Below are positions 1 through 64,000 of a stretch of 64,000 nucleotides of DNA, piece by piece. Where the stretch lies: positions 4,202-68,201 of the IMG/VR virus record IMGVR_UViG_3300048590_000360. One strand, written 5' to 3'. Source of the stretch: a virus. The translations under genes were made by a program, and so were the position numbers. How positions within the stretch are numbered: position 1 is the first letter of the stretch; every line of letters begins with the position of its first letter. Under the pieces are notes generated by a model that was given only the letters and a program-made list of their open reading frames with translations, ran no database searches and was not told the origin of the DNA.

Positions 1-65
1 CTTTGAGGGAACGTATCTTTCACATTGTTATACGTTGCGTGTTGGTTGTTAATAGTAACTGCCAT
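1..65 (-). CDS. hypothetical protein, 5' end only (gene runs off window start)
   Basis: ATG at 65-63 (MAVTINNQHATYNNVKDTFPQ..), 19 nt downstream of the giant-gene stop, open to position 1. Confidence 0.3.
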   Translation of the reverse strand, partial: MAVTINNQHATYNNVKDTFPQ

Positions 66-84
66 GATGAATTTTTTTACAAAG

Positions 85-3000
85 TTAACGATTTCTTTCG
101 ACCTTTCTTCTTGATGTACTTCTGGTACTTATACTTCTTGTAGTTACACTTCTTTTATACGACCTTCCCCCTCCTGATTTAGATTCTTTTTTCTTTCCCT
201 TTCGCATAGTCTCAATGGTATAATCAGTATCTCCGTATTTTTTACTCATTACATTGTTTTGGTACCTGATTAATCCTCTAATTGCTGGTGTCCATGCTTT
301 GCTATCTGTGATACCAAAGGAACGGGCAAGGGCATCTAATGCTATAATCCCTGCAATGCGTCTTTCTTCTTCAGTCAACTTTACCCTTTCGATAATTGCT
401 GGTTCATTTTTATACGGGGCTTTCACAACAAAATCAGTTTCGCCAGTAATAAACTGTTCGATGTATGGCGCGGCATTGGCCACATTCTCTATTACAACTG
501 AACCGGAACCAAAAAGGAACGCTAACTGTCCTAATGCAGTTTCATTCTCATATATAGGTAATAAGTCCTTATTCTCATAATCTTCATCTATCATCCCTGC
601 TACAAGGTTTACACCGTGTCTTGCTTTTCCTTCTATTAATGAACCAAATCCCCCAACTGCGGTATCCAGATATGCTTGTATCAATGATTGAACTGCTTGT
701 TCCTTAACATCTTTGTCCTTGAACATTTTCTCCAATAGTTCTTCATCTTCGTCATCAACAACGGCACGAACAAAGGATTCTGCTATAGCTTTAGACAAGG
801 CACCTAACATGATTATCTTTATTCCAGTAAAAACTACTGCTTCAGCGAAATATCCCATCATATCTGCCATTGCTTCACCCCACTCTTTGGAATTTACATG
901 GTGCCTCCTTAACTTTTGAATGTTTAACATCGCTGTCCCACGGGCATTGAAACTAAACGAACTAAACGGTGCAACGGTATTCATGAACATATCTTTCCAC
1001 GCATTCTTTCCACGTTGAACTAAGAAGGAACCCTTAGTGAAATCTGATATATTCTGTGTCCTATCTATCTGTTGGTCTGCATAGGATGACGCTTCAGCAT
1101 CTGGATTCTTAGCTTGTGTATCCCAATCTATTTCGCCCAACGGGATACCCTTTTCTTCAACTAAAAATTTAGTGTAATAAGCTCCCCACGTCTTTTTGGC
1201 TATCCAATAATCTGAATTCTGTAAAGTCCATAACGCTAATTCTTTGGACTTATCAATAACCTTTCCAGCTCCTTTTGTTGCTTGATTTTTAGTAATAAAA
1301 TCAAAGAACTTCATGAATGCACTTTCAGATTGTGATGCTGTTTTTTTAATAGTTTGGTTCACAGGATCGGATTTTGTTCCTGCTTCCATGGACTTCCTTT
1401 CTAATATTGTTCCTTTGGAATAGAAACTGTCAGGCATATTTGAAGGTATCTGTCTGTAGTAGAATTGAACTTTTGGATTGAATGCTAAATTAATCGCTGC
1501 CCTAACATATACACTTGGTACCTGAACCACAAATTGTAAAACGGAACCCAATGCGTTTACAGCACCAATATCCCTTATTCTTTTTGTTACATTGGTGAAC
1601 TCTTTGATTACTTCATTACCGTCACCGGTCATCATATTTCTATGTTGTTTGATGCTATCAATGAGTTTGTTTAATAGAACATTTGATGCGTATTCTCCTG
1701 TCTTGTCAATGAATACAGAATTGTTGAATATCTTTTCTGCCCTTTGCCTTGCGCCAATAGTCTCAATGTAATACATAGAATCCATCATCTTTCTCTCCAC
1801 AACGCTGTCAAAGTCTAAGTCTAATCCGCGTCCTTTCCGCATTTTCATGAACTTCACCCTGTCAATCGTTGTCCCTGCTTGTTTCGTGTCAAGTCCTGGC
1901 TCTCCGTAACTCACATCGTCGAATGATGCTTCTTTAGTAATTGTCTTAGTAGCTGTTGGCGTGTAGTTATCCCATGCTGCTAACATCTTATTGTCATAAG
2001 CTCTCAAAGTTTTATCTAAGTTGCCTTTGAATTGTGCTGCTGTATTTATTCCTAACTGAACAATTTCCCAATTACCAGACTGTTCTGAAGATACTCTTTC
2101 TATAAATGCTTGTGAAGGGTTATCTGTAGCCAATGCCGGTTCTACATATTTTTCAAGAAACTTCTGAATTATTTCGCCTTCTTTTATTAAGGCTTTCTTT
2201 TTGCTTTCCTGTTTAGCAATAGCATCATTCATTAATACTTCTGCACGTTTCCGGAAATCTGAATTCGCATCCCCGTTGTGTTGAATGATATAAGCAATAA
2301 TACCCCTTGCAATTACATTTTCTACAGACCTTAATTCGGGATTCCCTTTGAGAATCTTGGCTAAAGGTTTAACCCATGCTGAATGAATAAATCTTCTTGA
2401 CCTTCCATATCCTGCGTGAATTTCCTGTACACCACTTAACGCTGCAAATTTAGCACCCAATGTAGTAGAATTCATTATGGCTTCCATCATCTGGGAAGTA
2501 CTGAAGTACACATTCTTAATCTTTCCTAATACTCCTTCTATTTGGTGTGTGCTTTGTTTGTCTAACCACTCAATGGTTTGTGCCGCCCTTATTGTTTCGA
2601 CTAATGCGCCAGCGTAATCTACATTCTGATTTGCCACGGCATTATTCAAAGTATTGATTAATTCAATAATATCCCTGTCACTTAACATGTCAGGGGAACT
2701 GTTTAGAATTTCATTAATCAATGCTTTTTCACTGTCATCTAATCCGTCTAAGTCTCCGTCCTGTTCTGCTTGTTTATATTCTTCAATAACTTGCATTGCT
2801 TCATTGAGTAATGCTGTCCGCTTCTCAATATCTATTTCATCCTTTTCGTCGTCGCTGAGTGCATTTTCTTCATTGTACTTTCTAATTTTATCTTGAACTT
2901 GTTCCAATGTATCAGTAGGGTCAAATTTTATATTGTCACCGTACTTTAATATTAACATATCCCGATAATTAGCCTGTACTACTTCTTGTACTACTTTAAG

Positions 3001-6000
3001 TACTGATTCCATTTCAGCATTGGTAATCATTCCTTCTTGGCCTGCATTATCTACAAAGAATATTTCATTATCCTTGTCAAACTTTACCTTTGCGCCTTGC
3101 ACCATTGTTGAAATCTTATCAATTAACGGGGCAAATACTTCATTGAATGTCTTTTCATCAAGATATTTAGGATTGATTTTTAGAATATCTCTGAGGATGG
3201 GTTTCTGTTCCGCAAATACTCTGGTTGTCTTACTTCCCATTGCCTTACGGATACCTTTCATCTTCTTCTTTACTTCATTCTTTCTGCGTTGCTTTTCTGC
3301 GGATTCCTTGTTCCTTTCTTTTGTGACTTTGGCGCGTTGGTTCACCATTTTTTTAACAGCACTATTCTTAGATAGATTGTTCCATGTTCCGGATTGAAAT
3401 ACCGTCTTAAATGCTATTTTGAACAATTCGTCTGCTTCTTTTTTAGATAGTCCGTATCTATTCATTACGTCTTTTACGAATTCAGCCTTTGTGGTTTTAT
3501 CGGTGAGGATTTTCGCGCCATAATCCAACATGTCTTGGCGCGTGTTCAAATAAGTTTGGAACCCTTTAGCAGTATCCCTGAACATTTTCCCTACTTGCTT
3601 TTCTTTCCACCCACGTTCTTTAGCTATATGTTTGACGTGGCTTATTGATAATCCATTCTTCCAGAATAACTGAACGGCTTCACCTACTGTCATATCCGTA
3701 TCCATCATCCCCTGAGTAGCAATCATCTTAGCAAGTGAAGGTGTGAACCCGTAATGCAATATTAAACCTTTTACTACAGCATCATATCCATGTCCTTCTT
3801 GTAGTTTAACTTGTGCATTGATTATCGCTTGGTTATATTCCTGTGGAGTAATGGTATCTAATGTAGTGCTTGTCTTTTTGGCTTTTTGTGGGCGTACTTT
3901 AGGTTTCAGTGAATCAAGGTAACTTTGATATACTTCATTTTCGCTCATCTTGTAATGGTGTGGTAACTTACTAAGGTCTCCACCCATTTTTTTTAACCAC
4001 CATTTTCTATCAACAAACCATTCATTGGTGTATTCTCTGGCAACTTGTTCCGGTGTCTTTTCTTTCTTCTTAGCCCACTTGTGACCCTGTGCTTCCATAC
4101 GTTCACGGAACTTTTGTTCACGGACTTTCTGAACAGGGGTGTCTGTTGTAATAATTGTGCCGGATTTAAATGATTTATGAATACCTTTTATTACTGATTC
4201 TATATCATTTGCTTCGTACAGTTTTGTTGTTTTTAATTTTCCCAATAAATTATTGATAAAATCGGCAATCTTTTGTAAAATGTTCATCTTGTCAGGGAAT
4301 TTCCCTGCGACAATTCGCGCAACGCCTTCAGTAAGAAATTCTATATCCCTATCCGTATCATCATACTGTGAAGCAAAATCGTCTAACTCAGCCAATAACT
4401 CAGGATTTGAACTTCCAAGTAATGTCCTTAATTCGGTTGCTAACTTCTTAACCTTGTCTGGGGAACTTAATACGGTATGTATTCCCTCATGTATTAGACT
4501 TGTCAATAAATTAGGATTAGCAGCGTTCATGTTTACGTGAATCTCATCCCCATCGGCAAAGGCATATACTACTCCATCTTTTTCAATCGCTTTCCCTGCC
4601 CTTTTTTCAAACTGTTTATTGAAATTATCCGCGTCATAATGGAATGTCATAGAACTTCTTAGGGACTGAAATATTCTTGGCAACCACTTAGCCATTCTCC
4701 TTGTAGATTGTGAAGATGTTTTATCCTTCATCATACTTGCAGCAATCTGCCGAATCTCTTTTGTGTTCTTTGCTGTTACAGTTTTCGGTCGTTGGGGTAG
4801 TAATGGTAACTCAGAAAAATCTACAGATTCTTCAACCTCTGTTTCAGTAATTGGTTCGGCTTCGTTTTTTCGTTTTAATACTTCTTTCTGATAGTCTGTC
4901 TGCATAGATTCATCTTCGTAAATACCTATACTATCGTCCCATATCCTTTGTAGTTCTTTTCTCCCTTCTTCTGTACCAACCTTATCTTTAATCATATCAA
5001 GGACTTCAATGGGCGTTTCCATCCAATCACGTTCTACTGCATATTTATTTTCATCATTAATATATTCAAACAATCCTTCAAAGTCAATTACACCTGTGTT
5101 ATCGTCAGTCCATTTCCTTAAAGTATTAATAACTTTATCGTCTTTTTTTGATGCTTTATCACTTGAATCTCTTGCCTTTTCTACAACTTTCTGTGCCGTT
5201 TCCCTATTTAAAGATTTCCCAGTAAGGTTTTCATACATGGTAGCAACTGCCCTTGCTTCTTTACTTACCTTTTGATATTTAGCTTTATATGGATTGGAAA
5301 GTATATAGTCAATAATATCCTGTTCTGATACATATTGTCCTGCCCTTTCGCTAATTTCTTGCGCAATAACATCAAGGGGCATCCCATCTCTACCTTTTCT
5401 TGTTAACCAAAATCTACCAATGGCTTGCCCTATAAGATTCTTATCCCCATAATGTATAAAATCTTGTCTCCTGATTGAGTATTCTCTGATTAATTCACCA
5501 ATATAATCTTCACCGGAAGTGTGTTCAATGTATAATTCTGCAAGTCTCTCAGGCGTGGGTGTTTCCCCTTGACGTAATCCAGTGGCAGTATCTAATTCAT
5601 TAGGGTCAATTTCTTTTCCCGTCTCTATAAGTCTCATAGATTCGTCAAAGAAAAATTCTTTCCCTTCTTCAGTTTCAATCATAGTCAGAATATCATCCTT
5701 ATCTTCTTGACTTAATTCAGTATCTGTTTCTAACCTTTCTTTCACCCAATCATAATCTACGCCGTCTAATCCCATTGAATCACGAATGAACTTCTCTTTA
5801 GGCGTAAATTCCTTTGGTTTAACTTCTTCTTCAACTTGTTCTTCTTTTTTCGGTTCACTGTCATCTTTTTTTCCTTCCGGTTTTTCTATTACACCTGAGT
5901 ATTGGTTAGTACTGTAGTCCTTAAATACCTGTGCGGCACTCTTACCATTACGGAAAATATCTTCTAAGGCTTGTTGTGACTGATTTAATCGCTTCGTTAA

Positions 6001-8673
6001 TTTCTCTTTCTGTTCCGCGTCAACAATATTCGTTTCATCTAATTGTTTGATAGCGTCTTTCAATTCCTCATTGTTAGACAATAAGTGCATCATTACTGCT
6101 GCATCGGATTCACTTTTTGCACCAGCAACGGTAGCTCTTTGAAGATTCTTGTCAAGAATTTCTAACCTTGACTTCATGGCCTGAGAATCTTCCTTCGATA
6201 ACCGTCCTGAATCAACTGCCTTATCAATTCTACGAAGCATATCTGACTTGTTTACTGCCGCATCATATTCTAACAGTAATTGTGTCGGGTGTACTTTTTT
6301 CTTAGCAGTGGCAACTTCATATATCCCTCGTGGGGCACCAATAGCCCACATGCCTAATGCAGAAAATGCTGCGGTCTTAAACACTTCATCGGCACGAATC
6401 TCATCGTCAAAAACATCTTCACCCAATAGATTATTGGAAATATGATTAGTCAGTTTCTCTACTGATAATGACGCAAGTTCTTCAGGCACTTCTTTTAACC
6501 CTTCCCTGTATATTGAATATAATGCACTATTGATAACGTCTTTCTTCGTTAATCTTGTTAAGTCAGTAATTCCATTCGGGGTAAGTAATCGTTTTAAAGT
6601 ATTGTCAGTAATTGCCCTACCCTTTCCTGTAAGAATAAATGTTGAAGGGAAAATAGATTCAGCCATTGCCAATACAGTTCCTGCCGTATTTGCATACAAT
6701 AATGAAGTGGCGTACTGTGAATCAGGATTCATGTAATCTAATTTCTCCATGGCTTCATTGTAGTAATTACCCGTTGTCATTACATAGGATGAAGTCATTA
6801 TCCCTACCCTTGATGCTGCTTTGGCTGATAACCCTGCTAATTGGCCAACCTTTGTCACTCCTGCTGCCGGAATCATAATCGTCCCAATACCTACTAATGT
6901 ATTGGAGAATTCTCTTGTTAAACCATTATTCACTTCGGTCTCAACGGTCCTTTCTAACCTTGCCCGTTTTGTTTCATCACTCATTTCTCCACCCGTAACC
7001 ATATTGTACAATCCTGACATCCCATCTTTAACGGTAATCAATCCGTCATTAATTCCTGTACCAATATCATCAACACGTCTCTCTAACCATGACATATTCT
7101 GATAGTCACGTTCACTGTTTCTTTTAATCTTTTCTAATGCCCTTTGGTCTGTTTCTGCTTGTTTGTAAGCGTTCAAAGTTTCAGGAGTGTCTTTATCCTT
7201 GATTACTGCCATTTCGTACCCTGCCAATAGATGTTTAAGGTACTTGTCGGCACGGTTATGTTTGTAGGTTAATTCAGCAATAGCCTGTTCTTTCTGTTCT
7301 TCTGGTGCATCTGACATATTGATTCGCGCCATTTCTTCAGCATATTCAACTGCCATTTCATTATTGTAATACTTAAAAGCAGATTCCACAAATTCCATAT
7401 CCTTAACTTGGTCATGGGATTTAGTGAATGATGCACTGGAAAAGTCATATCCCTGCTTTTCAATCTTACCTACAGTTTGTTGGTGTCTTTGTGCGTAACT
7501 ATGAAGTACATCGGCAAACACATCCCTTGCATTACTCTCTGAAGGGGTGAACTTTTCGGGGATATCACCAAGAACACCTTTGGCAATTCCCCCCAACTGC
7601 TGCACATTCTCCGGACTTTCACCTTCCACAATATTACCGAACACGTCAACAACAACTTTCTCTCTTGCTGTTTCTTGTTCTTCCTGAGACATATCTTCTA
7701 AAGATACTTTACTTCGTTGTTTTGTCGTTGGTTGGTCGTAAACGTAAAAGTTCACACCTTCATCTGGCATTGTGGTAATTGCCCTATCTATCACGTTTAT
7801 CTTCCCGTCAACGGCTTGCTTTGGTGCGGATATTCTTTGATTTAAGTCTTGTTGGTTAGAAACTACAGGCAAACCTTCCATTGGTTCTACTTTCACTTCA
7901 TCAGATGAAACAGTAAGTTTTGGAATTAACCTTTTATCAATAGTAGTCTTTGGCCTATCTTGTTCCTGTACTTCTGTAACGTCAAAGGTGGGTTTGTATT
8001 TCTTGATATGCTTATCAGCCTTGTTTAAAATCTGTTGCTGTTTCTCATTAATCAATTCAGAATCCAAAAGATTGTATTTCTCTTTGACAAATCTGTTTAA
8101 CAGTCTTTCTTTCTCTTGTGGGTTGTTCTGAATTACTTCGGTACGTACACCATATACCTTTGCCGCTTCGTTCAAGTGGTCATTGTATTCTTCTTCGGTG
8201 AATCCTTTAATTATTTCACTGGTTTTACTTTCGGAGTATGTGTCTATCTCTTTAACTGATAACGGTCTTACTGCTTGTTCTTTAACTATACTTGGTGAAA
8301 CCAATGATTTAACCGCATCCATCTTGGGACGGACAGCGTTATTCGGCTCTTGAACAATTCTCTGAGCAGGTGTTTTACTTGTAGTAGAAGGGGAAACGGA
8401 AGGTGATACTGATGGGACTTCGGAACTTGATTCTTTTTTTTTTTCTGTAAGCTGTTCAACGGAGAATAATTCGGGGTACTTAGAATCTAATTCATTCCAA
8501 TCAGCATACTTTCCTGATGCTGCTGTGGTAGCGTATGAATGTAGAATTTTCTTATCATAAGATGATAATTCGGGATACTTGGCATCTAACTCATTCCATG
8601 TTGCGTATTTTCCTGATGCTGCTGTGGCCGCATAAGAACGCAGTATTTTTTTATTGTCAGTGTCTTTTTCCAT
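85..8673 (-). CDS. giant virion-associated (ejection/polyvalent-like) protein with zincin HExxH motif
   Basis: Single 8.6-kb ORF. N-terminal 33-aa tandem repeat. LIHEGIHTV (HExxH) encoded at nt 4477-4491. Hydrophobic helices near the C-terminus and an Arg/Ser-rich basic tail. Last gene of a 3-gene operon. Function inferred from motif and position only. Confidence 0.6.
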   Translation of the reverse strand: MEKDTDNKKILRSYAATAASGKYATWNELDAKYPELSSYDKKILHSYATTAASGKYADWNELDSKYPELFSVEQLTEKKKESSSEVPSVSPSVSPSTTSKTPAQRIVQEPNNAVRPKMDAVKSLVSPSIVKEQAVRPLSVKEIDTYSESKTSEIIKGFTEEEYNDHLNEAAKVYGVRTEVIQNNPQEKERLLNRFVKEKYNLLDSELINEKQQQILNKADKHIKKYKPTFDVTEVQEQDRPKTTIDKRLIPKLTVSSDEVKVEPMEGLPVVSNQQDLNQRISAPKQAVDGKINVIDRAITTMPDEGVNFYVYDQPTTKQRSKVSLEDMSQEEQETAREKVVVDVFGNIVEGESPENVQQLGGIAKGVLGDIPEKFTPSESNARDVFADVLHSYAQRHQQTVGKIEKQGYDFSSASFTKSHDQVKDMEFVESAFKYYNNEMAVEYAEEMARINMSDAPEEQKEQAIAELTYKHNRADKYLKHLLAGYEMAVIKDKDTPETLNAYKQAETDQRALEKIKRNSERDYQNMSWLERRVDDIGTGINDGLITVKDGMSGLYNMVTGGEMSDETKRARLERTVETEVNNGLTREFSNTLVGIGTIMIPAAGVTKVGQLAGLSAKAASRVGIMTSSYVMTTGNYYNEAMEKLDYMNPDSQYATSLLYANTAGTVLAMAESIFPSTFILTGKGRAITDNTLKRLLTPNGITDLTRLTKKDVINSALYSIYREGLKEVPEELASLSVEKLTNHISNNLLGEDVFDDEIRADEVFKTAAFSALGMWAIGAPRGIYEVATAKKKVHPTQLLLEYDAAVNKSDMLRRIDKAVDSGRLSKEDSQAMKSRLEILDKNLQRATVAGAKSESDAAVMMHLLSNNEELKDAIKQLDETNIVDAEQKEKLTKRLNQSQQALEDIFRNGKSAAQVFKDYSTNQYSGVIEKPEGKKDDSEPKKEEQVEEEVKPKEFTPKEKFIRDSMGLDGVDYDWVKERLETDTELSQEDKDDILTMIETEEGKEFFFDESMRLIETGKEIDPNELDTATGLRQGETPTPERLAELYIEHTSGEDYIGELIREYSIRRQDFIHYGDKNLIGQAIGRFWLTRKGRDGMPLDVIAQEISERAGQYVSEQDIIDYILSNPYKAKYQKVSKEARAVATMYENLTGKSLNRETAQKVVEKARDSSDKASKKDDKVINTLRKWTDDNTGVIDFEGLFEYINDENKYAVERDWMETPIEVLDMIKDKVGTEEGRKELQRIWDDSIGIYEDESMQTDYQKEVLKRKNEAEPITETEVEESVDFSELPLLPQRPKTVTAKNTKEIRQIAASMMKDKTSSQSTRRMAKWLPRIFQSLRSSMTFHYDADNFNKQFEKRAGKAIEKDGVVYAFADGDEIHVNMNAANPNLLTSLIHEGIHTVLSSPDKVKKLATELRTLLGSSNPELLAELDDFASQYDDTDRDIEFLTEGVARIVAGKFPDKMNILQKIADFINNLLGKLKTTKLYEANDIESVIKGIHKSFKSGTIITTDTPVQKVREQKFRERMEAQGHKWAKKKEKTPEQVAREYTNEWFVDRKWWLKKMGGDLSKLPHHYKMSENEVYQSYLDSLKPKVRPQKAKKTSTTLDTITPQEYNQAIINAQVKLQEGHGYDAVVKGLILHYGFTPSLAKMIATQGMMDTDMTVGEAVQLFWKNGLSISHVKHIAKERGWKEKQVGKMFRDTAKGFQTYLNTRQDMLDYGAKILTDKTTKAEFVKDVMNRYGLSKKEADELFKIAFKTVFQSGTWNNLSKNSAVKKMVNQRAKVTKERNKESAEKQRRKNEVKKKMKGIRKAMGSKTTRVFAEQKPILRDILKINPKYLDEKTFNEVFAPLIDKISTMVQGAKVKFDKDNEIFFVDNAGQEGMITNAEMESVLKVVQEVVQANYRDMLILKYGDNIKFDPTDTLEQVQDKIRKYNEENALSDDEKDEIDIEKRTALLNEAMQVIEEYKQAEQDGDLDGLDDSEKALINEILNSSPDMLSDRDIIELINTLNNAVANQNVDYAGALVETIRAAQTIEWLDKQSTHQIEGVLGKIKNVYFSTSQMMEAIMNSTTLGAKFAALSGVQEIHAGYGRSRRFIHSAWVKPLAKILKGNPELRSVENVIARGIIAYIIQHNGDANSDFRKRAEVLMNDAIAKQESKKKALIKEGEIIQKFLEKYVEPALATDNPSQAFIERVSSEQSGNWEIVQLGINTAAQFKGNLDKTLRAYDNKMLAAWDNYTPTATKTITKEASFDDVSYGEPGLDTKQAGTTIDRVKFMKMRKGRGLDLDFDSVVERKMMDSMYYIETIGARQRAEKIFNNSVFIDKTGEYASNVLLNKLIDSIKQHRNMMTGDGNEVIKEFTNVTKRIRDIGAVNALGSVLQFVVQVPSVYVRAAINLAFNPKVQFYYRQIPSNMPDSFYSKGTILERKSMEAGTKSDPVNQTIKKTASQSESAFMKFFDFITKNQATKGAGKVIDKSKELALWTLQNSDYWIAKKTWGAYYTKFLVEEKGIPLGEIDWDTQAKNPDAEASSYADQQIDRTQNISDFTKGSFLVQRGKNAWKDMFMNTVAPFSSFSFNARGTAMLNIQKLRRHHVNSKEWGEAMADMMGYFAEAVVFTGIKIIMLGALSKAIAESFVRAVVDDEDEELLEKMFKDKDVKEQAVQSLIQAYLDTAVGGFGSLIEGKARHGVNLVAGMIDEDYENKDLLPIYENETALGQLAFLFGSGSVVIENVANAAPYIEQFITGETDFVVKAPYKNEPAIIERVKLTEEERRIAGIIALDALARSFGITDSKAWTPAIRGLIRYQNNVMSKKYGDTDYTIETMRKGKKKESKSGGGRSYKRSVTTRSISTRSTSRRKVERNR
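8467..8652 (-). repeat. in-frame 99-bp tandem duplication (33-aa period) at N-terminus of giant protein
   Basis: KKILRSYAATAASGKYATWNELDAKYPEL / KKILHSYATTAASGKYADWNELDSKYPEL, aa 8-36 and 41-69. Confidence 0.8.
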
Positions 8674-8674
8674 A

Positions 8675-10042
8675 TTATCTCATTTCTATATTATCATCAC
8701 CAGATGGTAAAGATGCAGATTTCGGTATCTTCCCTCCCCCAGTTAAGTATTTTTCCATATCATTAACATAGTTAATCCCATAATTTTGTATCAACACGTC
8801 TTTCACTTCGTTATAAGGTCTTATGATAGTGGCATTATCTTTAACAACTTTTTCTGTGTTATCATCTGTGTATGATTCACTTGTTACACCAATAGCATAC
8901 AGACCTTTCTTTCCGTTATAATCACCATAAACTATCTGAGAATAACTTGTCTTCGGATTTACTTTCAATGAAGGAGACTTACCAGTGTCATAACTTAGGT
9001 TCCTTGTGTCTGAAGTAAATGGAATAGCCATATCAATAGTAGCCGGTAATTGTACACCTGTAGGGAATGATAATACTTCGTTTTTTTCACTTATCTTTTC
9101 TGTTCCAGTCCATGGTACGCGTTTAGTCATGACCTTAGTGACAGGGAAGTTATATTCCAAAGTAGTTTGTTCTTCAGGTTTGAATACTATCTTGCCACCT
9201 CTACCTGACAAGTCTCTTACACTTGATTCTACTTGCTGTGTGCTATACTGTAGAAGTACATCATTGGAATAAGATTCCATATCTACTTCACCGTTATCAT
9301 CCACGTATCCGGCTTTCTTTGCCGATTCAATCATTACAGGGTCTGTTTTCCCGTAAGTAACCAAGGCATTCTTATACGCTGCTTGGTCAAGTTGGGTAGA
9401 TGAACCACTAATGTTTTTACCGTCTTTATCAACGGAATATCCTGATGCTTTGAGATGTTTCGCAAATGGTATCTTCTCAATAGCATAGTCAATGGCATTC
9501 GGAAGGTTCTGTTGAGGTTTCCTTGCCTCATTGTACTGTTCTAAGAACTTGTCAGGATTAGCAAGATATTCCGGATTCGTATATAAATCTTCTAATATTC
9601 CTCTTTGTTCTATAGTAAACAATCTTTGATCTTCAGGTTTTGAAGCATCTTGGTCATGCAATGTCTGTAAAAGTTTCAGATATTCTTTCTGTTCTTCGGA
9701 TTGGTCAAGCAACATGTTCATATTCCTTAACTCATCGTAATATTCTTTTTGCATGGTTGGGTCAGTGGCAACTTGTTCCCATCTCCCAGCGAACTTATCG
9801 TCAATAGTATTCCACATTTCCATGATAGACTTACTATCTCTTGTGTAGAATCCGCGTTTATCTTTAAGGTCAAGATATTTGCCTTTGAGTTCATCTGCCG
9901 CTTTTTGTGCTGCTGCTTTTTGTTTTACAGCCCTATCCCTTTCTGATTGGTCAAGGGCGATAGCAAGGTCTATTGGAGCTGACGTATCAAACACCTGTGC
10001 AGCACCATGTCCAATACCTTTAGAAACAGGATTATTCGCCAT
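8675..10042 (-). CDS. hypothetical virion/internal protein (middle gene of the giant-protein operon)
   Basis: ATG at 10042 (MANNPVSKG..) overlaps the upstream stop by 11 nt. The longer track ORF needs a TTG start at 10087. Confidence 0.6.
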   Translation of the reverse strand: MANNPVSKGIGHGAAQVFDTSAPIDLAIALDQSERDRAVKQKAAAQKAADELKGKYLDLKDKRGFYTRDSKSIMEMWNTIDDKFAGRWEQVATDPTMQKEYYDELRNMNMLLDQSEEQKEYLKLLQTLHDQDASKPEDQRLFTIEQRGILEDLYTNPEYLANPDKFLEQYNEARKPQQNLPNAIDYAIEKIPFAKHLKASGYSVDKDGKNISGSSTQLDQAAYKNALVTYGKTDPVMIESAKKAGYVDDNGEVDMESYSNDVLLQYSTQQVESSVRDLSGRGGKIVFKPEEQTTLEYNFPVTKVMTKRVPWTGTEKISEKNEVLSFPTGVQLPATIDMAIPFTSDTRNLSYDTGKSPSLKVNPKTSYSQIVYGDYNGKKGLYAIGVTSESYTDDNTEKVVKDNATIIRPYNEVKDVLIQNYGINYVNDMEKYLTGGGKIPKSASLPSGDDNIEMR

Positions 10043-10655
10043 CTTGGTTTTCTTCGTAATTATCGGTTTCTTCAAATGCAGGGACAATAGGTTTCTTTTG
10101 TTTAAAAGAATATCCTTTATTGATTGCAGCCGTTCCTGCTTTAGCTAAATTAGTCATTCCCCCCATGACATTCTGCATACCGGCTCCAATAAGGGCTTGT
10201 GAACTTTCTAACTTCTGTGTGTATGGGTCTAATTTGTTAATCATAAACTCCTTTTCCTTCTCCGCAGCAATATCAGACTTAGCTTTCATAACGTCTTGTC
10301 TTGCCTGTCTGCGTATTTCAGCATCCATAGAAGTCATACGAAGAAAGTTTTGATTTTGGCTATCCATTAATCCCCCTAATCCCATAAACCCTGCACCACG
10401 TTCTGAACCCTGAGTTAATGCCGTCTGAGTTTGCCTTTCAACGCCTTGGCGCATTAGATTCTCAGAAGCAGCGTCTAACCCTTCGGTAGCAGCGATTTGG
10501 GCTAACCTTAGATTGTCCTCAAATTCTTTGGACATGGTGTATTCCGGCCTATCTAACTTCTTGATTTGCCTTTTTCCTGCAAATGATTGGCCTATACCCA
10601 CCCCAGCCTGAATCACTGAAGGTATTGCCGAAATCGCTAAACTTATTGGATCCAT
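10032..10655 (-). CDS. hypothetical internal virion protein (first gene of operon)
   Basis: ATG at 10655 (MDPISLAIS..) lies 4 nt after the -7 box TATCTTTG. The track's N-terminal extension translates the promoter. Gly/Ala/Met/Gln-rich. Confidence 0.6.
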   Translation of the reverse strand: MDPISLAISAIPSVIQAGVGIGQSFAGKRQIKKLDRPEYTMSKEFEDNLRLAQIAATEGLDAASENLMRQGVERQTQTALTQGSERGAGFMGLGGLMDSQNQNFLRMTSMDAEIRRQARQDVMKAKSDIAAEKEKEFMINKLDPYTQKLESSQALIGAGMQNVMGGMTNLAKAGTAAINKGYSFKQKKPIVPAFEETDNYEENQDGE

Positions 10656-10659
10656 AGTA

Positions 10660-10667
10660 CAAAGATA
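10660..10667 (-). promoter_or_regulatory. Bacteroidota-type -7 box TATCTTTG, 4 nt from ATG (leaderless-type)
   Basis: Minus strand reads TTATCTTTGtactATG. Confidence 0.5.
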
Positions 10668-10695
10668 ATTTTTTTTGTTGGATAAAAAAAAGCTA

Positions 10696-10703
10696 TATAT
10701 TTG
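10696..10703 (+). promoter_or_regulatory. Bacteroidota-type -7 box TATATTTG (divergent promoter)
   Basis: TATATTTGtattctgATG, 7 nt before the ATG at 10711. Confidence 0.45.
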
Positions 10704-10710
10704 TATTCTG

Positions 10711-11406
10711 ATGCACAAGCCACGTAGCAAGTATTTCTATTCAGATAAAAGTTTTGAAATTTTCGGCAAACTCAATAAGAGTAAGAAGATAAAATACTAC
10801 GTGTTCCTATGTTCCGCTAAAAAGAAGTTTGTCGGATTAGGTTCCTATACTTTTGCTCATTTATGTAGTATAGGATATAGTAAGGAAACCGTCCGAAAGT
10901 ATCTTCAGGAAATGATTAAAATCGGTTGGGCTACAAAGGTAAGCGCAACGAAGTACGTTCTTAAATCTTATTATAAGATATGTGAAGAAAATGGAGTAAG
11001 TATATATCCAGGAAGAATGGTCTTTAAATGTGAAGACCTTTCCGAGATAAAAACCCGTGTCGCCTATTGCATTGTCGAACGGAATTGTAACCAACAGGTT
11101 TATATCACATGTAACAAAACTGGGACGCCTAAGAAAAGGCACGCGCTCCGCAGTAACCGTTACGATGTAACTTATGGAACAAACCGTTTGAGTGGTGTTA
11201 TGGGATACCGAAGCAAGATGTCTGGGACAAATCTATTCAGAAAAATGAAGGAGTTACAGTTATGTTACCGTGTGCAACAATCACGCATCTTAGGTGACAT
11301 ACAAACTTTGACTCATCATGTTTTTGATTACAGACATTCTGCTTACCTTTCATACGATGGTCGAACAGTAATTGAAAAGCTACCATGTTTAATAAGATTC
11401 TACTGA
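10711..11406 (+). CDS. putative winged-helix DNA-binding protein (regulator or initiator candidate)
   Basis: ATG at 10711 after the plus-strand -7 box. Segment GYSKETVRKYLQEMIKIGWATK looks like a wHTH recognition region. Followed by a hairpin and direct repeats. Confidence 0.45.
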   Translation: MHKPRSKYFYSDKSFEIFGKLNKSKKIKYYVFLCSAKKKFVGLGSYTFAHLCSIGYSKETVRKYLQEMIKIGWATKVSATKYVLKSYYKICEENGVSIYPGRMVFKCEDLSEIKTRVAYCIVERNCNQQVYITCNKTGTPKKRHALRSNRYDVTYGTNRLSGVMGYRSKMSGTNLFRKMKELQLCYRVQQSRILGDIQTLTHHVFDYRHSAYLSYDGRTVIEKLPCLIRFY

Positions 11407-11434
11407 GAAAAACCATTTGGGATTACTTTGTACG

Positions 11435-11457
11435 GTATAGTCAGGCACTGACTATAC
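11435..11457. repeat. perfect 10-bp stem hairpin (gtatagtcag-gca-ctgactatac)
   Basis: Read directly. Lies 29 nt after the stop of 10711..11406. No T-run follows, so not a typical terminator. Confidence 0.7.
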
Positions 11458-11469
11458 TTACGCATGCGT

Positions 11470-11496
11470 GTTACACGTATGTGCGTTACACGTATG
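11470..11496. repeat. direct repeat GTTACACGTATG x2 (15-bp period) in a GC-rich patch
   Basis: gcgtGTTACACGTATGtgcGTTACACGTATGcctgcgcgtatatg, followed by an AT-rich tract. Confidence 0.7.
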
Positions 11497-11571
11497 CCTG
11501 CGCGTATATGTAATAATATTCTTAATTACTACTGTTTTATTAAAAAATTGAATTGTTAAAATTTGAACAAA

Positions 11572-12174
11572 ATGATTGAAACTGAAAAGAAAAAAAACAT
11601 TACTGATTTAATTTTAACCGAATACGAAAAAAAGTGTTCTGAAATTAGTGATATTAACGAATTACTTCCTACTTTGTTACAATTCTCACGAGATTGTAAG
11701 ATTATTACTGAAATGGGTGTTCGTACAGTGGTATCTACATGGGCTTTTTTAGCGTCATTTCCAGAGAAGTTGGTATGTTACGATTTATGTCGACACCCAA
11801 ATATCGGCTTAGTAGAGTCTTACGCTAATAATGTTGGCGTGGATTTTCATTTCACTGAAAGTGATGTGTTGAAAGTTGAAATTGAAGAAACTGATATGTT
11901 GTTCATAGATACTTTTCACAGTGCTGAACAATTACGAAGGGAATTGTTCCTTCATTCCGGAAAAGTCCGTAAATACCTTGCGTTTCATGACACAACTACT
12001 TTCTGGGAACATGCTGAACCTTCATACGGAATTGCTGGATTGAATCAAGTTAATTGTGGGGAAGGGTTGCGTTACGCTATTGAACCTTTTCTTGTTTCAC
12101 ATCCCGAATGGGAAGTTGCCTGTAAATTAGAAAACAACAATGGGTTAATGATTTTACGGAAAGTGTCACGGTAA
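11572..12174 (+). CDS. putative class I SAM-dependent methyltransferase (Methyltransf_24-like)
   Basis: ATG at 11572 (the track start at 11563 is TTG). IITEMGVRTVVST resembles MTase motif I. MLFIDTFH resembles the post-I acidic motif of O-methyltransferase-like enzymes. Confidence 0.45.
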   Translation: MIETEKKKNITDLILTEYEKKCSEISDINELLPTLLQFSRDCKIITEMGVRTVVSTWAFLASFPEKLVCYDLCRHPNIGLVESYANNVGVDFHFTESDVLKVEIEETDMLFIDTFHSAEQLRRELFLHSGKVRKYLAFHDTTTFWEHAEPSYGIAGLNQVNCGEGLRYAIEPFLVSHPEWEVACKLENNNGLMILRKVSR

Positions 12175-12236
12175 ATTCAGCAGAAACTTAATTAGTGTTG
12201 ATGCAACAAAAGGGGAACTACACTACTGAAGACTTG

Positions 12237-15200
12237 TTACGTATTCATCTCTGATGGTTCATATCTAATAGCAGCAGCGAAAAGTTTTTGTTCACCTTCT
12301 GTTGTGCTTTGTAACGTCACTGTAATAGAGTGACACCTTATATCGTCTCCGTTAATTAGGGGTAAGTCTATGTTTGGTGTATTTGCGTCTTGGAGTAAAG
12401 ATGCTTTGTGGACACCCTCAAAGGTTTCAAAATCTTCACCAATTAGAGAACTACTTTGACCGAATTGATTTTCAATAAGTGGACATTCCCATACTTCAGA
12501 CGATTCTACCAATATATTCTTAAAGAATTTAATGATTGTAGGATTGTCATTGAACACTACTGTAATAGAAGATGGGGTAAATTGTCCCCTGAATGTATTA
12601 GGTAAGCCCACTCCATGCTTGTATAGTCTCCCGTTCCAGAATGAAATATAAGTTGAAGGTATGTTTTGTAATTGTTCACTATCATAAGAATATGATGTAG
12701 TCCACCGGTTTTTAGATTCACTGAATGTTATTGTAATACCGTCAATATCTTTAATTGCATTTGATAACGATACGTTTACTTGTGACGGACGAACACCTTC
12801 TGGACGTGTACTATTGTCAGTGGTAATTTGTATCTGTTTGTATATAGGTTCAAAGGATAGAATATATTCCTTCCTTTCACTAACGTATACGCCATGCACA
12901 TAGAATTTCCTTCCAGAAGATACCCTGTCATTGAATACCTTGTTAAATAATGCTGACATAAGGTAACTATTCTGTACAGCATCATGGTTAGAATCTATTC
13001 TTTCTATCCCAGAATTAAAGTTCATTCTTAGCACGGCACCCCTATTGGCATCTGTGAAGTATATATTTGCACCGTACTGCGCGAATGATTCAGGGTTGGT
13101 GCTGATACCGTATTCTAATCCATAGTAATTCATTTTAGAAATCACTGTAAGTTCTGAACTTATATCTCCTACTACGCCCCCAGAAGCAGAAAATAAAACA
13201 TCCTTATTCACCAATGCAAAGCCAACCTTATTTTCTTGGAATATTACTACACGTTCCCCTTGTGAGTATGCTTTCTGAATGTGGCCATAAGCATGATTGA
13301 AAGTCTTAGTACTTTCTGGGAAGAAGTTACTAAGTCCATCAATTTGTGTTTCTGGAATGTATAGTTCGCTCCAATATACAGTTACGGGTCTATGGATTTT
13401 TCTTAATAATTTATCTACATTATTTCCACGTCCTTTACTCCATACGTTTGAAGTATAAAAGTCTGATTGGGAAAAATCTTCGACAAGGTAGTCCAATGGG
13501 TCTGTGAACCCGATTGCCAAATAATTATATCTTCTTGGCCTAATCCATATATCACCGTCATAGATATCAATAATTGCCGGTTGTAATGCAGTCTGATTCT
13601 GTAATGAACCTTTGTGTAATCCGTTTTCAATTTTATATGTGTTTCCTATTTCGTAATATAGTTGGTTTTCTGATACCTTTTTTGGCGTGTAAATTTCAAC
13701 CATGTTTCCAATAGTAATCTTCATGGTATTTGTTTCGTCTGCTGCCACGGTAATTTCTGAAGTACTTTCATCGAAAGAAAGTATTTCATATTCATAGAAT
13801 GATGAATACACTTGTCCTGTAGAAGATGTCGGATTAAACCATACAGATCGAATCTTATCACCTTTAGTATATGTGTAGGATAATAGTGGCCGGGAATCAT
13901 AAGCATCATTAAACTGTTGCAAGGTGCCTATGAATATTTTGTATCTATTATTGGCCTGTGCTGTAACTGTACCAACTCTCGTCCATACAAACCTTGCTGT
14001 TTGATTGTTCCCTGCATATACTGGCGCGTAATGTGTCGCCCATTCTGGAGGTGAATGGTGAAGTTCCATACGAATGAAGTTCCTTCCGATGGTACCTATT
14101 TCTGTCGGGAATGGGGCATATGGCATAAAACTACGGTTGGTCTGTACCTTCCCATATCTTCCTGCATAATCGTAATACACTAATCCTACAGGGTGCGTGG
14201 AACCTGACTTAAAGGAAGGGGATACTCTTACCCGTGACGATGTGTTGTTGACGTTTACCTGGGTAACTATTGATTCGGTGTAATTAAGTGGGTATATAGA
14301 TGTAACAGGGTCTGATGTATTGATTATCGTTTTAATGATTATTCCATATCCTGAAGTAAACGGTACAGCTTGGCAAGAAATTACAGATGAGGTACCAAAC
14401 ACGGAACCAGTTAGTATTTTAGGCAGTAATGTAGAATCCGTATTTAGTTTGTTGATGATGTTACTGATTAACAATCCTAAGTTTGGGAATGTTTCTTCGG
14501 ATGAAGTAACAATGTGCGTATATTTAACTGTTATGTCTTTTGTTTTGTAAACATTCGCTGCACTTGGAGTCTCAATGTTTAGATACTTAATTTCTAACTT
14601 AAATTGAATATCAATAAGGTCGTTTTCAAAGAATGTTCCAGAGAAGTAAATATCTAAGTCTGAAATTTTTTGACCGTTAAGTCCTGAAGGTATGCCTCCT
14701 ATTACATCTATTGTCGTAGAATCGGTGTTCTTTGTGTATAATGGTGTGTCCCCTGATACTTGGTCTATGTTACTTATTCGTTCACCGGAACCGTATATTC
14801 TACCTTGTTCAATATTGAACTGTTGGTCGTCAAGTGATATAATACTTGCGAAGGAACTTCCTAAGTCAATATTATCAAAACCTTCAGTAATATTAAAGTA
14901 ACCTAACCTTTGCCCGTCTAACAGGCATTGTTCCTTTGCAAGTAACGGTACAAAGTCATAGGGTTTATTTACCTCTGTTTGGGAAAGTAAAGTTAAAGTC
15001 CGGTCATTGTAGAAGGGATATGTGTATGTTGAAAAATCTATTGGGGCAATACCGTCAACCCATGTAGAAGAATCATCTTTATTAATGGTATCCACCAGGT
15101 AAAAGTCTCCAGAGTTACCATACCTAACACACACATTTATCTTTCTTATCGCTGAGTCACCTGTTTCAAAGGTAATGTTCAATACATTGTTCTGATAGTT

Positions 15201-15881
15201 GTTATATGTGGCGTTGATTCTGTCATAGGAATCTGTTAGCGGTGGCGCGGATACTTTAGATATAGTAGAATATGCAGACCTTTTATTGTCCCAATCGACG
15301 AATTGTGTCCTGAATTGAAATACATTACCTTTTAAGTTGTTGAATTTCTTTGACGAATCCGAATCATAGTTAAGTGATGGGGGTAATACCGGTTGTGGGA
15401 CAATATTGTTTATGTATCTTTCGGTAAGTAATGAGGGATACATCCCTGACTTGGCTCGTTGAATATTAATACATCTTGGATGCCCGTTCCCATCAGTGAA
15501 ATATAATAGACCATTAAGAACAAAAGGTGTAACAATAAGGTAGTCAAGATTAAAGTTTAGAACTTTAGATTCAATGAGTATTGTAATGTCATTAAGCACA
15601 ACGTCATATTCAAATATTGAATGTTTGGCGTTTGAATTGTAAAGGAAGTAGTAAACTTTGTTGTTTATATCATCAAGGCATGAGCCGATAACCTTATTAG
15701 CTCCAGATGGTAGTACGGTATCAATTAATAGGTCGCCATTAACATGTTGGACTGTTCCAACAGCTTTGTCCTGATTACCTGAGTTTTCAATATTGACTGC
15801 GAACCTATAGTCACCTTGTTTTACGGTTCTATCATCTGAATCGGAGTCCATTCCTCCAAAGAATATCCTTTTCTCTAACAT
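12237..15881 (-). CDS. large virion structural protein (tail / receptor-binding candidate)
   Basis: 1214 aa from the ATG at 15881 (MLEKRIFFGGMDSDSD..), 4 nt after TATCTTTG. Beta-rich and Asn/Ser/Thr/Tyr-rich throughout. Confidence 0.6.
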   Translation of the reverse strand: MLEKRIFFGGMDSDSDDRTVKQGDYRFAVNIENSGNQDKAVGTVQHVNGDLLIDTVLPSGANKVIGSCLDDINNKVYYFLYNSNAKHSIFEYDVVLNDITILIESKVLNFNLDYLIVTPFVLNGLLYFTDGNGHPRCINIQRAKSGMYPSLLTERYINNIVPQPVLPPSLNYDSDSSKKFNNLKGNVFQFRTQFVDWDNKRSAYSTISKVSAPPLTDSYDRINATYNNYQNNVLNITFETGDSAIRKINVCVRYGNSGDFYLVDTINKDDSSTWVDGIAPIDFSTYTYPFYNDRTLTLLSQTEVNKPYDFVPLLAKEQCLLDGQRLGYFNITEGFDNIDLGSSFASIISLDDQQFNIEQGRIYGSGERISNIDQVSGDTPLYTKNTDSTTIDVIGGIPSGLNGQKISDLDIYFSGTFFENDLIDIQFKLEIKYLNIETPSAANVYKTKDITVKYTHIVTSSEETFPNLGLLISNIINKLNTDSTLLPKILTGSVFGTSSVISCQAVPFTSGYGIIIKTIINTSDPVTSIYPLNYTESIVTQVNVNNTSSRVRVSPSFKSGSTHPVGLVYYDYAGRYGKVQTNRSFMPYAPFPTEIGTIGRNFIRMELHHSPPEWATHYAPVYAGNNQTARFVWTRVGTVTAQANNRYKIFIGTLQQFNDAYDSRPLLSYTYTKGDKIRSVWFNPTSSTGQVYSSFYEYEILSFDESTSEITVAADETNTMKITIGNMVEIYTPKKVSENQLYYEIGNTYKIENGLHKGSLQNQTALQPAIIDIYDGDIWIRPRRYNYLAIGFTDPLDYLVEDFSQSDFYTSNVWSKGRGNNVDKLLRKIHRPVTVYWSELYIPETQIDGLSNFFPESTKTFNHAYGHIQKAYSQGERVVIFQENKVGFALVNKDVLFSASGGVVGDISSELTVISKMNYYGLEYGISTNPESFAQYGANIYFTDANRGAVLRMNFNSGIERIDSNHDAVQNSYLMSALFNKVFNDRVSSGRKFYVHGVYVSERKEYILSFEPIYKQIQITTDNSTRPEGVRPSQVNVSLSNAIKDIDGITITFSESKNRWTTSYSYDSEQLQNIPSTYISFWNGRLYKHGVGLPNTFRGQFTPSSITVVFNDNPTIIKFFKNILVESSEVWECPLIENQFGQSSSLIGEDFETFEGVHKASLLQDANTPNIDLPLINGDDIRCHSITVTLQSTTEGEQKLFAAAIRYEPSEMNT

Positions 15882-15885
15882 GAAA

Positions 15886-15893
15886 CAAAGATA
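15886..15893 (-). promoter_or_regulatory. -7 box TATCTTTG, 4 nt from ATG
   Basis: Minus strand reads TTTTTTTGTATCTTTGtttcATG, directly after a terminator hairpin. Confidence 0.5.
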
Positions 15894-15894
15894 C

Positions 15895-15922
15895 AAAAAA
15901 AGGGTGGGAACCACCCCACCCT
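15895..15922 (-). terminator. rho-independent terminator
   Basis: Minus strand: AGGGTGGG-gtggtt-CCCACCCT followed by T7, downstream of 15949..16167. Confidence 0.7.
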
Positions 15923-15948
15923 AATTTAAACCAAGGAAACCATAGAAA

Positions 15949-16167
15949 TTACACATAGGTACGTGTGGAGAAACACAAAAGTTTCGACGGATTGGAAAAA
16001 TCTTTGAATATTTTTTCTGCTTCAGTGTAGTTGTCTGCATAACAAGTGAATAATACCTGTTGAATTTTGAGATTGTTTTTGGCAGCGTATTCTTTACATA
16101 GACTTAATTCAGATGCGTCTTTTACCTGTGTGCCAGACTTAATTAGGAAAGTAAATTTCTCAGCCAT
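15949..16167 (-). CDS. hypothetical protein
   Basis: ATG at 16167 (MAEKFTFLIK..), 4 nt after TATCTTTG. Confidence 0.55.
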   Translation of the reverse strand: MAEKFTFLIKSGTQVKDASELSLCKEYAAKNNLKIQQVLFTCYADNYTEAEKIFKDFSNPSKLLCFSTRTYV

Positions 16168-16456
16168 GGAGCAAAGATACAAAGATTAATATTTGGCGAA
16201 CTTCTCTTTTTGTGAAGTGAATCTTTGATTCACCAGACTTGTCGGAAATTGTCATTGATCCGTTTTTGAAAGTGATATTCCCATTATCTAACGTCATGTG
16301 GTGTGTTTTTGTGGGTATTTCAGGAAAATGGTGAAGCATCTTTATTGCTGATTCAATTCCCATGGTTATGTCTTTAGGGTTTGGTTGTGGTATTTTTGCC
16401 CCTGTGCGCCATTTGTTGTAAGTCATCAATGTTAGTAAGGTTTCTTTCTTATTCAT
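16160..16456 (-). CDS. hypothetical protein
   Basis: ORF in the minus-strand gene train, overlapping its neighbours by a few nt. Confidence 0.55.
   Translation of the reverse strand: MNKKETLLTLMTYNKWRTGAKIPQPNPKDITMGIESAIKMLHHFPEIPTKTHHMTLDNGNITFKNGSMTISDKSGESKIHFTKREVRQILIFVSLLHG
16172..16179 (-). promoter_or_regulatory. -7 box TATCTTTG, 4 nt from ATG
   Basis: Minus strand reads TATCTTTGctccATG. Embedded in the 3' end of the upstream ORF. Confidence 0.4.
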
Positions 16457-17066
16457 TATTTAGGTCAGTTAAGTTCATCCATGATATAATACCTGTATCA
16501 GATTTTCCCGTTTTAACATCGTCTAACGGATTCTTCTGTAGTCTCTGTAGTCTTGCTACTTCTTTTTTCTTTTTCTTGGCATATAGTGCTTCTAATTTCT
16601 TTTGCGCATCGGCTTTTTTTGCTAAGAATGTCTTTTGTGTTTGAATATTCCAATAGTACTGTTTGTAGGATTGCCATTCGGGTCTTGAATTGATATACCG
16701 GATAGCCCAATATGCCAATTCTTCAATCGAAATATTCAATTCAAATTGTAGTAATTTCTGAATCTGTTTAGCTACGTCAGGTTCAATCATAATCTCAATC
16801 TTGTGAGTTCTTTTCTGGTTTATGCCTTGGTTCCATTTTTTCTGTGGACGGGGCATGAACATCCCTGTGAACTTTACTACTTTAGTGTAGTCAGTGTATT
16901 CGTCCATTCCTTCAGGCAACCATTCGTAGTATGCTTTATTACTTTCGGGGAGTTGGGTATTGGTGAATTCTTCTAACATATCAGCACGTTTTCTCAGTGC
17001 GTCAACAACGTCCAACACATCATCCCTGAAAATAGGGACCTTAGACGGTTTTATTTTACGTCTCAT
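16449..17066 (-). CDS. hypothetical protein
   Basis: 205-aa ORF with a Lys-rich coiled-coil-like C-terminal half. 4-nt overlap with the upstream gene. Confidence 0.6.
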   Translation of the reverse strand: MRRKIKPSKVPIFRDDVLDVVDALRKRADMLEEFTNTQLPESNKAYYEWLPEGMDEYTDYTKVVKFTGMFMPRPQKKWNQGINQKRTHKIEIMIEPDVAKQIQKLLQFELNISIEELAYWAIRYINSRPEWQSYKQYYWNIQTQKTFLAKKADAQKKLEALYAKKKKKEVARLQRLQKNPLDDVKTGKSDTGIISWMNLTDLNNE

Positions 17067-17254
17067 TTGGCGAAGTTATGGTTAATTATCTTCCGGATAT
17101 ACGTAGTGAATGTTTCTTCAGTTATGTTTGACTTCACCATTAATGATATTATTTTGAAATTTTTCTGGATGAATTCCTTTGCACGGGAAGGATTTGTGAT
17201 AGTAATTTCCCTTGTTGCAAGTCTGATGGCTTCTTTGAATGTGATTGGTTCCAT
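17063..17254 (-). CDS. hypothetical protein
   Basis: 63-aa ORF, translationally coupled (ATGA overlap) to the next gene. Confidence 0.5.
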   Translation of the reverse strand: MEPITFKEAIRLATREITITNPSRAKEFIQKNFKIISLMVKSNITEETFTTYIRKIINHNFAK

Positions 17255-17276
17255 AGTTTATTGATTTAGTTATTGA

Positions 17277-17543
17277 TTACGGTAATTTACTTTTTAAGGT
17301 TTCAGTTTTATAGACTAATTCATACGGTGTTGTTGCCATTGGTTTACCTAGTATTGAATCACAACCTAAAGGTACGAAGGTTAATTGGTATGCAGAATCC
17401 GGACAGCATTGGCATGGTGTGATTGTCTGGGATGTTATTGGCGCGTGGGTAACTGTACATTCTTCCGTTGTATGGCGCGTATTAATCCAAATATGGCCTA
17501 ATACTATAACAATAAGGAATAAGACTGCTGAAGTAGTTTTCAT
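17277..17543 (-). CDS. hypothetical membrane/secreted protein
   Basis: N-terminal hydrophobic segment SAVLFLIVIVLGHIW; Cys-rich. Confidence 0.5.
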   Translation of the reverse strand: MKTTSAVLFLIVIVLGHIWINTRHTTEECTVTHAPITSQTITPCQCCPDSAYQLTFVPLGCDSILGKPMATTPYELVYKTETLKSKLP

Positions 17544-17773
17544 GATAATGGTAAGTTAGGTAACGGCATCCAATGAGTCACTCTATAATCATCATCAACG
17601 TAGGCATCCCCGTCAAGTCCATCGTATGACTGCCCCCACAACCAATCTGATATATGATTATCTGGGACGTAACACCTTGCCATGATACGGATCTTATTAT
17701 CCACCACAGCTAATACATTAGTATTACCTTTGGGAAGGGAATGTTCTACGGGAATCCATTGATTATTTATCAT
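17540..17773 (-). CDS. DUF551-like phage protein
   Basis: WIPVEHSLP ... VTHWMPLPNLP pattern, typical of DUF551. Confidence 0.5.
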   Translation of the reverse strand: MINNQWIPVEHSLPKGNTNVLAVVDNKIRIMARCYVPDNHISDWLWGQSYDGLDGDAYVDDDYRVTHWMPLPNLPLS

Positions 17774-17774
17774 T

Positions 17775-18062
17775 TCACTTCTGATTTACATTTGGCCTGC
17801 GCCCAACCACGGCCCCATCTTCTGGGGTGTAGAAGGTAGTCATCACCCATTCAGGGTTGTCGAAACCTACTTGTACCGGTGGACGTTCACTCCACCTAAT
17901 GGATGGGTCTTGCTGCTTCGCTGCGTAGTACTTCGTGAGTAGCTTAGAAGCCCTTAGTGTATTCGTGCCGCAGATTTCCGCTAACCGCTTTTGGCTTAAA
18001 TCCGGGCAGTCGGTGTGCAACCTCACCAGTTGCTTCGTTAGAATTATCGCTGATTCGCTCAT
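17775..18062 (-). CDS. hypothetical protein, possible HTH
   Basis: ATG at 18062 (MSESAIIL..); the longer form needs TTG. SQKRLAEICGTNTLRASKLL is HTH-like. The GC-richer island starts here. Confidence 0.5.
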   Translation of the reverse strand: MSESAIILTKQLVRLHTDCPDLSQKRLAEICGTNTLRASKLLTKYYAAKQQDPSIRWSERPPVQVGFDNPEWVMTTFYTPEDGAVVGRRPNVNQK

Positions 18063-18103
18063 TTTGATTGGTATTAAAAGGCCGCATCCCGTTATAAGCA
18101 ATG

Positions 18104-18295
18104 TTAAAGGTGGTCAACCTCAAGTTTTTGCCAAGTTTTACCATCGGTAGTAAACTCATTCTTGCACAAATCATAAACTACCATTCCGACATCAGGATTA
18201 AAATGATTCTCAGTGTCAAACCAAGCTGTTAGGAATGGCAACTTTACTTTGGTTGTAATTAAGTATCTCATAATCAAAAACACTGCTGCCAACAT
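18104..18295 (-). CDS. hypothetical protein
   Basis: 63-aa ORF, ATG at 18295. Confidence 0.45.
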   Translation of the reverse strand: MLAAVFLIMRYLITTKVKLPFLTAWFDTENHFNPDVGMVVYDLCKNEFTTDGKTWQKLEVDHL

Positions 18296-18303
18296 TCGTT
18301 TAC

Positions 18304-18336
18304 CGCAAGTGGGGGTGACAGCGTTAAACCCACTTG
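18304..18336. repeat. perfect 9-bp stem hairpin GCAAGTGGG..CCCACTTGC
   Basis: Read directly, between 18412..18648 and 18104..18295. Confidence 0.7.
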
Positions 18337-18411
18337 CAGTTTTTCAATTTAACTTTCGGTTCGGCAACTTCGCCAAGCTGCAAAACGTTTAGCCAATGCC
18401 TCCGGCACGGT

Positions 18412-18648
18412 TCATTGGTTCACGTTCAACCCTATCTCTGCAAGGTTAAGCATCTTATCCATAGCTCGCAGGCTCATCAACTGCATCGCTGCACGGTGTT
18501 CTTTTATGGCCACGTATAGAGTGTACAGTACCTCCCTTTCCACTGATGCCGTTCCATCGGCTAACTCCTTGCGAATAGCGACGTGCCATTCATTGAAGCT
18601 CACCTGCTCCGGCGGGTGAACTGTGGACTGGATTTTTAGTTTGCTCAT
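18412..18648 (-). CDS. hypothetical protein
   Basis: 78-aa ORF with its own -7 box upstream. Confidence 0.5.
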   Translation of the reverse strand: MSKLKIQSTVHPPEQVSFNEWHVAIRKELADGTASVEREVLYTLYVAIKEHRAAMQLMSLRAMDKMLNLAEIGLNVNQ

Positions 18649-18674
18649 AAAATGGTTTTGGCAGTGATACGCAC

Positions 18675-18682
18675 CAAAGTTA
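18675..18682 (-). promoter_or_regulatory. -7 box TAACTTTG preceded by TTTGAAAC x2
   Basis: Minus strand reads TTTTTTTGAAACTTTTTGAAACCTTTATAACTTTG, 26 nt before the ATG at 18648. Confidence 0.45.
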
Positions 18683-19076
18683 TAAAGGTTTCAAAAAGTT
18701 TCAAAAAAAATTAAAAAAAGTTCTTTTTTGAAATATCTTTTGGCGCGGATGAATTCAGGAACCAATTTTTCCCTTCGTCCTTTCTATGTACATCCATAGT
18801 GAAAACCCGACAAAAAACTGTGGATATATCTCAAAAAACGGTTTCTATATACCGGAACCATAGTAAGACGCGGATACTTTAACCAAACACACATAAAGCA
18901 TTGGTTTAAACATAACTTATACATCATCACTTAAAGTAATACTCAAACCAATACAACCCTTCGTCCTCTCCCATAGCACCTTTCACTATCACCTTTCAAC
19001 GTCCCCTGTTCATCAGTTATCGTTTAACGGTTGTGTGTGTATTATTTGTATGTGTATCTTTCATAAGATAAGGCAC

Positions 19077-19104
19077 AAAAAAAAGGCTCCCCTTTCTGGG
19101 AACC
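19077..19104 (-). terminator. rho-independent terminator after radC-like gene
   Basis: Minus strand: GGTTCCC-agaaa-GGGGAGCC (one G.T pair) followed by T8. Confidence 0.6.
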
Positions 19105-19128
19105 TTGGCGCGGGGAATATGACGCGTG

Positions 19129-19575
19129 TTATAACACTCCGTGATCAGCGAATGAGTAATAAGCCTCTGCCGTTAATATACAATGGTCAATAACTTGCAC
19201 ATCAAACAGATTTAGTGCATCTTTTATCTTTCTGGTTATTTGAATGTCCTGTTCCGACGGTTTCAAATTGCCAGATGGATGGTTATGCGCAATAATAACG
19301 GCAGCGGCCAAGGAATCTAATGAGAATTTAGCAATTAGTTTGATGTCGACAACGGTTCCATAGCATCCTCCTTGTGAAATTTTAACATAACCGGTGACGT
19401 TGTTGGCGCGGTTTAAAGTAATTAAAAAGAAACTTTCATACACGTCTATATCACAGCCCCAAAACTGGCGCATAAATTCGACACTATCCAAAGACCTGGT
19501 AATTTTTACTGAATTCATGTCCGTGGTTACTTTTTGAAGTTTGAATTCTGAAATGGTTTTTTTAAATGGTTTCAT
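19129..19575 (-). CDS. radC: RadC-like JAB/MPN domain protein
   Basis: AHNHPSG.L.PS..D motif (JAMM-like H-x-H-P-S-G) and the size and layout of the RadC family. Confidence 0.85.
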   Translation of the reverse strand: MKPFKKTISEFKLQKVTTDMNSVKITRSLDSVEFMRQFWGCDIDVYESFFLITLNRANNVTGYVKISQGGCYGTVVDIKLIAKFSLDSLAAAVIIAHNHPSGNLKPSEQDIQITRKIKDALNLFDVQVIDHCILTAEAYYSFADHGVL

Positions 19576-19685
19576 GGTTTCTAATTTTTAAAGTTTGTTT
19601 ATTAAAACTGCGATTCCTAAGAAAAGGAGCCCAAAGCATGTAAGAATAGCGCAGAGCACCAGGAATGAAATTAATCGGCGCATGG

Positions 19686-20336
19686 CTAACAAACAAATTG
19701 ATTTGATGCACCAGACATTCCAACATTTTTAGCAAATGGCGCATTATTCCATTTATCAAAATCAAACTGGGATATTCTTTCGGCATCTGCAATAGATACG
19801 TGAATATTAAATCTATTGCAGCTCAAGTCCGGATGAAAGAGCTCATATACATTCCCATCTTCGGATTTAGCGAATACATAACATTTACCGGTAGCATATA
19901 GCAGTTTTGCGTCTTCGATAGATATTTTTAATGTATTTGCCAGTGTTTCAGGGGAAAATTCTTCTCCTTCAGGGATTTCAACGTGGTTTTCGTGGATTGA
20001 ATAAACTCCTAATTTTTTAGCAGCCTTTAACCGTATGGCGCGTGCTTTGTTATTCCTTTTTATTTCCCTTCTATTTTTTAAGGACTCCTTCTTCCGGACC
20101 GCAAGTTCTTTTAATTTTTCCTTAAGCATAGCAGGAGTAACGGTAATCTCTATCATTTCGTGCCGGATGGAACTATTATATTTGGTTCCCCTACCTTGGT
20201 ACCATTGCCTGTCATCGAAGAAGAAAATACTCCCGTCAGGCATTAAAATGCGTTGGGTACCTTTCATTTTTAGCGTGTAAGTTTTTTTAAAGTTCTCTTC
20301 AACAAATTGTCTGGTTATTTCTGTTCTATTTTTCAT
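19686..20336 (-). CDS. hypothetical protein co-oriented with radC-like gene
   Basis: 216-aa ORF with a central Lys/Arg-rich helix. Start context AGAAACCATGAAA is shared with radC. Confidence 0.6.
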   Translation of the reverse strand: MKNRTEITRQFVEENFKKTYTLKMKGTQRILMPDGSIFFFDDRQWYQGRGTKYNSSIRHEMIEITVTPAMLKEKLKELAVRKKESLKNRREIKRNNKARAIRLKAAKKLGVYSIHENHVEIPEGEEFSPETLANTLKISIEDAKLLYATGKCYVFAKSEDGNVYELFHPDLSCNRFNIHVSIADAERISQFDFDKWNNAPFAKNVGMSGASNQFVC

Positions 20337-20356
20337 GGTTTCTTGGTTTTTAAAGG

Positions 20357-20434
20357 TTAATTAAATTTATAAACATAACATTTCATCTCCATCGCCAGCA
20401 TCCAGCGGACACCGTAAATCTTTTTTGGTTTCAT
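20357..20434 (-). CDS. possible 25-aa micro-ORF
   Basis: Shares the 17-nt start context TAGAAACCATGAAACCA with radC (19567-19583 vs 20426-20442). Otherwise unsupported. Confidence 0.2.
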   Translation of the reverse strand: MKPKKIYGVRWMLAMEMKCYVYKFN

Positions 20435-20656
20435 GGTTTCTATTTTTTAGTTTTGGTTTATAGTACATATACGCCATCATCTCATAAATAGTTTCAAAAA
20501 AAATAAAAAAAACTTAAAAAACTTTCAGGTATCTAAAACTCAAGCGCAAAAACTTGGCGCGTGAACAACAAATAACATTACACACCAGGTAAAAAACAAA
20601 ACAGTAAGACAAAACACATATAAATATATCTTTCCTTCAGTTCCTTTCACCAGGTC

Positions 20657-20740
20657 ATTTCCTTCGGTGTCCTTCCTTCGGTGTCCTTCCTTCGGTGTCC
20701 TTCCTTCGGTGTCCTTCCTTCGGTGTCCTTCCTTCGGTGC
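20657..20740. repeat. 14-bp tandem repeat CCTTCCTTCGGTGT x6 (iteron-like)
   Basis: Six head-to-tail copies; the first and last are slightly degenerate. Lies in ORF-free DNA. Confidence 0.9.
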
Positions 20741-20821
20741 ATCAGCGCATTAGCTAATATTACAACAAAGTAGAACGAGTCCGCGGAACGTAGATCGTAA
20801 CGGGGTTAAACCTTTTGTTGT

Positions 20822-20829
20822 TATCTTTG
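20822..20829 (+). promoter_or_regulatory. plus-strand -7 box TATCTTTG with no ORF downstream
   Basis: Matches TAnnTTTG. No ORF above 30 aa follows for about 900 nt on the plus strand. Confidence 0.3.
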
Positions 20830-21741
20830 TACCTGGCACCGGCTAAATGAATCCTTCAACGTGCTGACACTAAAGTACTCATAACATGCATTATGTTAAA
20901 TAGGGATTTTTGTAACCGATTAAAAACTAACGTGTTATATTATTGTCTATACAAGAGTTGTTTTATAACGGGTGAAAAGAAAATATAAAACATTGATTTT
21001 CAAGGATGAACAAAGCAGTGTTATTTTGTCGTGAAAATTCGTTAAAAGGTGGTGTAAAACGGGGAAAGGTGCGGACGGCTGCAATACGTTAAATGTACTG
21101 CGTTATCGTTGCGCGGTTGGTGTCGGGATATAGGTTGAATGGTTTGGCTGTGTTAAAACCGATTTAAATCATATTTTAACGTATCCTTGCTGCGGTGTAT
21201 CTTCTCGGAATGTACCCCATGCCCCTCTGAATCCCGTTTCCTTTTTCGCACATCCCCCCTTCAATGCCATATAACCCCTTGACTGGACCGTTACGTATGA
21301 GATTCAATGGGGTTATTGAGGGATACTGCAGGATGGTGTTTGAAGGAATTGGTATTGGTGAAAGGGGCTGTGTGGAATTGTGATTTGCTTGATGGGTATG
21401 TGGGGTGTCACTGTATTATTGAATTATTTGTTTAAGTGACATTGCATAACTATGTAATTTTCTGGGGTGTTATGTGTTATTACTTAAAGTAATTGTTTAA
21501 TAGTTGTGTGTGTTGATTGGTTGTTTGGTGGTAGGCTTCCAACGGTTTGTTGGTGTTTTATTGGGGGCTGATTGACACTAAGTATGTGATTTTGAGGTAT
21601 GGTTATTTTTTGTGATTTGGTGATAGGATTCCAATAATGACGTGGTATTGAATATTTTTTTTGTTTAATATATACTATGGTGAGTTCTGCTACAAGCTAC
21701 GACACATTTCATTAGTGGGTTCATTCGTAAGCTGTTGTTGA

Positions 21742-21789
21742 TTATAATAGATATTTCAGTTTTTGTACAACGATTTTGTAAATGTCCAT
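21742..21789 (-). pseudogene. 5' stub of the tyrosine recombinase gene (14 identical codons, then L-stop)
   Basis: MDIYKIVVQKLKYL is identical at DNA level to codons 1-14 of 43262..44053. Confidence 0.85.
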
Positions 21790-21834
21790 GCTGTAACCCC
21801 TTATTTTATTGGTATTGTTGTTATATGGTAGTTA
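21748..21834. repeat. 87-bp perfect direct repeat, copy 1 (attI-like junction of array A)
   Basis: Base-for-base identical to 44012..44098. Ends in GTTA of GTTATCGG. Confidence 0.95.
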
Positions 21835-21843
21835 TCGGCAACC

Positions 21844-22206
21844 CTAAGCGGACACCACAAACAATTCAGTTCCATATAGAGAATAGAAAATATTTTGTAG
21901 TTCGTGGACATATTGTAAGTCTGTTAAAACTAATTGACAAACAAAATTGCCTTGAATAAATCTAAATTTATCATCAGCAGTTGATATACCTACATTGTTG
22001 TCTTTGTTGTAAAATTTATCTTGTATTTTGCTGTTTGTAAATCCAAAATCGGTGAGCCATTTATCAGTTAGTTTTACAGGATAAAATGGTTTGTCTAATT
22101 CATTTTGTAAGTACATTGCGAATAAAGAGCCATCCAACTTTATAATATCTTCGTTAAAAGAAACATAGTTTCCTACTCTTATTTGTGTTGCGTTTAAATA
22201 TTTCAT
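21844..22206 (-). CDS. cassette ORF A1, hypothetical
   Basis: 120-aa ORF. TAG stop 13 nt from the junction core. Confidence 0.6.
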   Translation of the reverse strand: MKYLNATQIRVGNYVSFNEDIIKLDGSLFAMYLQNELDKPFYPVKLTDKWLTDFGFTNSKIQDKFYNKDNNVGISTADDKFRFIQGNFVCQLVLTDLQYVHELQNIFYSLYGTELFVVSA

Positions 22207-22255
22207 TTTTTATTTGTTTAAATTGTTAATAATCATTCCGAAAGAAGGGCAGCCG

Positions 22256-22341
22256 ATAACAGCGTATAAAGTAAACCGCCAATCCCCACCCACGTAGCCA
22301 ACGCAATTGTCGGCTTCCCTTATACGCAAAAGCGTTAGCGG
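22256..22341 (+). repeat. attC-like imperfect inverted repeat
   Basis: ATAAC-A-GCGTATAA..TTATACGC-AAAAGC-GTTAGCGG. Confidence 0.6.
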
Positions 22342-22349
22342 AAATGATT

Positions 22350-22592
22350 TTACCCACCCATATCTACAATAGTAGGTTTAATCGGTTCACCGCCAACCGA
22401 AGCGAATAGAGATAGTTTTTTACTTGGTTTACCATCTTCAACCATCCAAGCAATTGAACCGCAACAAGGCGTTGAACCTGTCCAGTTTTTTAATTGAGTT
22501 TTACATACGTTACATTCCACCCAAAAATCACTATCCGCTAACACATTATTTGCGTCAGTGGGGGTGTTGTTTTTCAAATCGTCGTTTTGCAT
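22350..22592 (-). CDS. cassette ORF A2, Cys-rich (zinc-ribbon-like)
   Basis: 80 aa with CNVCK..CCGS. Confidence 0.55.
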   Translation of the reverse strand: MQNDDLKNNTPTDANNVLADSDFWVECNVCKTQLKNWTGSTPCCGSIAWMVEDGKPSKKLSLFASVGGEPIKPTIVDMGG

Positions 22593-22616
22593 ATTATTAA
22601 AATTTAGTTTTTCAAA

Positions 22617-22670
22617 TTAACTGTGGTGGTGTAATGCCCCACCGAACGCAAATAATCGGCACGTTAGCAG
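22617..22670 (+). repeat. attC-like element (variant class)
   Basis: TTAAC-T-GTGGTGG..CCCCACC-GAACGCAAA..CAC-GTTAGCAG. The A3 stop TAA lies inside the core. Confidence 0.5.
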
Positions 22671-22906
22671 TCAGTTTGCCCCAAATCACCGTAAGGCTTT
22701 TGAAGTGCTTTACTACTAATAGCTATTTCTCCGTTAGGAAGTTCATTGCAATGGCAAACCGAACTGCTAACAGGCGGTTGGCGCAATACTTGTTTCATCG
22801 CTTCGATTAAAGTGTGGTACATTTCAGCATCGCTTACTTTGTCATTCTCGCTTTTCGGGTATCTATTGTCTATTACCCATTGTGCTATTTCTTGTATCGT
22901 TTTCAT
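22664..22906 (-). CDS. cassette ORF A3, hypothetical
   Basis: 80-aa ORF. Confidence 0.55.
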   Translation of the reverse strand: MKTIQEIAQWVIDNRYPKSENDKVSDAEMYHTLIEAMKQVLRQPPVSSSVCHCNELPNGEIAISSKALQKPYGDLGQTDC

Positions 22907-22946
22907 ATCAAAATTTTGTTTTAATTATTCGTACTGCGCCAACCGC

Positions 22947-22959
22947 CAAACCGTTATAA
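22947..22959 (+). repeat. hairpin-less boundary AAACC-GTTATAAC
   Basis: Core only, with the conserved 5-nt spacer. Confidence 0.35.
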
Positions 22960-22970
22960 CCAATAGGGGT

Positions 22971-23168
22971 TCAGTCCTTCGATTTAACATTTCGGTTGGC
23001 GGTTTTCTTATTTTTTTGCACACGCTCTTTGGTTTTTTCAAAACCATTAGATTTTGATTCTCGTTCCAAAATATCCTGTGCCAAGTTTTTAAAATCCGTG
23101 TTCTCATCAATGGCTCTCTTGCTCAATGATTTTACACATTCATCTGATAAATCAAGTAGTTTTTTCAT
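22971..23168 (-). CDS. cassette ORF A4, ribbon-helix-helix-like
   Basis: LDLSDECVKSLSKRAIDENTDFKNLAQDILE fits an RHH strand-helix-helix pattern. Confidence 0.45.
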   Translation of the reverse strand: MKKLLDLSDECVKSLSKRAIDENTDFKNLAQDILERESKSNGFEKTKERVQKNKKTANRNVKSKD

Positions 23169-23604
23169 ATCCTTTATTTAGTATTTTTCTACAACTTTCC
23201 GCGTCCTTTCCGTTTGGTTGGTGTTTTAGTTTCCACAAAGAACTACTTGCGTAATGTTTTGCCAAACTTTCGCACTTTTCAAATGGAACAATAGTATAGA
23301 TATACGAAGTAATCTCTATACTGCTTTCGGTATTACCGCCAAACATAGCTTCGCTTTCTTCAACACAACAAGATAAAACTGGTTCACTTTCATTATCTTC
23401 AAATTTTATCACTGAAAGTTCTTTAATTACATCACTTATTGTAGTAGATTTTAATTGTACATTCTTTTCTTTTTTATCAAACCAATGAATGTAATTACGA
23501 TGTAGTGTAGTAAAATCACGTTTTTTCAAAAGCTCAATAGCTTCATTCCTACTTTTAGTAGTTGATTTTAGGTAATGCTGATATACTATTTCTTCTTGTG
23601 TCAT
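23152..23604 (-). CDS. cassette ORF A5, hypothetical
   Basis: 150-aa ORF overlapping A4 by 17 nt. Confidence 0.55.
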   Translation of the reverse strand: MTQEEIVYQHYLKSTTKSRNEAIELLKKRDFTTLHRNYIHWFDKKEKNVQLKSTTISDVIKELSVIKFEDNESEPVLSCCVEESEAMFGGNTESSIEITSYIYTIVPFEKCESLAKHYASSSLWKLKHQPNGKDAESCRKILNKGYEKTT

Positions 23605-23615
23605 AATCGTTATTT

Positions 23616-23906
23616 TTAAAGGGTTTTAAAGTAGTTAAGTAATTGATTAAAATACTTCCCGTAATACTCAATAGCATAGCCATTCATATAAGCAGGTTTT
23701 ACACTTTCTCTTTGTGAGGCAACCACATTAATTCCTAAAGTTTTTGCTGCAAAATCAACAAAGTTTTCAAGTTTGGTGTCGAGCCATTTAATATCACAAT
23801 CCCTAAATTCTCCTTTATTTAATTGGTTTATTATTTTAGTAATCGGGTCTATTAAAGAAACTTCGATAATAAACTGGTCAATTGCTGTGTTGTTTGTTGC
23901 TTTCAT
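23616..23906 (-). CDS. cassette ORF A6, hypothetical
   Basis: 96-aa ORF behind the -7 box at 23931. Confidence 0.55.
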   Translation of the reverse strand: MKATNNTAIDQFIIEVSLIDPITKIINQLNKGEFRDCDIKWLDTKLENFVDFAAKTLGINVVASQRESVKPAYMNGYAIEYYGKYFNQLLNYFKTL

Positions 23907-23930
23907 TTTGTTTCGTTTTTAATTCTGATA

Positions 23931-23938
23931 CAAATATA
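23931..23938 (-). promoter_or_regulatory. -7 box TATATTTG
   Basis: 24 nt before the ATG at 23906; TTTGAAAC lies upstream. Confidence 0.4.
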
Positions 23939-24091
23939 TACCATATATACGATATATACAAGTAAAAGTTTCAAATATTTTAAAACTAACTGATTTTCAA
24001 AGAGAATAATTTTTAAATCCCTCCCTAAAAAAATAAGAAAACTGCTGTTTCTGCTCCGAATTTGGCTTTGTGCTAAACAATCCCTACTGGT

Positions 24092-24146
24092 TATAACAGC
24101 ACATTGGCGGCATTAAAACGACCGCCAATCTGCATCACGTTGTATG
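24092..24146 (+). repeat. attC-like imperfect inverted repeat
   Basis: TATAAC-A-GCACATTGGCGG-cattaaaacga-CCGCCAATCTGC-ATCAC-GTTGTATG. Confidence 0.6.
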
Positions 24147-24489
24147 CAATTATGGCGCAAAAGACCAGGTAAATAGCCAAATATTTTTAGTAAATAGTGA
24201 GTTTAGGATTAGAAAATGACTTAATTTTTGTCAAGCCTTGCAAAGTAGATTTGCTGAAAAGTATTTTCAAAGCGAATTACGCTAAAAGGCTTGCAAAGGT
24301 ATTAGAAAAAAAAGACAAAGTCAAATTTTTATTCTAATACGATCATAAACTGCTATTTATTAAAGAGATGGCTTGGTTTGTAAAAGACTAATCTTATCCC
24401 TTTGGGGCATAAGACCAATATTTTTCAATCATTTAACTAGGTTTTTTGCGGCATAACTGGGACTGTTTTCATAACTTAGCCGAGTTAGA

Positions 24490-24572
24490 ATAACAGCACA
24501 CAACAACAGGTTTGTTCAATGCCTGCCGCCGGCGCAACACAGGCACTGCACAAACCTGCTATACGTTAGGTG
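24490..24572 (+). repeat. attC-like imperfect inverted repeat
   Basis: ATAAC-A-..CAGGTTTGT..ACAAACCTGC-TATAC-GTTAGGTG, with an inner TGCCTG/CAGGCA stem. Confidence 0.55.
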
Positions 24573-24612
24573 CAATAAAAAATAAATTTCCCACCGCACC
24601 AAACTAACAACA

Positions 24613-24879
24613 TTAATCCTTCTTTTTAGAGTATTGAAAAACCAATTGGTTGGCAATGTGGTTAAACTCTAAATTGTTTTTGTCATCGCCTGTAATCTTA
24701 TTGAAAAGATGCGTAGGCATAATGTTTGCCAACGCGTGGAAAAAATGCGTAAGGTTATCGCCTTCTTGTAATTCTTGTTGGTCAATGTGAAAATCACTTT
24801 CGCTATCTTCATCAAAGAGTTCCGCAATTTTTCCACTTAACATTGCCGCATAATGTAAATGTTTTTCGGTCTGTGCCAT
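24613..24879 (-). CDS. cassette ORF A7, hypothetical
   Basis: 88-aa acidic ORF. Confidence 0.55.
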   Translation of the reverse strand: MAQTEKHLHYAAMLSGKIAELFDEDSESDFHIDQQELQEGDNLTHFFHALANIMPTHLFNKITGDDKNNLEFNHIANQLVFQYSKKKD

Positions 24880-24928
24880 AATTGAAATTTGTTTTAAAAG
24901 CCCACGCTAAATTTATTTTTTACAGACA

Positions 24929-25027
24929 CCTAACAGCAGGTAGGCAAAATGCCGCTATGAGCCTGAGTGCTTTGATATTTACATTTGTGGTAAGCGTCAC
25001 TATCGCCTACCTGCAAACCGTTAGCGG
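24929..25027 (+). repeat. attC-like imperfect inverted repeat
   Basis: (A)CCTAAC-A-GCAGGTAGGC..59 nt..GCCTACCTGC-AAACC-GTTAGCGG. Confidence 0.65.
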
Positions 25028-25033
25028 AAAATG

Positions 25034-25369
25034 CTACATCCACTCATCCAACGGAACATTTTTAGTTTTAAATTTTTTGCCTTGAACTGTTAGCACGTAG
25101 TCAAAATTTGCTCTTTGCCAATTACTTTGGTGTATCAACCCCATTCTAACCAATCGAAACAAAATAGACGAATTAAATGTGAACTCACCTTTTGCAGAAC
25201 AACAAGTAACTGTTGATGTACAAGATTGTGTTATCAATTGCCATCCATTTTGAAGACAAAAAACAATCATATTTTGTTTTGGAGTTAGTTTTAATTTAAC
25301 CGCATCATCCGCTAACACGTGTTTTGCGTCAGGCGGGGTTTCGTGGTTAATTGCAGTTTGTGTTTTCAT
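25034..25369 (-). CDS. cassette ORF A8, hypothetical
   Basis: 111-aa ORF. Confidence 0.55.
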   Translation of the reverse strand: MKTQTAINHETPPDAKHVLADDAVKLKLTPKQNMIVFCLQNGWQLITQSCTSTVTCCSAKGEFTFNSSILFRLVRMGLIHQSNWQRANFDYVLTVQGKKFKTKNVPLDEWM

Positions 25370-25397
25370 AATTTAATTTTGTTTAAGTTGAAAGTTT

Positions 25398-25443
25398 GCG
25401 GTTTTCAAACCCGCCCGAACGCAAAGCACCTTAACGTTGTAGG
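25398..25443 (+). repeat. attC-like element (variant class)
   Basis: GCGGTTT-tc-AAACCCGC then CCGAACGCAAAGCACCTTAAC-GTTGTAGG. Confidence 0.45.
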
Positions 25444-25454
25444 CAATTGCCTTG

Positions 25455-25688
25455 CTATAAAAGCGTATTGCCACATTTTCCGCAAAAGTCTTGAACTTTA
25501 CTGTTTACCCTGTTATTTTCGCAATCGCAAGGCAACTGTTCGCTTCGCCCTACAACAGGGGCTATATGTAATACTTGGATCATTGCTTCGTAAATAACTT
25601 CAAGTTGATTTGAGTTAAATTCTTGCTCAACGCTTGTAAAGTTTCCAAATGTATTTAATGCTTCTAATAATATTTTTTCTTTATCCAT
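25455..25688 (-). CDS. cassette ORF A9, hypothetical (C-terminal CxC..CxxC)
   Basis: 77-aa ORF. Confidence 0.55.
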   Translation of the reverse strand: MDKEKILLEALNTFGNFTSVEQEFNSNQLEVIYEAMIQVLHIAPVVGRSEQLPCDCENNRVNSKVQDFCGKCGNTLL

Positions 25689-25733
25689 TTCTATTAAGTT
25701 TTATCGTTAATAAATCGTACTACATATAGCCCC

Positions 25734-25746
25734 AAACCGTTAGCTG
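25734..25746 (+). repeat. hairpin-less boundary AAACC-GTTAGCTG
   Basis: The A10 stop TAA lies inside the core. Confidence 0.35.
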
Positions 25747-26003
25747 CAAGCTGGCAGACTAATCCACGCAATAACGCTTCCGTTTGTATGTTGTGGTCGC
25801 ATATCATTAACCCAAACAATTACCCGATTATCTTCAAGCCTTAAATGACATACATCCATTTTACCATAGTCGGTTAATATTAGCACTGGTTTACCAAATT
25901 CGGGTAATTGTTTTTCTACTGGAATCCAGCCAGCAGCTAACACAGTATTGCCGACAATTGCGGGTTCTGTGGTAGGTTCAACTTTTTGTTTTTTATTGTT
26001 CAT
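25740..26003 (-). CDS. cassette ORF A10, DUF551-like
   Basis: WIPVEKQLP ... VIAWISLP pattern. Confidence 0.5.
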   Translation of the reverse strand: MNNKKQKVEPTTEPAIVGNTVLAAGWIPVEKQLPEFGKPVLILTDYGKMDVCHLRLEDNRVIVWVNDMRPQHTNGSVIAWISLPACS

Positions 26004-26036
26004 TTGTGCAAATTTTGAAGTTTTTTAATTCTAATT

Positions 26037-26069
26037 CCGCAACTGCGGCAATACTCGGAACGTTAGCAC
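26037..26069 (+). repeat. attC-like element (variant class)
   Basis: CCGCA-ac-TGCGG hairpin, then ..CGGAAC-GTTAGCAC. Confidence 0.45.
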
Positions 26070-26074
26070 CAATA

Positions 26075-26308
26075 CTACGAGTGTGCTGCAAAAACCTGAT
26101 TATCCCTTAATCGTATTTGTTCTCTTATCTTTTCGGCTAATTGTTCTACTTCGTCAGAATAAGAACATATAACAGTTCCGTCCTCTTTTTTTAAGGCTAT
26201 AGGCATTGCGTTTGCGTATAAGTCAAATAGTGCCTTAAATAGTTCTTTTCTGTGGCTATCATTCAAAATAGCTTCTCTTTGTTTTTGGTAATATTTTTGG
26301 TCTTTCAT
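26075..26308 (-). CDS. cassette ORF A11, hypothetical
   Basis: 77-aa ORF. Confidence 0.55.
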   Translation of the reverse strand: MKDQKYYQKQREAILNDSHRKELFKALFDLYANAMPIALKKEDGTVICSYSDEVEQLAEKIREQIRLRDNQVFAAHS

Positions 26309-26344
26309 TCTATTTATATTTTGTTGTTAATAATCCGTACTGGT

Positions 26345-26408
26345 GCTAACAGCAAATAAGCAAAACTCCGCTATCGCTACGCTTCGCCTATTTGCAAACC
26401 GTTAGCGG
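26345..26408 (+). repeat. attC-like imperfect inverted repeat (type example)
   Basis: GCTAAC-A-GCAAATAAGC-24 nt-GCCTATTTGC-AAACC-GTTAGCGG. The A12 stop TAA lies inside the core. Confidence 0.7.
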
Positions 26409-26719
26409 TCATTGCCGCCAAGCCCAAGTCCCTTAATTATCCTTTCCATAAAGTCGCCACTTTTTTTCACATCGCAAGTTTCGTTAAACCATTTTTCGTC
26501 CTCTTCATTTTCAGGAAAAACAATGTTGCACCTCATAGCAGTTTCCCTTAGAAGCGGCAACGAACCGCTAACATCGGGTTGGGCTAAATTTTTATTGGCT
26601 ACGAGTTGCGCGTATTCGGAAAGGATAATTGATACTTTCCCTTTCGTGTAGAACTCTTCCCCTTCATCATTAGTATAGTCTGGTGTCCACATTTTCAAAA
26701 CTTCCATTTCTCTTGTCAT
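26402..26719 (-). CDS. cassette ORF A12, hypothetical
   Basis: 105-aa acidic ORF. Confidence 0.55.
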   Translation of the reverse strand: MTREMEVLKMWTPDYTNDEGEEFYTKGKVSIILSEYAQLVANKNLAQPDVSGSLPLLRETAMRCNIVFPENEEDEKWFNETCDVKKSGDFMERIIKGLGLGGNDR

Positions 26720-26777
26720 GCTATTTATATTTAGTCGTTAATAATCCGCCAATAAAAACTTCGCCAACCCGTCCACC

Positions 26778-26827
26778 GTTATAGCACATTAAAACGATGC
26801 TATAACAGCGCATAAGAGAAGTTAAGG
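26778..26827 (+). repeat. core hairpin GTTATAGCA-11 nt-TGCTATAAC plus left arm of a 20-bp inverted repeat
   Basis: The left arm GCGCATAAGAGAAGTTAAGG pairs with 27111..27130. Confidence 0.65.
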
Positions 26828-27085
26828 CTTAGATAGTGCTTCGAGCAAAGATTCTGCATGAAGAACAGCCAACTCACTAATACCACTTGGTGAGAATGTC
26901 ATACTTCCTCCTTGTGTCATTCCTCCGTTACAATTTGCTAATAATCCTTGCATCGCTAATCCTGCAAAATACTCCTTCTTAGTTAAACCATATTGGGTAA
27001 AACTTCCATTAGGATCAAGCATAGAATCTATGTATTCTTTACCTTTAATTCTAGCATTCGTTTGCTGTTCTGTTTCCTTTTCCAT
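26822..27085 (-). CDS. cassette ORF A13, hypothetical
   Basis: 87-aa ORF lying wholly between the two arms of the 20-bp inverted repeat. Confidence 0.55.
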   Translation of the reverse strand: MEKETEQQTNARIKGKEYIDSMLDPNGSFTQYGLTKKEYFAGLAMQGLLANCNGGMTQGGSMTFSPSGISELAVLHAESLLEALSKP

Positions 27086-27110
27086 AATCTAATTTTTTTA
27101 ATTTGTTTCG

Positions 27111-27143
27111 CCTTAACTTCTCCTATGCGCCTACCGTTAGCGG
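27111..27143 (+). repeat. right arm of 20-bp inverted repeat + CTACC-GTTAGCGG
   Basis: CCTTAACTTCTCCTATGCGC, 19/20 complementary to 26808..26827. Confidence 0.65.
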
Positions 27144-27196
27144 CAAGCGTAGGACACCACTCCGAATAAACAGCATCCTACACAAACCGAAAAAGG

Positions 27197-27571
27197 CTAC
27201 ACAATTTCTCTCAAGTGCCGTAAATTGCTTTCTGCCTTTTCATTTAGGTCATTCAAACTGTAAAGCAAACGAATGATTTCTTCCGTTACGCTTTCGGGCT
27301 GTTTTTCTTCCATAGCTTCTTTAAGCGTTGAAGGTTCGTCATACCTTTTAATCGTTTGCAATTTGCTTTTAGTTTCGCATACAATACCATCGTAGCGATT
27401 TACGGCACTTTGTAACCTTTCGATAATCACATTCAATTCAGGTTGATGAACCGAAGTAGGCATATCTTCTGTTAATACTTCTGGCGCAATTTGAATTACT
27501 TTTTCATAATGCACTTCTCCACCCTGAGTTACTTTCAGAATGTCACCGATTTTCAATTTACTTTTGTCCAT
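27197..27571 (-). CDS. hypothetical protein (possible last unit of array A)
   Basis: 124-aa ORF. Its leader resembles the cassette leaders, and AAACCG motifs without TTA lie at 27184 and 27618. Confidence 0.55.
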   Translation of the reverse strand: MDKSKLKIGDILKVTQGGEVHYEKVIQIAPEVLTEDMPTSVHQPELNVIIERLQSAVNRYDGIVCETKSKLQTIKRYDEPSTLKEAMEEKQPESVTEEIIRLLYSLNDLNEKAESNLRHLREIV

Positions 27572-27641
27572 ATTTTTTTAATTAAAATTGTTATCAAAAA
27601 CTGCCACCAGCTGTATAAACCGCAGGTACCGGATAGAATAC

Positions 27642-27851
27642 TCATTGTATCTCCCTCCATTCCTCTGGTGGCGTATCATTCACCATGGTTTCAATCTCAG
27701 CAGCAGGGGGGATGATAACCTCAGTGTCCCCTTGCCGGATGTCAACTGACCCATTACTACCGATGTAGTGTTGTTCTGTTATTCGTACCAGTACCGGTAC
27801 AGGTACAACAACGGTGTACCATTTGGTTACTATAAAGTTATTCTTCGTCAT
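27642..27851 (-). CDS. hypothetical protein
   Basis: 69-aa ORF overlapping the upstream gene. Confidence 0.5.
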   Translation of the reverse strand: MTKNNFIVTKWYTVVVPVPVLVRITEQHYIGSNGSVDIRQGDTEVIIPPAAEIETMVNDTPPEEWREIQ

Positions 27852-28338
27852 GTGGTTTATGTTGTAGGTGTTGGAATAAGAATTTTTGTGCAGGGTTTCT
27901 TCCCCATATGAAGGGATAGAATTTTACGTTATGCTTTTTGATGGTCTGATTGTATTCTATTGCAGAAGTGACTAACGACTGAAGCATTTTACCGTATTCT
28001 GTATTCCATGGATTGGGTTTCTTTGCATTAATCCAAGATATAGGATGTAGTAGTGACGTATAGATGACTACGTTGCGTTTGTGTGTTTTGGCGAAGTTTA
28101 TCGCCCATATACAGGCAAGATACTCATAGATTTTTAGTCCACCGGTATATAATCGTGGGGAATGGTATAGTATCTTTTTATTGGTAGTAACAATAAACCA
28201 CCCTGTTTTATACTTAGTGTGGAATGTAGCATCTACATAGATGGCATTTTTAACAGGTTCCATGCCGTATCTGTGTAGTTGTGTTGCTACTTGTCTTTCT
28301 GTGAGTGGTATTCTATCGTGTCTTATTCGTTTAGTCAC
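27838..28338 (-). CDS. hypothetical protein, tentative RNase H-like fold
   Basis: IYVDATF .. YEYLACIWAI .. VVIYTS resembles the D-E-D strand/helix order of RNase H, but the third acidic residue is missing. Confidence 0.3.
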   Translation of the reverse strand: MTKRIRHDRIPLTERQVATQLHRYGMEPVKNAIYVDATFHTKYKTGWFIVTTNKKILYHSPRLYTGGLKIYEYLACIWAINFAKTHKRNVVIYTSLLHPISWINAKKPNPWNTEYGKMLQSLVTSAIEYNQTIKKHNVKFYPFIWGRNPAQKFLFQHLQHKPHDEE

Positions 28339-28607
28339 AATGTCCAGTATTTTAGTTCGTAGAATTTATCTTGTTTCTTTGGATTAAAGGGTGTAAAGGT
28401 TGGAGGTTTAAACCATTCAACTTTGACTTGTGGTACAAAGTCTCTAAACGCCTTTTCCAAGCTTTTTCGTTTGATATAGCTTCGGTATGTTTGTATATTG
28501 ATTCCTTCAATTTTTCTTCTAATTGATTCGTTTCGTTGTTCAATTTGTTGTATTGAATTACGATATCGTTCAATTCTTTCTCTAATTGATTGCTCATGCG
28601 CTGTCAT
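28335..28607 (-). CDS. hypothetical coiled-coil protein
   Basis: 90-aa ORF, 4-nt overlap. Confidence 0.5.
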   Translation of the reverse strand: MTAHEQSIRERIERYRNSIQQIEQRNESIRRKIEGINIQTYRSYIKRKSLEKAFRDFVPQVKVEWFKPPTFTPFNPKKQDKFYELKYWTL

Positions 28608-28627
28608 ACGTTATGTATTCTGAAAGG

Positions 28628-29221
28628 TTACATTTTTTTCACCAGGAGGCATATATCTTTTGTCCTGATACAGTACATGAGTTTGTTTTCGATGTAAATG
28701 GCGTACATTCTGTTTGGTTTAAATACTACCGTGTCGTATTGTTCTACGCCTTGCGCCATCATAGATTCATCTATGTGGATAATCGTGCCAAACATATCCT
28801 TTCTATCGTCTTTATGCACCAATGTAAGCCCTTTGTGTTCGGTGTCCTTTTTTATTTCTTGAACCAAGTTCCATCCCTGTTGCATGTGTATGAATCCTGA
28901 TCGTACTTTGCAATAGATATTTTCATAGATTACTTTGTACGTTCCGTCGTCTTGTTTTTTGTCTATAGTAGTGTGGTTTACATATACTATATCGCCAATT
29001 TCTATATCAATTTTCCGTTCAAAAGCACCTTCAGGGCATGTCATCCTTGGCAGAGACATTACAACTGCTTTCTGGACACAGTTTTCTTCAGCGTATGGTC
29101 TGAAGGAAGTGTCTTTGAAGATTGAGATGTTACCGAGTTGAATAGTTTCGTTTTGGGTTTTCTCCATTTTAACGCCTACATAGTTATATAGGGGTTGGAT
29201 TTTTGGGATATTAGATTCCAT
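28628..29221 (-). CDS. hypothetical protein
   Basis: 197-aa ORF. An alternative ATG at 29167 would remove the 46-nt overlap with the upstream gene. Confidence 0.5.
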   Translation of the reverse strand: MESNIPKIQPLYNYVGVKMEKTQNETIQLGNISIFKDTSFRPYAEENCVQKAVVMSLPRMTCPEGAFERKIDIEIGDIVYVNHTTIDKKQDDGTYKVIYENIYCKVRSGFIHMQQGWNLVQEIKKDTEHKGLTLVHKDDRKDMFGTIIHIDESMMAQGVEQYDTVVFKPNRMYAIYIENKLMYCIRTKDICLLVKKM

Positions 29222-29862
29222 TGTATTTTATCTTGTTCAATTATTTCCGGCGCTTCAGTGACTCTTGATACGTTTTGAGATATATAGTGGTGTGCATATA
29301 GACCTTTTACAAGGCATTGTTGGTATCCGAGTTGTCTTGCAAGGTCGAATATCCAATTATCCCCGAACCATATTTTTAACGTCTCAGGAATAGGGAACAC
29401 GAATTCTAATAGCGTTTGGTCAAGGACTAAGAATACTCCTGGTATTCCCCCATCTACATTTATGAGTTGGATGTTCTTTGTATCCGCTTCGTTGAACTTT
29501 TCTACATGGCACCACGTGGGGCATGGGACGGTCATAGGGTTTTCTTTTTCTACTTTATTCAATACTTTAAGCCAATCGGGATGAAGTACTAAGTCTGAAT
29601 TCATTATGCAACATCTTTCGTATTTATTTACCAATGCGAAATCCATTATTTGGTTCCATGCTGGGTTAACGTATATGTTTTGTGGGTTAATGATAAGGTG
29701 TACGTTGTCTCTTTCACTGTAATCCATAAGCATAGATAACATGTCATGTTCGCACCCGTTACTTATTAGTAATAAGTCTGCACCGGCAGATAGGACGCTT
29801 TCTATCGCTTCACGGGTATGTTTTAAACCGTATAAACAGGGTATGCCGACTATAGTGTTCAA
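29176..29862 (-). CDS. glycosyltransferase family 2-like
   Basis: N-terminal IVGIPCLYG..EAIESVL..LLLISNG and MNSDLVLHPDW, typical of the GT2 Rossmann/DxD region. Confidence 0.55.
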   Translation of the reverse strand: MNTIVGIPCLYGLKHTREAIESVLSAGADLLLISNGCEHDMLSMLMDYSERDNVHLIINPQNIYVNPAWNQIMDFALVNKYERCCIMNSDLVLHPDWLKVLNKVEKENPMTVPCPTWCHVEKFNEADTKNIQLINVDGGIPGVFLVLDQTLLEFVFPIPETLKIWFGDNWIFDLARQLGYQQCLVKGLYAHHYISQNVSRVTEAPEIIEQDKIQWNLISQKSNPYITM

Positions 29863-30573
29863 TTAAGGATACACTTCAATGATGAAAGTAGTATTTAATA
29901 ATACTCCGTTTTGCAAACTAAACGCTATTTCTCCATATTTATACGTTTCTATATTAATATGTGTAGCAGTCATCCCATGTGTAACTAATCCTGTGGATAC
30001 GCCTCCACCAATGGTTACAATCGTTTTTGTTACGTCAAAAGTACCTAAGTATCGGTATTGGCCTACACTACCATACGTATAAGAACGGCTACCTTCTAAT
30101 GTATCTTCTAACACTTCTGCTGTAGGGGCATTTGTGCCTGATTGAGTAATTAATGCTTTATATCTTCTTACCACGCCAACTGCCGAAAGTACTGCATCAA
30201 GGTCAATGGCGTAAATGTATTCTTTACCGTTAATATCTTGTACTACTGACCTTGTGGCATCCCTGTAATCTTCTGTTACAGAAACAATGTCTTTCGTGTC
30301 TATTCTGTAGTTAGTGTCCTTACCGATTAAGTCACTACCAATGCCTACAATAGTGCCTGAGAGTGTTTTGTCCCATTCCGGACGGTACAGTACGTCTAAT
30401 CCCGTTCCGCTTAATGTCAGCGTCCGTGATTCATTCGCAAAGGCATACACTATATCGGTATTAGTGGCACCTTCAGTTACGTTAAGGATTCGCGCCTTGT
30501 TAAGCAGAATACGTGTAGAATCTATCGTTTGATTCCCTACTGCCAGTAATGTTGCATCAAGTAAATTTGCCAT
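29863..30573 (-). CDS. virion structural protein candidate
   Basis: 236-aa Thr/Gly/Val-rich, beta-type sequence. Confidence 0.5.
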   Translation of the reverse strand: MANLLDATLLAVGNQTIDSTRILLNKARILNVTEGATNTDIVYAFANESRTLTLSGTGLDVLYRPEWDKTLSGTIVGIGSDLIGKDTNYRIDTKDIVSVTEDYRDATRSVVQDINGKEYIYAIDLDAVLSAVGVVRRYKALITQSGTNAPTAEVLEDTLEGSRSYTYGSVGQYRYLGTFDVTKTIVTIGGGVSTGLVTHGMTATHINIETYKYGEIAFSLQNGVLLNTTFIIEVYP

Positions 30574-30575
30574 GA

Positions 30576-30851
30576 TTATAGTTTTATAAAGTCTTTAGTG
30601 CTGTTGAAAGTTAATTCTAAACCGTCGGTTCCTTCGTTAATTGATTTGTAAAGGTAGTCTTGTTCTCCAATTTTCACCCATATAACATAGCGAAGAATAC
30701 CGAATTCCTTGTGGTGGTCAATATCTGTAGTAATCGCTGATACAATGGCGCGGCCATGTCCCCCTAAATTCACTAACCCACCAACCTTGTAATTGGCAGA
30801 TTCACCCCATTTGATACGGATAATACTATTGGAAACTACTTCACTTTTCAT
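30576..30851 (-). CDS. hypothetical protein
   Basis: 91-aa ORF, coupled to its neighbours. Confidence 0.5.
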   Translation of the reverse strand: MKSEVVSNSIIRIKWGESANYKVGGLVNLGGHGRAIVSAITTDIDHHKEFGILRYVIWVKIGEQDYLYKSINEGTDGLELTFNSTKDFIKL

Positions 30852-31753
30852 TTCTTTAACTTCTTTTTACGTAGATCATTGTCCTTCGGTGAGGACTTAT
30901 CTAATGCACCAACCTTATCTTTGAAATTACGAATTTTATAGTTTCCACCAATTCCAGAAATATCCTCAGCACGCCAATATCCACCAACACCACCAGATGT
31001 ATCACCTTTACTCCTATATGTATCCCCACGGTATTGTCCTGTTTTATCCGTACCTGAGATGTTTTTCTTTCCTGAACCTTTTTCGTACAGTTGCCCCCCT
31101 GTATCTATACGACGGGTTGAATTTAGATTAGATAGACCATTACCTGAATTAATTTTAAATTTACTCTTAGACTTTGTGAAACCCCCTTGTCCATCAGGAC
31201 GAAAAGATGCTACTTTGATTTTTTTAAGTCCCCCTCGTTTGTTTTTAATCAAAGTCACTCTGTTATATCCCTTCCTATCCCTTACTTTAGTCCCTTCTTC
31301 TCCACCTTTGGCCTTACCTCCCGTGTCTAATGTCTCATCCTCTTTGGCCTTAACTGTGGTCGTTCGTCTTTTAAAGACTTTATTGAGAATGTTTCTTTTT
31401 CCATAATATGCTGTCGTTTTATGGGATGTACCCGTTTCTCCTGTAGTGGATGAACCTGACTTATCCCCTTTGGGTTGTTCGTCCTTCATGTTTCGGATAA
31501 TATTTGCAGTCCCCGTCGTGAAACCGTATTTCCCAGCAGTTTCCTTTTCAAGTGTTTCAGACTGGTCTTTCTTTAATCCCCCAGCGTATGTCTCACTACC
31601 TTTATGTTTACTTGAACCATCTTTCTGGCCTATAATAACATTTACGTTCAGGTCTTTCTCTTGTTTACCTTCTCCTTGTGCAGTACTTTTAACACTACTT
31701 TCTACATATCCGTATGTAGTTCTGCGCTTATTCCTTTTTCTCAGCCTGTCCAT
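30848..31753 (-). CDS. highly basic low-complexity (Gly/Lys/Thr-rich) protein
   Basis: 301 aa, KR-rich at both termini with GGxK/TGxT repeats. Own -7 box lies 15 nt upstream. Confidence 0.6.
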   Translation of the reverse strand: MDRLRKRNKRRTTYGYVESSVKSTAQGEGKQEKDLNVNVIIGQKDGSSKHKGSETYAGGLKKDQSETLEKETAGKYGFTTGTANIIRNMKDEQPKGDKSGSSTTGETGTSHKTTAYYGKRNILNKVFKRRTTTVKAKEDETLDTGGKAKGGEEGTKVRDRKGYNRVTLIKNKRGGLKKIKVASFRPDGQGGFTKSKSKFKINSGNGLSNLNSTRRIDTGGQLYEKGSGKKNISGTDKTGQYRGDTYRSKGDTSGGVGGYWRAEDISGIGGNYKIRNFKDKVGALDKSSPKDNDLRKKKLKK

Positions 31754-31768
31754 AAATGATAATTTTTA

Positions 31769-31776
31769 CAAAGATA
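31769..31776 (-). promoter_or_regulatory. -7 box TATCTTTG
   Basis: Between the TerL stop (31789) and the ATG at 31753. Confidence 0.45.
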
Positions 31777-31788
31777 ACATTTTTTGTT

Positions 31789-33879
31789 TCACCTTATTCT
31801 TCGTTTAGTGAATAATGGTTTGGGTTTTGTTCCTTCCTTCATTGATTGTGAAATCTTTTTTCTGGTAAAGTCTTTGGCACCAATATAGGCTAACATAGAT
31901 GCTACCGTTAAGTCATACTTAGTCCAATCTCCAGGTTCAAATTTTAACCAATCATGTAGTAAATCTTCCAAACTACAAGTTCCGTTAAGACTGCGTACTA
32001 TATCTACTTCAGGGATACCTAATTTAGTTAATTGTGTTTCTATAGTTATTTCTCCAATAAAATCATGGATATACCCATGTAGTCTATCCATCAATGTCTC
32101 TCTGACAAACTCTCCTGCTGTACTAATCCCTTCAACGGGTTTTGATGCTTTGTCTCTATTGAGTATTGATTGTTTTGTTTTTTTTATAAATCCCCCGTGT
32201 CCGGATTCCCGAAGGTAATTAATAAGTCCTGGCTTTTGGTTTTCTATGAGTAAGTCCCAAGAATAGAACATTGCTACTTTCAACGCATCATCCCAAAAAA
32301 GTTTCGGGGTTTCTCTCCTGTAACAGTATGAGAACACGAAACAGTTACTTTTGAATATATCCATTGGTTCATAAGCTCTAAACCCTACAATCGCAGCGTT
32401 AGACCTTCTTGTATCTACAGTGGTTTTATGGTCGAATGGGTCAACACCTATACATCCTGATTCTGTAAATTTAGGTTTCCTTCCTGTCATATCCTGTGTG
32501 AAACAGTTTCTGTCTTGTGGTAATGGCATCCACCCCACTTTGAATAATCCTTCAGAATCGTCCACAAATCTTACTACAGTTCTTTCGTCATTTTCAAATA
32601 GAAAATTTCCTACTCTATAAGGAACCGATACAACTGAGGCATTGTGTTCCAACTGTTCGTATATCTTATCAGCAGGAAACCCCTCACCTTTACTGTCAAG
32701 GATAAATGCTTCCATGACGTTTGTAGGGTATTTTCTCTTTTCCTCATTGAGTTTTGTACCTGTTAGTTTAGTTCTTTTGCTTTTAAGATAGTCCAAGGCA
32801 CCAATGGTTTCCGTTTCTCCTTCATTGTTAGTGAATGGTTTTAATGGTGTTTCAATTACTGAATATCCATATTCATCAATGAATCCACTTAGTCCGTGTT
32901 GCGCTGGTTTGAAGTATCTGTATAATCCTGAAATAGTCCTTCCATCGTCTTTCCTATTGTTTGCGTCTGAATCCCTCCATAGATTTGCAACAGGTTCACC
33001 CCCTGCCCTGTTTGTTTCTTCTACAGTAGATGAAAGGTATGCTTTACCTACAATGGTTTTTCCAACTTCTAAGCATGGTTTCAAAATGTACCACCGTGAT
33101 TCTGGGTTTGCATTTGATGGTTTTCCTATCTCATCCTGATAGTTCCTGAATTGTCGTGTTCCATCGTATGCTTCTTCTTTAGATGATTCATAATCAATGA
33201 AACTATTAAGTACGTTTTTGTAGGTTTTCTTTTCGCCTTTTGTGCTTCTGCGTGCGGGTTCTTCAAACTTTAATGCTTTTTGTGGTGAAGTCTGCCCTGA
33301 GTCAATAGGTTTCCAAAAGTCAGGTAATTTCTTCCAACTTTTTACCATCTTCAGGAAGATACGTAAAGCATCAATGTCTGTCTTAGATTGAATCCCTGAT
33401 TGCTCATCCTTCACTAAGGACGTTGCTTCATATAGGATACATGAACCTTTATATGTTTTTCCTGAACGTCTATCGGAAATGAATAATAATCCGTAACAGT
33501 TTTTATCTTTAACACATAAGTCCCAAACGTAAAAGAAGTCTCTGTCAGATTCGCGCCATTCCGGAAGGTCTTTGCCAATGTACCAATATGTGAGGTAAAA
33601 ATAATGTAACCCTGTTATGTATTCTATCTTCCCATTATTATAAAAGAAGATACCGTTTTTTCTTCTGTCAAGTTCCCTAATGTATAACTGTTCTTGTTCT
33701 TGTACTGATAAGGCATTCCAACGGAGATGGTCTTTCGGTGCTTTCCACTTGTGATTGTACTTTTGGTTAGAATTAAGGATTTGAGAAACTTCTGGTGGTT
33801 CTGGTAGGTGTATTTTGTATTTATACCCTGTCCCATCGTCAATCTCCCTGATTTTTTTAAAATCCTTAACCGATTCCAT
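31789..33879 (-). CDS. terLw: terminase large subunit
   Basis: Walker A-like DRRSGKT (compare T4 gp17 SRQLGKT), Walker B-like NYQDE, nuclease-type GVDPFDH. The 696-aa size fits. Confidence 0.75.
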   Translation of the reverse strand: MESVKDFKKIREIDDGTGYKYKIHLPEPPEVSQILNSNQKYNHKWKAPKDHLRWNALSVQEQEQLYIRELDRRKNGIFFYNNGKIEYITGLHYFYLTYWYIGKDLPEWRESDRDFFYVWDLCVKDKNCYGLLFISDRRSGKTYKGSCILYEATSLVKDEQSGIQSKTDIDALRIFLKMVKSWKKLPDFWKPIDSGQTSPQKALKFEEPARRSTKGEKKTYKNVLNSFIDYESSKEEAYDGTRQFRNYQDEIGKPSNANPESRWYILKPCLEVGKTIVGKAYLSSTVEETNRAGGEPVANLWRDSDANNRKDDGRTISGLYRYFKPAQHGLSGFIDEYGYSVIETPLKPFTNNEGETETIGALDYLKSKRTKLTGTKLNEEKRKYPTNVMEAFILDSKGEGFPADKIYEQLEHNASVVSVPYRVGNFLFENDERTVVRFVDDSEGLFKVGWMPLPQDRNCFTQDMTGRKPKFTESGCIGVDPFDHKTTVDTRRSNAAIVGFRAYEPMDIFKSNCFVFSYCYRRETPKLFWDDALKVAMFYSWDLLIENQKPGLINYLRESGHGGFIKKTKQSILNRDKASKPVEGISTAGEFVRETLMDRLHGYIHDFIGEITIETQLTKLGIPEVDIVRSLNGTCSLEDLLHDWLKFEPGDWTKYDLTVASMLAYIGAKDFTRKKISQSMKEGTKPKPLFTKRRIR

Positions 33880-34262
33880 TAGACGTATTTTTCAAGGAAT
33901 GTCCCTGCATCGTTGTTTTGATTCCCTAATTGTGCTGAAGTATCTGGTGTGAGTTCCTTTTCAAGTAACTTCATTGTTTCAATCATCTTAGGCATCTTAT
34001 CAATGAGAATCATCACTCTGTCGAATGCTTTATCTGAACTTTTAGTTAAGGATGTATATGACAATAAATCAACTTCTTGTTCTTCCCCTTCATTGGATAT
34101 TGTTACAGGGTTATTAAGTAGTTCTCCTAATGCGTCTAATTGTTTTCTGAGTCCGTTGTATAACGAACCCATTGAACTTATCGCTGATAGGTTTCTAATG
34201 TGTAGAATCAGGATGTCAATATATTCCTGATCTGAACATTTTGGTGGCCGTTTAATGTTCAT
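33879..34262 (-). CDS. putative terminase small subunit (position only)
   Basis: 127-aa ORF directly upstream of and overlapping terL. Confidence 0.3.
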   Translation of the reverse strand: MNIKRPPKCSDQEYIDILILHIRNLSAISSMGSLYNGLRKQLDALGELLNNPVTISNEGEEQEVDLLSYTSLTKSSDKAFDRVMILIDKMPKMIETMKLLEKELTPDTSAQLGNQNNDAGTFLEKYV

Positions 34263-34566
34263 CTTCTGTAATGATTACACCATAAGCGTCTATCTGCCGG
34301 ATTAGTTTAAAATCTTTGGTCCCGTCACCTAAGTCCAATGCAATATTGTATGTGTTGTTTTTGTTGTACGCCAATATTTCACCGTCATTAACTTGTCTGG
34401 TGTATTGTCCGTACCCTTCACCGGCACTGAGTACTTTTCCCACACTGGGATATATTGTTTCCTCTGCTGTTTCAGGGATAATAATGCCTGAACGTGTTTT
34501 TCTTTCGTTTACTACAGGGTCTATCAGAATGTAGTCGTTAAGTGCTTTGAATGATTTGATTCTCAT
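34252..34566 (-). CDS. GroES/Cpn10-like co-chaperonin
   Basis: ALNDYILIDPV..ERKTRSGIIIP......GKVLSAGEG aligns by eye with GroES PLHDRVIVK..ETKSAGGIVL..GEVLAVGNG. Confidence 0.55.
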   Translation of the reverse strand: MRIKSFKALNDYILIDPVVNERKTRSGIIIPETAEETIYPSVGKVLSAGEGYGQYTRQVNDGEILAYNKNNTYNIALDLGDGTKDFKLIRQIDAYGVIITEDEH

Positions 34567-35972
34567 TTTTGTGAATTATAGTGGTAAAAATATACCGGTT
34601 TATTTATGTGTACTGCTGTTTTAATTAACTTGGAATTCTTTAAATTTAGTAACTGTTGAACGTCGCTACCGTTATCTGCTCTTTGTTTCCTGCCCCCACC
34701 ATTACCCCAAATAACAGGAAAAGGTACCTGAAGCATGTATTTTCTTTTGATAGCGCACAGATGACCGGGACTCTTTTTCATTATCTTTAATCCCGTATTG
34801 CAGTCCTCATTCTCATAAAACTGTCCTCTGTCAGTGGAAGGGTCATGCTGATAGATGATGTGTGAATATAGTTTATCATCAATGAATGTTTTTGCTTCAA
34901 TAGTAACACAATCAACGTCTGGGTTTGCCTCTATCTTTTCAATGATTTGAGTTAAATAATCATTAGTAATAATATCGTCATCATCAATAGATATAACGTA
35001 TTCAGCGTTAGACCGAATGGTACACTTGTTTCTTTTTCCTCCGATTGGTATTAATCCCCCGTCCCTTTCAATAATTAGTTGAACTTTATCCGCTAATCCG
35101 TTACGGGCAATTTGTGTATTAAGTATTGATATTAATGTGGAAAATTCTTTTACTCTGGATTGTATTGTAGCAATACACACAGCTAACATGTATTTATGTT
35201 CTAATTCTTTACAAGCCAATGACTGCATGATAGTTTTCATGGTGTTATGGTCATATTCAGCCCGTATTGATTCCATCATATCTTCAGAAGATTTGTTCTT
35301 TAAAGACTCCTTCGGGAATTTTCGTTCACCGGTTTCCTGAATGTATGTTGGATTGATTAATTTGTATGGTTTAGGTACCACTGTTTTTTCATTACTAACA
35401 TAGTTTCTAATATTGCTTTTATGGACGTGGTATGATTTGATAGAACACGAAGGGTTTTCTACTTTGTATCCTACTGATTCTATTTCATAGGCTATACGGT
35501 TATCGCATCCTGGCATTCCGAAGTGAAAGTCTCCTTTAACATCCCTTATTACACCCCTGAATATCCAACAATCCTGACTATCCCAAGAAGCATGATGTTT
35601 GATTTCATTACCGTTTACGTCCCAACGGGATAAAGCAAAACATCTATCTTTCGTTAGGTATGCGTTAATCAATTTTAAATCTTCGTCTTTGAAGTAAATA
35701 TCTGCATTAGCAATTATTGTTATTGTGTTTGCATCAGGCATGGTGTCACAGGCTACACGGAATGCGTCGTTATATGTTGGCCTTGAATCTAATTTTTTGA
35801 TTCTAATTTTCGGGGATGAAACATTAGTCACGTCTTCGTCAACAATCAATACTATTAAGTCAATAAGTTCTGTCGCTGAATTTTCTGCAAGAACTTTCAG
35901 AATCTCATAATTTCGTTCTTTGTTTGAGTCTTTATAAAAGGGGACAATGAGTTGTATTGTGCTATTAATCAT
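34563..35972 (-). CDS. two-domain glycosyltransferase (C-terminal GT2)
   Basis: CIATIQSR..; KRNKC; YVISIDDDDII (DxD). The N-terminal half also has a nucleotide-sugar-fold-like beta-alpha start. Confidence 0.55.
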   Translation of the reverse strand: MINSTIQLIVPFYKDSNKERNYEILKVLAENSATELIDLIVLIVDEDVTNVSSPKIRIKKLDSRPTYNDAFRVACDTMPDANTITIIANADIYFKDEDLKLINAYLTKDRCFALSRWDVNGNEIKHHASWDSQDCWIFRGVIRDVKGDFHFGMPGCDNRIAYEIESVGYKVENPSCSIKSYHVHKSNIRNYVSNEKTVVPKPYKLINPTYIQETGERKFPKESLKNKSSEDMMESIRAEYDHNTMKTIMQSLACKELEHKYMLAVCIATIQSRVKEFSTLISILNTQIARNGLADKVQLIIERDGGLIPIGGKRNKCTIRSNAEYVISIDDDDIITNDYLTQIIEKIEANPDVDCVTIEAKTFIDDKLYSHIIYQHDPSTDRGQFYENEDCNTGLKIMKKSPGHLCAIKRKYMLQVPFPVIWGNGGGRKQRADNGSDVQQLLNLKNSKLIKTAVHINKPVYFYHYNSQK

Positions 35973-36594
35973 ATTGAGTAAGTATTGATTTGACTATTTC
36001 TTCACTATGGTATTTGTCTATGGCATGGTATCCAAGTGAACCGTAATATCTAATAGATTCTACTGAGAATTCGCTGCATACGTCTCTGGGTGCTAATTTC
36101 ATTCCTATTTCTAAAAGTTTATTAGAAAAGAATACATCTTCGTTTCCATGAACTACTTCATTGTATCCGTCTAATTCGTCGTGGATACATATTAGCATGG
36201 CAAGAGGGCATCTTAGACTTAACCCCCCGTTACCTCCGTGTTGTTGAAATGGCCATGGCGCACCTACATAATCCCATTTAAAGAATTCTTCAATACCTTC
36301 CCTGAGAAGTCCTGAATCGTGTTGAAAAATGAGTACACGATCATAACCTGTAAATTTTTCCCAGAAGTATTCTGAAGTAAGGAGGTTGTTATAATCTGAT
36401 ATAGAAAATTGTTTCTTTTGAATTTTTGGGTCTAATTCAAATTCGATGTTAAGTTTTTCTGCGATATGTTTGTTTTCTTTGGAACCGTATAGAAAAATGT
36501 CGGTATCCGGTGGTAAGAATTTTCTATGACAATCTATAGTGATATGTAAGTCATTCAACGGTCTTGTTTCTATGATAATGGCTGCTAAACTCAT
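35965..36594 (-). CDS. DUF5672-like putative glycosyltransferase
   Basis: VLIFQHDSGLL..WDYVGAPW..GNGGLSLR pattern. Confidence 0.45.
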   Translation of the reverse strand: MSLAAIIIETRPLNDLHITIDCHRKFLPPDTDIFLYGSKENKHIAEKLNIEFELDPKIQKKQFSISDYNNLLTSEYFWEKFTGYDRVLIFQHDSGLLREGIEEFFKWDYVGAPWPFQQHGGNGGLSLRCPLAMLICIHDELDGYNEVVHGNEDVFFSNKLLEIGMKLAPRDVCSEFSVESIRYYGSLGYHAIDKYHSEEIVKSILTQYD

Positions 36595-37343
36595 ATTAGT
36601 ACCTTATTGTAGTTAATGTGATTTTGCATGAATTTCGGCATTATTGTCTTATCGAATGGAACTGCTTGTTTCCATATATCTCTTGATGCAGGATGGTAAC
36701 AGTCCTCAGTATTGGTTTCTGGATTCCAGTCCATTACTTTTTGCAAGTATGATTCTATGGAACCGTGTAAAGATAGTATTTCAGATTTATGTCCATGTAT
36801 ATCCAATTTATATTTTATAACTTCTTTTGACTGACTATATCCCATGTGTAAGTAAGGACATTCGATTACAAGCATTCCATTTCCTGTCCCTTTTGAGAAT
36901 CTTACAGGGGTGAACCAATCTATCATCTGCCAGTTGAAAGACCTCCATAGGTCTATTTTACCACTTACGCCAAAAGTTTTATGTATTTTATCATCATAGA
37001 CAGTTTTAATTGAAGATTCTAATTTCTCAGGGAACCATACTTCGTCTGCATCTGAAGTAAATACAATGTCGTTGTTATAGGCAAGTCTTTGACCATATCC
37101 ACGGTGTTCCCCTTCATTTCCAGCAACGATATCTGTCCAAAATAATTTGTTTTTAGCTGTATCTGTTGCAATCTGATATAATTCTTCTTTTGAATCAGGA
37201 TTATAGAGGTTAGTCATGAATCCGTATGAAGGTCTTTGTGAATATAATACATGGATTTCGTCAACAAGATTAACGTAACTTAGTATGCTTACTTCTAAGT
37301 ATTCTTTTCCGTAATGTAGAGGGATGTATGCTGCAATTTTCAT
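36591..37343 (-). CDS. glycosyltransferase-like protein
   Basis: IAAYIPLHYGKEYL.. start and TSDADEVW acidic motif. Confidence 0.4.
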   Translation of the reverse strand: MKIAAYIPLHYGKEYLEVSILSYVNLVDEIHVLYSQRPSYGFMTNLYNPDSKEELYQIATDTAKNKLFWTDIVAGNEGEHRGYGQRLAYNNDIVFTSDADEVWFPEKLESSIKTVYDDKIHKTFGVSGKIDLWRSFNWQMIDWFTPVRFSKGTGNGMLVIECPYLHMGYSQSKEVIKYKLDIHGHKSEILSLHGSIESYLQKVMDWNPETNTEDCYHPASRDIWKQAVPFDKTIMPKFMQNHINYNKVLI

Positions 37344-38254
37344 ACTGTATGTAGTTTCAGTATATTAGTTGCCATCATGTAGAAAGTATAGTCATTCATA
37401 CATCTTTTGGCCGCTTGTTTTCCAATCTTTTCCGCTAAAAATGGATTCTCTAAGTAGTATCGTGTTTTGTCAATCAAGTCCTTTGTATCATGGAATACGA
37501 CAACTTCATTGTTTATATCCCAATCTTTTTCAATATCCGGATAATGATGGGTAATTATCAGCATACCACAGGCTGCCATGCGTATCATCCTATCAGAGAA
37601 ATACCGTTCATACGCAAAGTGACTGATGTTTATTCCTATTTTAGCCCCTCTGTAAATGGATGCTTCTAATGGTTGGCTGTCGTTACATTCTGCTTCTACA
37701 GTTTTATGCCCCACGCCCCATACATGGAATGATTCCCCAAATTCAGATTTCAGATTATTTACTGCTTCTAATCTGAATTTGCTCAAAGGGAACATATTTC
37801 CGTAATTATTCCCCATGAAGATTACTGGTGCAGTTTTAATCTTTAATCCATGGGTGTTGTATATTGTTGCGTCAATGCCTATCTGAAGGTATTCTGCGTT
37901 GTATCCTTTTGCCCTAAATTCCCTTACGTTAGTCATATTGCTAAACGCAGTGGTAACGAACGGTGCCACATCAACGTACCATTGTGGTATTGGACTTCTA
38001 ACGTCCCCAGTCCAATTAATAACATGTGATATTCCGCTTAATGCTTCAAAGGTTTCTTTGAGAAGTATATTTTCTCTTTGTACTTGAATGAAGATAATGT
38101 CAGGGTTCAACCTTGTTGCTATATCTACGGCAACGGCATTAAGGTCTGGTGTAGATGTTGGTAGTTCGGTAAGTTCACAGATATCGGCAAGTGCCTGACT
38201 TAATCCGGAAGAATGGTTAGGTTTAACCATTAACCCGATATGTAATACTTTCAT
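37340..38254 (-). CDS. CgeB/GT1-like glycosyltransferase
   Basis: IFMGNNYG..R...., FSDRMIRMAACGMLIIT, YYLENPFLAEKIGKQAAKR resemble the Glyco_trans_1_2 (CgeB) family. Confidence 0.5.
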   Translation of the reverse strand: MKVLHIGLMVKPNHSSGLSQALADICELTELPTSTPDLNAVAVDIATRLNPDIIFIQVQRENILLKETFEALSGISHVINWTGDVRSPIPQWYVDVAPFVTTAFSNMTNVREFRAKGYNAEYLQIGIDATIYNTHGLKIKTAPVIFMGNNYGNMFPLSKFRLEAVNNLKSEFGESFHVWGVGHKTVEAECNDSQPLEASIYRGAKIGINISHFAYERYFSDRMIRMAACGMLIITHHYPDIEKDWDINNEVVVFHDTKDLIDKTRYYLENPFLAEKIGKQAAKRCMNDYTFYMMATNILKLHTV

Positions 38255-38275
38255 TTAAATTCAATTTAAGTATCG

Positions 38276-38283
38276 CAAATGTA
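38276..38283 (-). promoter_or_regulatory. -7 box TACATTTG
   Basis: 21 nt before the ATG at 38254, right after the terminator. Confidence 0.45.
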
Positions 38284-38284
38284 T

Positions 38285-38321
38285 AAAAAAAAACGCTCCA
38301 ACAAAAAAAATGTTGAAGCGT
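38285..38321 (-). terminator. rho-independent terminator
   Basis: Minus strand: ACGCTTCAACA-T8-TGTTGGAGCGT (one mismatch) followed by T9. Confidence 0.65.
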
Positions 38322-38340
38322 TTTTATGTTAGATTTCAGC

Positions 38341-38961
38341 TTATACTAACAGGTATCCTGTTTCTGATGTTCCGGTTGGGATATTTGTCGAGAAAGTGAT
38401 TGTTGTCACATCTGTAGTGGCATTGTAACTTGAACTTGAAACAACAAGTATTCTGTCGTTATTTGTACCGAGCATAGATACCACAACTCCATTGGTGAAG
38501 ATAGATGTCTTATCGCTTTCAAAACTTGCCAATGATATAGTATCATTTGTAGCGTTTACCACGTCGAATTCATAGGCTGTGGAACCTGCTTTTTGGAATT
38601 GGCGTACAGTAATGGCTGATTCTGTTTCACTGGTGTCAAGTTTTTCCAATCCGGCACCTTGGTTGTCGTATAGAATAACAGCATAGTTATCTGAAGGGTC
38701 TGTATCAATATGGCGTATTCTATTAATGTTTACGTATATGGTAAGACTGTTTGATAACAATACACTAATCAGGGTATCTGAGTAGGTGGCTATGCTTGAC
38801 GGGGAATCAGTAACAACCACGGATTTTCTGATTCCGTCGGCTTGTTCAAAGTAGTACACTGCTGCACCTAATGTATCTGTGGCTATTTTGGTAATATCAG
38901 TATCCAATACTTGGAAACTTCCAGAACCGTCTGCTAAATTAAGAATGATAGTTTTTGCCAT
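38341..38961 (-). CDS. abundant virion protein candidate (own promoter and terminator)
   Basis: 206-aa Thr/Ser/Val-rich, beta-type sequence, monocistronic. Confidence 0.55.
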   Translation of the reverse strand: MAKTIILNLADGSGSFQVLDTDITKIATDTLGAAVYYFEQADGIRKSVVVTDSPSSIATYSDTLISVLLSNSLTIYVNINRIRHIDTDPSDNYAVILYDNQGAGLEKLDTSETESAITVRQFQKAGSTAYEFDVVNATNDTISLASFESDKTSIFTNGVVVSMLGTNNDRILVVSSSSYNATTDVTTITFSTNIPTGTSETGYLLV

Positions 38962-38982
38962 TTCAATAGTTTTTTGATGCTA

Positions 38983-38990
38983 CAAAGATA
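38983..38990 (-). promoter_or_regulatory. -7 box TATCTTTG
   Basis: 21 nt before the ATG at 38961. Confidence 0.45.
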
Positions 38991-39005
38991 TGTATTCTTT
39001 TTGAA

Positions 39006-39293
39006 TCATTTTTTACGGTTTGCATCCTTTCTATTTTTGACCATATTCCCCATTCTTAGTTTACCGTCTTGTCCTCTGACAAGTTCTTTTCCTGTACCGG
39101 CACGTTTACCATACACTCCGAGTTCTCTTGCTTTCTTATTGTGTTCGGATCGGTATTCTACTTTCCCTTTTTGGTACTTTTTATCATAGGCAAGTTTTTT
39201 AGCTCTTGCCAGTTTGTTTTTCCTGTAGTACTTCGTTGTGGGTGAAGCTGCACCATCAGTGACTAACTTTGTCCCTGCTATCTTATTTCGCAT
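39006..39293 (-). CDS. small highly basic protein
   Basis: 95 aa, Lys/Arg-rich. ATG lies 4 nt after TATCTTTG. Confidence 0.55.
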   Translation of the reverse strand: MRNKIAGTKLVTDGAASPTTKYYRKNKLARAKKLAYDKKYQKGKVEYRSEHNKKARELGVYGKRAGTGKELVRGQDGKLRMGNMVKNRKDANRKK

Positions 39294-39297
39294 GAGA

Positions 39298-39305
39298 CAA
39301 AGATA
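39298..39305 (-). promoter_or_regulatory. -7 box TATCTTTG, 4 nt from ATG
   Basis: Minus strand reads TATCTTTGtctcATG. Confidence 0.5.
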
Positions 39306-39311
39306 CTGATA

Positions 39312-39806
39312 TTATGCTTCAGGATATCTACATATTCCGTAAGGATGATTATTTCTGTTGAAAATATATGTAAAGAACTCGTTTATCTGTTCAAGACGGT
39401 TTCCCCAATTTTCCCAAGAAAGTTTATTTTTGTCAATAAATATTACAGCGGAATTGTCAGTTCTACTGGATTGATGTATAGAGTAATAATACTTTACACC
39501 TTTAACTTTAATTTCCCCGTAACCATATATGTGTTTAGTTAGTTTACCCACTGTTAGTATTTTTAGTGTACTTATTTCTGGGAACACATATCCTCTTGCA
39601 TAGATATACGTCTGACCTGGAATGGTATCTGTTTCAGCAAGTTTTTCATAATTATTCAATAGACTGTCAAGTGATATTACTTTAAGTTCATGTTTACGGG
39701 CTTCGTTTTTTTTGTAGTATTTGTATGCGTTTTTCCACACAATGGCATCTGCATTGGTAATACAAAGGAACAATACTGCTGTAAGAATTACTTTTAGAGT
39801 TTTCAT
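39312..39806 (-). CDS. secreted protein (signal peptide)
   Basis: MKTLKVILTAVLFLCITNADA from the ATG at 39806 (a longer alternative starts at 39830). Confidence 0.55.
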   Translation of the reverse strand: MKTLKVILTAVLFLCITNADAIVWKNAYKYYKKNEARKHELKVISLDSLLNNYEKLAETDTIPGQTYIYARGYVFPEISTLKILTVGKLTKHIYGYGEIKVKGVKYYYSIHQSSRTDNSAVIFIDKNKLSWENWGNRLEQINEFFTYIFNRNNHPYGICRYPEA

Positions 39807-39873
39807 GGTTTCTGATTTTTGGTTAAACATAGTAGGTTTAACGATGGTGTCTGACTAAAGGTTACAAAAAAAA

Positions 39874-40620
39874 TCAGATTTTTGGTGCGCTCATGAATCC
39901 AGACTTATACGCTGCGACTATTTCAGTAATAGTCATAGCGTTATGTTTCTTTAAAGCCCTTGTTTTTTCTCTTTGGTATGTCTGTCGTGCTAAGATTTTT
40001 TCATTAGCTGGCACCATTTTATTGAAACGTATATCGCAAAGGTATAACCAATGTTTTATTGGTTCGATGTCATACGGGTGAACATAGAAGTTTCCGTCTG
40101 AAGTATCAAAATCTGCGACATATTCTAAGAAGATAGAATCAAAGGATTCTCCCTGTTGAATAGCAATGTATCCTTCGTTTGGGAATATCTTATAGTATCC
40201 CCAGTAATTTCTACCGGAACCCACGCCATAGTCTGTAGGGAATGTATTTTGGAACTCAGTATAAGTCAGGAAAGGATATAACCCGTTATGGTCTGTAAAT
40301 TGTGGCGTTGTCCTCACTCCACAGTCATTCGGTTGTGGCATTGGCATATTACTATTAAGTCCTAATGCAAGCTTTTGTCCGTTTTTAGAAAGGTAAATCT
40401 TTCTGTAATCTACATAATCTGACGGAAGGATGACAATATCATTATCTTCGATATCTACCTCTACTTCTTTAATGATTTGGTTCATCCCAAAGGACTGATA
40501 TATATCCCTGAGTCCGTTTAATCCGTTTTGTAAAAATCTTCCGTAAGACCTATCTATTTGGTCTTTTCCTAATTCGATATAGTATTCACGGATTATTTCG
40601 TCAAGGGTGTATTTCTTCAT
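39874..40620 (-). CDS. structural protein candidate
   Basis: 248-aa ORF, 4-nt overlap with the upstream gene. Confidence 0.5.
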   Translation of the reverse strand: MKKYTLDEIIREYYIELGKDQIDRSYGRFLQNGLNGLRDIYQSFGMNQIIKEVEVDIEDNDIVILPSDYVDYRKIYLSKNGQKLALGLNSNMPMPQPNDCGVRTTPQFTDHNGLYPFLTYTEFQNTFPTDYGVGSGRNYWGYYKIFPNEGYIAIQQGESFDSIFLEYVADFDTSDGNFYVHPYDIEPIKHWLYLCDIRFNKMVPANEKILARQTYQREKTRALKKHNAMTITEIVAAYKSGFMSAPKI

Positions 40621-41237
40621 GGTTGGTCAACATTATCGTTTACTATATCCTGTGGTGGCTCTGGCGCGAACATTTGTACTACACTCTGAATAACTATTAG
40701 TTCCATATCAGGGGGAATAGATAATTCGTCATTAACACCCAATGAAGATATTCCGAGAATCAGTTTTACGTTCATGTAGTCAGGTTTTTGACTTTTATCC
40801 ATATTTGGAAATATGATTCTATTACCCTCTCTGTAGAACGGTGTTCTGTTGTGCAAAGCTCTGGCATGAAGATTTTCAAACAATTCATTAAAACCAGGAA
40901 CTACTTCAGTGTATCCTGTCGCCTTTGGTTCCTTTGATGGGGCAATATGTCTGATACCTATACCATGGGGTAGGTCAATAACTTTGGCCGGTAAATCAAG
41001 GTATGACGTACATAAGTCTGAATCCCATGAAACGGGGACGTTTTTAAACACATTTGTAAGTGTTCCGTCAATAGATTGTTCGCTGTCGGTACGTGATTCA
41101 AAGTATCGAACTCTCACCACGTTTGCCAGTACTTGTTCAACGGAGAGTATAAGTTCCCTAATATCTATTTTACTGTCTGCAGATCTATGTCCCAATAACA
41201 GGAGGCATTGTTCCGCTAAACTTTTCTTGGTTGCCAT
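40617..41237 (-). CDS. structural protein candidate
   Basis: ATG at 41237 (MATKKSLAEQ..), 4 nt after TACCTTTG. Confidence 0.55.
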   Translation of the reverse strand: MATKKSLAEQCLLLLGHRSADSKIDIRELILSVEQVLANVVRVRYFESRTDSEQSIDGTLTNVFKNVPVSWDSDLCTSYLDLPAKVIDLPHGIGIRHIAPSKEPKATGYTEVVPGFNELFENLHARALHNRTPFYREGNRIIFPNMDKSQKPDYMNVKLILGISSLGVNDELSIPPDMELIVIQSVVQMFAPEPPQDIVNDNVDQP

Positions 41238-41241
41238 ATAA

Positions 41242-41249
41242 CAAAGGTA
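41242..41249 (-). promoter_or_regulatory. -7 box TACCTTTG, 4 nt from ATG
   Basis: Minus strand reads TTTTTTGTACCTTTGttatATG. Confidence 0.5.
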
Positions 41250-41261
41250 CAAAAAACAAAG

Positions 41262-41840
41262 TTACCCAATATAGGCACGTTGCTTAATGTAATTTTCATT
41301 TAATAGATTCAATCCTGAGAAGTATTCTGATAGGACTCTTTCCATGTCTTTTTTACTACCGTTGTACGTGAGTACTACTTTGAGAAGATTGTTCCATGAA
41401 TCTTCAAAAGGTTTTTCATTCTTTGGCACGATGTCAATGACAATCCCCCCTCTAAGGATAATTTCATTTATTCTTGTAAAGTCGTTGCAGTCTAAGATAA
41501 GGATGATGTCTGATTTCACGTTGTTGAGGTTGTGGAATAATGACTTTTCAAGGAATCTTTTTCCCATTATTCGTCCTATTCCCCTGAATTGGTCGCAAAG
41601 TCCTTGGACGGTCTCTTGATGGGCTGAAATGTATTTTTCTTTAGCTTCTGGCGAATAATATCTCAGGGGTGCAATGTACCGGCCAAAGTCAACAACGTCT
41701 CTTTTCACGCTGGTGTTTACTTCTACTAATGATTCAATCTGACTTAGGAAAGTGGTGCCATATATATCACCTTTCATCATGTATGATAACATTCGTCCTA
41801 CTTCGTAATACTCTTTGCACCTTATCCCAAAGATTTGCAT
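41262..41840 (-). CDS. hypothetical protein
   Basis: 192-aa ORF. Confidence 0.5.
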   Translation of the reverse strand: MQIFGIRCKEYYEVGRMLSYMMKGDIYGTTFLSQIESLVEVNTSVKRDVVDFGRYIAPLRYYSPEAKEKYISAHQETVQGLCDQFRGIGRIMGKRFLEKSLFHNLNNVKSDIILILDCNDFTRINEIILRGGIVIDIVPKNEKPFEDSWNNLLKVVLTYNGSKKDMERVLSEYFSGLNLLNENYIKQRAYIG

Positions 41841-41841
41841 G

Positions 41842-42054
41842 TTACGAATGTACGAATGTTTTTCTTGTCCTAATTACATCTGTGATATTATTCCTTGGAA
41901 ATGTGATTGGTTCTTCAGTTCCGTATTTTAGTATAGATAGTAGTGTGTCGTCAATTTGACAATCTACAGATAATTTATTGAACGAAGTAACCTTCCCTGT
42001 GAAGGTGATTTTCCTTGCCCTATCAATAACATATATCTTGTCACCTACTTTCAT
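41842..42054 (-). CDS. hypothetical protein
   Basis: 70-aa ORF. ATG lies 5 nt after TATATTTG. Confidence 0.5.
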   Translation of the reverse strand: MKVGDKIYVIDRARKITFTGKVTSFNKLSVDCQIDDTLLSILKYGTEEPITFPRNNITDVIRTRKTFVHS

Positions 42055-42059
42055 AGATG

Positions 42060-42067
42060 CAAATATA
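42060..42067 (-). promoter_or_regulatory. -7 box TATATTTG, 5 nt from ATG
   Basis: Minus strand reads TATATTTGcatctATG. Confidence 0.45.
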
Positions 42068-42113
42068 AAAGTTATTTTTTAAACAAAAAACATCAAAAGT
42101 AATTTTTTAAACA

Positions 42114-42584
42114 TTATATTCTTTGAACAACGAATTGATTCATATATTCTTCAGGCGTTTGGAATGTTATGTTCAGGGAAGTTTCTCCGAATTTCATACA
42201 GTTTGTGGTGAATTCATTGAATGTGTTGTGGTCTGCCCCTTCTAATTTGTGAGGGACTTTAATAATTTCACCGGTTTCAGGATCTGGGATTTCGTCATAC
42301 CCTAAGAATCTAAGTTTAAGCCAATGGTAAGTATTATCTTCGTCCATGTCGAATCCTTGTTCATTGAGTGCGTCTGTAATCCTTGGGACTATTTCGGCAA
42401 AGAAGTATCCGTTTTGTGATTTGCTTTTTGGTCTGATACCTTTGGAAAATTTTACGTCAAGGATAATATGGTCTGAAGTTCCGAATTTATAGACTATTTG
42501 GCGCAATAACGAATCCTTATCCATTAAGGACATTTGCCATTTGTCATTTTCTTTTCGGAGGATTAATCTACCTTTGATTGTCAT
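42114..42584 (-). CDS. hypothetical protein
   Basis: 156-aa ORF. Confidence 0.5.
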   Translation of the reverse strand: MTIKGRLILRKENDKWQMSLMDKDSLLRQIVYKFGTSDHIILDVKFSKGIRPKSKSQNGYFFAEIVPRITDALNEQGFDMDEDNTYHWLKLRFLGYDEIPDPETGEIIKVPHKLEGADHNTFNEFTTNCMKFGETSLNITFQTPEEYMNQFVVQRI

Positions 42585-43027
42585 TTGATGATGATAACTG
42601 TAATTATTCCGGCACCGATAATTGATGATAGGAATGTAATTATTTTCCCTCTTTTTTTCACTTTCTCCTGAAGTGTTATGTTTTGTTGGATGATGTTTTC
42701 TTCTTGAAGTTTATACTTTGTGATGATGTCTCTGGCAATTACCTGTTCGTGGGTTAGCAGTTCGTTTTCTATGATGTATGAATCTTTCAAGTTATTGAGT
42801 ATTCTAATACGTTCTTCTGTTGTTGCAAGCATACTGTCACATTCCTGAAGGTTTACTTTTGTTGTAGCGAATGTTTTAATTTTCGCCAAACTGAAACATC
42901 CCAGAGTATCGTTGTTTTGGATTTTCCAACCGTCAATATATTTCTGAGAGGATGCTGTCAATGTCATTCCATTTGCTACTATCAATAGCATTACGAATGG
43001 GGATGTAAATGTATTTGATTTCTTCAT
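42581..43027 (-). CDS. membrane protein (N-terminal signal/TM, coiled coil, C-terminal TM)
   Basis: FVMLLIVANGMTLTA and IITFLSSIIGAGIITVIII. Its start overlaps the preceding gene by 95 nt in another frame. Confidence 0.45.
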   Translation of the reverse strand: MKKSNTFTSPFVMLLIVANGMTLTASSQKYIDGWKIQNNDTLGCFSLAKIKTFATTKVNLQECDSMLATTEERIRILNNLKDSYIIENELLTHEQVIARDIITKYKLQEENIIQQNITLQEKVKKRGKIITFLSSIIGAGIITVIIIK

Positions 43028-43238
43028 TGGTAGGTAGTTTTGCTAATGAGTCGTAAATTTGTTTTCTTTGGGAATGTAGTTCTGTGATTAGGCTATCATT
43101 TATTTTGATTACATATTGGTACTTTGAGTCGTCTATTATTTGTATTTGTGGCGTTGGATGTTCCGGTTTAGTCAAAAGATATGTTATGACAACCATATAG
43201 ATTGCAAATAATACTGCTAATATTTTAGTGGGGTTCAT
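42933..43238 (-). CDS. type II membrane protein
   Basis: N-terminal TM ILAVLFAIYMVVITYLL followed by a helical region. Confidence 0.45.
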   Translation of the reverse strand: MNPTKILAVLFAIYMVVITYLLTKPEHPTPQIQIIDDSKYQYVIKINDSLITELHSQRKQIYDSLAKLPTNEEIKYIYIPIRNAIDSSKWNDIDSILSEIY

Positions 43239-43261
43239 TCCTGCGAATTTATGAATTTATT

Positions 43262-44053
43262 TTAGATTGGTAAATTCACTTTTGAAAGCAACTGATTTGA
43301 AACGTGCGTGTATATTTCCGTGGTTTTTATATTTGAGTGTCCTGCAATCTTTTGAATAATCCTTGTGTCTGTACCTGATTCAAGCATAGCGGTAAATGAT
43401 GAATGCCTGAGAAGGTGGAAATGATAATCCTTGCCGATGTATTTTTTGACAATTTGGTTGCAACTTGCAGATGAATATTGATTACTGAATTGCCCGTTAA
43501 AAAGGTATTCTGTTGGTTTATATTCTTTGTAGTATTCTCTTAGCGTGGTGAGTATTGTTTGGCTTAGTGGCACGATTCTATCCTTTCTACCTTTGGCGTT
43601 TTTGATGTAAATTATCATTCTACTGGAATCAATGTCGGTTATCTTTAGGTTGATTATTTCTGAAACTCTAAGTCCTACACTAAATGCCAATGATATAATT
43701 GCTTTATGCTTTAAGTTTTCGATGTTATTGATAGACTTAATAAGGTGTTCTCTATCAATTACTCTTGGTAGTTTCTTTTCGGAACGGGGTCTGTTAAAAT
43801 GAACCTTGTCGTATTTTTTGTTTAATCCGTATTTGTATAAGAATCTTATTGCGTTAATAATTTGATTCTGTTGTGATACTGATTTGAACGGATAATTGTC
43901 TAAATACTGCTGAAACTCTTTTGCGGAAACTCTTGATATATGTACTTTACTTTTTGATAGGTATTCGTCAATATAATATAAGTAAACTTTTTGTGTGTTT
44001 TCTGAATAATTTAGATATTTCAGTTTTTGTACAACGATTTTGTAAATGTCCAT
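43262..44053 (-). CDS. tyrosine site-specific recombinase (XerC/D-sized)
   Basis: GLRVSE (Arg), KGRKDR (Lys), HLLRHS (HxxR), GHSNIKTTEIYTHV (His, Tyr). N-terminal SAM-like core-binding domain. 263 aa. Confidence 0.9.
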   Translation of the reverse strand: MDIYKIVVQKLKYLNYSENTQKVYLYYIDEYLSKSKVHISRVSAKEFQQYLDNYPFKSVSQQNQIINAIRFLYKYGLNKKYDKVHFNRPRSEKKLPRVIDREHLIKSINNIENLKHKAIISLAFSVGLRVSEIINLKITDIDSSRMIIYIKNAKGRKDRIVPLSQTILTTLREYYKEYKPTEYLFNGQFSNQYSSASCNQIVKKYIGKDYHFHLLRHSSFTAMLESGTDTRIIQKIAGHSNIKTTEIYTHVSNQLLSKVNLPI

Positions 44054-44098
44054 GCTGTAACCCCTTATTTTATTGGTATTGTTGTTATATGGTAGTTA
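44012..44098. repeat. 87-bp perfect direct repeat, copy 2 (recombinase start + 45 bp upstream; attI-like junction of array B)
   Basis: Identical to 21748..21834. Ends in GTTA of GTTAGGTG, which matches GTTRRRY. Confidence 0.95.
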
Positions 44099-44107
44099 GG
44101 TGCAATG

Positions 44108-44284
44108 CTAAACGACATACACCAACTCAATCTGAAATTTACCATTTTCTCGGTCAATAAATCTTTCTGCATCTTCAACTGTATCAAAGTAGTCAGCAAG
44201 GTATGCTTCTTTACTCCATCCGTAGGCTTCACCACAATAATAAGTTTGAGCCTCAAAATCTTTTACTACATATTTCTTTTCCAT
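44108..44284 (-). CDS. cassette ORF B1, hypothetical
   Basis: ATG at 44284 (MEKKYVVKDF..). The longer track form reads into the hairpin. Confidence 0.5.
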   Translation of the reverse strand: MEKKYVVKDFEAQTYYCGEAYGWSKEAYLADYFDTVEDAERFIDRENGKFQIELVYVV

Positions 44285-44313
44285 TTTTATTTGAATTTGT
44301 GAAAAGCACTGCA

Positions 44314-44397
44314 CCTAACAGCGGTTTTGTGCAAGTTGCCCAACCGGCTCAATGCCCACGCTCCGCAGCCTGACACAAAGCCGCAAAACGTTGGCAG
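44314..44397 (+). repeat. attC-like imperfect inverted repeat
   Basis: (A)CCTAAC-A-GCGGTTTTGTG..42 nt..CACAAAGCCGC-AAAAC-GTTGGCAG. Confidence 0.65.
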
Positions 44398-44402
44398 TAA
44401 TG

Positions 44403-45002
44403 CTACGAGAACACCGACCAACTACCATCTTTCTTATTTATTTTCATTACGCCTTTCTTTGACAAATCTTTATCGTATGGATTTTCAAGAAACAAAAACT
44501 CTGTACTTTCCATTGATTTTAAAGAGTTACAATAAAATTCGCCTGTTTCAATGTTGTAGTAATTGCTATCAACTGAATAAATGCAACTACCCTTTTTTAT
44601 GTAAGGGCTTTTAAATTGGTCAAATTCTTTTTTCTCAACTCCGTTTTTATCAATTATGCACCAGCGACCTTCTAAATGTTTTCTTTGTAATTCAAGTTCT
44701 TTTCGACTTTTATTTGGATAGCATTTTTTAATAAAATCATAATCATAAATTGCTTCTACATATTTAAGAAGCATAAAATAATCTTGTTTTATATCACCCC
44801 CAAATCCACCAACACGATAAAGCGATTTGCTTATTAATTCACCATTTTTTGTAAGGCAAACAAAATCATTACTATTATTATTCCACTCATTCAAATAATC
44901 TTGATTAACCTGAATAGGGGATAACTGCAAAGCACTACTGCCAACATCTGCTTTATGCAAGTGGGGCTGAACTGCTAAATTGAACATTTGTAATTCTATC
45001 AT
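44403..45002 (-). CDS. cassette ORF B2, hypothetical
   Basis: 199-aa ORF. Confidence 0.6.
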   Translation of the reverse strand: MIELQMFNLAVQPHLHKADVGSSALQLSPIQVNQDYLNEWNNNSNDFVCLTKNGELISKSLYRVGGFGGDIKQDYFMLLKYVEAIYDYDFIKKCYPNKSRKELELQRKHLEGRWCIIDKNGVEKKEFDQFKSPYIKKGSCIYSVDSNYYNIETGEFYCNSLKSMESTEFLFLENPYDKDLSKKGVMKINKKDGSWSVFS

Positions 45003-45038
45003 CTTTTGTACTTTATTTAAACATTAGTTTTTCAAATT

Positions 45039-45071
45039 CCCCACCTGACATAAAGCAGTGGGCGTTATGCT
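45039..45071 (+). repeat. attC-like element (variant class)
   Basis: CCCAC..GTGGG hairpin then C-GTTATGCT. The B3 stop TAA lies inside the core. Confidence 0.45.
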
Positions 45072-45271
45072 CCATTGCTACGGAAGTACTCAGAATTAGC
45101 ATTTGAGATAACATTTTTATTCTTTTCTTCCTTCGCTTTGAAATAAGAAACAAGAATACTTTCAACCGTGTTATTAAAACTTGGTCTGTTTGTTTCTTCC
45201 CGTTCTTTTTCTATTGCTTCAACTAACCAATCGTTTTTGTCAGTTAGTTTTAATGATATTCTCTTACTCAT
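45065..45271 (-). CDS. cassette ORF B3, ribbon-helix-helix protein
   Basis: MSKRISLKLTDKNDWLVEAIEKE.. has an N-terminal beta-strand plus two helices. Paralog of 47065..47250. Confidence 0.5.
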   Translation of the reverse strand: MSKRISLKLTDKNDWLVEAIEKEREETNRPSFNNTVESILVSYFKAKEEKNKNVISNANSEYFRSNGA

Positions 45272-45272
45272 A

Positions 45273-45572
45273 TTACCACCAAATTCTTAATCCAATACAC
45301 CAATTTTCTTCTGCATCCTTATATGAATACATATTAGATAACAAACCAAGTTCTTCTATTTTAACTTGTGCTTTTTCTAAAGAACGCCTCAATAAACCAT
45401 CCATATTTGGTGCGTTACCAATATGCAATTCATTTTTACCTTCTTTAGCAGCATCAACCAATCTTTTCTCTAAATTAATTAATTTGCTGTTAGCCATTTC
45501 TTCAATAGCTTGTTCAACAGTCTGCTTTGTGTTTTTCGCAGTAATTTCTTTAAGTTTATCTGTTGTAATCAT
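45273..45572 (-). CDS. cassette ORF B4, hypothetical (upstream partner of RHH)
   Basis: 99-aa ORF, 1 nt from B3, behind the -7 box at 45601. Confidence 0.55.
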   Translation of the reverse strand: MITTDKLKEITAKNTKQTVEQAIEEMANSKLINLEKRLVDAAKEGKNELHIGNAPNMDGLLRRSLEKAQVKIEELGLLSNMYSYKDAEENWCIGLRIWW

Positions 45573-45600
45573 AATTATCTTGTTTTATTAATTTATACGT

Positions 45601-45608
45601 CAAAGGTA
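45601..45608 (-). promoter_or_regulatory. -7 box TACCTTTG
   Basis: 28 nt before the ATG at 45572; TTTGAAAC lies upstream. Confidence 0.45.
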
Positions 45609-45742
45609 ATACTTTTGTTTCAAATAACCTAATCTTTTTTCAATTATTTTTTAAAGCGTTGATAATCAGCCACCACACAAAAGAATAAAAATGTTTGTAG
45701 TGCTTCGATTGAAAGAATGTACTAAATTGACCGCAACGAGAG

Positions 45743-45838
45743 CATAACACGTGCTATAAGCAAGTTTGCCAATAACATTTGTGCTAAATTTGAACATTTC
45801 TGCAAGGCAAACCTGCTCATAGCACCATACGTTGTGCG
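45743..45838 (+). repeat. attC-like imperfect inverted repeat (20-bp stem)
   Basis: CATAAC-AC-GTGCTATAAGCAAGTTTGCC..35 nt..GGCAAACCTGCTCATAGCAC-CATAC-GTTGTGCG. Confidence 0.65.
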
Positions 45839-45841
45839 TAA

Positions 45842-46057
45842 TTAAAGTATCTCTACCAATTTACCACTTTCCAATATTTTGGTTAGGCAATTGCCACACC
45901 TATTTTGTACTGCCGATTCTCCAATAACTTGAAACCTAATCAAGTCATTTAATTTATGATATTCGCCACATCCTAAGCAATTATAACTACGCACAACATT
46001 ATGTATAGCACATTGCTTTTCTACCTTTTTGCTAAATAATTTCTTAATCCAGTTCAT
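45842..46057 (-). CDS. cassette ORF B5, zinc-ribbon-like
   Basis: CLGCG..CGNC pairs. Confidence 0.5.
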   Translation of the reverse strand: MNWIKKLFSKKVEKQCAIHNVVRSYNCLGCGEYHKLNDLIRFQVIGESAVQNRCGNCLTKILESGKLVEIL

Positions 46058-46081
46058 ATTGTTTTTAATTTAGGTTAGTTG

Positions 46082-46128
46082 TGGCAACGTGCCATACACT
46101 CGTCCGTTAGCCGTAATGCCGTTAGACA
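46082..46128 (+). repeat. attC-like element (variant) with two adjacent cores
   Basis: TGGCA-acg-TGCCA, ..CGTCC-GTTAGCCGTAATGCC-GTTAGACA. Confidence 0.45.
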
Positions 46129-46448
46129 TCATCATCACCTTTGACAAGTTCCAACTGACCGACATAGAAATCGCCACAATCTTTTTTATATGCAATGTTT
46201 TTTTGCTTAAATGTTTCTTCTAAATCAGCTTGACATAAGCAATAATCAAGTTCAAGCGTATTGTAATAGTCCTCTTTTATTGGCAAAAAACCAAAGTGAG
46301 TTTCAAATTCTCGTGGCGTTCCTATTTCTACTTCGCCTCTATTTATTACTACGATATGGCACATACGGCTAACAGCGTGTTTATGCAAGCGGGCGGACAG
46401 CTTGCGGTTAATATTTAAGTTCGTGCTATGCCCGCCTGACATAAACAC
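46122..46448 (-). CDS. cassette ORF B6, hypothetical
   Basis: The longest ORF reads through the hairpin at 46368..46463. The internal ATG at 46364 (MCHIVVINRG.., 80 aa) is the more likely start. Confidence 0.45.
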   Translation of the reverse strand: MFMSGGHSTNLNINRKLSARLHKHAVSRMCHIVVINRGEVEIGTPREFETHFGFLPIKEDYYNTLELDYCLCQADLEETFKQKNIAYKKDCGDFYVGQLELVKGDDDV

Positions 46449-46463
46449 GCAAAACGTTAGGCG
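46368..46463 (+). repeat. attC-like imperfect inverted repeat
   Basis: GCTAAC-A-GCGTGTTTATG-caa-GCGGGC..GCCCGC-ctga-CATAAACACGC-AAAAC-GTTAGGCG (perfect 11-bp and 6-bp stems). Confidence 0.7.
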
Positions 46464-46468
46464 TAATG

Positions 46469-46690
46469 CTAATCAACCGAAATTAATTTAGCATAGACCA
46501 TTTTTGTATCGAAATGTTCCTCCAAAACTTTAGTTATTTCTTCTATTGAAATATCATCAGCATTTTTAGGGTTAAATCCATATTCCCATTTACAATATTC
46601 ATCATCTATTGTAATGATAAAAGCACTACGCCTAACAGCACCTAAATCGCTATTGGCTGTTTTGTGGTTAATTGATTTTTCGTGTTCCAT
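46469..46690 (-). CDS. cassette ORF B7, hypothetical
   Basis: 73-aa ORF. Confidence 0.55.
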   Translation of the reverse strand: MEHEKSINHKTANSDLGAVRRSAFIITIDDEYCKWEYGFNPKNADDISIEEITKVLEEHFDTKMVYAKLISVD

Positions 46691-46731
46691 TGTTACTTTA
46701 TTTTAAGTTGATAATTCTTTGTTTTAAATCG

Positions 46732-46763
46732 CCAACAGCGTTTAGCTGCGGAACCGTTATAAA
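46732..46763 (+). repeat. minimal/degenerate attC-like element
   Basis: CCAAC-A-GCG..GC-GGAACC-GTTATAAA. Confidence 0.35.
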
Positions 46764-46771
46764 ACAGTTTG

Positions 46772-46993
46772 CTATTCAAATTTATCACTCCAACATTTCA
46801 TACTGCAACACGGGGCATACTTGCTATTCATCGGCTTACCGCAATCGCAAACCGATTTTATAACATGGGCTAAACCCAATGCTTGCATTATCGTTTCATA
46901 ATAAAATCCCAAATTACATTCTTCATTTTGTACTCCTTTTTCATATACTTTAAACAGTAGTTTCTCTATTTGCTTTCTTTTTTGCTTTGCCAT
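46772..46993 (-). CDS. cassette ORF B8, Cys-rich
   Basis: 73 aa, CDCG..CCSMKC. Confidence 0.55.
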   Translation of the reverse strand: MAKQKRKQIEKLLFKVYEKGVQNEECNLGFYYETIMQALGLAHVIKSVCDCGKPMNSKYAPCCSMKCWSDKFE

Positions 46994-47037
46994 TTCAATT
47001 AAATTTTGTTGTTAATAGTCGCACTGTGTTTAGCCCC

Positions 47038-47050
47038 GTTCCGTTATGCT
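47038..47050 (+). repeat. hairpin-less boundary GTTCC-GTTATGCT
   Basis: Start of the duplicated RHH unit. Confidence 0.4.
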
Positions 47051-47064
47051 CCATTGCTACGGAA

Positions 47065-47250
47065 CTACTCCGAATTAGCATTTGTGGTAACATTTTTATT
47101 CTTTTCTTCCTTCGCTTTAAAATAAGAAACAAGAATACTTTCAACAGTATTGTTAAAACTCGGTCTATTGGTTTGCTCCTGTTCTTTATTTATCGCTTCA
47201 ACTAACCAATCGTTTTTGTCGGTTAGTTTTAATGATATTCTTTTACTCAT
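47065..47250 (-). CDS. cassette ORF B9, ribbon-helix-helix protein (paralog of B3)
   Basis: About 90% DNA identity by eye to 45064..45271, from the GTTATGC core to the start codon. Confidence 0.5.
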   Translation of the reverse strand: MSKRISLKLTDKNDWLVEAINKEQEQTNRPSFNNTVESILVSYFKAKEEKNKNVTTNANSE

Positions 47251-47449
47251 TTGTTTTCACCTTAATTTCCCACCATTCGTAAAAATCCATTCCTGATTTA
47301 CCTAAACTTTCACCAACAATTGCTGGTTCATCTGTCATTCCTTCCATGTAACCATCATTATATGCTTCATCAGCAATATTTTTAATGAAATCAGTAGCAT
47401 GTTGTTCGCTCAAACCGAGTTTTACAAGTAATTCAATTCTATTTTTCAT
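47243..47449 (-). CDS. cassette ORF B10, hypothetical (upstream partner of RHH)
   Basis: 68-aa acidic ORF overlapping B9 by 8 nt. Confidence 0.5.
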   Translation of the reverse strand: MKNRIELLVKLGLSEQHATDFIKNIADEAYNDGYMEGMTDEPAIVGESLGKSGMDFYEWWEIKVKTNE

Positions 47450-47514
47450 ATCTTTAAATGTTGCTTATCATAAAGATTGAAACGCAATGAAAATACAAAA
47501 GGTTACAACCAAAA

Positions 47515-48303
47515 TCAGATTCCTTTAATTTTATTCATTTCAGCATACTGAATGAGTTGTTCTTCCCTGATAGATATACCAAGTAATGCAAGAACACCCA
47601 TTGCTATTTTATTGAAAGATTCTTCTGGTGCGTCAATATCAATAGATGATGATGAATCATACACCGGTCTTTCATTAGATATGATATACCCCCATACAGG
47701 GGTTTGCGGCTCCCGTAAATAAGTCAAAAACACATCCTGAATACCTTTCTTCGGATATATCTGAATGTATTCGCCAAACAATGTACATATCGGAAATTCC
47801 ACTGTAGGCATTCTTATAGAGGAATCAAGATACGTAGCAACCTCATCATCTCTTACAAGGTTCACGTTTTTTTCGTAAGTTATGACGGGTCTTGTTTCTG
47901 TATTATTTGGACTATACCCACATATATTTGAATCTTTATCACCAGAATAAACTTTATATACAACCCTTAACGATGAAAAATGGAGGTACTTCCCTAACTT
48001 TGTTCCTGTTTTATCTTTGGTAGTTCCATCCGGAACGGTTATTTTACCTTCAGAGTTAGGGGATAATGGTGCGGTAACTTTCAAATGTCTGAGATTATCA
48101 ATAATCTTAGTAGTCATCTCGTAAGCATATCGTGGAACGGGTCTGCCTGGTTGGTATTCTTCTTCGTTACCATACTGCTTAGAAGTCCATTCCCATAATG
48201 CCTGTCTTACAATACTATTGAACCTTACAGGGGGTATAGTGCCTTTCCCGTTTTTATTTGAAACGGTGTCAACAAATTGTTTGAAGTTATTAATATTTAT
48301 CAT
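47515..48303 (-). CDS. virion structural protein candidate
   Basis: 262-aa ORF at the end of the tail-gene train. Confidence 0.55.
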   Translation of the reverse strand: MININNFKQFVDTVSNKNGKGTIPPVRFNSIVRQALWEWTSKQYGNEEEYQPGRPVPRYAYEMTTKIIDNLRHLKVTAPLSPNSEGKITVPDGTTKDKTGTKLGKYLHFSSLRVVYKVYSGDKDSNICGYSPNNTETRPVITYEKNVNLVRDDEVATYLDSSIRMPTVEFPICTLFGEYIQIYPKKGIQDVFLTYLREPQTPVWGYIISNERPVYDSSSSIDIDAPEESFNKIAMGVLALLGISIREEQLIQYAEMNKIKGI

Positions 48304-48305
48304 AG

Positions 48306-49745
48306 TTATCTTATTTCACTCCATTTAAAGGAAGCTAATACTGAAGCATCTGTTCCGGATGTTCTTATTGCTGCAATCGTTAATATTCCACTTTCGTCAC
48401 CTTGTCTATCCCAAAGTACATTTCGGCCTAATATCCCCGATTGATCTTCTAAGCTATTTTTAGACGTTGCAACGTATTCTGAGTGGACAATATGCCCATT
48501 GGTGTATGCTGTAGCTGCTATATCGTATTCCATTCCAGACTGTGTAGTATCAACATTATTCCATGAAGCATTAGTTAATAGACAGTCATGTATTACAATA
48601 AGTTTTATCGGGTTATCTGTTTGAATTGTGAAACTTAAAGGAATGTATATACCTAAGTTTGGTATTGAATTAAATGTGCTTCTTGGCCTGATAGAAATCA
48701 ATGGCACTAAAGAGGTACTGATAGTTTTGGTTGTAGTTCCTCTATCTGCAACTCTGTTAAACGCTGGGATATCGAATAAATCATTTCCTCCTTCACTTTT
48801 CACTGTGGCACAGATTCCAGTCATAGTGGCTGAAGCATTTATAGGAATACGATAACAGAACCCTATACCGTTGCTTTCATTACCATATCCTATTTCCATG
48901 TAGGTATATGTAGCATCATTGTAGATTCTGTAACAGACAGGAAGATTCGGTGTTTGCCAATATCCTGTATTTCTCCTGTTGTCGTTTTTTATCTCATGGA
49001 GACAAGTTATTATCCCATCTCTATTAATCATGTATCTTATTCTACCAACTTTTAACGATTGGAAGTCTAATTCAAAGATTTGGCTTTTATCCCAACTGAT
49101 ATCTGTATTAGGATAATCCCATTCGGATTGTGGTACTAATGTAGTAACCGCTGTTCCTGACACGGATGAACGTAGAAAAATGAATGCAGTTCCACCACTG
49201 ATAGATGCATAATTTAAGACTCCTGTAATAGATATAAACTGAGAACATCCCGGTGTATAAGGGATAGGGTAACTTGATAATACAGCACCGTCTCCGGTTC
49301 CAGTTGCCACGACTGATAATAGTGCGTGCCTTTTATCAGCGTCGTGTGTTATTGTGCCATTCCCGTTTTCAATCTTATCGAATAACTCTTCCTGAAGGTC
49401 GTAATTAAATTCAGCATCGAATCTGTCACCGTTCTCAGATACTCTTAACCGGCCAAAGGAATCTAAGTTCACGGAATCAGCGAACTTTGTTAAGACTGTT
49501 TCGTATGTTGGGATTATTTCAGGGGCTTCATATTCATCAATCCAAGATTGTATTTCCACTACATATTCTTCCAATGTTTCAAAGTCAGGGACTGTTATTT
49601 CTTGGAAAGGGATTGTTACTTCACCAACAATTAATTGGCCATTCTCTGCATATACTGATAAATCTGCTTTTGAATAAAAGCGAATATCCTTATCATTATT
49701 ATTGATACGGATACGGTCATCGTCATAATTATACAGTTTATACAT
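48306..49745 (-). CDS. virion structural (tail) protein candidate
   Basis: 479-aa beta-rich ORF. Confidence 0.55.
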   Translation of the reverse strand: MYKLYNYDDDRIRINNNDKDIRFYSKADLSVYAENGQLIVGEVTIPFQEITVPDFETLEEYVVEIQSWIDEYEAPEIIPTYETVLTKFADSVNLDSFGRLRVSENGDRFDAEFNYDLQEELFDKIENGNGTITHDADKRHALLSVVATGTGDGAVLSSYPIPYTPGCSQFISITGVLNYASISGGTAFIFLRSSVSGTAVTTLVPQSEWDYPNTDISWDKSQIFELDFQSLKVGRIRYMINRDGIITCLHEIKNDNRRNTGYWQTPNLPVCYRIYNDATYTYMEIGYGNESNGIGFCYRIPINASATMTGICATVKSEGGNDLFDIPAFNRVADRGTTTKTISTSLVPLISIRPRSTFNSIPNLGIYIPLSFTIQTDNPIKLIVIHDCLLTNASWNNVDTTQSGMEYDIAATAYTNGHIVHSEYVATSKNSLEDQSGILGRNVLWDRQGDESGILTIAAIRTSGTDASVLASFKWSEIR

Positions 49746-49974
49746 TATCTATTAATTCCCTAATTTGAATAATAAGTTCGTCAGTGGTATTCCCGTTTGG
49801 AGTAGTAATACTTGAAGGTGTTAAGGATACAACTCTTGTTTCATCACCGATATATATTAATCCATTTTGGGCGTACACATAAGCAGAATCTTTTTGTATG
49901 ATGAAGATATTGTCATTATCAACAACGACTCTTAATAATCCCAATGTGCTATTTTGGTTTACAACTTTAGCCAT
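49738..49974 (-). CDS. hypothetical protein
   Basis: 78-aa ORF. Its N-terminal motif (IF.QKDSAYVYAQNGLIYIG) resembles the start of the next gene (RFYSKADLSVYAENGQLIVG). Confidence 0.5.
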   Translation of the reverse strand: MAKVVNQNSTLGLLRVVVDNDNIFIIQKDSAYVYAQNGLIYIGDETRVVSLTPSSITTPNGNTTDELIIQIRELIDNV

Positions 49975-51704
49975 TATGACCTTGTTAGTTTAACTGTTGC
50001 AATTCCTTTCCCCCCTTTGGTTGTTTTCGCAGTGGTAAGTGTCATAACATCATCTGCCGCAAAAGTATTGTTAGACGAAGGTGTTAAGGTAAATGCTGTA
50101 CCGATTGTACTACTTGCAGTCAGTGTTATGGTACCCATACTTGCTGCTGAGTTATCTTTACAGACTACTGTGGCGTCATCTGTTGCAGCAATATTCTTAG
50201 AAACGGCAACGTACACATGGCTTACTGTACAAGCAAAAGGTATTTTAATCTTCATGTCGCCTACTTCATCTGTCTCAAAACTTACGGGTACTGTTATCAT
50301 TTCATAATTCAGTCTTGGGGCTAATTTTGCGACGGTAACTGCCGCATCATAGATATCAACGGTTGCAATACGGTACCCTGCATCTGGGGACACTAAAATA
50401 TCTACAGCCCATGTGGTTCCATTATACCAACATTCTATAATCAATCCTCCAACAAGGGCTTCGTGCGCTGTTAATGCCTTGCCTCCGATTGTCACTGAAT
50501 AACTTCCTACAGTTACGTTCCCATTGTAACGTATATAGAAATGGTCGCCTTTAATTGCATCTGTTGTACTTAGTGATATAGCATAGTTTCCTGAAGATAA
50601 AGAAACGGCACCAGACACATCAATAAACCGTTCATCGGTATTTGCAGTAAGTGTTATTGTTGTGTTGTTGGCTACAGTAAGACTTCTTGTAGCATATAAG
50701 GTTGGTGAAATAAGCGGCTGTAATGCTGTACGTATTACTGACACTGTAGGCATTGCATTTCCGGTGCGGAATAATTCGTAATATGTTGCCCCTGCAACGT
50801 CCCACATTAAAGCAATTTTATCGGCTTTATTCCCTAAAACTGCGCTATTAGTACCTGATAATACTATATTCCCTTGCCCTGACCTTACTGTGATTGTCTT
50901 TGCAGTGTTTGGTTCTAAAATAAGTATATCCCCATCAACTTGTCCAGCGAATAGTATTGAATCTAAATTAGTACTTGAACCACTTGTGTCAATTGTGATA
51001 ATTTCAATAGCAGATTGGCGCATCCCATTATTGGTACGGATTAATGTCCCAGCAGAGTTCACTGAATACTCAAACCTTTTTATATTTCCTTGTAGTCCCT
51101 GTGGGATTATGTCTGAGGATATTTCAATAGCGTTGGTCAAACTTGTCGAACTTGCTGCTGTACCACATGAACATCCGGTGGAATCAAAATCCGCATTGAT
51201 AAAGAATCTATAACCGTACACTCCGTCATATAACGTATTTCCGTCACTTCCCCCATCCAAGGTTAATGTTGACGTGAAAGTAGCGTCCCCTGTATTTGTG
51301 ATTACTATTGCATATCCGTTTTCCGCGGCACCCCCTGTTTTAGTGAAAATTGCAATATTTCTGTTACTTCTATATGCTGAATAGGTACCGTAATCATTAA
51401 TAGCGTCAACGATATCGTTTGCAATATCTATAACAGCGTCTCCGTTAAGATATGATATGGTACTCATTATAGCGGAACCGTTAATATCTATATCTACGTT
51501 TCCCCCACTTGTAGGTACTGTTGCACCAATCGTAATAAGGTTGTATGCGTTACGTGGCGCGTTACTCCATACCGTTGCTCCGGCAGCCTTTAACCTTCTG
51601 GCACCATCTTCATTGTTCGTGAATGAACTTACTATCGTTGTCCCGTCGGTAGCAACAATATAAACCTTCCCTGTTCCGTTACCAAGATATTGTATTGCAC
51701 TCAT
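49974..51704 (-). CDS. tail fibre/spike-like protein
   Basis: 576 aa, Thr/Ser/Gly/Ala/Asn-rich beta repeats. Confidence 0.5.
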   Translation of the reverse strand: MSAIQYLGNGTGKVYIVATDGTTIVSSFTNNEDGARRLKAAGATVWSNAPRNAYNLITIGATVPTSGGNVDIDINGSAIMSTISYLNGDAVIDIANDIVDAINDYGTYSAYRSNRNIAIFTKTGGAAENGYAIVITNTGDATFTSTLTLDGGSDGNTLYDGVYGYRFFINADFDSTGCSCGTAASSTSLTNAIEISSDIIPQGLQGNIKRFEYSVNSAGTLIRTNNGMRQSAIEIITIDTSGSSTNLDSILFAGQVDGDILILEPNTAKTITVRSGQGNIVLSGTNSAVLGNKADKIALMWDVAGATYYELFRTGNAMPTVSVIRTALQPLISPTLYATRSLTVANNTTITLTANTDERFIDVSGAVSLSSGNYAISLSTTDAIKGDHFYIRYNGNVTVGSYSVTIGGKALTAHEALVGGLIIECWYNGTTWAVDILVSPDAGYRIATVDIYDAAVTVAKLAPRLNYEMITVPVSFETDEVGDMKIKIPFACTVSHVYVAVSKNIAATDDATVVCKDNSAASMGTITLTASSTIGTAFTLTPSSNNTFAADDVMTLTTAKTTKGGKGIATVKLTRS

Positions 51705-53278
51705 TATGCGTCAAGTTTAATGATTATAGTATGTGAAGTGATATTATCGTCTAAGAATACTGCTTTGCCGTATGTCGCCCATCCTGGATTTGCTCTTTCA
51801 ATCAAACTGAATGTTACTGAATCCGTTCCATAAGAAGTTATAGTAACATCGAATTCTATTCCGCTTACCACTTGTACATAAGGGTAAATTGGCGTGGTAT
51901 CTCCTGATGTAGCCTTAAAGGATGAAAGTGTAAAACTATTCGGTGATGTCTCCCATATCGTATATGTAGAAGCATTATTATTAACGATACTCACACCCGA
52001 AGTAGTAAACACTGAACCATATTTCTTACTCTTAACTGCTGTAAGTGTAGGCACTAATCCTGCTGTTTTATTTGAAACAATTTGTAACTCATAAAAGAAT
52101 GAATCTGGATTGTCTGTTGTGGCTGAATTGGTAATTGTATAAGTAACTGTACCGTCGGCTGCTGTGGATGAAGATATAGTTATTCCTGTTCCAGCAGCAA
52201 AGTCCAACACTGACATGTTATTCAGTTTATTGTACAGTGCAGTCTGTAATGAAACAGTATAGGTTGTTTGTCCACCAGATTCTACTTCAGTAACGGTCAC
52301 TCCATTTCCTGCCTCTACAATGATATTTGCGACAATTCCTGCAAGACCGGTAAGTAATACGGGAGTTCCTTCAGAGCAACCACAATCATCATTGAAGTCT
52401 CCTAATGCACGGATATCGGCAAGGTAAGCACTAACATGTGTTTGTTTGCCGCATTCAATGGCTTGTTTAGCCAATGACATAATACTAATAGCTTTTTGTA
52501 ATTTCGTTAAAGCATCATTTCCGTATGTAGTTCCTTTTGCATTTGTCCAAGTATTCCAAAGTTTCCAAAGTCCGCAATATACATCGCAAAGGTTCGGGTC
52601 ACATTGAACGTCTAATTTATGGGTGCAAGTAAGTAAGTCCTTAATATAGATTCCACTTCCCATTGAATAAGTTAAGGTAGAACTTAGTGTAAGGTTATAT
52701 ACCAGAATACTATTCTTAACAACGTACACTGAAGTAGTACTAATTGTACTTGTTGTGCCTGTTACGTCTGAAGTATTGGCTACGGCAGGATATACGATTC
52801 TGAAGTCACGTAATACTGTTGGAGCAACTCCCCCTGTAGTATATGAAGTATTATCTGTACCGGTAATTCGTGGAATATTACAATCAACTGTGCCGCCTAT
52901 AGATAATGATACGGGGCTATAATTAAGTGTGTATGTTTTTGTTTTTGTAACGTCATAAGCAACGTCAATACTTGCGCCAGAGATTCTAACCTGATATGTT
53001 ACACTGTAGGCTCCTTGTTGAACAGATCCGTCACCCATTAATGGAAGTGAAATGGAATTATTAATGAGTGAAACGTCAGCATCAATATCAGGTTCGGTAT
53101 GGTCTGAATTGGCGTAAATCGTTGTTCCGTCTGGGGCTGTTATGTTGGTAATACATCCTGTGGCTACTGTTGTAGATACGGAAGCTCCTGCATAATCTGA
53201 AGTATCTTGAAGAATGAATACCTTTGGGCTGGAACTATAATCGAATGTTAAATTAAAATCTGCTGATGAAAGTGCCAT
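51704..53278 (-). CDS. tail fibre/spike-like protein
   Basis: 524 aa, Thr/Ser/Val-rich. Own -7 box lies 17 nt upstream. Confidence 0.5.
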   Translation of the reverse strand: MALSSADFNLTFDYSSSPKVFILQDTSDYAGASVSTTVATGCITNITAPDGTTIYANSDHTEPDIDADVSLINNSISLPLMGDGSVQQGAYSVTYQVRISGASIDVAYDVTKTKTYTLNYSPVSLSIGGTVDCNIPRITGTDNTSYTTGGVAPTVLRDFRIVYPAVANTSDVTGTTSTISTTSVYVVKNSILVYNLTLSSTLTYSMGSGIYIKDLLTCTHKLDVQCDPNLCDVYCGLWKLWNTWTNAKGTTYGNDALTKLQKAISIMSLAKQAIECGKQTHVSAYLADIRALGDFNDDCGCSEGTPVLLTGLAGIVANIIVEAGNGVTVTEVESGGQTTYTVSLQTALYNKLNNMSVLDFAAGTGITISSSTAADGTVTYTITNSATTDNPDSFFYELQIVSNKTAGLVPTLTAVKSKKYGSVFTTSGVSIVNNNASTYTIWETSPNSFTLSSFKATSGDTTPIYPYVQVVSGIEFDVTITSYGTDSVTFSLIERANPGWATYGKAVFLDDNITSHTIIIKLDA

Positions 53279-53295
53279 ATTTATAATATTTGCAA

Positions 53296-53303
53296 CAAAG
53301 ATA
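53296..53303 (-). promoter_or_regulatory. -7 box TATCTTTG
   Basis: 17 nt before the ATG at 53278. Confidence 0.45.
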
Positions 53304-53349
53304 CATAAAACAATGTAACCTTTATTTTAGGCTTTCGTATATTGCCGAT

Positions 53350-53601
53350 ATGACTGAAAAAGAATTTAGCAAATCCCGTGCAATAAAAAGTGTACTCAGG
53401 TATCTTTCTGTGATACCTGTGGAGTTATCTTATGCAAGTCGTGTAACAACTGCGCGTGATTGTGCGTATGAAGAAGCAAAAATGTTAACGTCAATGGCAC
53501 ACACACAGAAAGATATAAGGGTATTAACCTATATTAAGAAATATTTGGCAAACGTGAAATACAAAGATTTAAGGGAGGATTTGTGTAATGCAATGGATTA
53601 A
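53350..53601 (+). CDS. plus-strand hypothetical protein (moron-like)
   Basis: ATG at 53350 (MTEKEFSKS..); the track start at 53290 is TTG. Confidence 0.45.
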   Translation: MTEKEFSKSRAIKSVLRYLSVIPVELSYASRVTTARDCAYEEAKMLTSMAHTQKDIRVLTYIKKYLANVKYKDLREDLCNAMD

Positions 53602-53839
53602 AATTAAAGAAGATTACGGGTGTGAATTAGCCTGTATCTATCTATTAGATTACCTTAACACTGTTTATGACAGGGTAAGAATAGAAACGTCAAAAAAAAG
53701 GGTTCTTATTACTGGTATTTCCGGTGTTGACGAAGAAGTTTATACTCATAGGTCGTATAGGTCAGAGAAACCTGTCCCTGAGAAATTATTCGATGCCTTA
53801 TACGCTTTTACGTTTAAGGATGCACCACATTTGAATTAA
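53588..53839 (+). CDS. plus-strand hypothetical protein (moron-like)
   Basis: 83-aa ORF overlapping the previous one by 14 nt; a terminator follows. Confidence 0.45.
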   Translation: MQWIKIKEDYGCELACIYLLDYLNTVYDRVRIETSKKRVLITGISGVDEEVYTHRSYRSEKPVPEKLFDALYAFTFKDAPHLN

Positions 53840-53861
53840 GGAAAGTTTATGTGAAGAAAAA

Positions 53862-53883
53862 GGGGTGTAGTCGGATACACCCC
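53862..53883. terminator. bidirectional terminator hairpin
   Basis: GGGGTGTA-gtcgga-TACACCCC, T-rich on both sides. Sits between the convergent plus-strand pair and the capsid gene. Confidence 0.65.
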
Positions 53884-53912
53884 TTCCCTTTGTTCTCTAA
53901 TCACCATTGGTG

Positions 53913-55352
53913 TTAAGAACGCTTAATGTACAGACAAGTGTTGGCTGCCATAAGTTCAAAGCCCATTACTGAATAATAACGAATCTCATAAACTGCTTTA
54001 GCATCATCACCTTCTTTCATTTTGTCGTGGAATACAACACGCTTACGGTTATCCTCACCTCTTGCAGATTCAAGGTAACGTAAACGAAGTGTTGGTACCA
54101 TTTGTCCGAATTCTTCTCCACCGGCTACTTTCGCTTGCTTAGTAGGGATTAAGAATCCTTCGTATGGGTATCCATAACCAGAAGCACCAAGAGATTGAAC
54201 GTCATTAAACGCTTCCATTCTCCTTTTTAGGAACCGGTGTCCATTAACAGAAAACTCCTGAAAACGTAGGTTAGCAGATTTCTCAGCATCAGCAGAGAAT
54301 GTACCATAAGAGATAGCACCATTCTTCAGGATGTCACGGAACTCACGGTCAATTTGTCCGTCAAGACGGATACCATTGAACATCATGTGTTCGTCACCGG
54401 CTTTTTCAGCATTCAAAGTGATAACCATGTCCTCAATATCAGATACCGTCAAACCAGTTGCACCGGTGTAGTTCTGAATGTTGGCACGGCTAATCATCTC
54501 AGGAATCAAACCATTTGAGCGTAACACCGGAGTTTCAGCAGTATGGAACACTTGTGCAAGGGTAGTGTTGCTGATTTGTTCACCAACAAGTAATCCCAAG
54601 TCAATTTTATTACAAAATACTGCGTAAGCCTGTTGTTCACCTTTAATTGTGAATTTAGGTGCGCCACGGTCAGCACCGTCTGGTTCGTACCATAACACCA
54701 CGTCATTACCAATATATGAAACAGTGTGTTTCATAGTGGTAGTACCCATGTAGTTTGAATACTTAGTGGCTTTAAATGAATAACCTTCAGGAAATGCTTC
54801 ACCTTCACCTGTAGCTTGTCCTACAATAGAGATTTCATCTGCTGTAGCAATCGCAGGGATAGCTTTAGTAGAATTTACAGGGTAAGCAACGAATGTCCCA
54901 GCTGATTTGTTAACAGATGTTACGATTGCCTGAATGTAGTTACCACTTGAAGCGGTAGTACCTGAAGCTGGTTTAATCTGAATGATGTCACCTTTAACAA
55001 CTGAGTTGCCATTTTTAGTACCGGTAACACTTGTGTCATACGGAGACGCTGAACCTATTGAAGTAGTAGATGAACTATCCAAAATAAATGTAGCGGCTGC
55101 ACCGGCACTTGCACCAGTAGTAGTAGCTTTGATTTTCGGATAAATTCTATCTTCTTCCCAATGGTCGTATTGGATGTCTGTTGCACCTTTTTCTGCTCCG
55201 AACATTTGGAACAAATAAGATAGGTTTAACAGTTCTTTGCCATAGCGTGAAGTCAATAGACGTTCTACGTCAGGTCTGATAGCACTGTATGTGCTGTAGA
55301 AATTGTGGTCGGTGGGTGTGTATGTTTGTCCACCTTTTGTGTAAGTTGCCAT
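53913..55352 (-). CDS. major capsid protein
   Basis: Third gene of the portal-scaffold-capsid order. 479 aa with a strong terminator. No motif-level proof. Confidence 0.6.
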   Translation of the reverse strand: MATYTKGGQTYTPTDHNFYSTYSAIRPDVERLLTSRYGKELLNLSYLFQMFGAEKGATDIQYDHWEEDRIYPKIKATTTGASAGAAATFILDSSSTTSIGSASPYDTSVTGTKNGNSVVKGDIIQIKPASGTTASSGNYIQAIVTSVNKSAGTFVAYPVNSTKAIPAIATADEISIVGQATGEGEAFPEGYSFKATKYSNYMGTTTMKHTVSYIGNDVVLWYEPDGADRGAPKFTIKGEQQAYAVFCNKIDLGLLVGEQISNTTLAQVFHTAETPVLRSNGLIPEMISRANIQNYTGATGLTVSDIEDMVITLNAEKAGDEHMMFNGIRLDGQIDREFRDILKNGAISYGTFSADAEKSANLRFQEFSVNGHRFLKRRMEAFNDVQSLGASGYGYPYEGFLIPTKQAKVAGGEEFGQMVPTLRLRYLESARGEDNRKRVVFHDKMKEGDDAKAVYEIRYYSVMGFELMAANTCLYIKRS

Positions 55353-55387
55353 TTTTGTTTTAAAAATTAAGTTTGTAAATTAACACT

Positions 55388-56491
55388 TTAGCCAAGTATT
55401 GAGTTACGTGCCTTATCTTCTGCTGTGAGTGGTTTAGTCGGTTCAGTAACGCTATTGTTACCTCTCTTAAAATCAATATTATCAATCTTCTCTACTGTTG
55501 ATTTCGATCCTATCGAAACTCCTTCATTAAAGATTGTTCTACTGATATCTTCAAACCTATCCAGCGTAAGAATATCTCTACGCATTTTGTTATAGTCAAC
55601 GGATACTTGACCTTCTTTGTCCGTTAACCACCTTTGCCATATCATGTTTGAATTGCCAGTCATTGTGTTAATAACTCCACTTTTCGCTTCGTCGTTAACA
55701 TCGAAATTGACTTCAGCCACAACTTCACCTTTCGCATTTGTAATTTTAAATGTTTCTTTGGCGTAATTTTTAAGGTTGTCACTGAGGGCATTTTTCAACA
55801 CAATCATTTGTTCCTCTATCTTAGCTGGTGCGTTTTGCTGTTCTGCCTTTTTAACCATGTACTTTATCTCACTAAGATTCGGTAGTTTAGATTTAATTTC
55901 ATTAATTTTCTTAATGGCATTTCTTTCTTCTCTTGCAAATTTAGCTGATAACAAGTCTAAAAAATCTGGAGTAATTTTACCTTCATCAATAAGGTTTTGA
56001 ATATCCTCATCTGAAAATTTATCTTCATCCAAATACTTGTATTCCTGTAGTGCAGCTTCAATTTCAATATCTGATATTTCCGGGTCGTCTAATAACATTG
56101 CTGCTTTTAGAATTTCCACAGAATCCATTTGTTCCGGATCCATTGATTGGATTACCTTAATATCTTCTGTGGTGTACCCGTATTGTTCAACTAAGGAATT
56201 GTCAATCCTTTCATATATATCTAAGATTGAATCATCTTCACTGATGAATGGTTTTTCCTCTTTCTGTGTTTCTATTGGTACCTGTTCTTCTGTCTTAGTC
56301 TCTACAGATGTAGTAACGGGTGTTTGTTCTTCAGATTTTGTCTCCGCAGGAGGTGTTGCCGGTGCCTGTTCTTCAGATTTTGTCTCCGCAGGAGGTGTTG
56401 CCGGTGCCTGTTCTTCAGGTTTTGCGTTTTCTTCATTCAAAGAACTATCTACCCTTTTCATTCCGGGTACTTCATCAAAAATTCCATTCAT
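55388..56491 (-). CDS. scaffolding protein
   Basis: Acidic and helical, lying between portal and capsid, with 14-aa EEQAPATPPAETKS repeats. Confidence 0.55.
   Translation of the reverse strand: MNGIFDEVPGMKRVDSSLNEENAKPEEQAPATPPAETKSEEQAPATPPAETKSEEQTPVTTSVETKTEEQVPIETQKEEKPFISEDDSILDIYERIDNSLVEQYGYTTEDIKVIQSMDPEQMDSVEILKAAMLLDDPEISDIEIEAALQEYKYLDEDKFSDEDIQNLIDEGKITPDFLDLLSAKFAREERNAIKKINEIKSKLPNLSEIKYMVKKAEQQNAPAKIEEQMIVLKNALSDNLKNYAKETFKITNAKGEVVAEVNFDVNDEAKSGVINTMTGNSNMIWQRWLTDKEGQVSVDYNKMRRDILTLDRFEDISRTIFNEGVSIGSKSTVEKIDNIDFKRGNNSVTEPTKPLTAEDKARNSILG
56325..56426. repeat. 42-bp tandem repeat x2.4 inside scaffold gene
   Basis: tgttcttcagattttgtctccgcaggaggtgttgccggtgcc at 56325 and 56367, with a partial third copy. 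Confidence 0.9.
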
Positions 56492-56512
56492 TTTTATTTG
56501 ATTTAATTGTTA

Positions 56513-56520
56513 CAAAAGTA
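56513..56520 (-). promoter_or_regulatory. -7 box TACTTTTG
   Basis: 21 nt before the ATG at 56491. Confidence 0.4.
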
Positions 56521-56556
56521 ATAAAAATTTATTTCATTACACAAGTATGTGTTTTT

Positions 56557-58959
56557 TCACACGTCTAATGCTGATTTAATTGGATTGAATTGTGTCTGTG
56601 GGTCACGGACTCCTGGAACTAAGTCTGTTCCAGGTTTACTACCTATATCTGCTGTAGGTGAATTTTGGTCAGACAACTCCGCAGCAACTTGAATCTTTTC
56701 AATTTCACTATCACCTCTAATATGGGCTACTGCTCTATCACCGTTTATTTCAGTTTCTTTAAGTCTAATCTTCCATGTATATTCTGCTTCAATCTCAGCT
56801 AAACGGGCTTCTGTTTTTGCTTTAATAATTTGCAGTTCTTTCTCAGTGCTTGCCACGACAGACATTTTTTCTCTTTCAGCAATTAACATTTCTTGTTCTG
56901 CACGTTGTTTGCTAACTTCCTCATTCCTTTTCTTCATGATGTACGATAACATCCTTTCACCTTTCTTGGTATTAAGTGTCCTGCGGATATTAGTAGCATC
57001 ATCCAATGTAATAGATTTTTCCTGAAGGGCAATTTGGATATCGTTCTCAAGCTTAGCAATTTCCTCTTTCCCTGGTAGTGCTTCAGTTTTAATACCTAAT
57101 TCAATAGATTCAACGTCACCTAATGCTTCCATTGATACGATACCCATTTGGCCGATTACAGATTCATAAGCATCTCTGCAAGATGGGTCGTGTACCAATC
57201 TTATCTGAATCATTCGGCTTAATGTTTCTCCAGTGGGTTCATAGATTCCTTTGACATAGGTTTGGTAAATTTCCCTAAGTGCGTTATTAGAATTTATTAG
57301 TTGTAATTTTTGAATACCTATTGCTGTATCTTTGTCCGGTTTAAATGTATCCATTGCAGATATACCGGTTATCTCTCTTATTTTCTCCAATTCAAATCTG
57401 ATAATCTCCATGAATGGAGCAATCTGTCCCACGATGCCGTTTGGCAATGGGATAATTGGTGGCCTGTTCATATATTCTCCGTCAACAGTTGAATCTGAAT
57501 GCACCAATATACCCTTTTGGACATATAGTTTAATTAATTCCGTTGGGTCTGAGACTTTAACAGAATCAAGCATTACACCTGTTAATGAATCTATACTTAT
57601 GGATACCCCTGGAGGGATAGCTTGTGCAATGAACTGACGCATCTTCAATGATGCTATCTGTATATTGTCAAGGTGTGATTTACTTCTATCAATAAGACTA
57701 CGGCTTTCATTGTATCTGTAGTTAATTGAATACATTATAAATTTCCGGTAACAGCGTGAACTTAGTTTACCTGATTTCTTTGGGCGTAGTGAATTCTTTG
57801 CTCTCCCCCACGATGCCATCTTATCAATAGAGATTACATATATTCCTTCATATTCTCTTTCAATGCTTTTGGCAAATTTCTTATCTTCATCAATCTCTGT
57901 GTTAAAACCTTTGTTGTTGAAGTAATGGTTGCCGTATTTATTTTCTTTCCATTCCCAATTTAACAAATCCTCACTATACAGTATAAAATCAAGTATTTGA
58001 ATCCTATATTCATCATACGTTTCTTCTTCTCTTGTTCTTTGAGTGCTGTAGTTTTGGTAGCTTTCCCCGAAACTCCAAATGGGATTGCCATTGGAATTTG
58101 CTGCTTTTTTTGCTGCTTGGAAAAGTTCTTCTTCTGAAAGGTGTTGGTTAAGTTTGCGAAGTTCTCTTACTGTTATGAATTTCAGTTCTCCCATGTATTC
58201 TACATCCTTCAAGTCAGGTCTGTCTGTTTGAGAATGGATTATAAATTCTATGTCAGAATATCTGATTCTGGGTTTATTGTTTTCGTCGAAGTACAACCTT
58301 ATTGCTGCTCTGCTATTTTCCAGTAAGTCACGTTTTACTCTCTTGCTGATTTCCTGCCAATCATTATTGTAAAATTCAAAATTTGTAAGTTCCTCAAAGG
58401 CAATTTCAATATCCTGTTTAAATGTCAAGTCCATGTGCATATCTATTTCGTCAATAGACTTGAATACCATTTTAGGTATCTTCATTAAAGGGATACCGGT
58501 TTGCTTTTCTAATTCAAGTGCCGTTTTATATTTGACATAATCACCGATGAACTTATCCCTTGCATTATCCCTTAGTGATTTACTTTTTGGGTCAATAGCA
58601 TTGAATTGAATGTTATATTCCTGATTCAGCATATCCCCTAATACGGAGTCAATTAATACAGGCATAGGGCTAACAATGTCCCACGATATATTAAGGTATG
58701 ATTCACCTGTGCTATCAATCTCTTGGTCTAGTACAGGCATGTATTGACGTATATCCTGATTTCCGTCTGAATAGAGTCTGTTGTTGCGTATTTTTTGCCG
58801 TCTCCTTGTAAGATATTCATCGTACAGTGCTTTACTGTAGATGTGTTTAGCAACACGTTTCCCCCATTTAGGGGTTTGTTTTATTGCTGGGTCTATATCT
58901 GAATTGGGGAAAGGTGATTCAGACATTATTTTTTCATAATCTTCTTTGGATCTGGCCAT
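56557..58959 (-). CDS. portal protein
   Basis: 800 aa, immediately upstream of scaffold and capsid. C-terminal helical, charged barrel-like region. Confidence 0.6.
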   Translation of the reverse strand: MARSKEDYEKIMSESPFPNSDIDPAIKQTPKWGKRVAKHIYSKALYDEYLTRRRQKIRNNRLYSDGNQDIRQYMPVLDQEIDSTGESYLNISWDIVSPMPVLIDSVLGDMLNQEYNIQFNAIDPKSKSLRDNARDKFIGDYVKYKTALELEKQTGIPLMKIPKMVFKSIDEIDMHMDLTFKQDIEIAFEELTNFEFYNNDWQEISKRVKRDLLENSRAAIRLYFDENNKPRIRYSDIEFIIHSQTDRPDLKDVEYMGELKFITVRELRKLNQHLSEEELFQAAKKAANSNGNPIWSFGESYQNYSTQRTREEETYDEYRIQILDFILYSEDLLNWEWKENKYGNHYFNNKGFNTEIDEDKKFAKSIEREYEGIYVISIDKMASWGRAKNSLRPKKSGKLSSRCYRKFIMYSINYRYNESRSLIDRSKSHLDNIQIASLKMRQFIAQAIPPGVSISIDSLTGVMLDSVKVSDPTELIKLYVQKGILVHSDSTVDGEYMNRPPIIPLPNGIVGQIAPFMEIIRFELEKIREITGISAMDTFKPDKDTAIGIQKLQLINSNNALREIYQTYVKGIYEPTGETLSRMIQIRLVHDPSCRDAYESVIGQMGIVSMEALGDVESIELGIKTEALPGKEEIAKLENDIQIALQEKSITLDDATNIRRTLNTKKGERMLSYIMKKRNEEVSKQRAEQEMLIAEREKMSVVASTEKELQIIKAKTEARLAEIEAEYTWKIRLKETEINGDRAVAHIRGDSEIEKIQVAAELSDQNSPTADIGSKPGTDLVPGVRDPQTQFNPIKSALDV

Positions 58960-58981
58960 AACTTTTTATCTAAAAGTGTTC

Positions 58982-58989
58982 CAAAGATA
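58982..58989 (-). promoter_or_regulatory. -7 box TATCTTTG
   Basis: 22 nt before the ATG at 58959. Confidence 0.45.
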
Positions 58990-59040
58990 CAATAAAAAAA
59001 GGGAGTGTAATACCCCCTTCTTTTATTATTGTTGTTCTAT

Positions 59041-60126
59041 TCATTCTGCCGGAGCATCATTGACTTCTTTATTCGCCAAAAGTAGGCTTGTTAATCTACT
59101 TGTGTCAACCATTAATTCTTCTTCCAATTCTGAGATAGAACCGTATTTCTTTGCTCTTTTTGACCCGTGGTACCTGACAAAAACACCTTCAGGCGTTTCT
59201 TCTATTACCTGAAGTTCTTTTGATTCATTAATAATTTTACTGATTAAAGAAAAGTCTTTTGCAACGCCACGCTTAACGTCGAATTCTTCATCTGCTTTCA
59301 ATGTTGGTTCCACAAGCATAATGATATCCTTCAGTGACTGCATGAATTCAGGTTTCTTGTCGCACATTTCACAGAAGTAGTCAAACACAGGCATATTGTG
59401 ACTTTGAGCAATTAATAAACCGTTTTTGAATGACAATTTATTCGCGCCTCTATCTTCTACAATGTGGCCGTCCATGATTGCCCTACTCATCCAATATTTT
59501 ACCTTCATAACCGGATTGCTAATTGCATTCATGATTAATTCAGGTGAATTGGTTGCCTTGGCATATAATGCCTGTCTTAGTTCACTGATAGGGTGTTTAA
59601 CTAAAGATGAAACGGGTTCTAAACCATTGCTCATTGCAAAGGATATTGCCATAACTTCATTAGGAGACATAGACCTGATTGCAGATTGAGCTTCAATAAC
59701 CTTTTCAACCTTAGAATTATATTCCTGAGATTTTTGGTCAATATCGAACTGCTTAAAAAGTACGGCATGTTGGTCAAACCTGTAGATAGAATTTTCATTG
59801 TAAGAACAAATCAAAAGGTAAATCAGTAGGTTTGTATCATTCGCATTTACCATTCTACTTCCTCTTTGGAAGATAATTTGTTCTGGGCGCATTACCTTCT
59901 CTCTGTCGCTCATTAGGTCAGTGAAGATTGTAGATAATCCCCTTGTATATTTTATTGAGAAAACTGAACCAGTTTTAGGGTCTCTAATTTCGCACGTTCC
60001 GGGAACTGACATTTGTGGATTTTGTAGGCCGGTAATAAAAACAAAGTTGTCTTTTCCTGCCTGAATCATACGCATTGCCTCATTTTGAATGCGTTTGTAA
60101 ACATCTACATCGGTTAAATTTTTCAT
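59041..60126 (-). CDS. hypothetical protein
   Basis: 361-aa ORF with its own -7 box. Confidence 0.55.
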   Translation of the reverse strand: MKNLTDVDVYKRIQNEAMRMIQAGKDNFVFITGLQNPQMSVPGTCEIRDPKTGSVFSIKYTRGLSTIFTDLMSDREKVMRPEQIIFQRGSRMVNANDTNLLIYLLICSYNENSIYRFDQHAVLFKQFDIDQKSQEYNSKVEKVIEAQSAIRSMSPNEVMAISFAMSNGLEPVSSLVKHPISELRQALYAKATNSPELIMNAISNPVMKVKYWMSRAIMDGHIVEDRGANKLSFKNGLLIAQSHNMPVFDYFCEMCDKKPEFMQSLKDIIMLVEPTLKADEEFDVKRGVAKDFSLISKIINESKELQVIEETPEGVFVRYHGSKRAKKYGSISELEEELMVDTSRLTSLLLANKEVNDAPAE

Positions 60127-60149
60127 TACATTTTATTTAATTGTTTCAA

Positions 60150-60157
60150 CAAAGGTA
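60150..60157 (-). promoter_or_regulatory. -7 box TACCTTTG
   Basis: 23 nt before the ATG at 60126. Confidence 0.45.
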
Positions 60158-60166
60158 TGAAATATT

Positions 60167-60844
60167 TTACTTCTTTAGAGATTTCAGCATTGCAATCAAT
60201 TCTGGTTGTGGATGACAATCATCTCTCAGGTTAGCTGTAACGTAACTGCAATGTGTGTATATTCCTGGATTACCGTCTAATGCTTGAATACTTACATCCC
60301 ACATATCTTTCTGATAATCTAACGGTATTCCGTGGTATGAATTCCAATACAGCAGTAATAATCGTAGTGAGTCTATTTGGTTTTGGGTGTATTTTTCATA
60401 GGAATTTCCAGCATGGCGCGTGCCACAATTCTTAGGATATGTAATAACTTTATCGTTTGGAACAATGGCACCTGTCCATGACTTATATACACCATCATCA
60501 AACTTTAACCTTCCCCAACTATCTAATTCAACTTGTGCAGCACCTTGTTCCCTTAGTGTGTGTTTTAGTTTTAGTTTTGAATCTATAGTATTTGAACGGG
60601 AACTAATACCTAACGCATAAGCCCAGAATGTAGAACTAAATAACTGAATGATTTTCCCGTTTCGTTCAATGATTAATGGCGTTGCAACTCTTTCCGTATT
60701 ACTTCTCCATGTATATACGTCCCCTCTTGAATCATCGCCACTACCTGTATGGTGTAGTACGGCCTGATACTTTTTTGTCATTTCCTGTACGTATTGATTT
60801 GCAGGAAAATCTACCTTCTTAATAATATCGAATAACTCTTTCAT
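60167..60844 (-). CDS. N-acetylmuramoyl-L-alanine amidase (amidase_2/PGRP-type endolysin)
   Basis: AVLHHTGS..W......ATPLIIERNGKIIQL and C-terminal H..C (THCS..DDCHP), consistent with T7-lysozyme-type zinc ligands. Confidence 0.55.
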   Translation of the reverse strand: MKELFDIIKKVDFPANQYVQEMTKKYQAVLHHTGSGDDSRGDVYTWRSNTERVATPLIIERNGKIIQLFSSTFWAYALGISSRSNTIDSKLKLKHTLREQGAAQVELDSWGRLKFDDGVYKSWTGAIVPNDKVITYPKNCGTRHAGNSYEKYTQNQIDSLRLLLLYWNSYHGIPLDYQKDMWDVSIQALDGNPGIYTHCSYVTANLRDDCHPQPELIAMLKSLKK

Positions 60845-60862
60845 TTGTTTGATTTTTAATTG

Positions 60863-61705
60863 TTAAAATTTATCAGCGAACATATTCTTTACATTTAATT
60901 GCCATGCTAATTTCATCAGGTCTTTATCGCATTTGTATTCTTCGTAATATCTTTCATTGTCTAATCTTACAATAACGGCACCTAAGAACTTAATGTTTTT
61001 AACCTTACAATCCTTCAGCATATCCATAATTAACTTTCCATACAATGGTAGTTGAATACTATATTTAGTTAAAGCAGTATCCTTGTAATTGCTGAAAATG
61101 TTTCGCATTGGTTTACTGTATTTTGTTTCACTGAACTTCTTTTGGTCAGTACTTTTCCAATCAGTAATAATTATACCATAGTAATCTTTCATTGGGAGAA
61201 TCCACCATTTATCTGGCATACCTACGTATCCTAATTCGGGGGAACCTAATACGGTCTCTGTATCAATTAAAATACATCCTCTATCGTCCATGGTTTGCAA
61301 AAACTTCTTCCCTGCTTCAATCATGTTTTCTGAGATTTCCGTGTATTCTTCGTCACAGTTATGTTCTGGTTCCCTAATCTGTTTAATAAGACCGTATTTT
61401 TCAATAGCATACTTTTCTAAGTAGTAATGGGTACGACTACCTAAACTTGCTCTTTTCTCTCCATATTCTTTCCATCCATTAATAATTACCTGTGCTTTCC
61501 CTTTGTCTCCTTTCGCAATTCGCATAGCAATACCTTCTTCATCAAAAGGTTCATGTAGTGCTGATATGACTTTTGATACTGACGGCCATCCCTGAGAATC
61601 TTTCATCGTGTAGATGTGATTTTCTTCCATAAAGGCTAACCGTAAATCAAATTGTCTAAGAGTAATGGCAGTCTTAATATTATTAATATCCTGATTGATG
61701 TTCAA
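60863..61705 (-). CDS. PD-(D/E)XK family nuclease (RecB/exonuclease-like)
   Basis: G.PD.. , IIITDWKS (D/E-x-K) and QLPLYGKL (QxxxY) motifs, in that order. Confidence 0.5.
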   Translation of the reverse strand: MNINQDINNIKTAITLRQFDLRLAFMEENHIYTMKDSQGWPSVSKVISALHEPFDEEGIAMRIAKGDKGKAQVIINGWKEYGEKRASLGSRTHYYLEKYAIEKYGLIKQIREPEHNCDEEYTEISENMIEAGKKFLQTMDDRGCILIDTETVLGSPELGYVGMPDKWWILPMKDYYGIIITDWKSTDQKKFSETKYSKPMRNIFSNYKDTALTKYSIQLPLYGKLIMDMLKDCKVKNIKFLGAVIVRLDNERYYEEYKCDKDLMKLAWQLNVKNMFADKF

Positions 61706-62255
61706 TTTCTTTAATTTTACTTTTATACGTTTGTATTATCTCTTGAAGTTCACTGATAGTATATTTTTCCGTTTCAGAATTCTGTTCCAGATTAATGACA
61801 GCATCTTCACCTATTTTCTTAATAAGGTTAATACGGTATTCAATTAAGTTCCCCGACATGTGATTGTTACAAGCGGAGCATTGTTTATGGACATTATTCT
61901 CATTAAACCTTAACTGTGGTGCTGCTCCTGTAGTCCTATAGTGTCCTGCGTGGTATTGTCCTGCGTGGTGTCTTTGACAGGAAATACACGGGAGTTTTGA
62001 ATCCCTTACTCTGATATATTTATTGAATACGTTTTGCGCTAACTTTACCCATTCATTCCTTGTCATTATATTTATTCTATCCTGAGTCTGTTTCTTCCGT
62101 TTCTCTTTCTGGATAATTATATATTCCTTATGAACTTGTTTTTCAGAATACTTATAGGCACATGATATGGAACAAACTTGCTGCAAAGGTTTAGTAGGTG
62201 TGTATTTCTTTTTACATATCTTGCAAATTTTCTGTTTGAAAGTTGTATGCTTCAT
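61683..62255 (-). CDS. ninG: NinG/Rap-like recombination endonuclease
   Basis: N-terminal CKICKK..CSISC and C-terminal CISC..HAGH..QCSACN zinc/HNH-like pattern typical of lambda NinG. Confidence 0.6.
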   Translation of the reverse strand: MKHTTFKQKICKICKKKYTPTKPLQQVCSISCAYKYSEKQVHKEYIIIQKEKRKKQTQDRINIMTRNEWVKLAQNVFNKYIRVRDSKLPCISCQRHHAGQYHAGHYRTTGAAPQLRFNENNVHKQCSACNNHMSGNLIEYRINLIKKIGEDAVINLEQNSETEKYTISELQEIIQTYKSKIKEIEHQSGY

Positions 62256-62961
62256 TGAATTCGTTTATACTTGTTTGAAGGGTAAAGTTATTGATTTTTA
62301 CTCTTTCATTTGCAATATTAATCAATAAGAACATCACTTCTTTGTTTTTAATCATGTAAGACTGTTTGTAGATACTGAATAAATCATCATCTGTCATATC
62401 TTCATTATACAGTATCAAGAATTCAAGATATGTCTCATGGGTTAGTTTAACGGATTCTTCATCATTTTTTACTTTATCTTCTTTAATTTCCCTCTGAAGT
62501 GTTTGGCCTAATGTTAATCCGGTCTTTGGGTCTTTAATGTTAAAGATGCTTTCGTTGGAATGGTGTTTTGATTTTTCTTGGTTCCGTTGTATTTCTATCT
62601 GTTCATACTTCCAATCTAAATACTGTTGGAACCATAACCCGATATCTGCGGCTGATAGTTTCCCGTATGTCTTTCCGAACTTCCCAGAAATGCAGTGTTT
62701 GGCAAAAAGAAAAATATCTTCTACTCTTTCCGCAGGATACATGTCCACAAACATATCAATGAAATCAGCAAAGGATTCCTTTGATGTAAAGGTTTCAAAT
62801 TTCTGAAATGTACTTTGAAAAATACGTTGTTTCAGATTTTTTTTCCCGTGTTGCCTTTCAAGTGTTTGTATTGGTATCCCCTGAAGGACTACCTGTAAAA
62901 CGCTCGTTGATGGACTTTGATTTGTTGTTACTTTCTCTGGTAGCATTGACGATTCTTTCAA
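62212..62961 (-). CDS. hypothetical protein (replication-module)
   Basis: 249-aa ORF. Start uncertain; 104-nt overlap with the upstream ORF. Confidence 0.45.
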   Translation of the reverse strand: MKESSMLPEKVTTNQSPSTSVLQVVLQGIPIQTLERQHGKKNLKQRIFQSTFQKFETFTSKESFADFIDMFVDMYPAERVEDIFLFAKHCISGKFGKTYGKLSAADIGLWFQQYLDWKYEQIEIQRNQEKSKHHSNESIFNIKDPKTGLTLGQTLQREIKEDKVKNDEESVKLTHETYLEFLILYNEDMTDDDLFSIYKQSYMIKNKEVMFLLINIANERVKINNFTLQTSINEFNEAYNFQTENLQDM

Positions 62962-63352
62962 ATTGGTTGTTTAATGTTCTAATGGTGAACCTACTTCGTA
63001 TCCATTCATCATTTAGGTCGTAAGCAGCCTGAATGAATATGGATATAGATTTAAGCATGATATCATCTGTTAACTGTCCGTTCTTTTGTTGAATAACGTA
63101 TTTCAGTTTTGTTAAGAGTAACTTAGCATTACCTGCTTCTGCTCCGTTGTAGTAATATGCTAAGTCTTTATCTTCACAGAATTTAATCATTACTTCCTTT
63201 AGTGGTGTGACGTATGACTTATCCCTATTGGAAAGTTCTTTTTGACATGCTTTTATCATTGTTTCTATTTCGATTGTAGGCAAGTCACTGAGGTCATAGG
63301 TCGTTGTTCCTGACTTTTTCCCTGATTGTCGTTTCATTTTTCTTTCTTTCAA
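62858..63352 (-). CDS. hypothetical protein
   Basis: 164-aa ORF with a basic N-terminus. Confidence 0.45.
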   Translation of the reverse strand: MKERKMKRQSGKKSGTTTYDLSDLPTIEIETMIKACQKELSNRDKSYVTPLKEVMIKFCEDKDLAYYYNGAEAGNAKLLLTKLKYVIQQKNGQLTDDIMLKSISIFIQAAYDLNDEWIRSRFTIRTLNNQFERIVNATRESNNKSKSINERFTGSPSGDTNTNT

Positions 63353-63632
63353 GGTATCTTTCCCCTCTTAATTCTGGACATTCTCTTTGAATGATTTGCC
63401 GGTATCTTACAATGCTAAATGCGTTGCTAATTTCCTGGCCTATGGTACCAATGGAATATAGTTTCAAAAATTCCAAAGCACCCATTTTCTTTTCAAACTT
63501 GTTTGCCCGTATTAAGTCTTGCCTCCATATTGCAACCGTAAGGATATGGTCGTCATCCCTCATGTCAGGGTTTGTAAGAAGGAACGATTTTACACGCTCC
63601 TTCAATAACTTGTTATGGTCGAATAAGTCCAT
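63294..63632 (-). CDS. hypothetical protein
   Basis: 112-aa ORF. Confidence 0.5.
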   Translation of the reverse strand: MDLFDHNKLLKERVKSFLLTNPDMRDDDHILTVAIWRQDLIRANKFEKKMGALEFLKLYSIGTIGQEISNAFSIVRYRQIIQRECPELRGERYLERKKNETTIREKVRNNDL

Positions 63633-63638
63633 GATTCC

Positions 63639-64000
63639 TTAGAATGGAATTTCTTCATCATCAGTGAATGGATCGTCAAAACTTTCTTCTACCGGTTGTT
63701 CTACTTCTTCTTCCTTTTTCTTCCAACCTATTGCGGCATTAGTATTGAACGGTGCCTGTTGAGGTTCTTGTTTTGGAACTTCATTTGAAGTGTTTAAAAC
63801 GGGTTCATCGTTTTGAAGTTTTCTGCTTTTTAAATATTCCTGAAGGGATTTATCAAGTTCGATACCTTTATCATTTGCTTCGTTAGTTACTGTAATAACT
63901 TTGAATTTCGGGAACATAAATTCCACGTTGCCTTTTTTATCTTTTTCTGCACCGTGAATCTGTACAGCACCCTTATACACGTCGTTTTTATTTGTAAATT
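63639..64000 (-). CDS. ssb: single-stranded DNA-binding protein (N-terminus outside window)
   Basis: C-terminal acidic tip DDPFTDDEEIPF (canonical SSB D-D-D-I-P-F type), Gln/Pro-rich linker. The frame is open to position 64000. Confidence 0.7.
   Translation of the reverse strand, partial: FTNKNDVYKGAVQIHGAEKDKKGNVEFMFPKFKVITVTNEANDKGIELDKSLQEYLKSRKLQNDEPVLNTSNEVPKQEPQQAPFNTNAAIGWKKKEEEVEQPVEESFDDPFTDDEEIPF

Follow-up and report, generated by a model that had tools for sequence, protein, structure and literature searches.

A recombinase-less cassette array in a tailed phage genome, probably one of two in an integron-like platform served by a single compact recombinase

The 64,000 nt of viral DNA analysed here (the window) contain an array of short units, array A, which runs from 21831 to 27144 and comprises 12 complete units and a degenerate 13th; a second array, B, lies beside the recombinase gene (Table 1). 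Every array A unit starts at G|TT, measures 290–1186 bp and usually consists of one small phage-type ORF and a structured recombination site that overlaps the 5' end of the ORF. The 13 boundaries listed in a preliminary description of this DNA are all present, with a single slip: GTTATAACC starts at 22953, not at 22952. The same description spoke of about 12 units with ORFs of 65–150 aa, all on the minus strand; size and strand stand, but unit A4 has three ORFs and unit A5 has none, stop codons breaking all six of its frames (the longest ORF listed is a plus-strand GTG ORF of 46 aa), and A5 has no Rfam match. The right end had been called unclear, and it is: AAACCG without TT occurs at 27184 and 27618, and neither a left box nor a left arm was found for unit A13, so that the distal end of the array has to be considered degenerate.

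Table 1. Features of array A and of the associated recombinase locus; coordinates are those of the window, and "own box" is the left box of the folded site of the same unit.
Feature	Coordinates	Strand	ORF	Folded site	Remarks
Junction copy A (attI-like)	21748–21834				87 nt, recombinase-less; crossover inferred at G|TT of 21831
Recombinase gene stub	21748–21789	−			14 codons (MDIYKIVVQKLKYL), then divergence and stop
Unit A1	21831–22334	−	21844–22206 (120 aa)	22252–22342 (91 nt)	start GTTATCGGC complementary to own box GCCGATAAC at 22252; minus-strand fold −28.9 kcal/mol, z −9.9; protein matches phrog_10066
Unit A2	22334–22663	−	22350–22592 (80 aa)	22534–22671 (138 nt)	ATG within loop; own box TCCGCTAAC at 22534; covariance model match E 1.5e-27
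Unit A3	22663–22953	−	22664–22906 (80 aa)	22763–22961 (199 nt)	boundary TTA doubles as ORF stop codon; own box ACTGCTAAC at 22763
Unit A4	22953–24139	−	22971–23168, 23152–23604, 23616–23906	24089–24147 (59 nt)	180-nt non-coding stretch; own box GGTTATAAC at 24089; reconstituted minus-strand fold −24.7 kcal/mol, z −8.7
Unit A5	24139–24565		none	24496–24573 (78 nt)	own box GCACACAAC, 8/9 matching
Unit A6	24565–25020	−	24613–24879 (88 aa)	24926–25028 (103 nt)	own box ACACCTAAC, 8/9 matching; protein matches phrog_37916
Unit A7	25020–25436	−	25034–25369 (111 aa)	25308–25444 (137 nt)	ATG within loop; own box TCCGCTAAC at 25308; covariance model match E 4e-32
Unit A8	25436–25739	−	25455–25688 (77 aa)	25548–25747 (200 nt)	own box CCCTACAAC, 8/9 matching
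Unit A9	25739–26062	−	25740–26003 (87 aa)	25933–26070 (138 nt)	own box GCAGCTAAC at 25933; covariance model match E 2e-12; protein matches phrog_924
Unit A10	26062–26401	−	26075–26308 (77 aa)	26342–26409 (68 nt)	own box GGTGCTAAC at 26342; fold −20.7 kcal/mol on minus strand vs −11.6 on plus strand
Unit A11	26401–26778	−	26402–26719 (105 aa)	26564–26786 (223 nt)	own box ACCGCTAAC at 26564
Unit A12	26778–27136	−	26822–27085 (87 aa)	26798–27144 (347 nt)	ORF entirely within loop; own box TGCTATAAC 20 nt past unit start; arms 22 nt
Unit A13 (uncertain)	27136–27623	−	27197–27571 (124 aa)		only half-sites
Recombinase	43262–44053	−	263 aa		Xer/IntI-like tyrosine recombinase; presumed to act on array A in trans
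Array B and junction copy B	44012–47051	−			7 complete units and a truncated 8th; same site families as array A

The sites follow one plan in 12/12 cases: a left box NNNNNYAAC, a spacer of 1–2 nt, an arm, a loop, the complementary arm, a spacer of 5–6 nt (mostly AAACC) and GTT. Folded as the minus strand, they show, from the outside in, an outer stem, a 9-bp stem ending in YAAC/GTTR, a one-sided bulge of 4–5 nt (GKTTT) and a stem of 10–22 bp with a bulged base, closed by a loop of 11 to about 300 nt. The six full hairpins reported earlier are indeed there, but the other boundaries, taken at the time for hairpin-less, are not: arms exist at 12/12 boundaries, those of the variant sites lying 65–300 nt apart and enclosing in their loop the leader, the ATG and the N-terminal codons of the ORF. 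The CCGAACGCAAA shared by two variants is the right arm of A2 and A7, within 1–2 nt of the positions given for it. Reconstituted sites are much more stable than their in-array versions, and in 14/14 sites folded it is the minus strand that gives the more stable structure of the two; since mRNA has the sense of this strand, some of the structure signal could stem from an RNA function. Loops of up to about 300 nt exceed those of known attC sites, which counts against an integron-like reading.

The first 9–16 nt of a unit pair with the left box of the folded site at its own far end and not with the adjoining site. We counted GTT-starting 9-mers whose reverse complement lies at most 1500 nt to the right, with 200 dinucleotide shuffles as the null. 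Array A gave 13 such pairs against 1.7 ± 1.3 in the shuffles (maximum 6), and array B gave 7 against 0.5 ± 0.7; the remaining 55.7 kb of the window gave 4, at or below chance. Complementarity to the own box reaches at least 8/9 in 19/19 units of the two arrays, and over positions 5–16 the own box is matched at 158/228, versus 71/228 for the adjoining one. The unit pattern of array A is real and far beyond chance, and complementarity between a start and its own distal box is the signature of integron cassettes; in integrons as in the phage arrays, a crossover at G|TT assigns the box beyond it to the following unit.

The head of array A, 21748–21834, is 100% identical over 87 nt to 44012–44098, the identity ending exactly at GTTA. 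The latter copy adjoins the only recombinase gene of the window, and the repeat includes the first 14 codons of this gene; array A does start, as had been proposed, at a 14-codon stub, 14/14 residues being identical by tblastn to recombinase residues 1–14 (21789–21748). No further recombinase remnant was found in 19000–21900. The junction motif TATAT-nnn-A|GTT is kept in relatives beside recombinase homologs and in phage Freya. The earlier comparison with attC clusters lacking an integrase (CALINs) is apt, the sole recombinase gene lying 22 kb away with only the stub at array A; unlike a plain cluster of this type, however, array A retains a perfect copy of the insertion junction. That the recombinase acts in trans at this junction is inferred because the two copies are identical in sequence; it has not been shown.

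The recombinase matches Pfam Phage_integrase and SAM_4 and, in NCBIfam, XerA_Arch (169 bits) and integron integrase (150 bits), both under their cut-offs; it has no IntI-specific insertion (I2 helix), a domain that integron integrases are believed to need, and no second copy was found in the window. Judged on its protein sequence, it is not an IntI. According to one study, the I2 helix is the acquisition by which integron integrases moved to single-stranded DNA recombination (PMC7790495). Its absence from the phage enzyme counts against a single-stranded, integron-like mechanism.

A fixed block without boundary-precise indels in related phages would have refuted the cassette proposal, and this is not what we observed. 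Unit A2 recurs boundary to boundary, at 96.7% identity, in two other metagenome contigs with unrelated flanks, the shared identity spanning exactly 22334–22666, from G|TT to the next GTTA. Boundary-precise exchange also occurs in the cultured Polaribacter phages Freya_1–10, which carry a homologous recombinase and junction. Where their array regions were compared, the sole differences are gains or losses of units exactly at G|TT, next to the recombinase gene: a first unit of 307 bp is missing from Freya_9 and an internal one of 902 bp from Freya_8, and Freya_6 has a new one of 472 bp, each change being exact at GTT. All seven isolates compared agree in the sequence to the left of the junction, and after the GTT they show six different first units. 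As no close relative of our own phage was found, turnover within array A itself could not be observed.

The organization is not confined to this phage. At six IMG/VR loci, chained arrays lie upstream of recombinase homologs in the same orientation. A covariance model of the site gave 104 matches in 1.25 Mb; the 8 in the window are all on the minus strand and within the arrays, and 92/96 of those in the loci are on the recombinase strand. The start-plus-box module of A12 is also found in two loci, one of them among these six. Chromosomes of Flavobacteriales and Ignavibacteria, too, have arrays with homologous sites and recombinases, their ORFs being oppositely oriented; the A7 site, for example, is 70–75% identical to chromosomal sites in Chryseobacterium, Epilithonimonas and Ignavibacteria. 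In the phages, the cassette ORFs face the junction, share the orientation of the phage genes and have their own leader inside or next to the site, which is the reverse of classical integrons and of the homologous Flavobacteriales arrays.

Given the observed site architecture and its significance, its spread among relatives, the boundary-precise sharing of A2 and the gain and loss of units in a related cultured phage, array A very probably belongs, together with array B, to an integron-like platform for site-specific recombination of cassettes that the phage carries and that a single compact recombinase serves. Our verdict is a phage-adapted, non-IntI integron-like system, of which we found no description in the searchable literature. 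The 263-aa enzyme encoded beside array B would cut and exchange one strand at G|TT; recombination between junction and site would insert a circular unit next to the junction, recombination between two sites would excise units, and the exchange of single strands would presumably be resolved by replication, as it is in integrons. Array A, which has a perfect junction but no recombinase gene, would gain and release its units through the enzyme supplied in trans. It remains an inference that the substrate is single-stranded and folded, which phosphate exactly is cleaved, that this recombinase is the catalyst and that the array A junction is active.

Like integrons, the system has an insertion junction with a tyrosine recombinase gene next to it and an array of units behind it, and each unit closes with an imperfect hairpin site between ...YAAC and GTTR...; folding is better on the "bottom" strand, the stems have bulged bases and the cargo is mostly of unknown function. 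Unlike in integrons, the recombinase is short and without the IntI insertion, the boxes fit only YAAC/GTTR and not RYYYAAC/GTTRRRY, the spacer is one-sided (1–2 vs 5–6 nt), the largest loops hold the 5' end of the ORF, and the system is carried by a tailed phage that has one recombinase but two junctions; moreover, because the cassette ORFs point toward the junction, no common junction promoter can drive them. In CTX-phi-type integration, a hairpin of single-stranded DNA is the substrate on which Xer-type recombinases, lacking an I2 helix, swap one pair of strands, and replication completes the process; there, host XerCD inserts an entire filamentous phage into the dif site of the host, whereas here a phage-encoded enzyme would move small cassettes within arrays. 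In the pdif modules of Acinetobacter plasmids, too, small groups of genes lie between tyrosine-recombinase sites and turn up in various contexts; pdif sites are 28-bp, double-stranded and dif-like, of alternating orientation and without hairpin, and no such 28-bp core is present in our arrays. Cassette-type recombination sites in phages have a precedent in the attC clusters of virulent phage genomes, including a Polaribacter phage, described by Qi et al. 2023 (PMC9892861): these comprise 2–4 sites, found with IntegronFinder/HattCI and tested with the bacterial IntI1, with no phage-encoded recombinase, junction or isolate-to-isolate turnover described and no mention of Freya, Danklef or Xer-like recombinases.

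The explanation that survives best beside ours, though we consider it improbable, is that array A is an inactive relic, its cassettes and its piece of the junction having been duplicated a single time, from array B or a host array, and kept since as a fixed accessory block with no ongoing recombination at the junction. The missing recombinase gene and the degenerate distal end would fit, as would the contigs from other samples that have array A with the same unit order. However, the junction is identical to the recombinase-side copy while the adjacent units differ completely, which argues for recent turnover or selection on the site; the sites are intact, with own-box complementarity in 12/12 units, and A2 is demonstrably mobile elsewhere.

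Could the hairpins instead be regulatory elements of a fixed early-gene block (terminators, RNA-processing sites, translational control), with no DNA rearrangement? The more stable fold is that of the mRNA-sense strand, and start codons and leaders lie within loops; yet this reading is already largely refuted and we hold it to be very unlikely. The region has 1 terminator-like site against 5.3 expected, located outside array A, left of its head, and no T runs follow the array hairpin stems. Moreover, an RNA hairpin model does not predict a unit start that pairs with its own distant box rather than the adjoining one, the identity of a shared unit starts and stops exactly at GTT, the Freya isolates differ by whole units at GTT, and dozens of loci have such sites upstream of recombinase homologs and on the recombinase strand.

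In the hyperplastic, variable regions of T4-type phages, each PeSL module has a small ORF with a stem-loop and a leader at its flanks, and the shuffling of these modules is ascribed to homologous recombination. The same process, between repeated promoter/stem-loop modules and without a dedicated recombinase, might be invoked here, as some units share 40–50-nt leader and arm repeats of 66–79% identity. We find this hardly tenable: unlike in PeSL, the breakpoints are fixed at one trinucleotide, G|TT, next to a recombinase gene, the partners share only 4–9 nt at the junction, neighbouring units differ in arm sequence, and units are gained at the recombinase-side junction, which is not a hairpin repeat.

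Least credible of all is that the phage acquired a piece of a classical bacterial integron (IntI/attC), an origin which the chromosomal arrays of Flavobacteriales and Ignavibacteria and the published phage attC clusters (PMC9892861) might suggest, but the hallmark of IntI is missing from the recombinase, the phage ORFs run opposite to those of the chromosomal arrays, the cargo looks like phage proteins, and platform and junction are conserved across several phage lineages whose recombinases are only 39–70% identical.

As for the conserved leader attributed to most units, its bare 9-mer is not enriched in the window; the leader itself is present in A1, A8, A10, A11 and B7 and, in a looser form, in A3, its copies being 42–47-nt repeats of 66–79% identity.

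All the unit boundaries that the preliminary description listed for array A (the cassette array without a recombinase gene, with complete units A1 to A12 and a degenerate A13) are present in the sequence. The decisive feature of this array and of array B (units B1 to B8, next to the recombinase gene), absent from that description, is a complementarity within each unit: a left box (nnnnnnAAC) lying farther right in the same unit, hereafter its own box, is the exact reverse complement of the unit's first nine nucleotides (GTTnnnnnn), which show no such complementarity to the box of the hairpin directly next to the unit start. Three units are listed as examples in the table. For 24 GTT-9-mers in the 64-kb window, the exact reverse complement occurs no more than 1500 nt rightward, and 17 of these 9-mers are unit boundaries of arrays A and B; in array units without an exact own-box match, 8 of 9 positions match. 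Measured against 200 dinucleotide-preserving shuffles, the own-box count is 13 in array A vs. 1.7 ± 1.3 in shuffles (maximum 6) and 7 in array B vs. 0.5 ± 0.7, while three backbone segments gave 2, 0, and 2 vs. 3.8, 2.6, and 2.7 expected. The complementarity extends to about 16–20 nt from the unit start; at unit positions 5–16, the own box is matched at 158 of 228 positions and the adjoining box at 71 of 228.

The window belongs to a tailed phage genome with a G+C content of about 37%, in which the minus strand carries nearly all genes and virion proteins are encoded in addition to the portal and the large terminase. No tRNA gene was found in the window, and megablast against GenBank phages returned no nucleotide match to it.

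Coordinates of the features discussed, with three examples of unit starts and the own boxes they pair with (window positions)
Feature	Position	Strand	Unit-start sequence	Own box
Array A, finding region	21742-27643			
Array B, sister array adjoining the recombinase gene	44095-47460			
Recombinase gene (263-aa tyrosine recombinase)	43262-44053	minus		
Large terminase	31789-33879			
Portal	56557-58959			
Start of unit A1	21831		GTTATCGGC	22252 GCCGATAAC
Start of unit A2	22334		GTTAGCGGA	22534 TCCGCTAAC
Start of unit A11	26401		GTTAGCGGT	26564 ACCGCTAAC

The right end of array A had been called unclear, and this doubt was justified: A13 shows only AAACC-G half-sites, at 27184 and 27618, and a search for its left arm or left box found none. 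As A13 is degenerate, the extent of array A that can be given with confidence is 21748–27144. In A3, A9, and A11 (window 22664, 25740, and 26402), the TTA of the GTTA boundary doubles as the stop codon (TAA on the minus strand), so that the ORF ends at the crossover point. Unit A5 (24139–24565) has intact boundaries and a good site; its longest ORF is a 46-aa GTG ORF on the plus strand, it has no Rfam match, and it may contain a small RNA or a regulatory element, or be an emptied cassette. Array B includes a 209-nt duplication (45063–45271 and 47042–47250, 91% identity), resulting in two copies of a 61–68-aa ORF that start units B3 and B8; B8 is truncated, lacks a site, and marks the distal end of array B.

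On the plus strand, the 12 sites of array A and 7 sites of array B follow a single order: left box NNNNNYAAC, a 1–2-nt spacer, an arm of 10–22 nt, a loop, the complementary arm, a 5–6-nt spacer (mostly AAACC), and G/TT, the slash marking the inferred crossover. Seven boundaries (A2, A3, A7, A8, A9, A11, and A12) had been taken for hairpin-less variants, which is not the case: their hairpin arms are present, 65–300 nt apart, and the loops of such wide-arm sites hold the leader and the start of the unit ORF (the ATG and at most about 50 N-terminal codons), or even the entire ORF in A12. For DNA folding, each site was given back its own right box, the form expected in an excised circle, and sites reconstituted in this way fold far more stably than their in-array versions. 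In all 14 sites short enough to fold, the minus strand forms the more stable structure (−28.9 vs. −16.1 kcal/mol for A1, −20.7 vs. −11.6 kcal/mol for A10) because mismatches become G-T pairs there; the predicted folds have a conserved bulged base and a one-sided bulge.

Since the strand that folds better is at the same time the mRNA-sense strand, an added role at the RNA level cannot be excluded. That the hairpins act only as transcription terminators had been named as a possible refutation of the cassette interpretation; no T run follows any stem, terminator-like sites number 1 vs. 5.3 expected, and the single such site of the region lies outside array A, left of its head. No Rfam match was obtained for window 19000–48500. 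The conserved leader reported for most units stands as a 5' module shared by a subset of them, not as a window-wide motif. A phage-wide promoter was also considered for this leader and rejected, its 9-mer not being enriched (50 matches vs. 47 expected), and no excess of sigma-70-type promoters was found.

Array A is headed by one of two copies of the junction, the attI-like insertion point. Positions 21748–21834 are 100% identical to 44012–44098, a block made of recombinase codons 1–14, the 45-nt upstream region, and GTTA, with identity ending on the right immediately after GTTA and on the left at codon 14; the recombinase stub noticed earlier at the array head is exactly 14 identical codons. 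The recombinase gene is single-copy in the window, and neither a decayed second gene nor any remnant beyond the stub was found left of array A. The other junction copy lies 45 nt upstream of the recombinase ATG. Relatives have in common the junction motif TATAT-nnn-A/GTT, and sister contigs L004 and L005 share an identical left half of the junction followed by different units. The attI-type criterion of integrons (an insertion site beside the integrase gene, with units inserted there) is met. So is that of a CALIN, a cluster of attC sites lacking an integrase, to which array A had been likened: at least two sites are needed with no integrase nearby, and array A has 12, the nearest recombinase gene being 22 kb away. 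This criterion was judged on the system's own sites, not on calls by the classical attC model.

Array A could not be compared between sister phages, since IMG/VR and JGI metagenomes queried with the flanking 216-aa and 197-aa proteins and the large terminase yielded only one match, a distant one. In other contigs with unit A1, either the unit order is unchanged or the contig is too short; one 1.46-kb contig has A1 with different neighbours (no DNA comparison). Unit A2 is more informative. Its 80-aa protein is a member of a 75-member cluster, and its DNA (window 22334–22666) recurs at 96.7% identity in contigs L123 and L124 within unrelated flanks, the identity beginning at the G of GTTAGCGGA and ending with the GTTA at the next boundary, i.e., a boundary-precise exchange. 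In L123, a 6.6-kb contig, A2 directly abuts a junction-like sequence, gtgtatatgtta/GTT, at about 1073 in locus coordinates, which is another case, beside the array A head, of such a sequence without a recombinase gene on the contig; contig L121 has A2 at 84% identity. The A2 homolog of L125 is 94.7% identical, with identity stopping at the left box. When L125 and L126 are set against window 22333–22541, the homolog matches up to the left box only and then diverges, and many A2-family proteins share only the C-terminal 75% or so. To judge from these patterns, the 5' module (leader, N-terminus, and arms) may itself be exchanged at the left box.

The cultured Polaribacter phages Freya_1 to Freya_10 (MT732463–MT732472) encode an integrase 39% identical to the window recombinase, which has been taken as a sign of possible lysogeny, with no mention of cassettes (PMC8776804). 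We compared the array region of seven of these genomes: left of the junction, all seven share one sequence (...ttattgttgttataggggt/GTT), to which six different units are joined. Relative to Freya_10, Freya_9 is missing the 307-bp first unit; Freya_8 is missing an internal unit of 902 bp, with the flanks rejoined exactly at GTT; Freya_6 carries, between the junction and the next unit, an additional unit of 472 bp that Freya_10 does not have; and the arrays of Freya_1, Freya_2, and Freya_5 are progressively shorter. No differences besides whole-unit gain or loss were found in the regions compared. The boundary-precise variation that the preliminary description had named as its test is, therefore, seen among isolates, at G/TT. 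The differences in genome size (44.0–48.9 kb; PMC8776804) fit whole units gained or lost at G/TT beside the integrase gene, a fit that the paper does not point out, and no second junction copy was found in Freya. With the own-box excess over the adjoining box and the A2 and Freya breakpoints, the G/TT crossover criterion of integrons is met, the exact phosphate within GTT being unresolved.

Recombinases 55–70% identical to that of the window were found in IMG/VR contigs, and in L001, L002, L003, L005, L006, and L011, chains of the same kind of site, each following the own-box rule, are found directly upstream of the recombinase gene, always in the same orientation, with about 20 units each in L003 and L006; the L011 recombinase is only 40% identical to that of the window. 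A covariance model built from seven sites gave 104 matches (E ≤ 0.001) over 1.25 Mb: the 8 in the window are all on the minus strand and within the two arrays, and 92 of the 96 in the loci are on the recombinase strand, nearly all upstream of the gene. In Chryseobacterium, Epilithonimonas, Flavobacteriales MAGs, and Ignavibacteria (loci L075 from Chryseobacterium sp. Leaf394, L066, L074, L083, L086, and L064 from Ignavibacteria), compact chromosomal recombinases 37–44% identical to that of the window, likewise without the IntI insertion, adjoin arrays whose sites are uniform and about 127 nt long. The A2 and A7 sites are 70–75% identical to these chromosomal sites over about 130 nt, with a common stem of 18 pairs, 5 of them with compensatory changes, and one bulged T. 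ORFs of the chromosomal arrays are directed away from the recombinase and have the site at their 3' end, the classical integron layout, whereas phage-array ORFs run toward it and the site overlaps their 5' end; phage cassettes, thus, form a distinct, ORF-inverted pool. As for their cargo, Pfam gave nothing above cut-off for 20 cassette proteins, and five cassette proteins match PHROGs phage protein families, all of unknown function.

The recombinase has Phage_integrase and SAM-like domains and scores about equally with several profiles (archaeal XerA 169 bits, integron integrase 150, XerC 134, XerD 133), all below curated cut-offs. The match to the integron integrase profile TIGR02249 is split into two stretches (cut-off 265 bits), and PRK15417 gives 97 bits against a cut-off of 435. 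Among solved structures, Pyrococcus XerA (4a8e, E 4e-37) is the closest relative. The alignment with VchIntIA (2a3v) falls into two blocks, with 26 aa between them in the recombinase (query residues 179–206) vs. 74 in VchIntIA, including the IntI-specific helix. Classical integrons, in the IntegronFinder definition, have an integrase with this insertion (the I2 helix) in the catalytic domain; the insertion is missing here, and the recombinase is, thus, not an IntI by the defining criterion.

The sites resemble classical attC (R''-L''...L'-R' imperfect inverted repeats, RYYYAAC/GTTRRRY boxes, 57–141 nt) in overall design, but only YAAC/GTTR is conserved, the length is 59–347 nt, and the spacer is one-sided. 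As in classical integrons, where crossover at G/TT leaves the sequence beyond to the next cassette, array A units begin at that point. Classical cassettes are promoterless ORFs transcribed from a common promoter away from attI; in arrays A and B, by contrast, all ORFs point toward the junction, each with its own leader. In classical integrons, the folded bottom strand recombines and is recognised through extrahelical bases, which for the array sites is a matter of prediction only.

Two other modular systems were weighed. The PeSL (promoter/stem-loop) modules of T4-type phages are exchanged by homologous recombination within the repeated promoter/stem-loop sequence, which breakpoints fixed at GTT, with only 4–9 nt shared, do not fit. 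Xer/dif modules (IMEX, pdif), which use a 28-bp double-stranded core with two 11-bp arms around a 6–8-bp spacer, do not fit either: the boundaries share only AAACC-GTTR, and the flanking arms vary by unit and pair with distant partners.

An integron-like platform remains the best reading of the arrays; the analysis confirms the original observation with corrections and supports its interpretation. Functionally, the system is like an integron, but its recombinase does not qualify as an IntI, and the system departs from integrons in the geometry of its sites, the orientation of its ORFs, and its carrier. In the proposed mechanism, one strand would be exchanged at G/TT on the folded site (neither the single-stranded substrate nor the exact cleavage position has been shown), units would be inserted at the junction and excised between sites, and the perfect junction copy of array A, whose current activity has not been shown, would let the recombinase act there in trans. 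Nor has it been shown that the recombinase catalyses cassette exchange at array sites.

We lean, by a modest preference, towards an unrecognised integron class, in which a compact Xer-like recombinase handles folded cassette sites without the I2 helix. This class would be widespread in Flavobacteriales and Ignavibacteria chromosomes, its ORF-inverted version would have been adopted by tailed phages as an active platform for swapping accessory genes, and a single recombinase could act in trans on several arrays headed by a junction. As phage and host arrays use the same site family, direct phage-host gene trade would be possible in principle. No prior description of the system was found in the full-text literature (subscription-only papers were outside the scope). 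Qi et al. reported small attC clusters in 17 phages and bacterial integron fragments, described no phage-native platform, and mentioned neither Freya nor Xer-like enzymes (PMC9892861). Were our proposal true, integron-type gene capture would be a native, active viral mechanism instead of occasional hitch-hiking fragments, and hypervariable accessory regions in phage genomes would have a concrete molecular cause. The view of the IntI-specific helix as required for cassette recombination on folded DNA would also come into question; it has been presented as the acquisition that moved integron integrases from double- to single-stranded DNA recombination (PMC7790495), and in the "integron-like" subgroup of recombinases of Smyshlyaev et al., conservation of the insertion is noted to be incomplete (PMC8138268). 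In the IntegronFinder 2.0 survey, Bacteroidetes had hardly any integrons (PMC9024848); current surveys may greatly under-count the integron-like arrays of Bacteroidota, because they key on the IntI insertion. As Polaribacter sp. HaHaR_3_91 and Freya_1 to Freya_10 are cultured, cassette gain and loss are directly measurable.

Directly left of the array A head lies a 1.4-kb gene-free, non-coding stretch (20337–21747) with about six tandem copies of the 14-nt unit TCCTTCCTTCGGTG (20659–20739), which could be an iteron-type origin or another regulatory region. Elsewhere (window 85–8673 and 34252–38254), the phage encodes a 2862-aa ORF; downstream of the terminase, the precomputed annotation of locus L026 also lists a Cpn10-like protein and several proteins resembling glycosyltransferases.

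Follow-up and report, generated by a model that had tools for sequence, protein, structure and literature searches.

An integron-like insertion site present twice in a crAss-like phage and associated with a small Xer-type recombinase

An 87-bp perfect direct repeat in a crAss-like phage is interpreted, with fairly high confidence, as two copies of the insertion site (the attI equivalent) of an integron-like gene-cassette system. The system is associated with a small Xer-like tyrosine recombinase that lacks the domain thought to be essential for integrons, and no prior description of such a system was found in eight literature searches. The stretch analysed (hereafter the window) comprises 64,000 nucleotides of the IMG/VR virus record IMGVR_UViG_3300048590_000360. 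A 1,225-aa protein (12237-15914) with a Crassvirus muzzle C-terminal domain marks the genome as crAss-like; it also contains a giant 2,862-aa ORF (85-8673), and nearly all genes are on the minus strand. One copy of the repeat lies directly upstream of the intact recombinase gene, whereas the other is an orphan that kept the site and 14 codons, probably after an illegitimate duplication or truncation, and each copy heads its own array of small-gene cassettes separated by attC-like imperfect hairpins. The main features are as follows.

44054-44098: attI-like site of array 2, the 45 nt between the recombinase ATG and the crossover, which falls between G44095 and T44096; on the gene strand it reads ...TAAC|TACCATATAACAACAATACCAATAAAATAAGGGGTTACAGC-ATG.
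43262-44053, minus strand: Xer-like tyrosine recombinase of 263 aa.
21748-21834: orphan copy, consisting of an attI-like site (21790-21834) plus the first 14 codons of the recombinase; the stub ORF is 21742-21789 on the minus strand.
21831-27571, minus strand: cassette array 1, with junction G positions at 21831, 22334, 22663, 22953, 24139, 24565, 25020, 25436, 25739, 26062, 26401, 26778 and 27136, giving 12 complete cassettes plus a terminal unit (27136-27571) without a hairpin or partner core.
44095-47449, minus strand: cassette array 2, with junction G positions at 44095, 44390, 45064, 45831, 46106, 46456, 46756 and 47043, giving 7 complete cassettes plus a terminal unit (47043-47449) without a hairpin or partner core.
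46365-46464, minus strand: example of an attC-like hairpin, reading on the gene strand ACGCCTAAC-gtttt-GCGTGTTTATG...CATAAACACGC-t-GTTAGCCGT.
22252-22342, minus strand: attC-like hairpin between cassettes 1 and 2 of array 1.
26778-26806, minus strand: ORF-less 29-nt mini-cassette, GTTATAGCATCGTTTTAATGTGCTATAAC on the gene strand.

The identity between 21748-21834 and 44012-44098 extends over exactly 87 bp, with different bases on both sides, and an exact 87-mer repeat in 64 kb is not expected by chance (on the order of 1e-43 by our estimate). Each copy consists of 45 nt upstream of the recombinase ATG plus codons 1-14 (44012-44053 in the intact gene); at 21.7 kb the reading frame continues with L-stop. 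On the other side, identity ends at ...GGTAGTTA, followed by TCGGC in one copy and GGTGC in the other, and in both copies the reverse-strand stop codon starts 13 nt after the G (21844 against 21831, and 44108 against 44095). The terminase large subunit (31789-33879) and glycosyltransferases lie between the copies. Contigs assembled from other samples cross both junctions: L031 covers 15480-22778 at 99.6%, L032 covers 21254-26929 at 100%, and L030 covers 33262-46878 at 100%, which excludes an assembly artefact as far as contigs, rather than reads, can show. Contigs from sample 3300048591 end at about 21254-21380, 26803-26929 and 46878; the first two pairs of contig ends overlap by 127 nt, as at assembly-graph branch points, and two of the three points lie inside the cassette arrays, which hints at population heterogeneity there. 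A 1.4-kb stretch just downstream of the stub (20337-21747) has no ORF longer than 45 aa, is C/A-rich on the gene strand and contains a 14-nt tandem repeat at 20645-20753 (GGACACCGAAGGAA on the gene strand), with a perfect run of 5 copies here, 3 in L031 and 6 in contig L034. Rfam and tRNA scans of the window gave no hits.

To the right of each copy lies an array of small minus-strand ORFs separated by 50-330-nt spacers. Read on the plus strand, away from the recombinase, a cassette consists of (i) a start TTRnnnnn, preceded by the junction G; (ii) the 3' end and body of one or a few genes encoded on the opposite strand; (iii) the reverse complement nnnnnYAAC; (iv) an imperfect hairpin that often contains the start codon and upstream region of the gene; and (v) a final G. 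A total of 17 cassette units have an exact 9-nt inverted core pair, strongly concentrated in the two arrays. The first cassette of each array joins the 87-bp repeat exactly at G|TTA, and its first 8-9 nt match its own inverse core (GTTATCGGC/GCCGATAAC and GTTAGGTGC/GCACCTAAC). No ORF crosses a junction, and four ORFs use the TAA of the core as their stop codon, ending exactly at the crossover (22664, 25740, 26402 and 45065), while at least ten ORFs run across the other core, with their start codon and first 15-45 codons inside the hairpin. A cassette is therefore self-contained only if it consists of the hairpin plus the downstream gene body on the gene strand; leaving attI on the plus strand, this is the canonical G|TT-cassette-G order, but with the gene inverted. 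The canonical reading, in which each gene is followed by its own hairpin, was rejected because ORFs would then be split at junctions and because insertions in Freya phages (see below) have the hairpin on the upstream side of the gene.

A Pfam search with 10 of the cassette proteins gave nothing significant, and tblastn against related arrays found few shared cassettes. Three paralogous small Cys-rich proteins (..EAM.QVL....V..CDC..; 22664-22906, 25455-25688 and 46772-46993) occur in separate cassettes, and in each the cassette-specific inverse core lies in the middle of the ORF at the same position, so that the N-terminal half is encoded inside the hairpin. Two small ORFs (45065-45271 and 47065-47250) are 91% identical and by eye resemble ribbon-helix-helix proteins; each is paired with a different upstream ORF of 99 or 68 aa in a toxin-antitoxin-like layout, one pair being a complete cassette and the other the terminal unit of array 2. 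The 426-nt unit at 24139-24564 has cores (with one mismatch) and a hairpin but no plausible minus-strand ORF. A conserved element (gene strand GATTATTAAC..AAAT.TAAATAG..ATG) lies just upstream of several cassette start codons, inside the hairpin loops (26294-26335, 26705-26746, 46979-47020 and others), and may be a cassette-borne promoter or translation signal.

On the gene strand, each hairpin site reads nnnnnYAAC, a 5-8 nt spacer that usually starts GGTT or GTTT, L'', a loop, L', a 1-4 nt spacer, and GTTRnnnnn. Of 79 candidate segments defined from the core chain alone in the window, six IMG/VR loci and phage Freya_10, 45 pair at 9 or more of 10 positions with their own partner arm, compared with 1.3% when arms from different sites are combined. 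Of these 45 L-box 10-mers, 39 are distinct, so the structure is conserved rather than the sequence. The 5' spacer exceeds the 3' spacer by 3-4 nt in 42 of 45, and no site fits the mirror register. Folded as single-stranded DNA, 9 of 13 sites have z-scores of -2.4 to -4.4, including the hairpins at 46365-46464 (-24.9 kcal/mol, z = -4.4, with an 11-bp perfect L stem and spacers of 5 and 1 nt) and 22252-22342 (-18.8 kcal/mol, z = -4.1).

The recombinase carries Phage_integrase and SAM_4 domains and the catalytic R..K..HxxR..H..Y motifs, and has no arm-binding domain. All of its best NCBIfam matches are below their cutoffs: XerA_Arch (169 bits, cutoff 220), the integron integrase model TIGR02249 (150 bits, cutoff 265, with the match split into two stretches), XerC (134 against 335) and XerD (133 against 330); NF011946 is likewise below its cutoff (97 against 435). 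The best structural-sequence match is Pyrococcus abyssi XerA (4a8e, E = 4e-37), whereas the alignment to VchIntIA (2a3v) breaks where IntI has its specific insertion, with 26 query residues (180-205) standing opposite 74 residues (186-259). It is therefore a simple Xer-like recombinase related to IntI, but not an IntI. A total of 5,536 proteins match it at E <= 1e-20, and the top hits are 263-287 aa (mostly 263-268) and 67-76% identical.

Homologues at 40-76% identity occur in IMG/VR, ENA and Logan contigs of 12-210 kb, and all of them carry the motif YAAC|TAYYATATA 45-90 nt upstream of the start codon (about 15 relatives); most also have arrays of 9-nt core pairs, on that side only. One such contig, L161, has about 25 small ORFs in the 10 kb upstream. 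By contrast, among 80 bacterial loci at 35-61% identity only two MAG contigs, probably phage, have the motif; chromosomal homologues, all at 49% identity or less, lack both motif and arrays. No second attI copy lies within 10 kb on either side of the recombinase in 13 related loci. Exact attI pattern scans of IMG/VR and of metagenome contigs found nothing, this lineage being absent from those collections; a degenerate pattern gave 37 metagenome hits, all chance matches in unrelated coding sequence, and queries with the flanking 216-aa and 197-aa proteins found no related loci. Interestingly, the 29-nt mini-cassette is 100% identical in this phage and twice in a different phage contig, L001 (at 4485 and 7971), whose recombinase is 70% identical; a variant sits directly next to attI in contig L159 (1923 and 2070), and L161 has a 39-nt ORF-less unit in the same position.

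Natural variation at the homologous junction was found in cultured Polaribacter phage Freya isolates, which are about 99.9% identical and were published as 44.0-48.9-kb genomes with "an integrase" (PMC8776804). Their recombinase is 39% identical to that of the window, and their attI, AAC|ACCCCTATAACAACAATAAG...CCAATAAAAT...ATG, is visibly homologous to the window's AAC|TACCATATAACAACAATACCAATAAAAT...ATG. Freya_1 and Freya_10 differ by a 4,942-bp block of 12 small ORFs inserted exactly between ...TTTACAAC and the attI; Freya_2 and Freya_5 are intermediate, and the four form a nested series with all endpoints at AAC|. Notably, Freya_6 equals Freya_5 plus one 472-nt unit that is absent from Freya_10, consisting of a hairpin with an ORF in its loop, then GTTGGTTGT, an ORF, and ACTACCAAC, and located exactly at AAC|attI. 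Flanking sequence is 99.5-100% identical and, whether read as insertions or excisions, every event ends at the predicted crossover, although junction cores share 5-8 nt, so that microhomology-mediated deletion could mimic some Freya deletions. The GenBank records start right at or beside the attI junction, their length differences are whole cassettes, and the published description treats the gene only as a lysogeny integrase and does not mention the variation. Each Freya genome has a single attI. Cellulophaga phage Ingeline has a similar site, TTGCTAAC|ACCCACATAAC.

Evidence for cassette mobility in the present phage comes from contig L033 (ENA ERZ28593730, an unrelated sample), which contains window 21831-22261 at 96% identity, bounded exactly by the two 9-nt cores and flanked on both sides by different hairpins instead of the attI; a further ENA contig places the same protein upstream of other small ORFs. 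The unit thus occurs in other array contexts. However, the hairpin upstream of the gene is not the one found in the window, which a simple model of strict co-inheritance of hairpin and gene does not predict; occasional recombination at the other core is one possible explanation. No variation at either attI was seen among the three samples that carry it, and no experiment or read-level data shows recombination in this phage.

By analogy with integrons and with tyrosine-recombinase chemistry, we propose that the recombinase bound to the R box (9 bp in the excised circle) cleaves the gene strand between A and C of YAA|C, which is G|TT on the plus strand, both at attI and in the folded hairpin, next to the 5-8 nt spacer that serves as the central region, thereby inserting or excising cassettes at attI. 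The opposite arm has only a 1-4 nt spacer, so a duplex form of that arm could not be a normal core site; together with the covarying L stems, this favours a folded single strand as the substrate, with one strand exchange and resolution by replication. Genes would be read by through-transcription along the single gene strand of the phage rather than from an integron Pc promoter. Catalysis by this recombinase and the use of single-stranded hairpins are inferred, and use of the orphan site in trans, also inferred, is only slightly more likely than not.

The first-pass annotation, which proposed that an attI-like site recombined at G|TTA with different attC-like partners and that the left boundary looks like an illegitimate breakpoint within the recombinase ORF, is supported on both points: the left boundary has no core-like sequence, and a breakpoint inside the ORF is the simplest reading. 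Its further argument, that lethal homologous recombination between the copies shows the duplicate to be kept for a reason, is not supported, since deletion products would simply be lost, an 87-bp repeat recombines rarely, and the single copy in Freya, the only relatives in which copy number could be compared, indicates that a second copy is not a general requirement. It also missed that the recombinase is not an IntI, that the cassette genes are inverted relative to canonical integron cassettes, and that the system is widespread in Bacteroidota phages.

Among alternative explanations, the one that survives best, although we consider it unlikely, is that the system is real but the 21.7-kb copy is an inert relic, in which a duplicated recombinase-attI-array module lost its recombinase gene, array 1 is now a fossil equivalent to a CALIN, and the 87 bp persist only because the event is recent. 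The left boundary without a core motif, the same first cassettes at the orphan site in the three samples, and the single site in Freya are consistent with this view. Nevertheless, the orphan keeps the whole 45-nt site intact and identical, its first cassette joins at exactly G|TTA with matching core logic, and a recombinase encoded 22 kb away on the same molecule can probably act in trans, as IntI does on CALINs. Moreover, the two arrays share no cassettes; if the duplication is as recent as 100% identity suggests, cassette turnover must have followed it, and Freya shows that such turnover outpaces point mutation. A second alternative, which appears very unlikely, is that the hairpins are intergenic terminators or REP-like elements, that the recombinase is an ordinary phage integrase or Xer-type resolvase, and that cassette-like differences arise by homologous or microhomology-mediated recombination between similar hairpin feet. 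The hairpins do lie between genes and would also form in mRNA, junction regions share motifs such as ATTGTTnCnAAC, and Bartlau et al. annotate the Freya gene simply as an integrase (PMC8776804). However, this does not explain the exact, unit-specific 9-nt complementarity between the two ends of each unit, the constant asymmetric spacer, the location of arrays only upstream of the recombinase, the conserved non-hairpin partner site at the array head in distant phages, or the gain of a novel 472-nt unit exactly at that site. Finally, an assembly chimera, suggested by a repeat shorter than a read and by the overlapping contig ends, is all but ruled out by the contigs from other samples that cross both junctions with both flanks.

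A broader reading, which we regard as somewhat more likely than not, is that Bacteroidota phages (crAss-like, Freya- and Ingeline-type siphoviruses, and 100-200-kb contigs) carry their own integron-like gene-capture system, in which an Xer-like recombinase without the I2 helix recombines structured hairpin sites with a conserved attI, cassettes are mirror-oriented relative to bacterial integrons, and elements such as the 29-nt mini-cassette are shared between unrelated phages. It would represent either an independent invention of hairpin-based cassette capture or a surviving pre-IntI stage, and this genome would show that the platform can be multiplied by duplicating only the 45-nt site. The I2 helix is described as the innovation that enabled single-strand attC recombination (PMC7790495, PMC4792948), which counts against the proposed mechanism; conversely, a widespread phage system with the same cassette logic but without that helix challenges the idea that the helix is required, or offers a natural intermediate for testing how integrons arose. 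Such a system would give a concrete mechanism for the rapid turnover of small accessory genes, candidate anti-defence genes, in phages that include abundant crAss-like phages, and it is tractable because cultured Freya isolates already differ by single cassettes. In addition, these "integrases" are currently read as evidence of lysogeny, which may be wrong for these phages.

The closest known systems are integrons (Mazel 2006; PMC4889954), with which the present system shares a tyrosine recombinase gene with an adjacent attI at its 5' end, crossover at G|TT of a GTTR core, cassettes whose two ends are complementary because the site is split on integration, what appear to be attC-type imperfect-palindrome sites with R and L boxes, conserved in structure and variable in sequence, and cassettes that are mostly small genes of unknown function and differ in content between near-identical genomes. 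It differs from them in that the recombinase lacks the IntI-specific insertion and scores below the IntI model cutoffs, the cassette genes lie on the recombinase strand and point towards it, so that the hairpin sits at the 5' end of the gene, the spacers are 5-8 versus 1-4 nt, there is no evident Pc logic, the host replicon is a virulent-type crAss-like phage, and there are two attI copies and one recombinase. CALINs and attC sites have been reported in phage genomes, including flavobacterial (Polaribacter) phages (Qi et al. 2023, PMC9892861), and array 1 likewise has no adjacent intact recombinase; however, those were found with canonical attC models and tested with IntI1, no phage-encoded dedicated recombinase or attI was proposed, and phage P12002L has no homologue of this recombinase at E <= 1e-25. 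Xer recombinases (XerA/XerC/XerD) and the 'integron-like' subgroup of simple tyrosine recombinases (Smyshlyaev 2021, PMC8138268), in which the IntI insertion is noted as not fully conserved, have the same two-domain architecture and size, but here there is no dif-type site and the gene is tied to cassette arrays in phages. Shufflons and other multiple-inversion systems (Rci) also combine a single tyrosine recombinase with many short core sites in alternating orientation, but in the present arrays all genes stay on one strand, and the variants observed in Freya are insertions and deletions, not inversions.

Follow-up and report, generated by a model that had tools for sequence, protein, structure and literature searches.

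Hairpin arrays beside a compact Xer-like tyrosine recombinase gene as probable attC-like sites of an integron-like cassette platform in a Bacteroidota phage

PeSL (promoter-early stem-loop) cassettes of T4-type phages are small ORFans of a hyperplastic region, each equipped with a stem-loop and a conserved expression signal, and they are proposed to shuffle as modules through an exchange that is thought to be homologous. In the phage CTX-phi, the host recombinases XerC and XerD exchange a single pair of strands, with resolution by replication; the process involves the chromosomal dif site and one site per phage, without cassettes or arrays. XerCD integration of CTX-phi takes place at a folded single-stranded attP hairpin (PMC3442271). 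For integrons, the detection program IntegronFinder demands an IntI-specific additional domain in the integrase (PMC4889954). The integron literature regards this region as the innovation that made single-strand recombination of attC possible (PMC7790495; PMC4889954), and genome surveys have deemed recombinases that lack it not to be integron integrases even when located near attC sites (PMC4889954). Qi et al. (2023; PMC9892861) reported CALINs, i.e., attC clusters without an integrase, from virulent phages. These sites, two to three per phage and without a cognate recombinase, were taken as integron attC sites, and one of them, P12002L_attC1, was called by HattCI and tested as a phage "attC", with which IntI1 gave no recombination (PMC9892861). 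The chain-link analysis, simple site and recombinase family presented below are not described in that study (PMC9892861), and no description of such a system was found in the literature, subscription-only papers not being covered.

The window analysed here, i.e., the whole stretch of 64,000 nucleotides, is a phage genome of the flavobacterial-phage type that contains 19 co-oriented hairpins, distributed over array 1 (22.2-27.1 kb) and array 2 (44.3-47.1 kb). Most likely, these hairpins are attC-like sites of recombination belonging to an integron-like cassette platform that a Bacteroidota phage encodes, with catalysis by the phage recombinase being inferred. On the gene-sense (minus) strand their consensus consists of YAAC, 5-6 nt, stem, loop, stem, 1-3 nt and GTTR, in which the YAAC and GTTR cores are invariant because they were used as scan criteria. 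The eight sites listed in a preliminary description are all present as given, and its membership of eight was too low. It had also proposed a fixed 1-nt/5-nt asymmetry across the hairpin, of which the asymmetry holds and the strict spacing does not, the real range being 1-2 and 5-6 nt with a short side that rarely reaches 3 nt. Wobble pairing is possible between the lone T and the G that follows AAC, in which case a 4-nt bulge remains. A blind scan of AAC...GTT pairs with all spacer combinations placed the family at plus-strand spacers of 1-2 nt (left) and 5-6 nt (right), and the mirror arrangement was at background level. In the window and 25 related loci, spacer classes (5,1), (5,2) and (6,2) on the recombinase-sense strand comprise 35, 42 and 17 sites, against 4, 2 and 4 in the mirror classes. 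The window alone has 14 strict sites on the minus strand versus 1 on the plus strand, and 30 dinucleotide shuffles of it gave a mean of 0.4 strict sites (maximum 3). Canonical attC sites have a roughly symmetric unpaired spacer and extrahelical bases, a criterion that is not met by the asymmetric internal loop (5-6 vs 1-3 nt) of this family.

All members of both arrays lie on the minus strand. Array 1 starts with c1 (26798-27144), whose 21-bp arms (27130-27110 and 26828-26808) surround a whole 87-aa ORF (27085-26822); since the partner arm of the 26808 site is found at 27111-27130, this "hairpin" encloses the entire ORF, and only a 20-nt "empty body" separates it from the next box. The following hairpin, c2 (26564-26786; AAC at 26780-26778, GTT at 26572-26570), has an 8-bp outer stem and a loop with the leader and start of ORF 26719-26402. 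The hairpin from which this analysis departed, c3 (26342-26409), reads ACCGCT-AAC-GGTTT-GCAAATAGGCGAAGC..GTTTTGCTTATTTGC-T-GTT-AGCACC on the sense strand, which folds at -13.1 kcal/mol as DNA compared with -8.0 kcal/mol for the antisense strand. It is followed by c4 (25933-26070), the loop of which contains the ATG of ORF 26003-25740, by c5 (25548-25747), with a 17-bp stem, a 142-nt loop that includes a leader and the ATG at 25688, and a 3' arm within the ORF, and by c6 (25308-25444), c7 (24926-25028) and c8 (24496-24573; stem of ~21 bp). Hairpin c9 (24089-24147) belongs to the short class with loop TCGTTTTAATG, c10 (22763-22961) has a 17-bp stem and a 141-nt loop, c11 (22534-22671) is a module 76-86% identical to hairpins in five other loci, and c12 (22252-22342) is the last of array 1. 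Array 2 consists of d1 (46856-47051), which has a long loop, d2 (46628-46764), d3 (46365-46464), d4 (45989-46114), with a wobble-rich stem and the ATG of ORF 46057-45842 in its loop, d5 (45740-45839; 20-bp stem), d6 (44937-45072) and, as its last hairpin, d7 (44311-44398). Several seeming orphan boxes are long-loop hairpins, in which the loop carries the leader and ATG of the next ORF and the 3' arm lies within that ORF. The 5' boxes at 25741, 22955 and 47045 had been candidates for hairpin-less orphans and were rejected as such, all three being of this long-loop type. A covariance model built from loop-trimmed sites (R1) scores c9 at 38.3 bits (E = 2e-7) and c3 at 25.7 bits on the minus strand only; as it finds only these two short-loop sites, it is no useful detector for the family. 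A search for tRNA genes was negative, as were blastn comparisons of the array and a structural region with INPHARED, and the cassette proteins of the window have no informative Pfam or PHROG matches.

As in integrons, the palindromes are imperfect, vary in length and sequence and are closed by inverted boxes of the RYYYAAC/GTTRRRY type; this attC box criterion is met, with distal bases that are largely R/Y-compatible. The boxes are also chain-linked, i.e., the 6 nt located 3' of each GTT box complement the 6 nt located 5' of the AAC box of the next site and not those of its own box. Among the 14 links first listed in the window, complementarity is 6/6 in 11 and 5/6 in 2, while own-site identity is only ~3/6. 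The lone exception (26806 to 26401) vanishes once box 26778 and hairpin c2 are recognised. Over all loci, an exact 9-mer partner is found downstream for 58 of 85 sites (median distance of 243 nt), upstream for 8 and in the own box for 1, with 7.4 in the random-partner control. This inverted-pair test is strand-symmetric by construction and therefore unusable for polarity. The chain-linked boxes observed here are the classic signature of an integron cassette boundary: as in integrons, the boundary lies inside the box and the distal box bases are those of the neighbouring cassette, a criterion that is met and with which the junctions of the Freya isolates described below agree.

The structure, polarity and covariation of the sites are equally matters of observation. 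The inner stem is paired at 93.9% (46 sites), with double changes in 9 of 10 pairs, and its covariation score is 0.558 versus 0.183 in shuffles (0/500 as high) and 0.06-0.12 for slid partners. Because the sites were chosen by pairing, this test is partly circular. A non-circular test, in which sites were defined by neighbour-box complementarity alone, found at least 8 contiguous Watson-Crick pairs in 30 of 131 sites compared with 7 of 983 control GTT triplets. The compensatory changes claimed in the preliminary description are confirmed. Its view that the inner stems share almost no sequence and remain complementary is correct as to pairing; they do show sequence conservation, namely a T-A pair at position 6 of the stem, recurring sub-families and a ..TATA.. 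motif. The A.C mismatch it had noticed is indeed a recurrent G.T wobble on the other strand, where G.T/T.G pairs outnumber C.A/A.C pairs by 93 to 16. When folding energies of the two strands were compared, a check that had been proposed at the outset, the sense strand had the more favourable energy in 76 of 85 sites (p = 9e-14), which, together with the wobbles, supports the suggestion that a folded single strand is under selection. The stems are largely uninterrupted, having G.T wobbles in place of bulges, and conserved extrahelical bases were not seen in a scan that disallowed bulges and could have missed rare ones. The preference of one strand for folding is shared with integrons, as is the mapping of the crossover to the AAC core at the 5' end of that strand.

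Another integron-like feature is a simple, non-palindromic site beside the recombinase gene, where the arrays begin. Array 2 ends at this site, TAAC followed by TACCATATAACAACAAT, directly upstream of the gene for a 263-aa Xer/IntI-like tyrosine recombinase (43262-44053, minus strand; motifs GLRVSE, HLLRHS and EIYTH in its translation). An identical 84-bp sequence starting exactly at TAAC ends both arrays. Copy 2 of the attI-like site (44012-44103, minus strand; GCACCT-AAC-TACCATATAACAACAATACC...) continues into the start codon of the recombinase gene, while copy 1 (21748-21839, minus strand; GCCGAT-AAC-TACCATATAACAACAATACC...) includes the first 14 codons of the recombinase with no recombinase gene after them. 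No second recombinase was found in the window, array 1 retaining only these 14 codons. A TAAC..ATATA.. site 55-65 nt before the recombinase ATG is conserved in 10 of 11 loci, and a hairpin partner for it is absent in most of the loci checked. Its interpretation as a long-loop hairpin reaching into the recombinase ORF was rejected for the window and most loci, where shuffles were equally good; Freya alone leaves room for such a hairpin (1/200), the related locus L003 being a borderline case. The integron-platform criterion of a simple attI site beside the integrase at the cassette-entry end is met, the extra Freya cassettes lying directly there. The likeness to attC that had been suggested from the hairpins alone is supported by the cassette-boundary signature and by the position of the arrays next to an attI-like simple site and the gene of a tyrosine recombinase. 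The preliminary description had noticed neither the recombinase and the attI-like sites nor the chain linkage of the boxes, nor the departure of the asymmetric loop from canonical attC.

The recombinase itself departs from integron integrases. It matches PF00589 (2.4e-36), fulfilling the catalytic-domain criterion, and PF13495 (2e-11), but the criterion of an IntI-specific domain (intI_Cterm, or I2 helix near patch III) is not met. TIGR02249 matches at 150 bits (cutoff 265) in two separate stretches, and in the alignment to VchIntIA (2a3v) residues 14-179 correspond to 16-185 and residues 206-259 to 260-313, so that 26 residues stand where IntI4 has 74. Its length of 263 aa compares with ~320 for IntI, recombinases of these loci being 263-280 aa long without the IntI-specific insertion (I2 region). 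Its best NCBIfam match is XerA_Arch (169 bits, cutoff 220) and its best PDB match P. abyssi XerA (4a8e). More than 5,500 protein clusters match the family at E < 1e-20; the closest 120 of these are all 263-287 aa long, and the source names shown are all 'XerD'. As in CTX-phi, a Xer-type tyrosine recombinase without IntI domain is associated with a site that would fold as a single strand and leave its central region unpaired.

Array, simple site and recombinase gene are observed to be syntenic in many phages and in some bacteria. In related phages, arrays with 10-20 hairpins of this kind precede a homologous recombinase gene on the same strand. Different phages also have conserved hairpin modules in common, each a discrete unit from AAC to GTT, whereas the attached ORF bodies are unrelated. 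The gain or loss of cassettes exactly after AAC is likewise observed, among cultured isolates of Polaribacter phage Freya. Isolates Freya_1, 6, 8, 9 and 10 have flanks that are 99.7-100% identical and differ in blocks of small ORFs beside the integrase, and all junctions fall exactly after AAC. In Freya_1, TTTACAAC is followed across the junction by ACCCC, and in Freya_10 the same TTTACAAC is followed by GGATA, then by 4.9 kb and then by TTGCTAAC joined to ACCCC; Freya_8 lacks 875 nt between two AAC boundaries and Freya_9 the last cassette of 304 nt. These isolates with whole-cassette differences come from one sampling campaign. Two further related loci, L031 and L032, have an identical recombinase and a backbone that is 99% identical, yet their 3.6-4.0 kb arrays are unrelated. 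In L031 a Lar restriction-alleviation cassette was noted, and in phage P12002L methyltransferases; since the cassette proteins of the window lack informative matches, an anti-defence content is merely hinted at by these two cases.

Gene orientation separates phage from bacterial members. In the window and related phages, the ORFs are located on the folding strand, 3' of their own hairpin and often starting in the loop, so that the array is read towards the recombinase gene. This is unlike integrons, in which the ORF lies opposite the recombined strand, is followed by attC and is read away from attI, and the corresponding criterion is not met. Bacterial relatives, by contrast, even have the canonical gene orientation, the criterion being met in loci L085, L086 and L112. 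In Chryseobacterium sp. Leaf394, a Flavobacteriales MAG and C. luquanense, hairpin polarity is fixed relative to the recombinase and the cassette genes (e.g., DUF5984, 1e-72) are on the strand opposite the hairpins. That hairpin polarity tracks the recombinase even when the cassette genes are opposite favours a role at the DNA level over one at the RNA level, a choice that the preliminary description had left undecided. The replicon is a further difference from integrons, being a phage in which two arrays are present and the simple site is duplicated.

These orientations weigh directly on the possibility that the hairpins are RNA elements, i.e., processing sites, translational regulators or terminators, and the recombinase an ordinary lysogeny integrase. 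Such a function would fit with wobbles that are G.U-compatible on the transcribed sense strand, with the leader and start codon present in many loops, with the cassette-specific leader motif GATTATTAACRA and with the isolation paper, which took these phage integrases as a sign of a temperate lifestyle (PMC8776804). It is nonetheless improbable as the main explanation because bacterial hairpins keep their polarity to the recombinase with genes on the other strand, because it accounts neither for chain-linked boxes nor for indel junctions exactly after AAC, and because the array has no T-tract terminators (0 intrinsic terminators, i.e., GC-rich stem and T run, in 21700-27300 vs 3.7 expected) and the window no Rfam match at gathering score. 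In phages, the hairpins may still have a secondary function in RNA. Repeated regulatory stem-loops could alternatively assist homologous or illegitimate shuffling without a dedicated site-specific recombinase, as in PeSL cassettes. In favour of this are the small ORFan genes in a plastic phage region, each with a stem-loop and a conserved leader, and the hairpin modules that recur across phages. PeSL cassettes, unlike the hairpin arrays, have no tyrosine recombinase, AAC/GTT core or chain-linked boxes, and this explanation seems very unlikely given distal box bases that are cassette-specific and chain-linked, the strict synteny with recombinase gene and simple site, and junctions at which no more than the 3-nt AAC core and a few bases are shared, too little for exchange by homology.

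Equally hard to sustain is a canonical integron origin, in which the phage would have acquired the arrays as a bacterial integron fragment (CALIN) from a host and host IntI would recombine them. The R boxes do fit RYYYAAC/GTTRRRY, and virulent phages, Polaribacter phage P12002L among them, have yielded CALINs in searches of the IntegronFinder/HattCI type (PMC9892861). The arrays are tied, however, to a phage-encoded non-IntI recombinase on several phage backbones, their spacers are 5-6 and 1-3 nt and not roughly symmetric, and no conserved bulged stem bases were seen. The phage P12002L itself has at least 9 family-like hairpins. Its P12002L_attC1, on the gene-sense strand at 30059-30005, reads TGCTAAC-GGCTA-CGGCTAAACGG-TCGTTTTAATG-CCGTTTTAGCC-..GTTAGGC, thus having the architecture of this hairpin family and the exact loop of c9, and it was the only one of six phage sites on which IntI1 failed. 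Chance inverted repeats in AT-rich intergenic DNA hardly remain conceivable: AAC and GTT are short motifs and background matches exist, but the counts already refute this origin (14 sites vs 0.4 in shuffles and 14 vs 1 between strands; 94 vs ~10 in mirror spacer classes), and the family recurs in related loci.

In the proposed model of the attC-like platform, a cassette would extend from immediately behind an AAC core up to the following such core. It would comprise, in order, the 5-6 nt spacer, 5' arm, loop, 3' arm, 1-3 nt spacer, GTT with its distal bases, the cargo ORF(s) and lastly distal bases plus AA(C), the loop frequently providing the leader and start codon of the cargo. When the sense strand becomes single-stranded, the AAC and GTT boxes are predicted to form an 'R' helix and the arms an 'L' helix, and the 4-nt bulge and G.T wobbles may flag the strand that folds productively, this role of the bulge and the folded single-stranded substrate being inferred. 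The 263-aa recombinase, an inferred catalyst, would bind the folded hairpin and carry out strand exchange at the AAC core in the 5' box, where the exact scissile bond is also an inference. With another hairpin as partner the outcome would be excision and shuffling; with the double-stranded simple site just upstream of the recombinase gene (TAAC followed by TAnnATATA) it would be insertion, as in integrons. One recombinase may serve both arrays of the genome.

Several points speak against this model. No experiment ties the recombinase to the hairpin sites, and the enzyme is without the IntI-specific region that the literature links to single-strand attC recombination. Loops of 140-385 nt with coding sequence should make folding less efficient, and AAC-to-GTT modules on unrelated ORF bodies are unexplained by a simple crossover at the 5' box only. 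Sense-strand hairpins around start codons could act in mRNA too. Furthermore, Cellulophaga phage Ingeline has a homologous integrase (~41% identity), and no convincing array was seen beside it.

Going one step further, the balance tips slightly towards an unrecognised second integron lineage in Bacteroidota and their phages, with a compact, I2-less Xer-like recombinase, strand choice by bulge and wobbles, turned-around phage cassettes and real-time gene exchange. This guarded estimate applies to the joint reading, which includes that the asymmetric 4-nt bulge and G.T wobbles, and not extrahelical bases, select the strand, that the phage hairpin also serves its gene as 5' leader and as N-terminal module, and that the genes exchanged are small accessory ones, possibly anti-defence, as seen in bloom-season Polaribacter phage isolates.

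A recombinase without the extra domain of IntI is tightly linked here to arrays of 7-20 hairpin-bounded cassettes. If the interpretation is true, the integron strategy is broader than assumed or has arisen more than once, and an entire branch is missed by current detection tools; the hairpin-linked recombinase family is, moreover, abundant. Polaribacter phage Freya and its host offer a cultured system for direct tests, and a compact recombinase with short structured sites could be of biotechnological interest. For phages, the platform would provide a dedicated, site-specific means of gaining, losing and reordering small accessory genes, the exchange of which is a long-standing question on 'hyperplastic' phage regions.

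The hairpin family comprises 19 members in the window when looser criteria and neighbour information are applied, and these form two arrays, one of 12 hairpins at 22252-27144 (array 1) and one of 7 at 44311-47051 (array 2). The eight sites quoted in the preliminary description are all present as quoted. On the sense strand, which is the minus strand, a site reads YAAC, a spacer of 5-6 nt (consensus G-T/G-T-T-N), a 5' arm, a loop, a 3' arm, a spacer of 1-3 nt (mostly T or TT) and GTTR, with loop size classes of ~10, 35, 65, 85 and 140-160 nt and some loops longer still. A blind scan of every AAC...GTT pair in the window, with spacer combinations of 0 to 6 nt, confined the family on the plus strand to 1-2 nt after AAC with 5-6 nt before GTT, so that the asymmetry described earlier holds but its fixed 1-nt/5-nt form does not. 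Strict sites in the window alone number 14 on the minus strand versus 1 on the plus strand, and 30 dinucleotide shuffles of the window yield a mean of 0.4 and a maximum of 3. In the window and 25 related loci, the spacer classes (5,1), (5,2) and (6,2) contain 35, 42 and 17 sites, respectively, and their mirror images 4, 2 and 4.

Over the ten outer stem pairs, pairing reaches 93.9% among 46 sites in the 5/1 register; nine of these ten pairs vary on both sides, and the covariation score is 0.558, against 0.183 after shuffling (reached in 0 of 500 shuffles) and 0.06-0.12 with slid partners. Because these sites had been pre-selected by pairing, the test was repeated with sites defined solely by outer-box complementarity with neighbouring sites; unbroken runs of 8 or more Watson-Crick pairs at the family offsets were found in 30 of 131 such sites versus 7 of 983 control GTT triplets. 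Stem mismatches cluster at recurrent positions and are dominated on the sense strand by G.T (81, plus 12 T.G) versus C.A (14) and A.C (2), the previously noted A.C at position 8 being a sense-strand G.T seen from the opposite strand. Comparison of the folding energies of the two strands came out in favour of the sense strand: of 85 sites, 76 have the stabler fold on that strand under DNA parameters (p = 9e-14) and 74 under RNA parameters; for the hairpin at 26345-26408 the values are -13.1 (sense) versus -8.0 kcal/mol (antisense). That the inner stems share almost no sequence was an overstatement, as position 6 is T-A in 45 of the 46 sites, the motif ..TATA.G.AGT.. is found in many arms, and stem sub-families recur, e.g., a short class with loop TCGTTTTAATG. 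Covariation, the box-defined sites, the G.T bias and sense-strand stability support the proposed selection on a folded single strand; that the substrate is single-stranded, and how the bulge acts, is inferred.

The decisive pattern is the linkage of boxes between consecutive sites. On the sense strand, the six bases after a GTT box are the reverse complement of the six before the next downstream AAC box and are not the complement of their own AAC box. This match is 6/6 in 11 and 5/6 in 2 of the 14 window links first listed (own-box identity ~3/6), and the single exception is explained by an extra box at 26778, only 20 nt past hairpin c1 (26798-27144). In the full site list, all seven links of array 2 are exact 9-mers, and array 1 has nine exact 9-mer links and three with one mismatch. 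Across all loci, an exact 9-mer partner lies at most 3 kb downstream for 58 of 85 sites (median distance 243 nt), upstream for only 8 and in the own box for 1 (random-partner control, 7.4). Such a chain is the original definition of integron cassette boundaries, and is expected if units circularise and re-insert via a crossover within the core triplet.

The two arrays close, at their ends downstream with respect to transcription, with identical copies of an 84-bp sequence that starts exactly at TAAC/ (the slash marks the proposed crossover point) and reads TAAC/TACCATATAACAACAATACCAATAAAATAAGGGGTTACAGC followed by ATG and 14 codons. In array 2 this ATG opens the gene of a 263-aa tyrosine recombinase (ORF 44053-43262, minus strand; PF00589 2.4e-36, PF13495 2e-11), while array 1 ends with the first 14 recombinase codons only, and the window has no second recombinase gene. 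The translation contains GLRVSE, HLLRHS and EIYTH, which we take to be the conserved tyrosine recombinase active-site motifs. Its best scores, to archaeal XerA (169 bits) and the integron integrase model TIGR02249 (150 bits, in two stretches), are far under the curated cutoffs. In an alignment with the VchIntIA structure, residues 14-179 match 16-185 and residues 206-259 match 260-313, so that 26 residues take the place of the 74 that hold the IntI-specific insertion. A simple site, TAAC/..ATATA.., is kept 55-65 nt before the start codon in 10 of 11 aligned loci, and since a hairpin partner is absent in most loci, the window included, it behaves like attI, not attC. A stretch ~1.4 kb long (20337-21747) that follows the attI-like copy of array 1 is without a gene-strand ORF of more than 45 aa, which is unusual in this otherwise densely coded genome, and it has no Rfam match at gathering score; a RadC-like JAB domain protein (19129-19575, minus strand; PF04002, 7.8e-35) is encoded ~2 kb downstream of array 1.

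PHROG searches placed a large terminase subunit on the minus strand at 31789-33879 and also recognised a portal protein (56557-58959) and virion proteins; almost all ORFs lie on the minus strand. Because the closest cultured relatives of the terminase, from Flavobacterium, Cellulophaga, Tenacibaculum and Maribacter phages, are ~32% identical and INPHARED contains no nucleotide match to the array or to a structural region, we regard the window as an uncultured phage whose host is most likely a member of the Bacteroidota. A 1225-aa virion protein (12237-15914) comes after a giant 2862-aa ORF (85-8673, minus strand) with a 90-nt tandem duplication near its 5' end (8466-8555 and 8565-8654, 80% identity). 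Between the recombinase region and the terminase lie a Cpn10/GroES-like gene (34252-34566) and a run of glycosyltransferase-like genes (34563-38254), both on the minus strand and assigned from Pfam marks on an identical contig.

The recombinase family contains more than 5,500 clusters at E below 1e-20, of which the closest 120 all encode proteins of 263-287 aa, with the source names shown all 'XerD'. IMG/VR homologues with 55-70% identity have the same arrangement, in which up to ~20 hairpins precede the recombinase on its own strand, with the same spacers and chain links. Two contigs with an identical recombinase and a 99% identical backbone carry unrelated arrays of 3.6-4.0 kb, one cassette being a Lar restriction-alleviation protein. 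Among cultured phages, Polaribacter phages Freya and Leef and Cellulophaga phage Ingeline have the nearest homologues (39-41% identity), as their 'integrases'. The ten Freya isolates, with genomes of 43,978 to 48,920 bp, have a simple site similar to that of the window and amount to a natural experiment. Freya_1 and Freya_10 are 100% identical as far as the integrase-proximal site, bar 4.9 kb with 12 small ORFs; the Freya_1 junction is TTTACAAC/ACCCCTATAACAACAATAAG, and those of Freya_10 are TTTACAAC/GGATA... (left) and ...TTGCTAAC/ACCCC (right). Freya_8 is missing 875 nt from TTTACAAC/ to TTACCAAC/, the final cassette of 304 nt, from TTACCAAC/ to TTGCTAAC/, is absent from Freya_9, and Freya_6 has different cassettes past TTACCAAC/. 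All junctions fall on the core AAC of a 5' box. In the paper that reported the isolation, cassettes and hairpins go unmentioned, and the integrase is taken as a sign that lysogeny is possible (PMC8776804).

Whether the hairpins act as DNA or as RNA can be approached through bacterial relatives. Chryseobacterium sp. Leaf394, a Flavobacteriales MAG and C. luquanense encode homologous recombinases (37-40% identity) preceded by 3-6 nearly identical hairpins in which the spacers are unchanged and the chain links perfect, together with a simple site that reads AAC/ACCCAAATATAC. Their cassette genes, for proteins of 200-585 aa (including a DUF5984 protein at 1e-72), lie on the opposite strand, each with its own hairpin after it, which is the canonical gene/hairpin geometry of integrons. 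Hairpin polarity thus tracks the recombinase and not the genes, which, on sequence evidence, argues for a function at the DNA level. Terminator-like sites in the array region number 0 versus 3.7 expected, and no Rfam match was found in the window. The Leaf394 array of near-identical hairpins (7947-8790 of that locus) comes with a recombinase gene interrupted by an internal stop codon, and Chryseobacterium sp. POE27 carries an intact 280-aa homologue beside citrate synthase, whose housekeeping-gene surroundings point to a chromosomal location; these two loci suggest sedentary chromosomal versions in Flavobacteriales.

In the phages, the sense strand corresponds to the integron bottom strand, in the order RYYYAA/C, hairpin, GTTRRRY, cargo, ..., AAC/attI and forward recombinase gene; unlike in integrons, the cargo ORFs lie on the folding strand, after their hairpin. 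In the longer loop classes the loop contains a leader and a start codon, and the 3' arm and GTT box are translated (e.g., ..PDAKHVLADD.. and ..TDANNVLAD.., with VLA encoded by GTGTTAGCG); c1 holds an entire 87-aa ORF in its loop, and the TAA of GCTAAC is the stop codon of three ORFs. A leader motif, GATTATTAACRA, precedes cassette start codons by 20-30 nt, just past a short hairpin or inside a long loop (22223-22234, 25704-25715, 26324-26335, 26735-26746 and, with one mismatch, 47009-47020); its exact copies are confined to cassettes, with none elsewhere in the phage, and its role may be that of a promoter or translation signal carried by the cassette. The cassette interval 24141-24502 has no sense-strand ORF of at least 35 aa, and the next cassette opens with ~190 nt of AT-rich DNA that includes repeats (TATATATCGTATATATGGTATATATTTGTATC; 23906-24095) before a three-ORF block; both could be promoter or regulatory cassettes. 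A 209-nt duplication in array 2 (45063-45271 and 47042-47250, 91% identity) spans a ribbon-helix-helix-like 58-aa ORF (MSKRISLKLTDKNDWLVEAI...), each copy ending in box GAGCATAAC, so that the same small gene ends two different cassettes. Between phages, the AAC-to-GTT hairpin module is conserved (71-86% identity) and the ORF bodies are not. A 35-nt 'empty body', GTTATAGCA-TCGTTTTAATG-TGCTATAAC, in which the cassette body has shrunk to a mini-hairpin, is 100% identical at three places in two different phages (window 26775-26809; 4482-4516 and 7968-8002 of a related locus). In this conservation the modules are reminiscent of the species-specific attC families known from chromosomal integrons, but in the phages they also imply that unrelated proteins carry N-termini encoded by the module. 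Two readings, both tentative, would account for this: exchange that can take place at the 3' box as well, or cassettes built on a stock of hairpin modules.

In the definition of Cury et al., IntI combines PF00589 with an IntI-specific region; only a few recombinases without that region turned up close to attC sites, never with as many as three sites, and these were classed as 'not IntI' (PMC4889954). Escudero et al. trace the shift of IntI to single-strand recombination back to its gain of the I2 helix (PMC7790495). Among the attC sites that Qi et al. (2023) described in virulent phages, P12002L_attC1 (supplementary Table S3) has the exact architecture of the present family and loop TCGTTTTAATG, and it is the sole site of six that IntI1 did not recombine (PMC9892861). 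Two methyltransferase genes of Polaribacter phage P12002L flank it, and its strand is the gene-sense one. This phage has at least nine family-like hairpins on the minus strand (31118-32924 and 38036-40948; AAC, 6 nt, GTGTAT..ATACAC, 3 nt, GTT), among methyltransferase, Mom-like and small genes and with no annotated recombinase; a helper may supply the enzyme in trans, or the hairpins may be relics. Full-text literature searches, subscription-only articles excluded, found no account, for phages or Bacteroidota, of a platform that joins hairpin cassettes to a non-IntI recombinase. Because the IntI domain and the attC spacer and extrahelical-base geometry of canonical integrons are lacking, as is, in the phages, their cassette orientation, we do not count the platform as a member of the integrons. 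The comparison with integron attC sites made in the preliminary description is nevertheless supported and extended by the chain links, the attI-like 84-bp element and the adjacent recombinase. An integron-like, site-specific cassette platform is, with good though not full confidence, the best explanation, in which the asymmetric hairpins would be the equivalents of attC, the 84-bp TAAC/TACC... element that of attI, and the 263-aa I2-less recombinase the presumed catalyst, its catalytic link to the sites being inferred.
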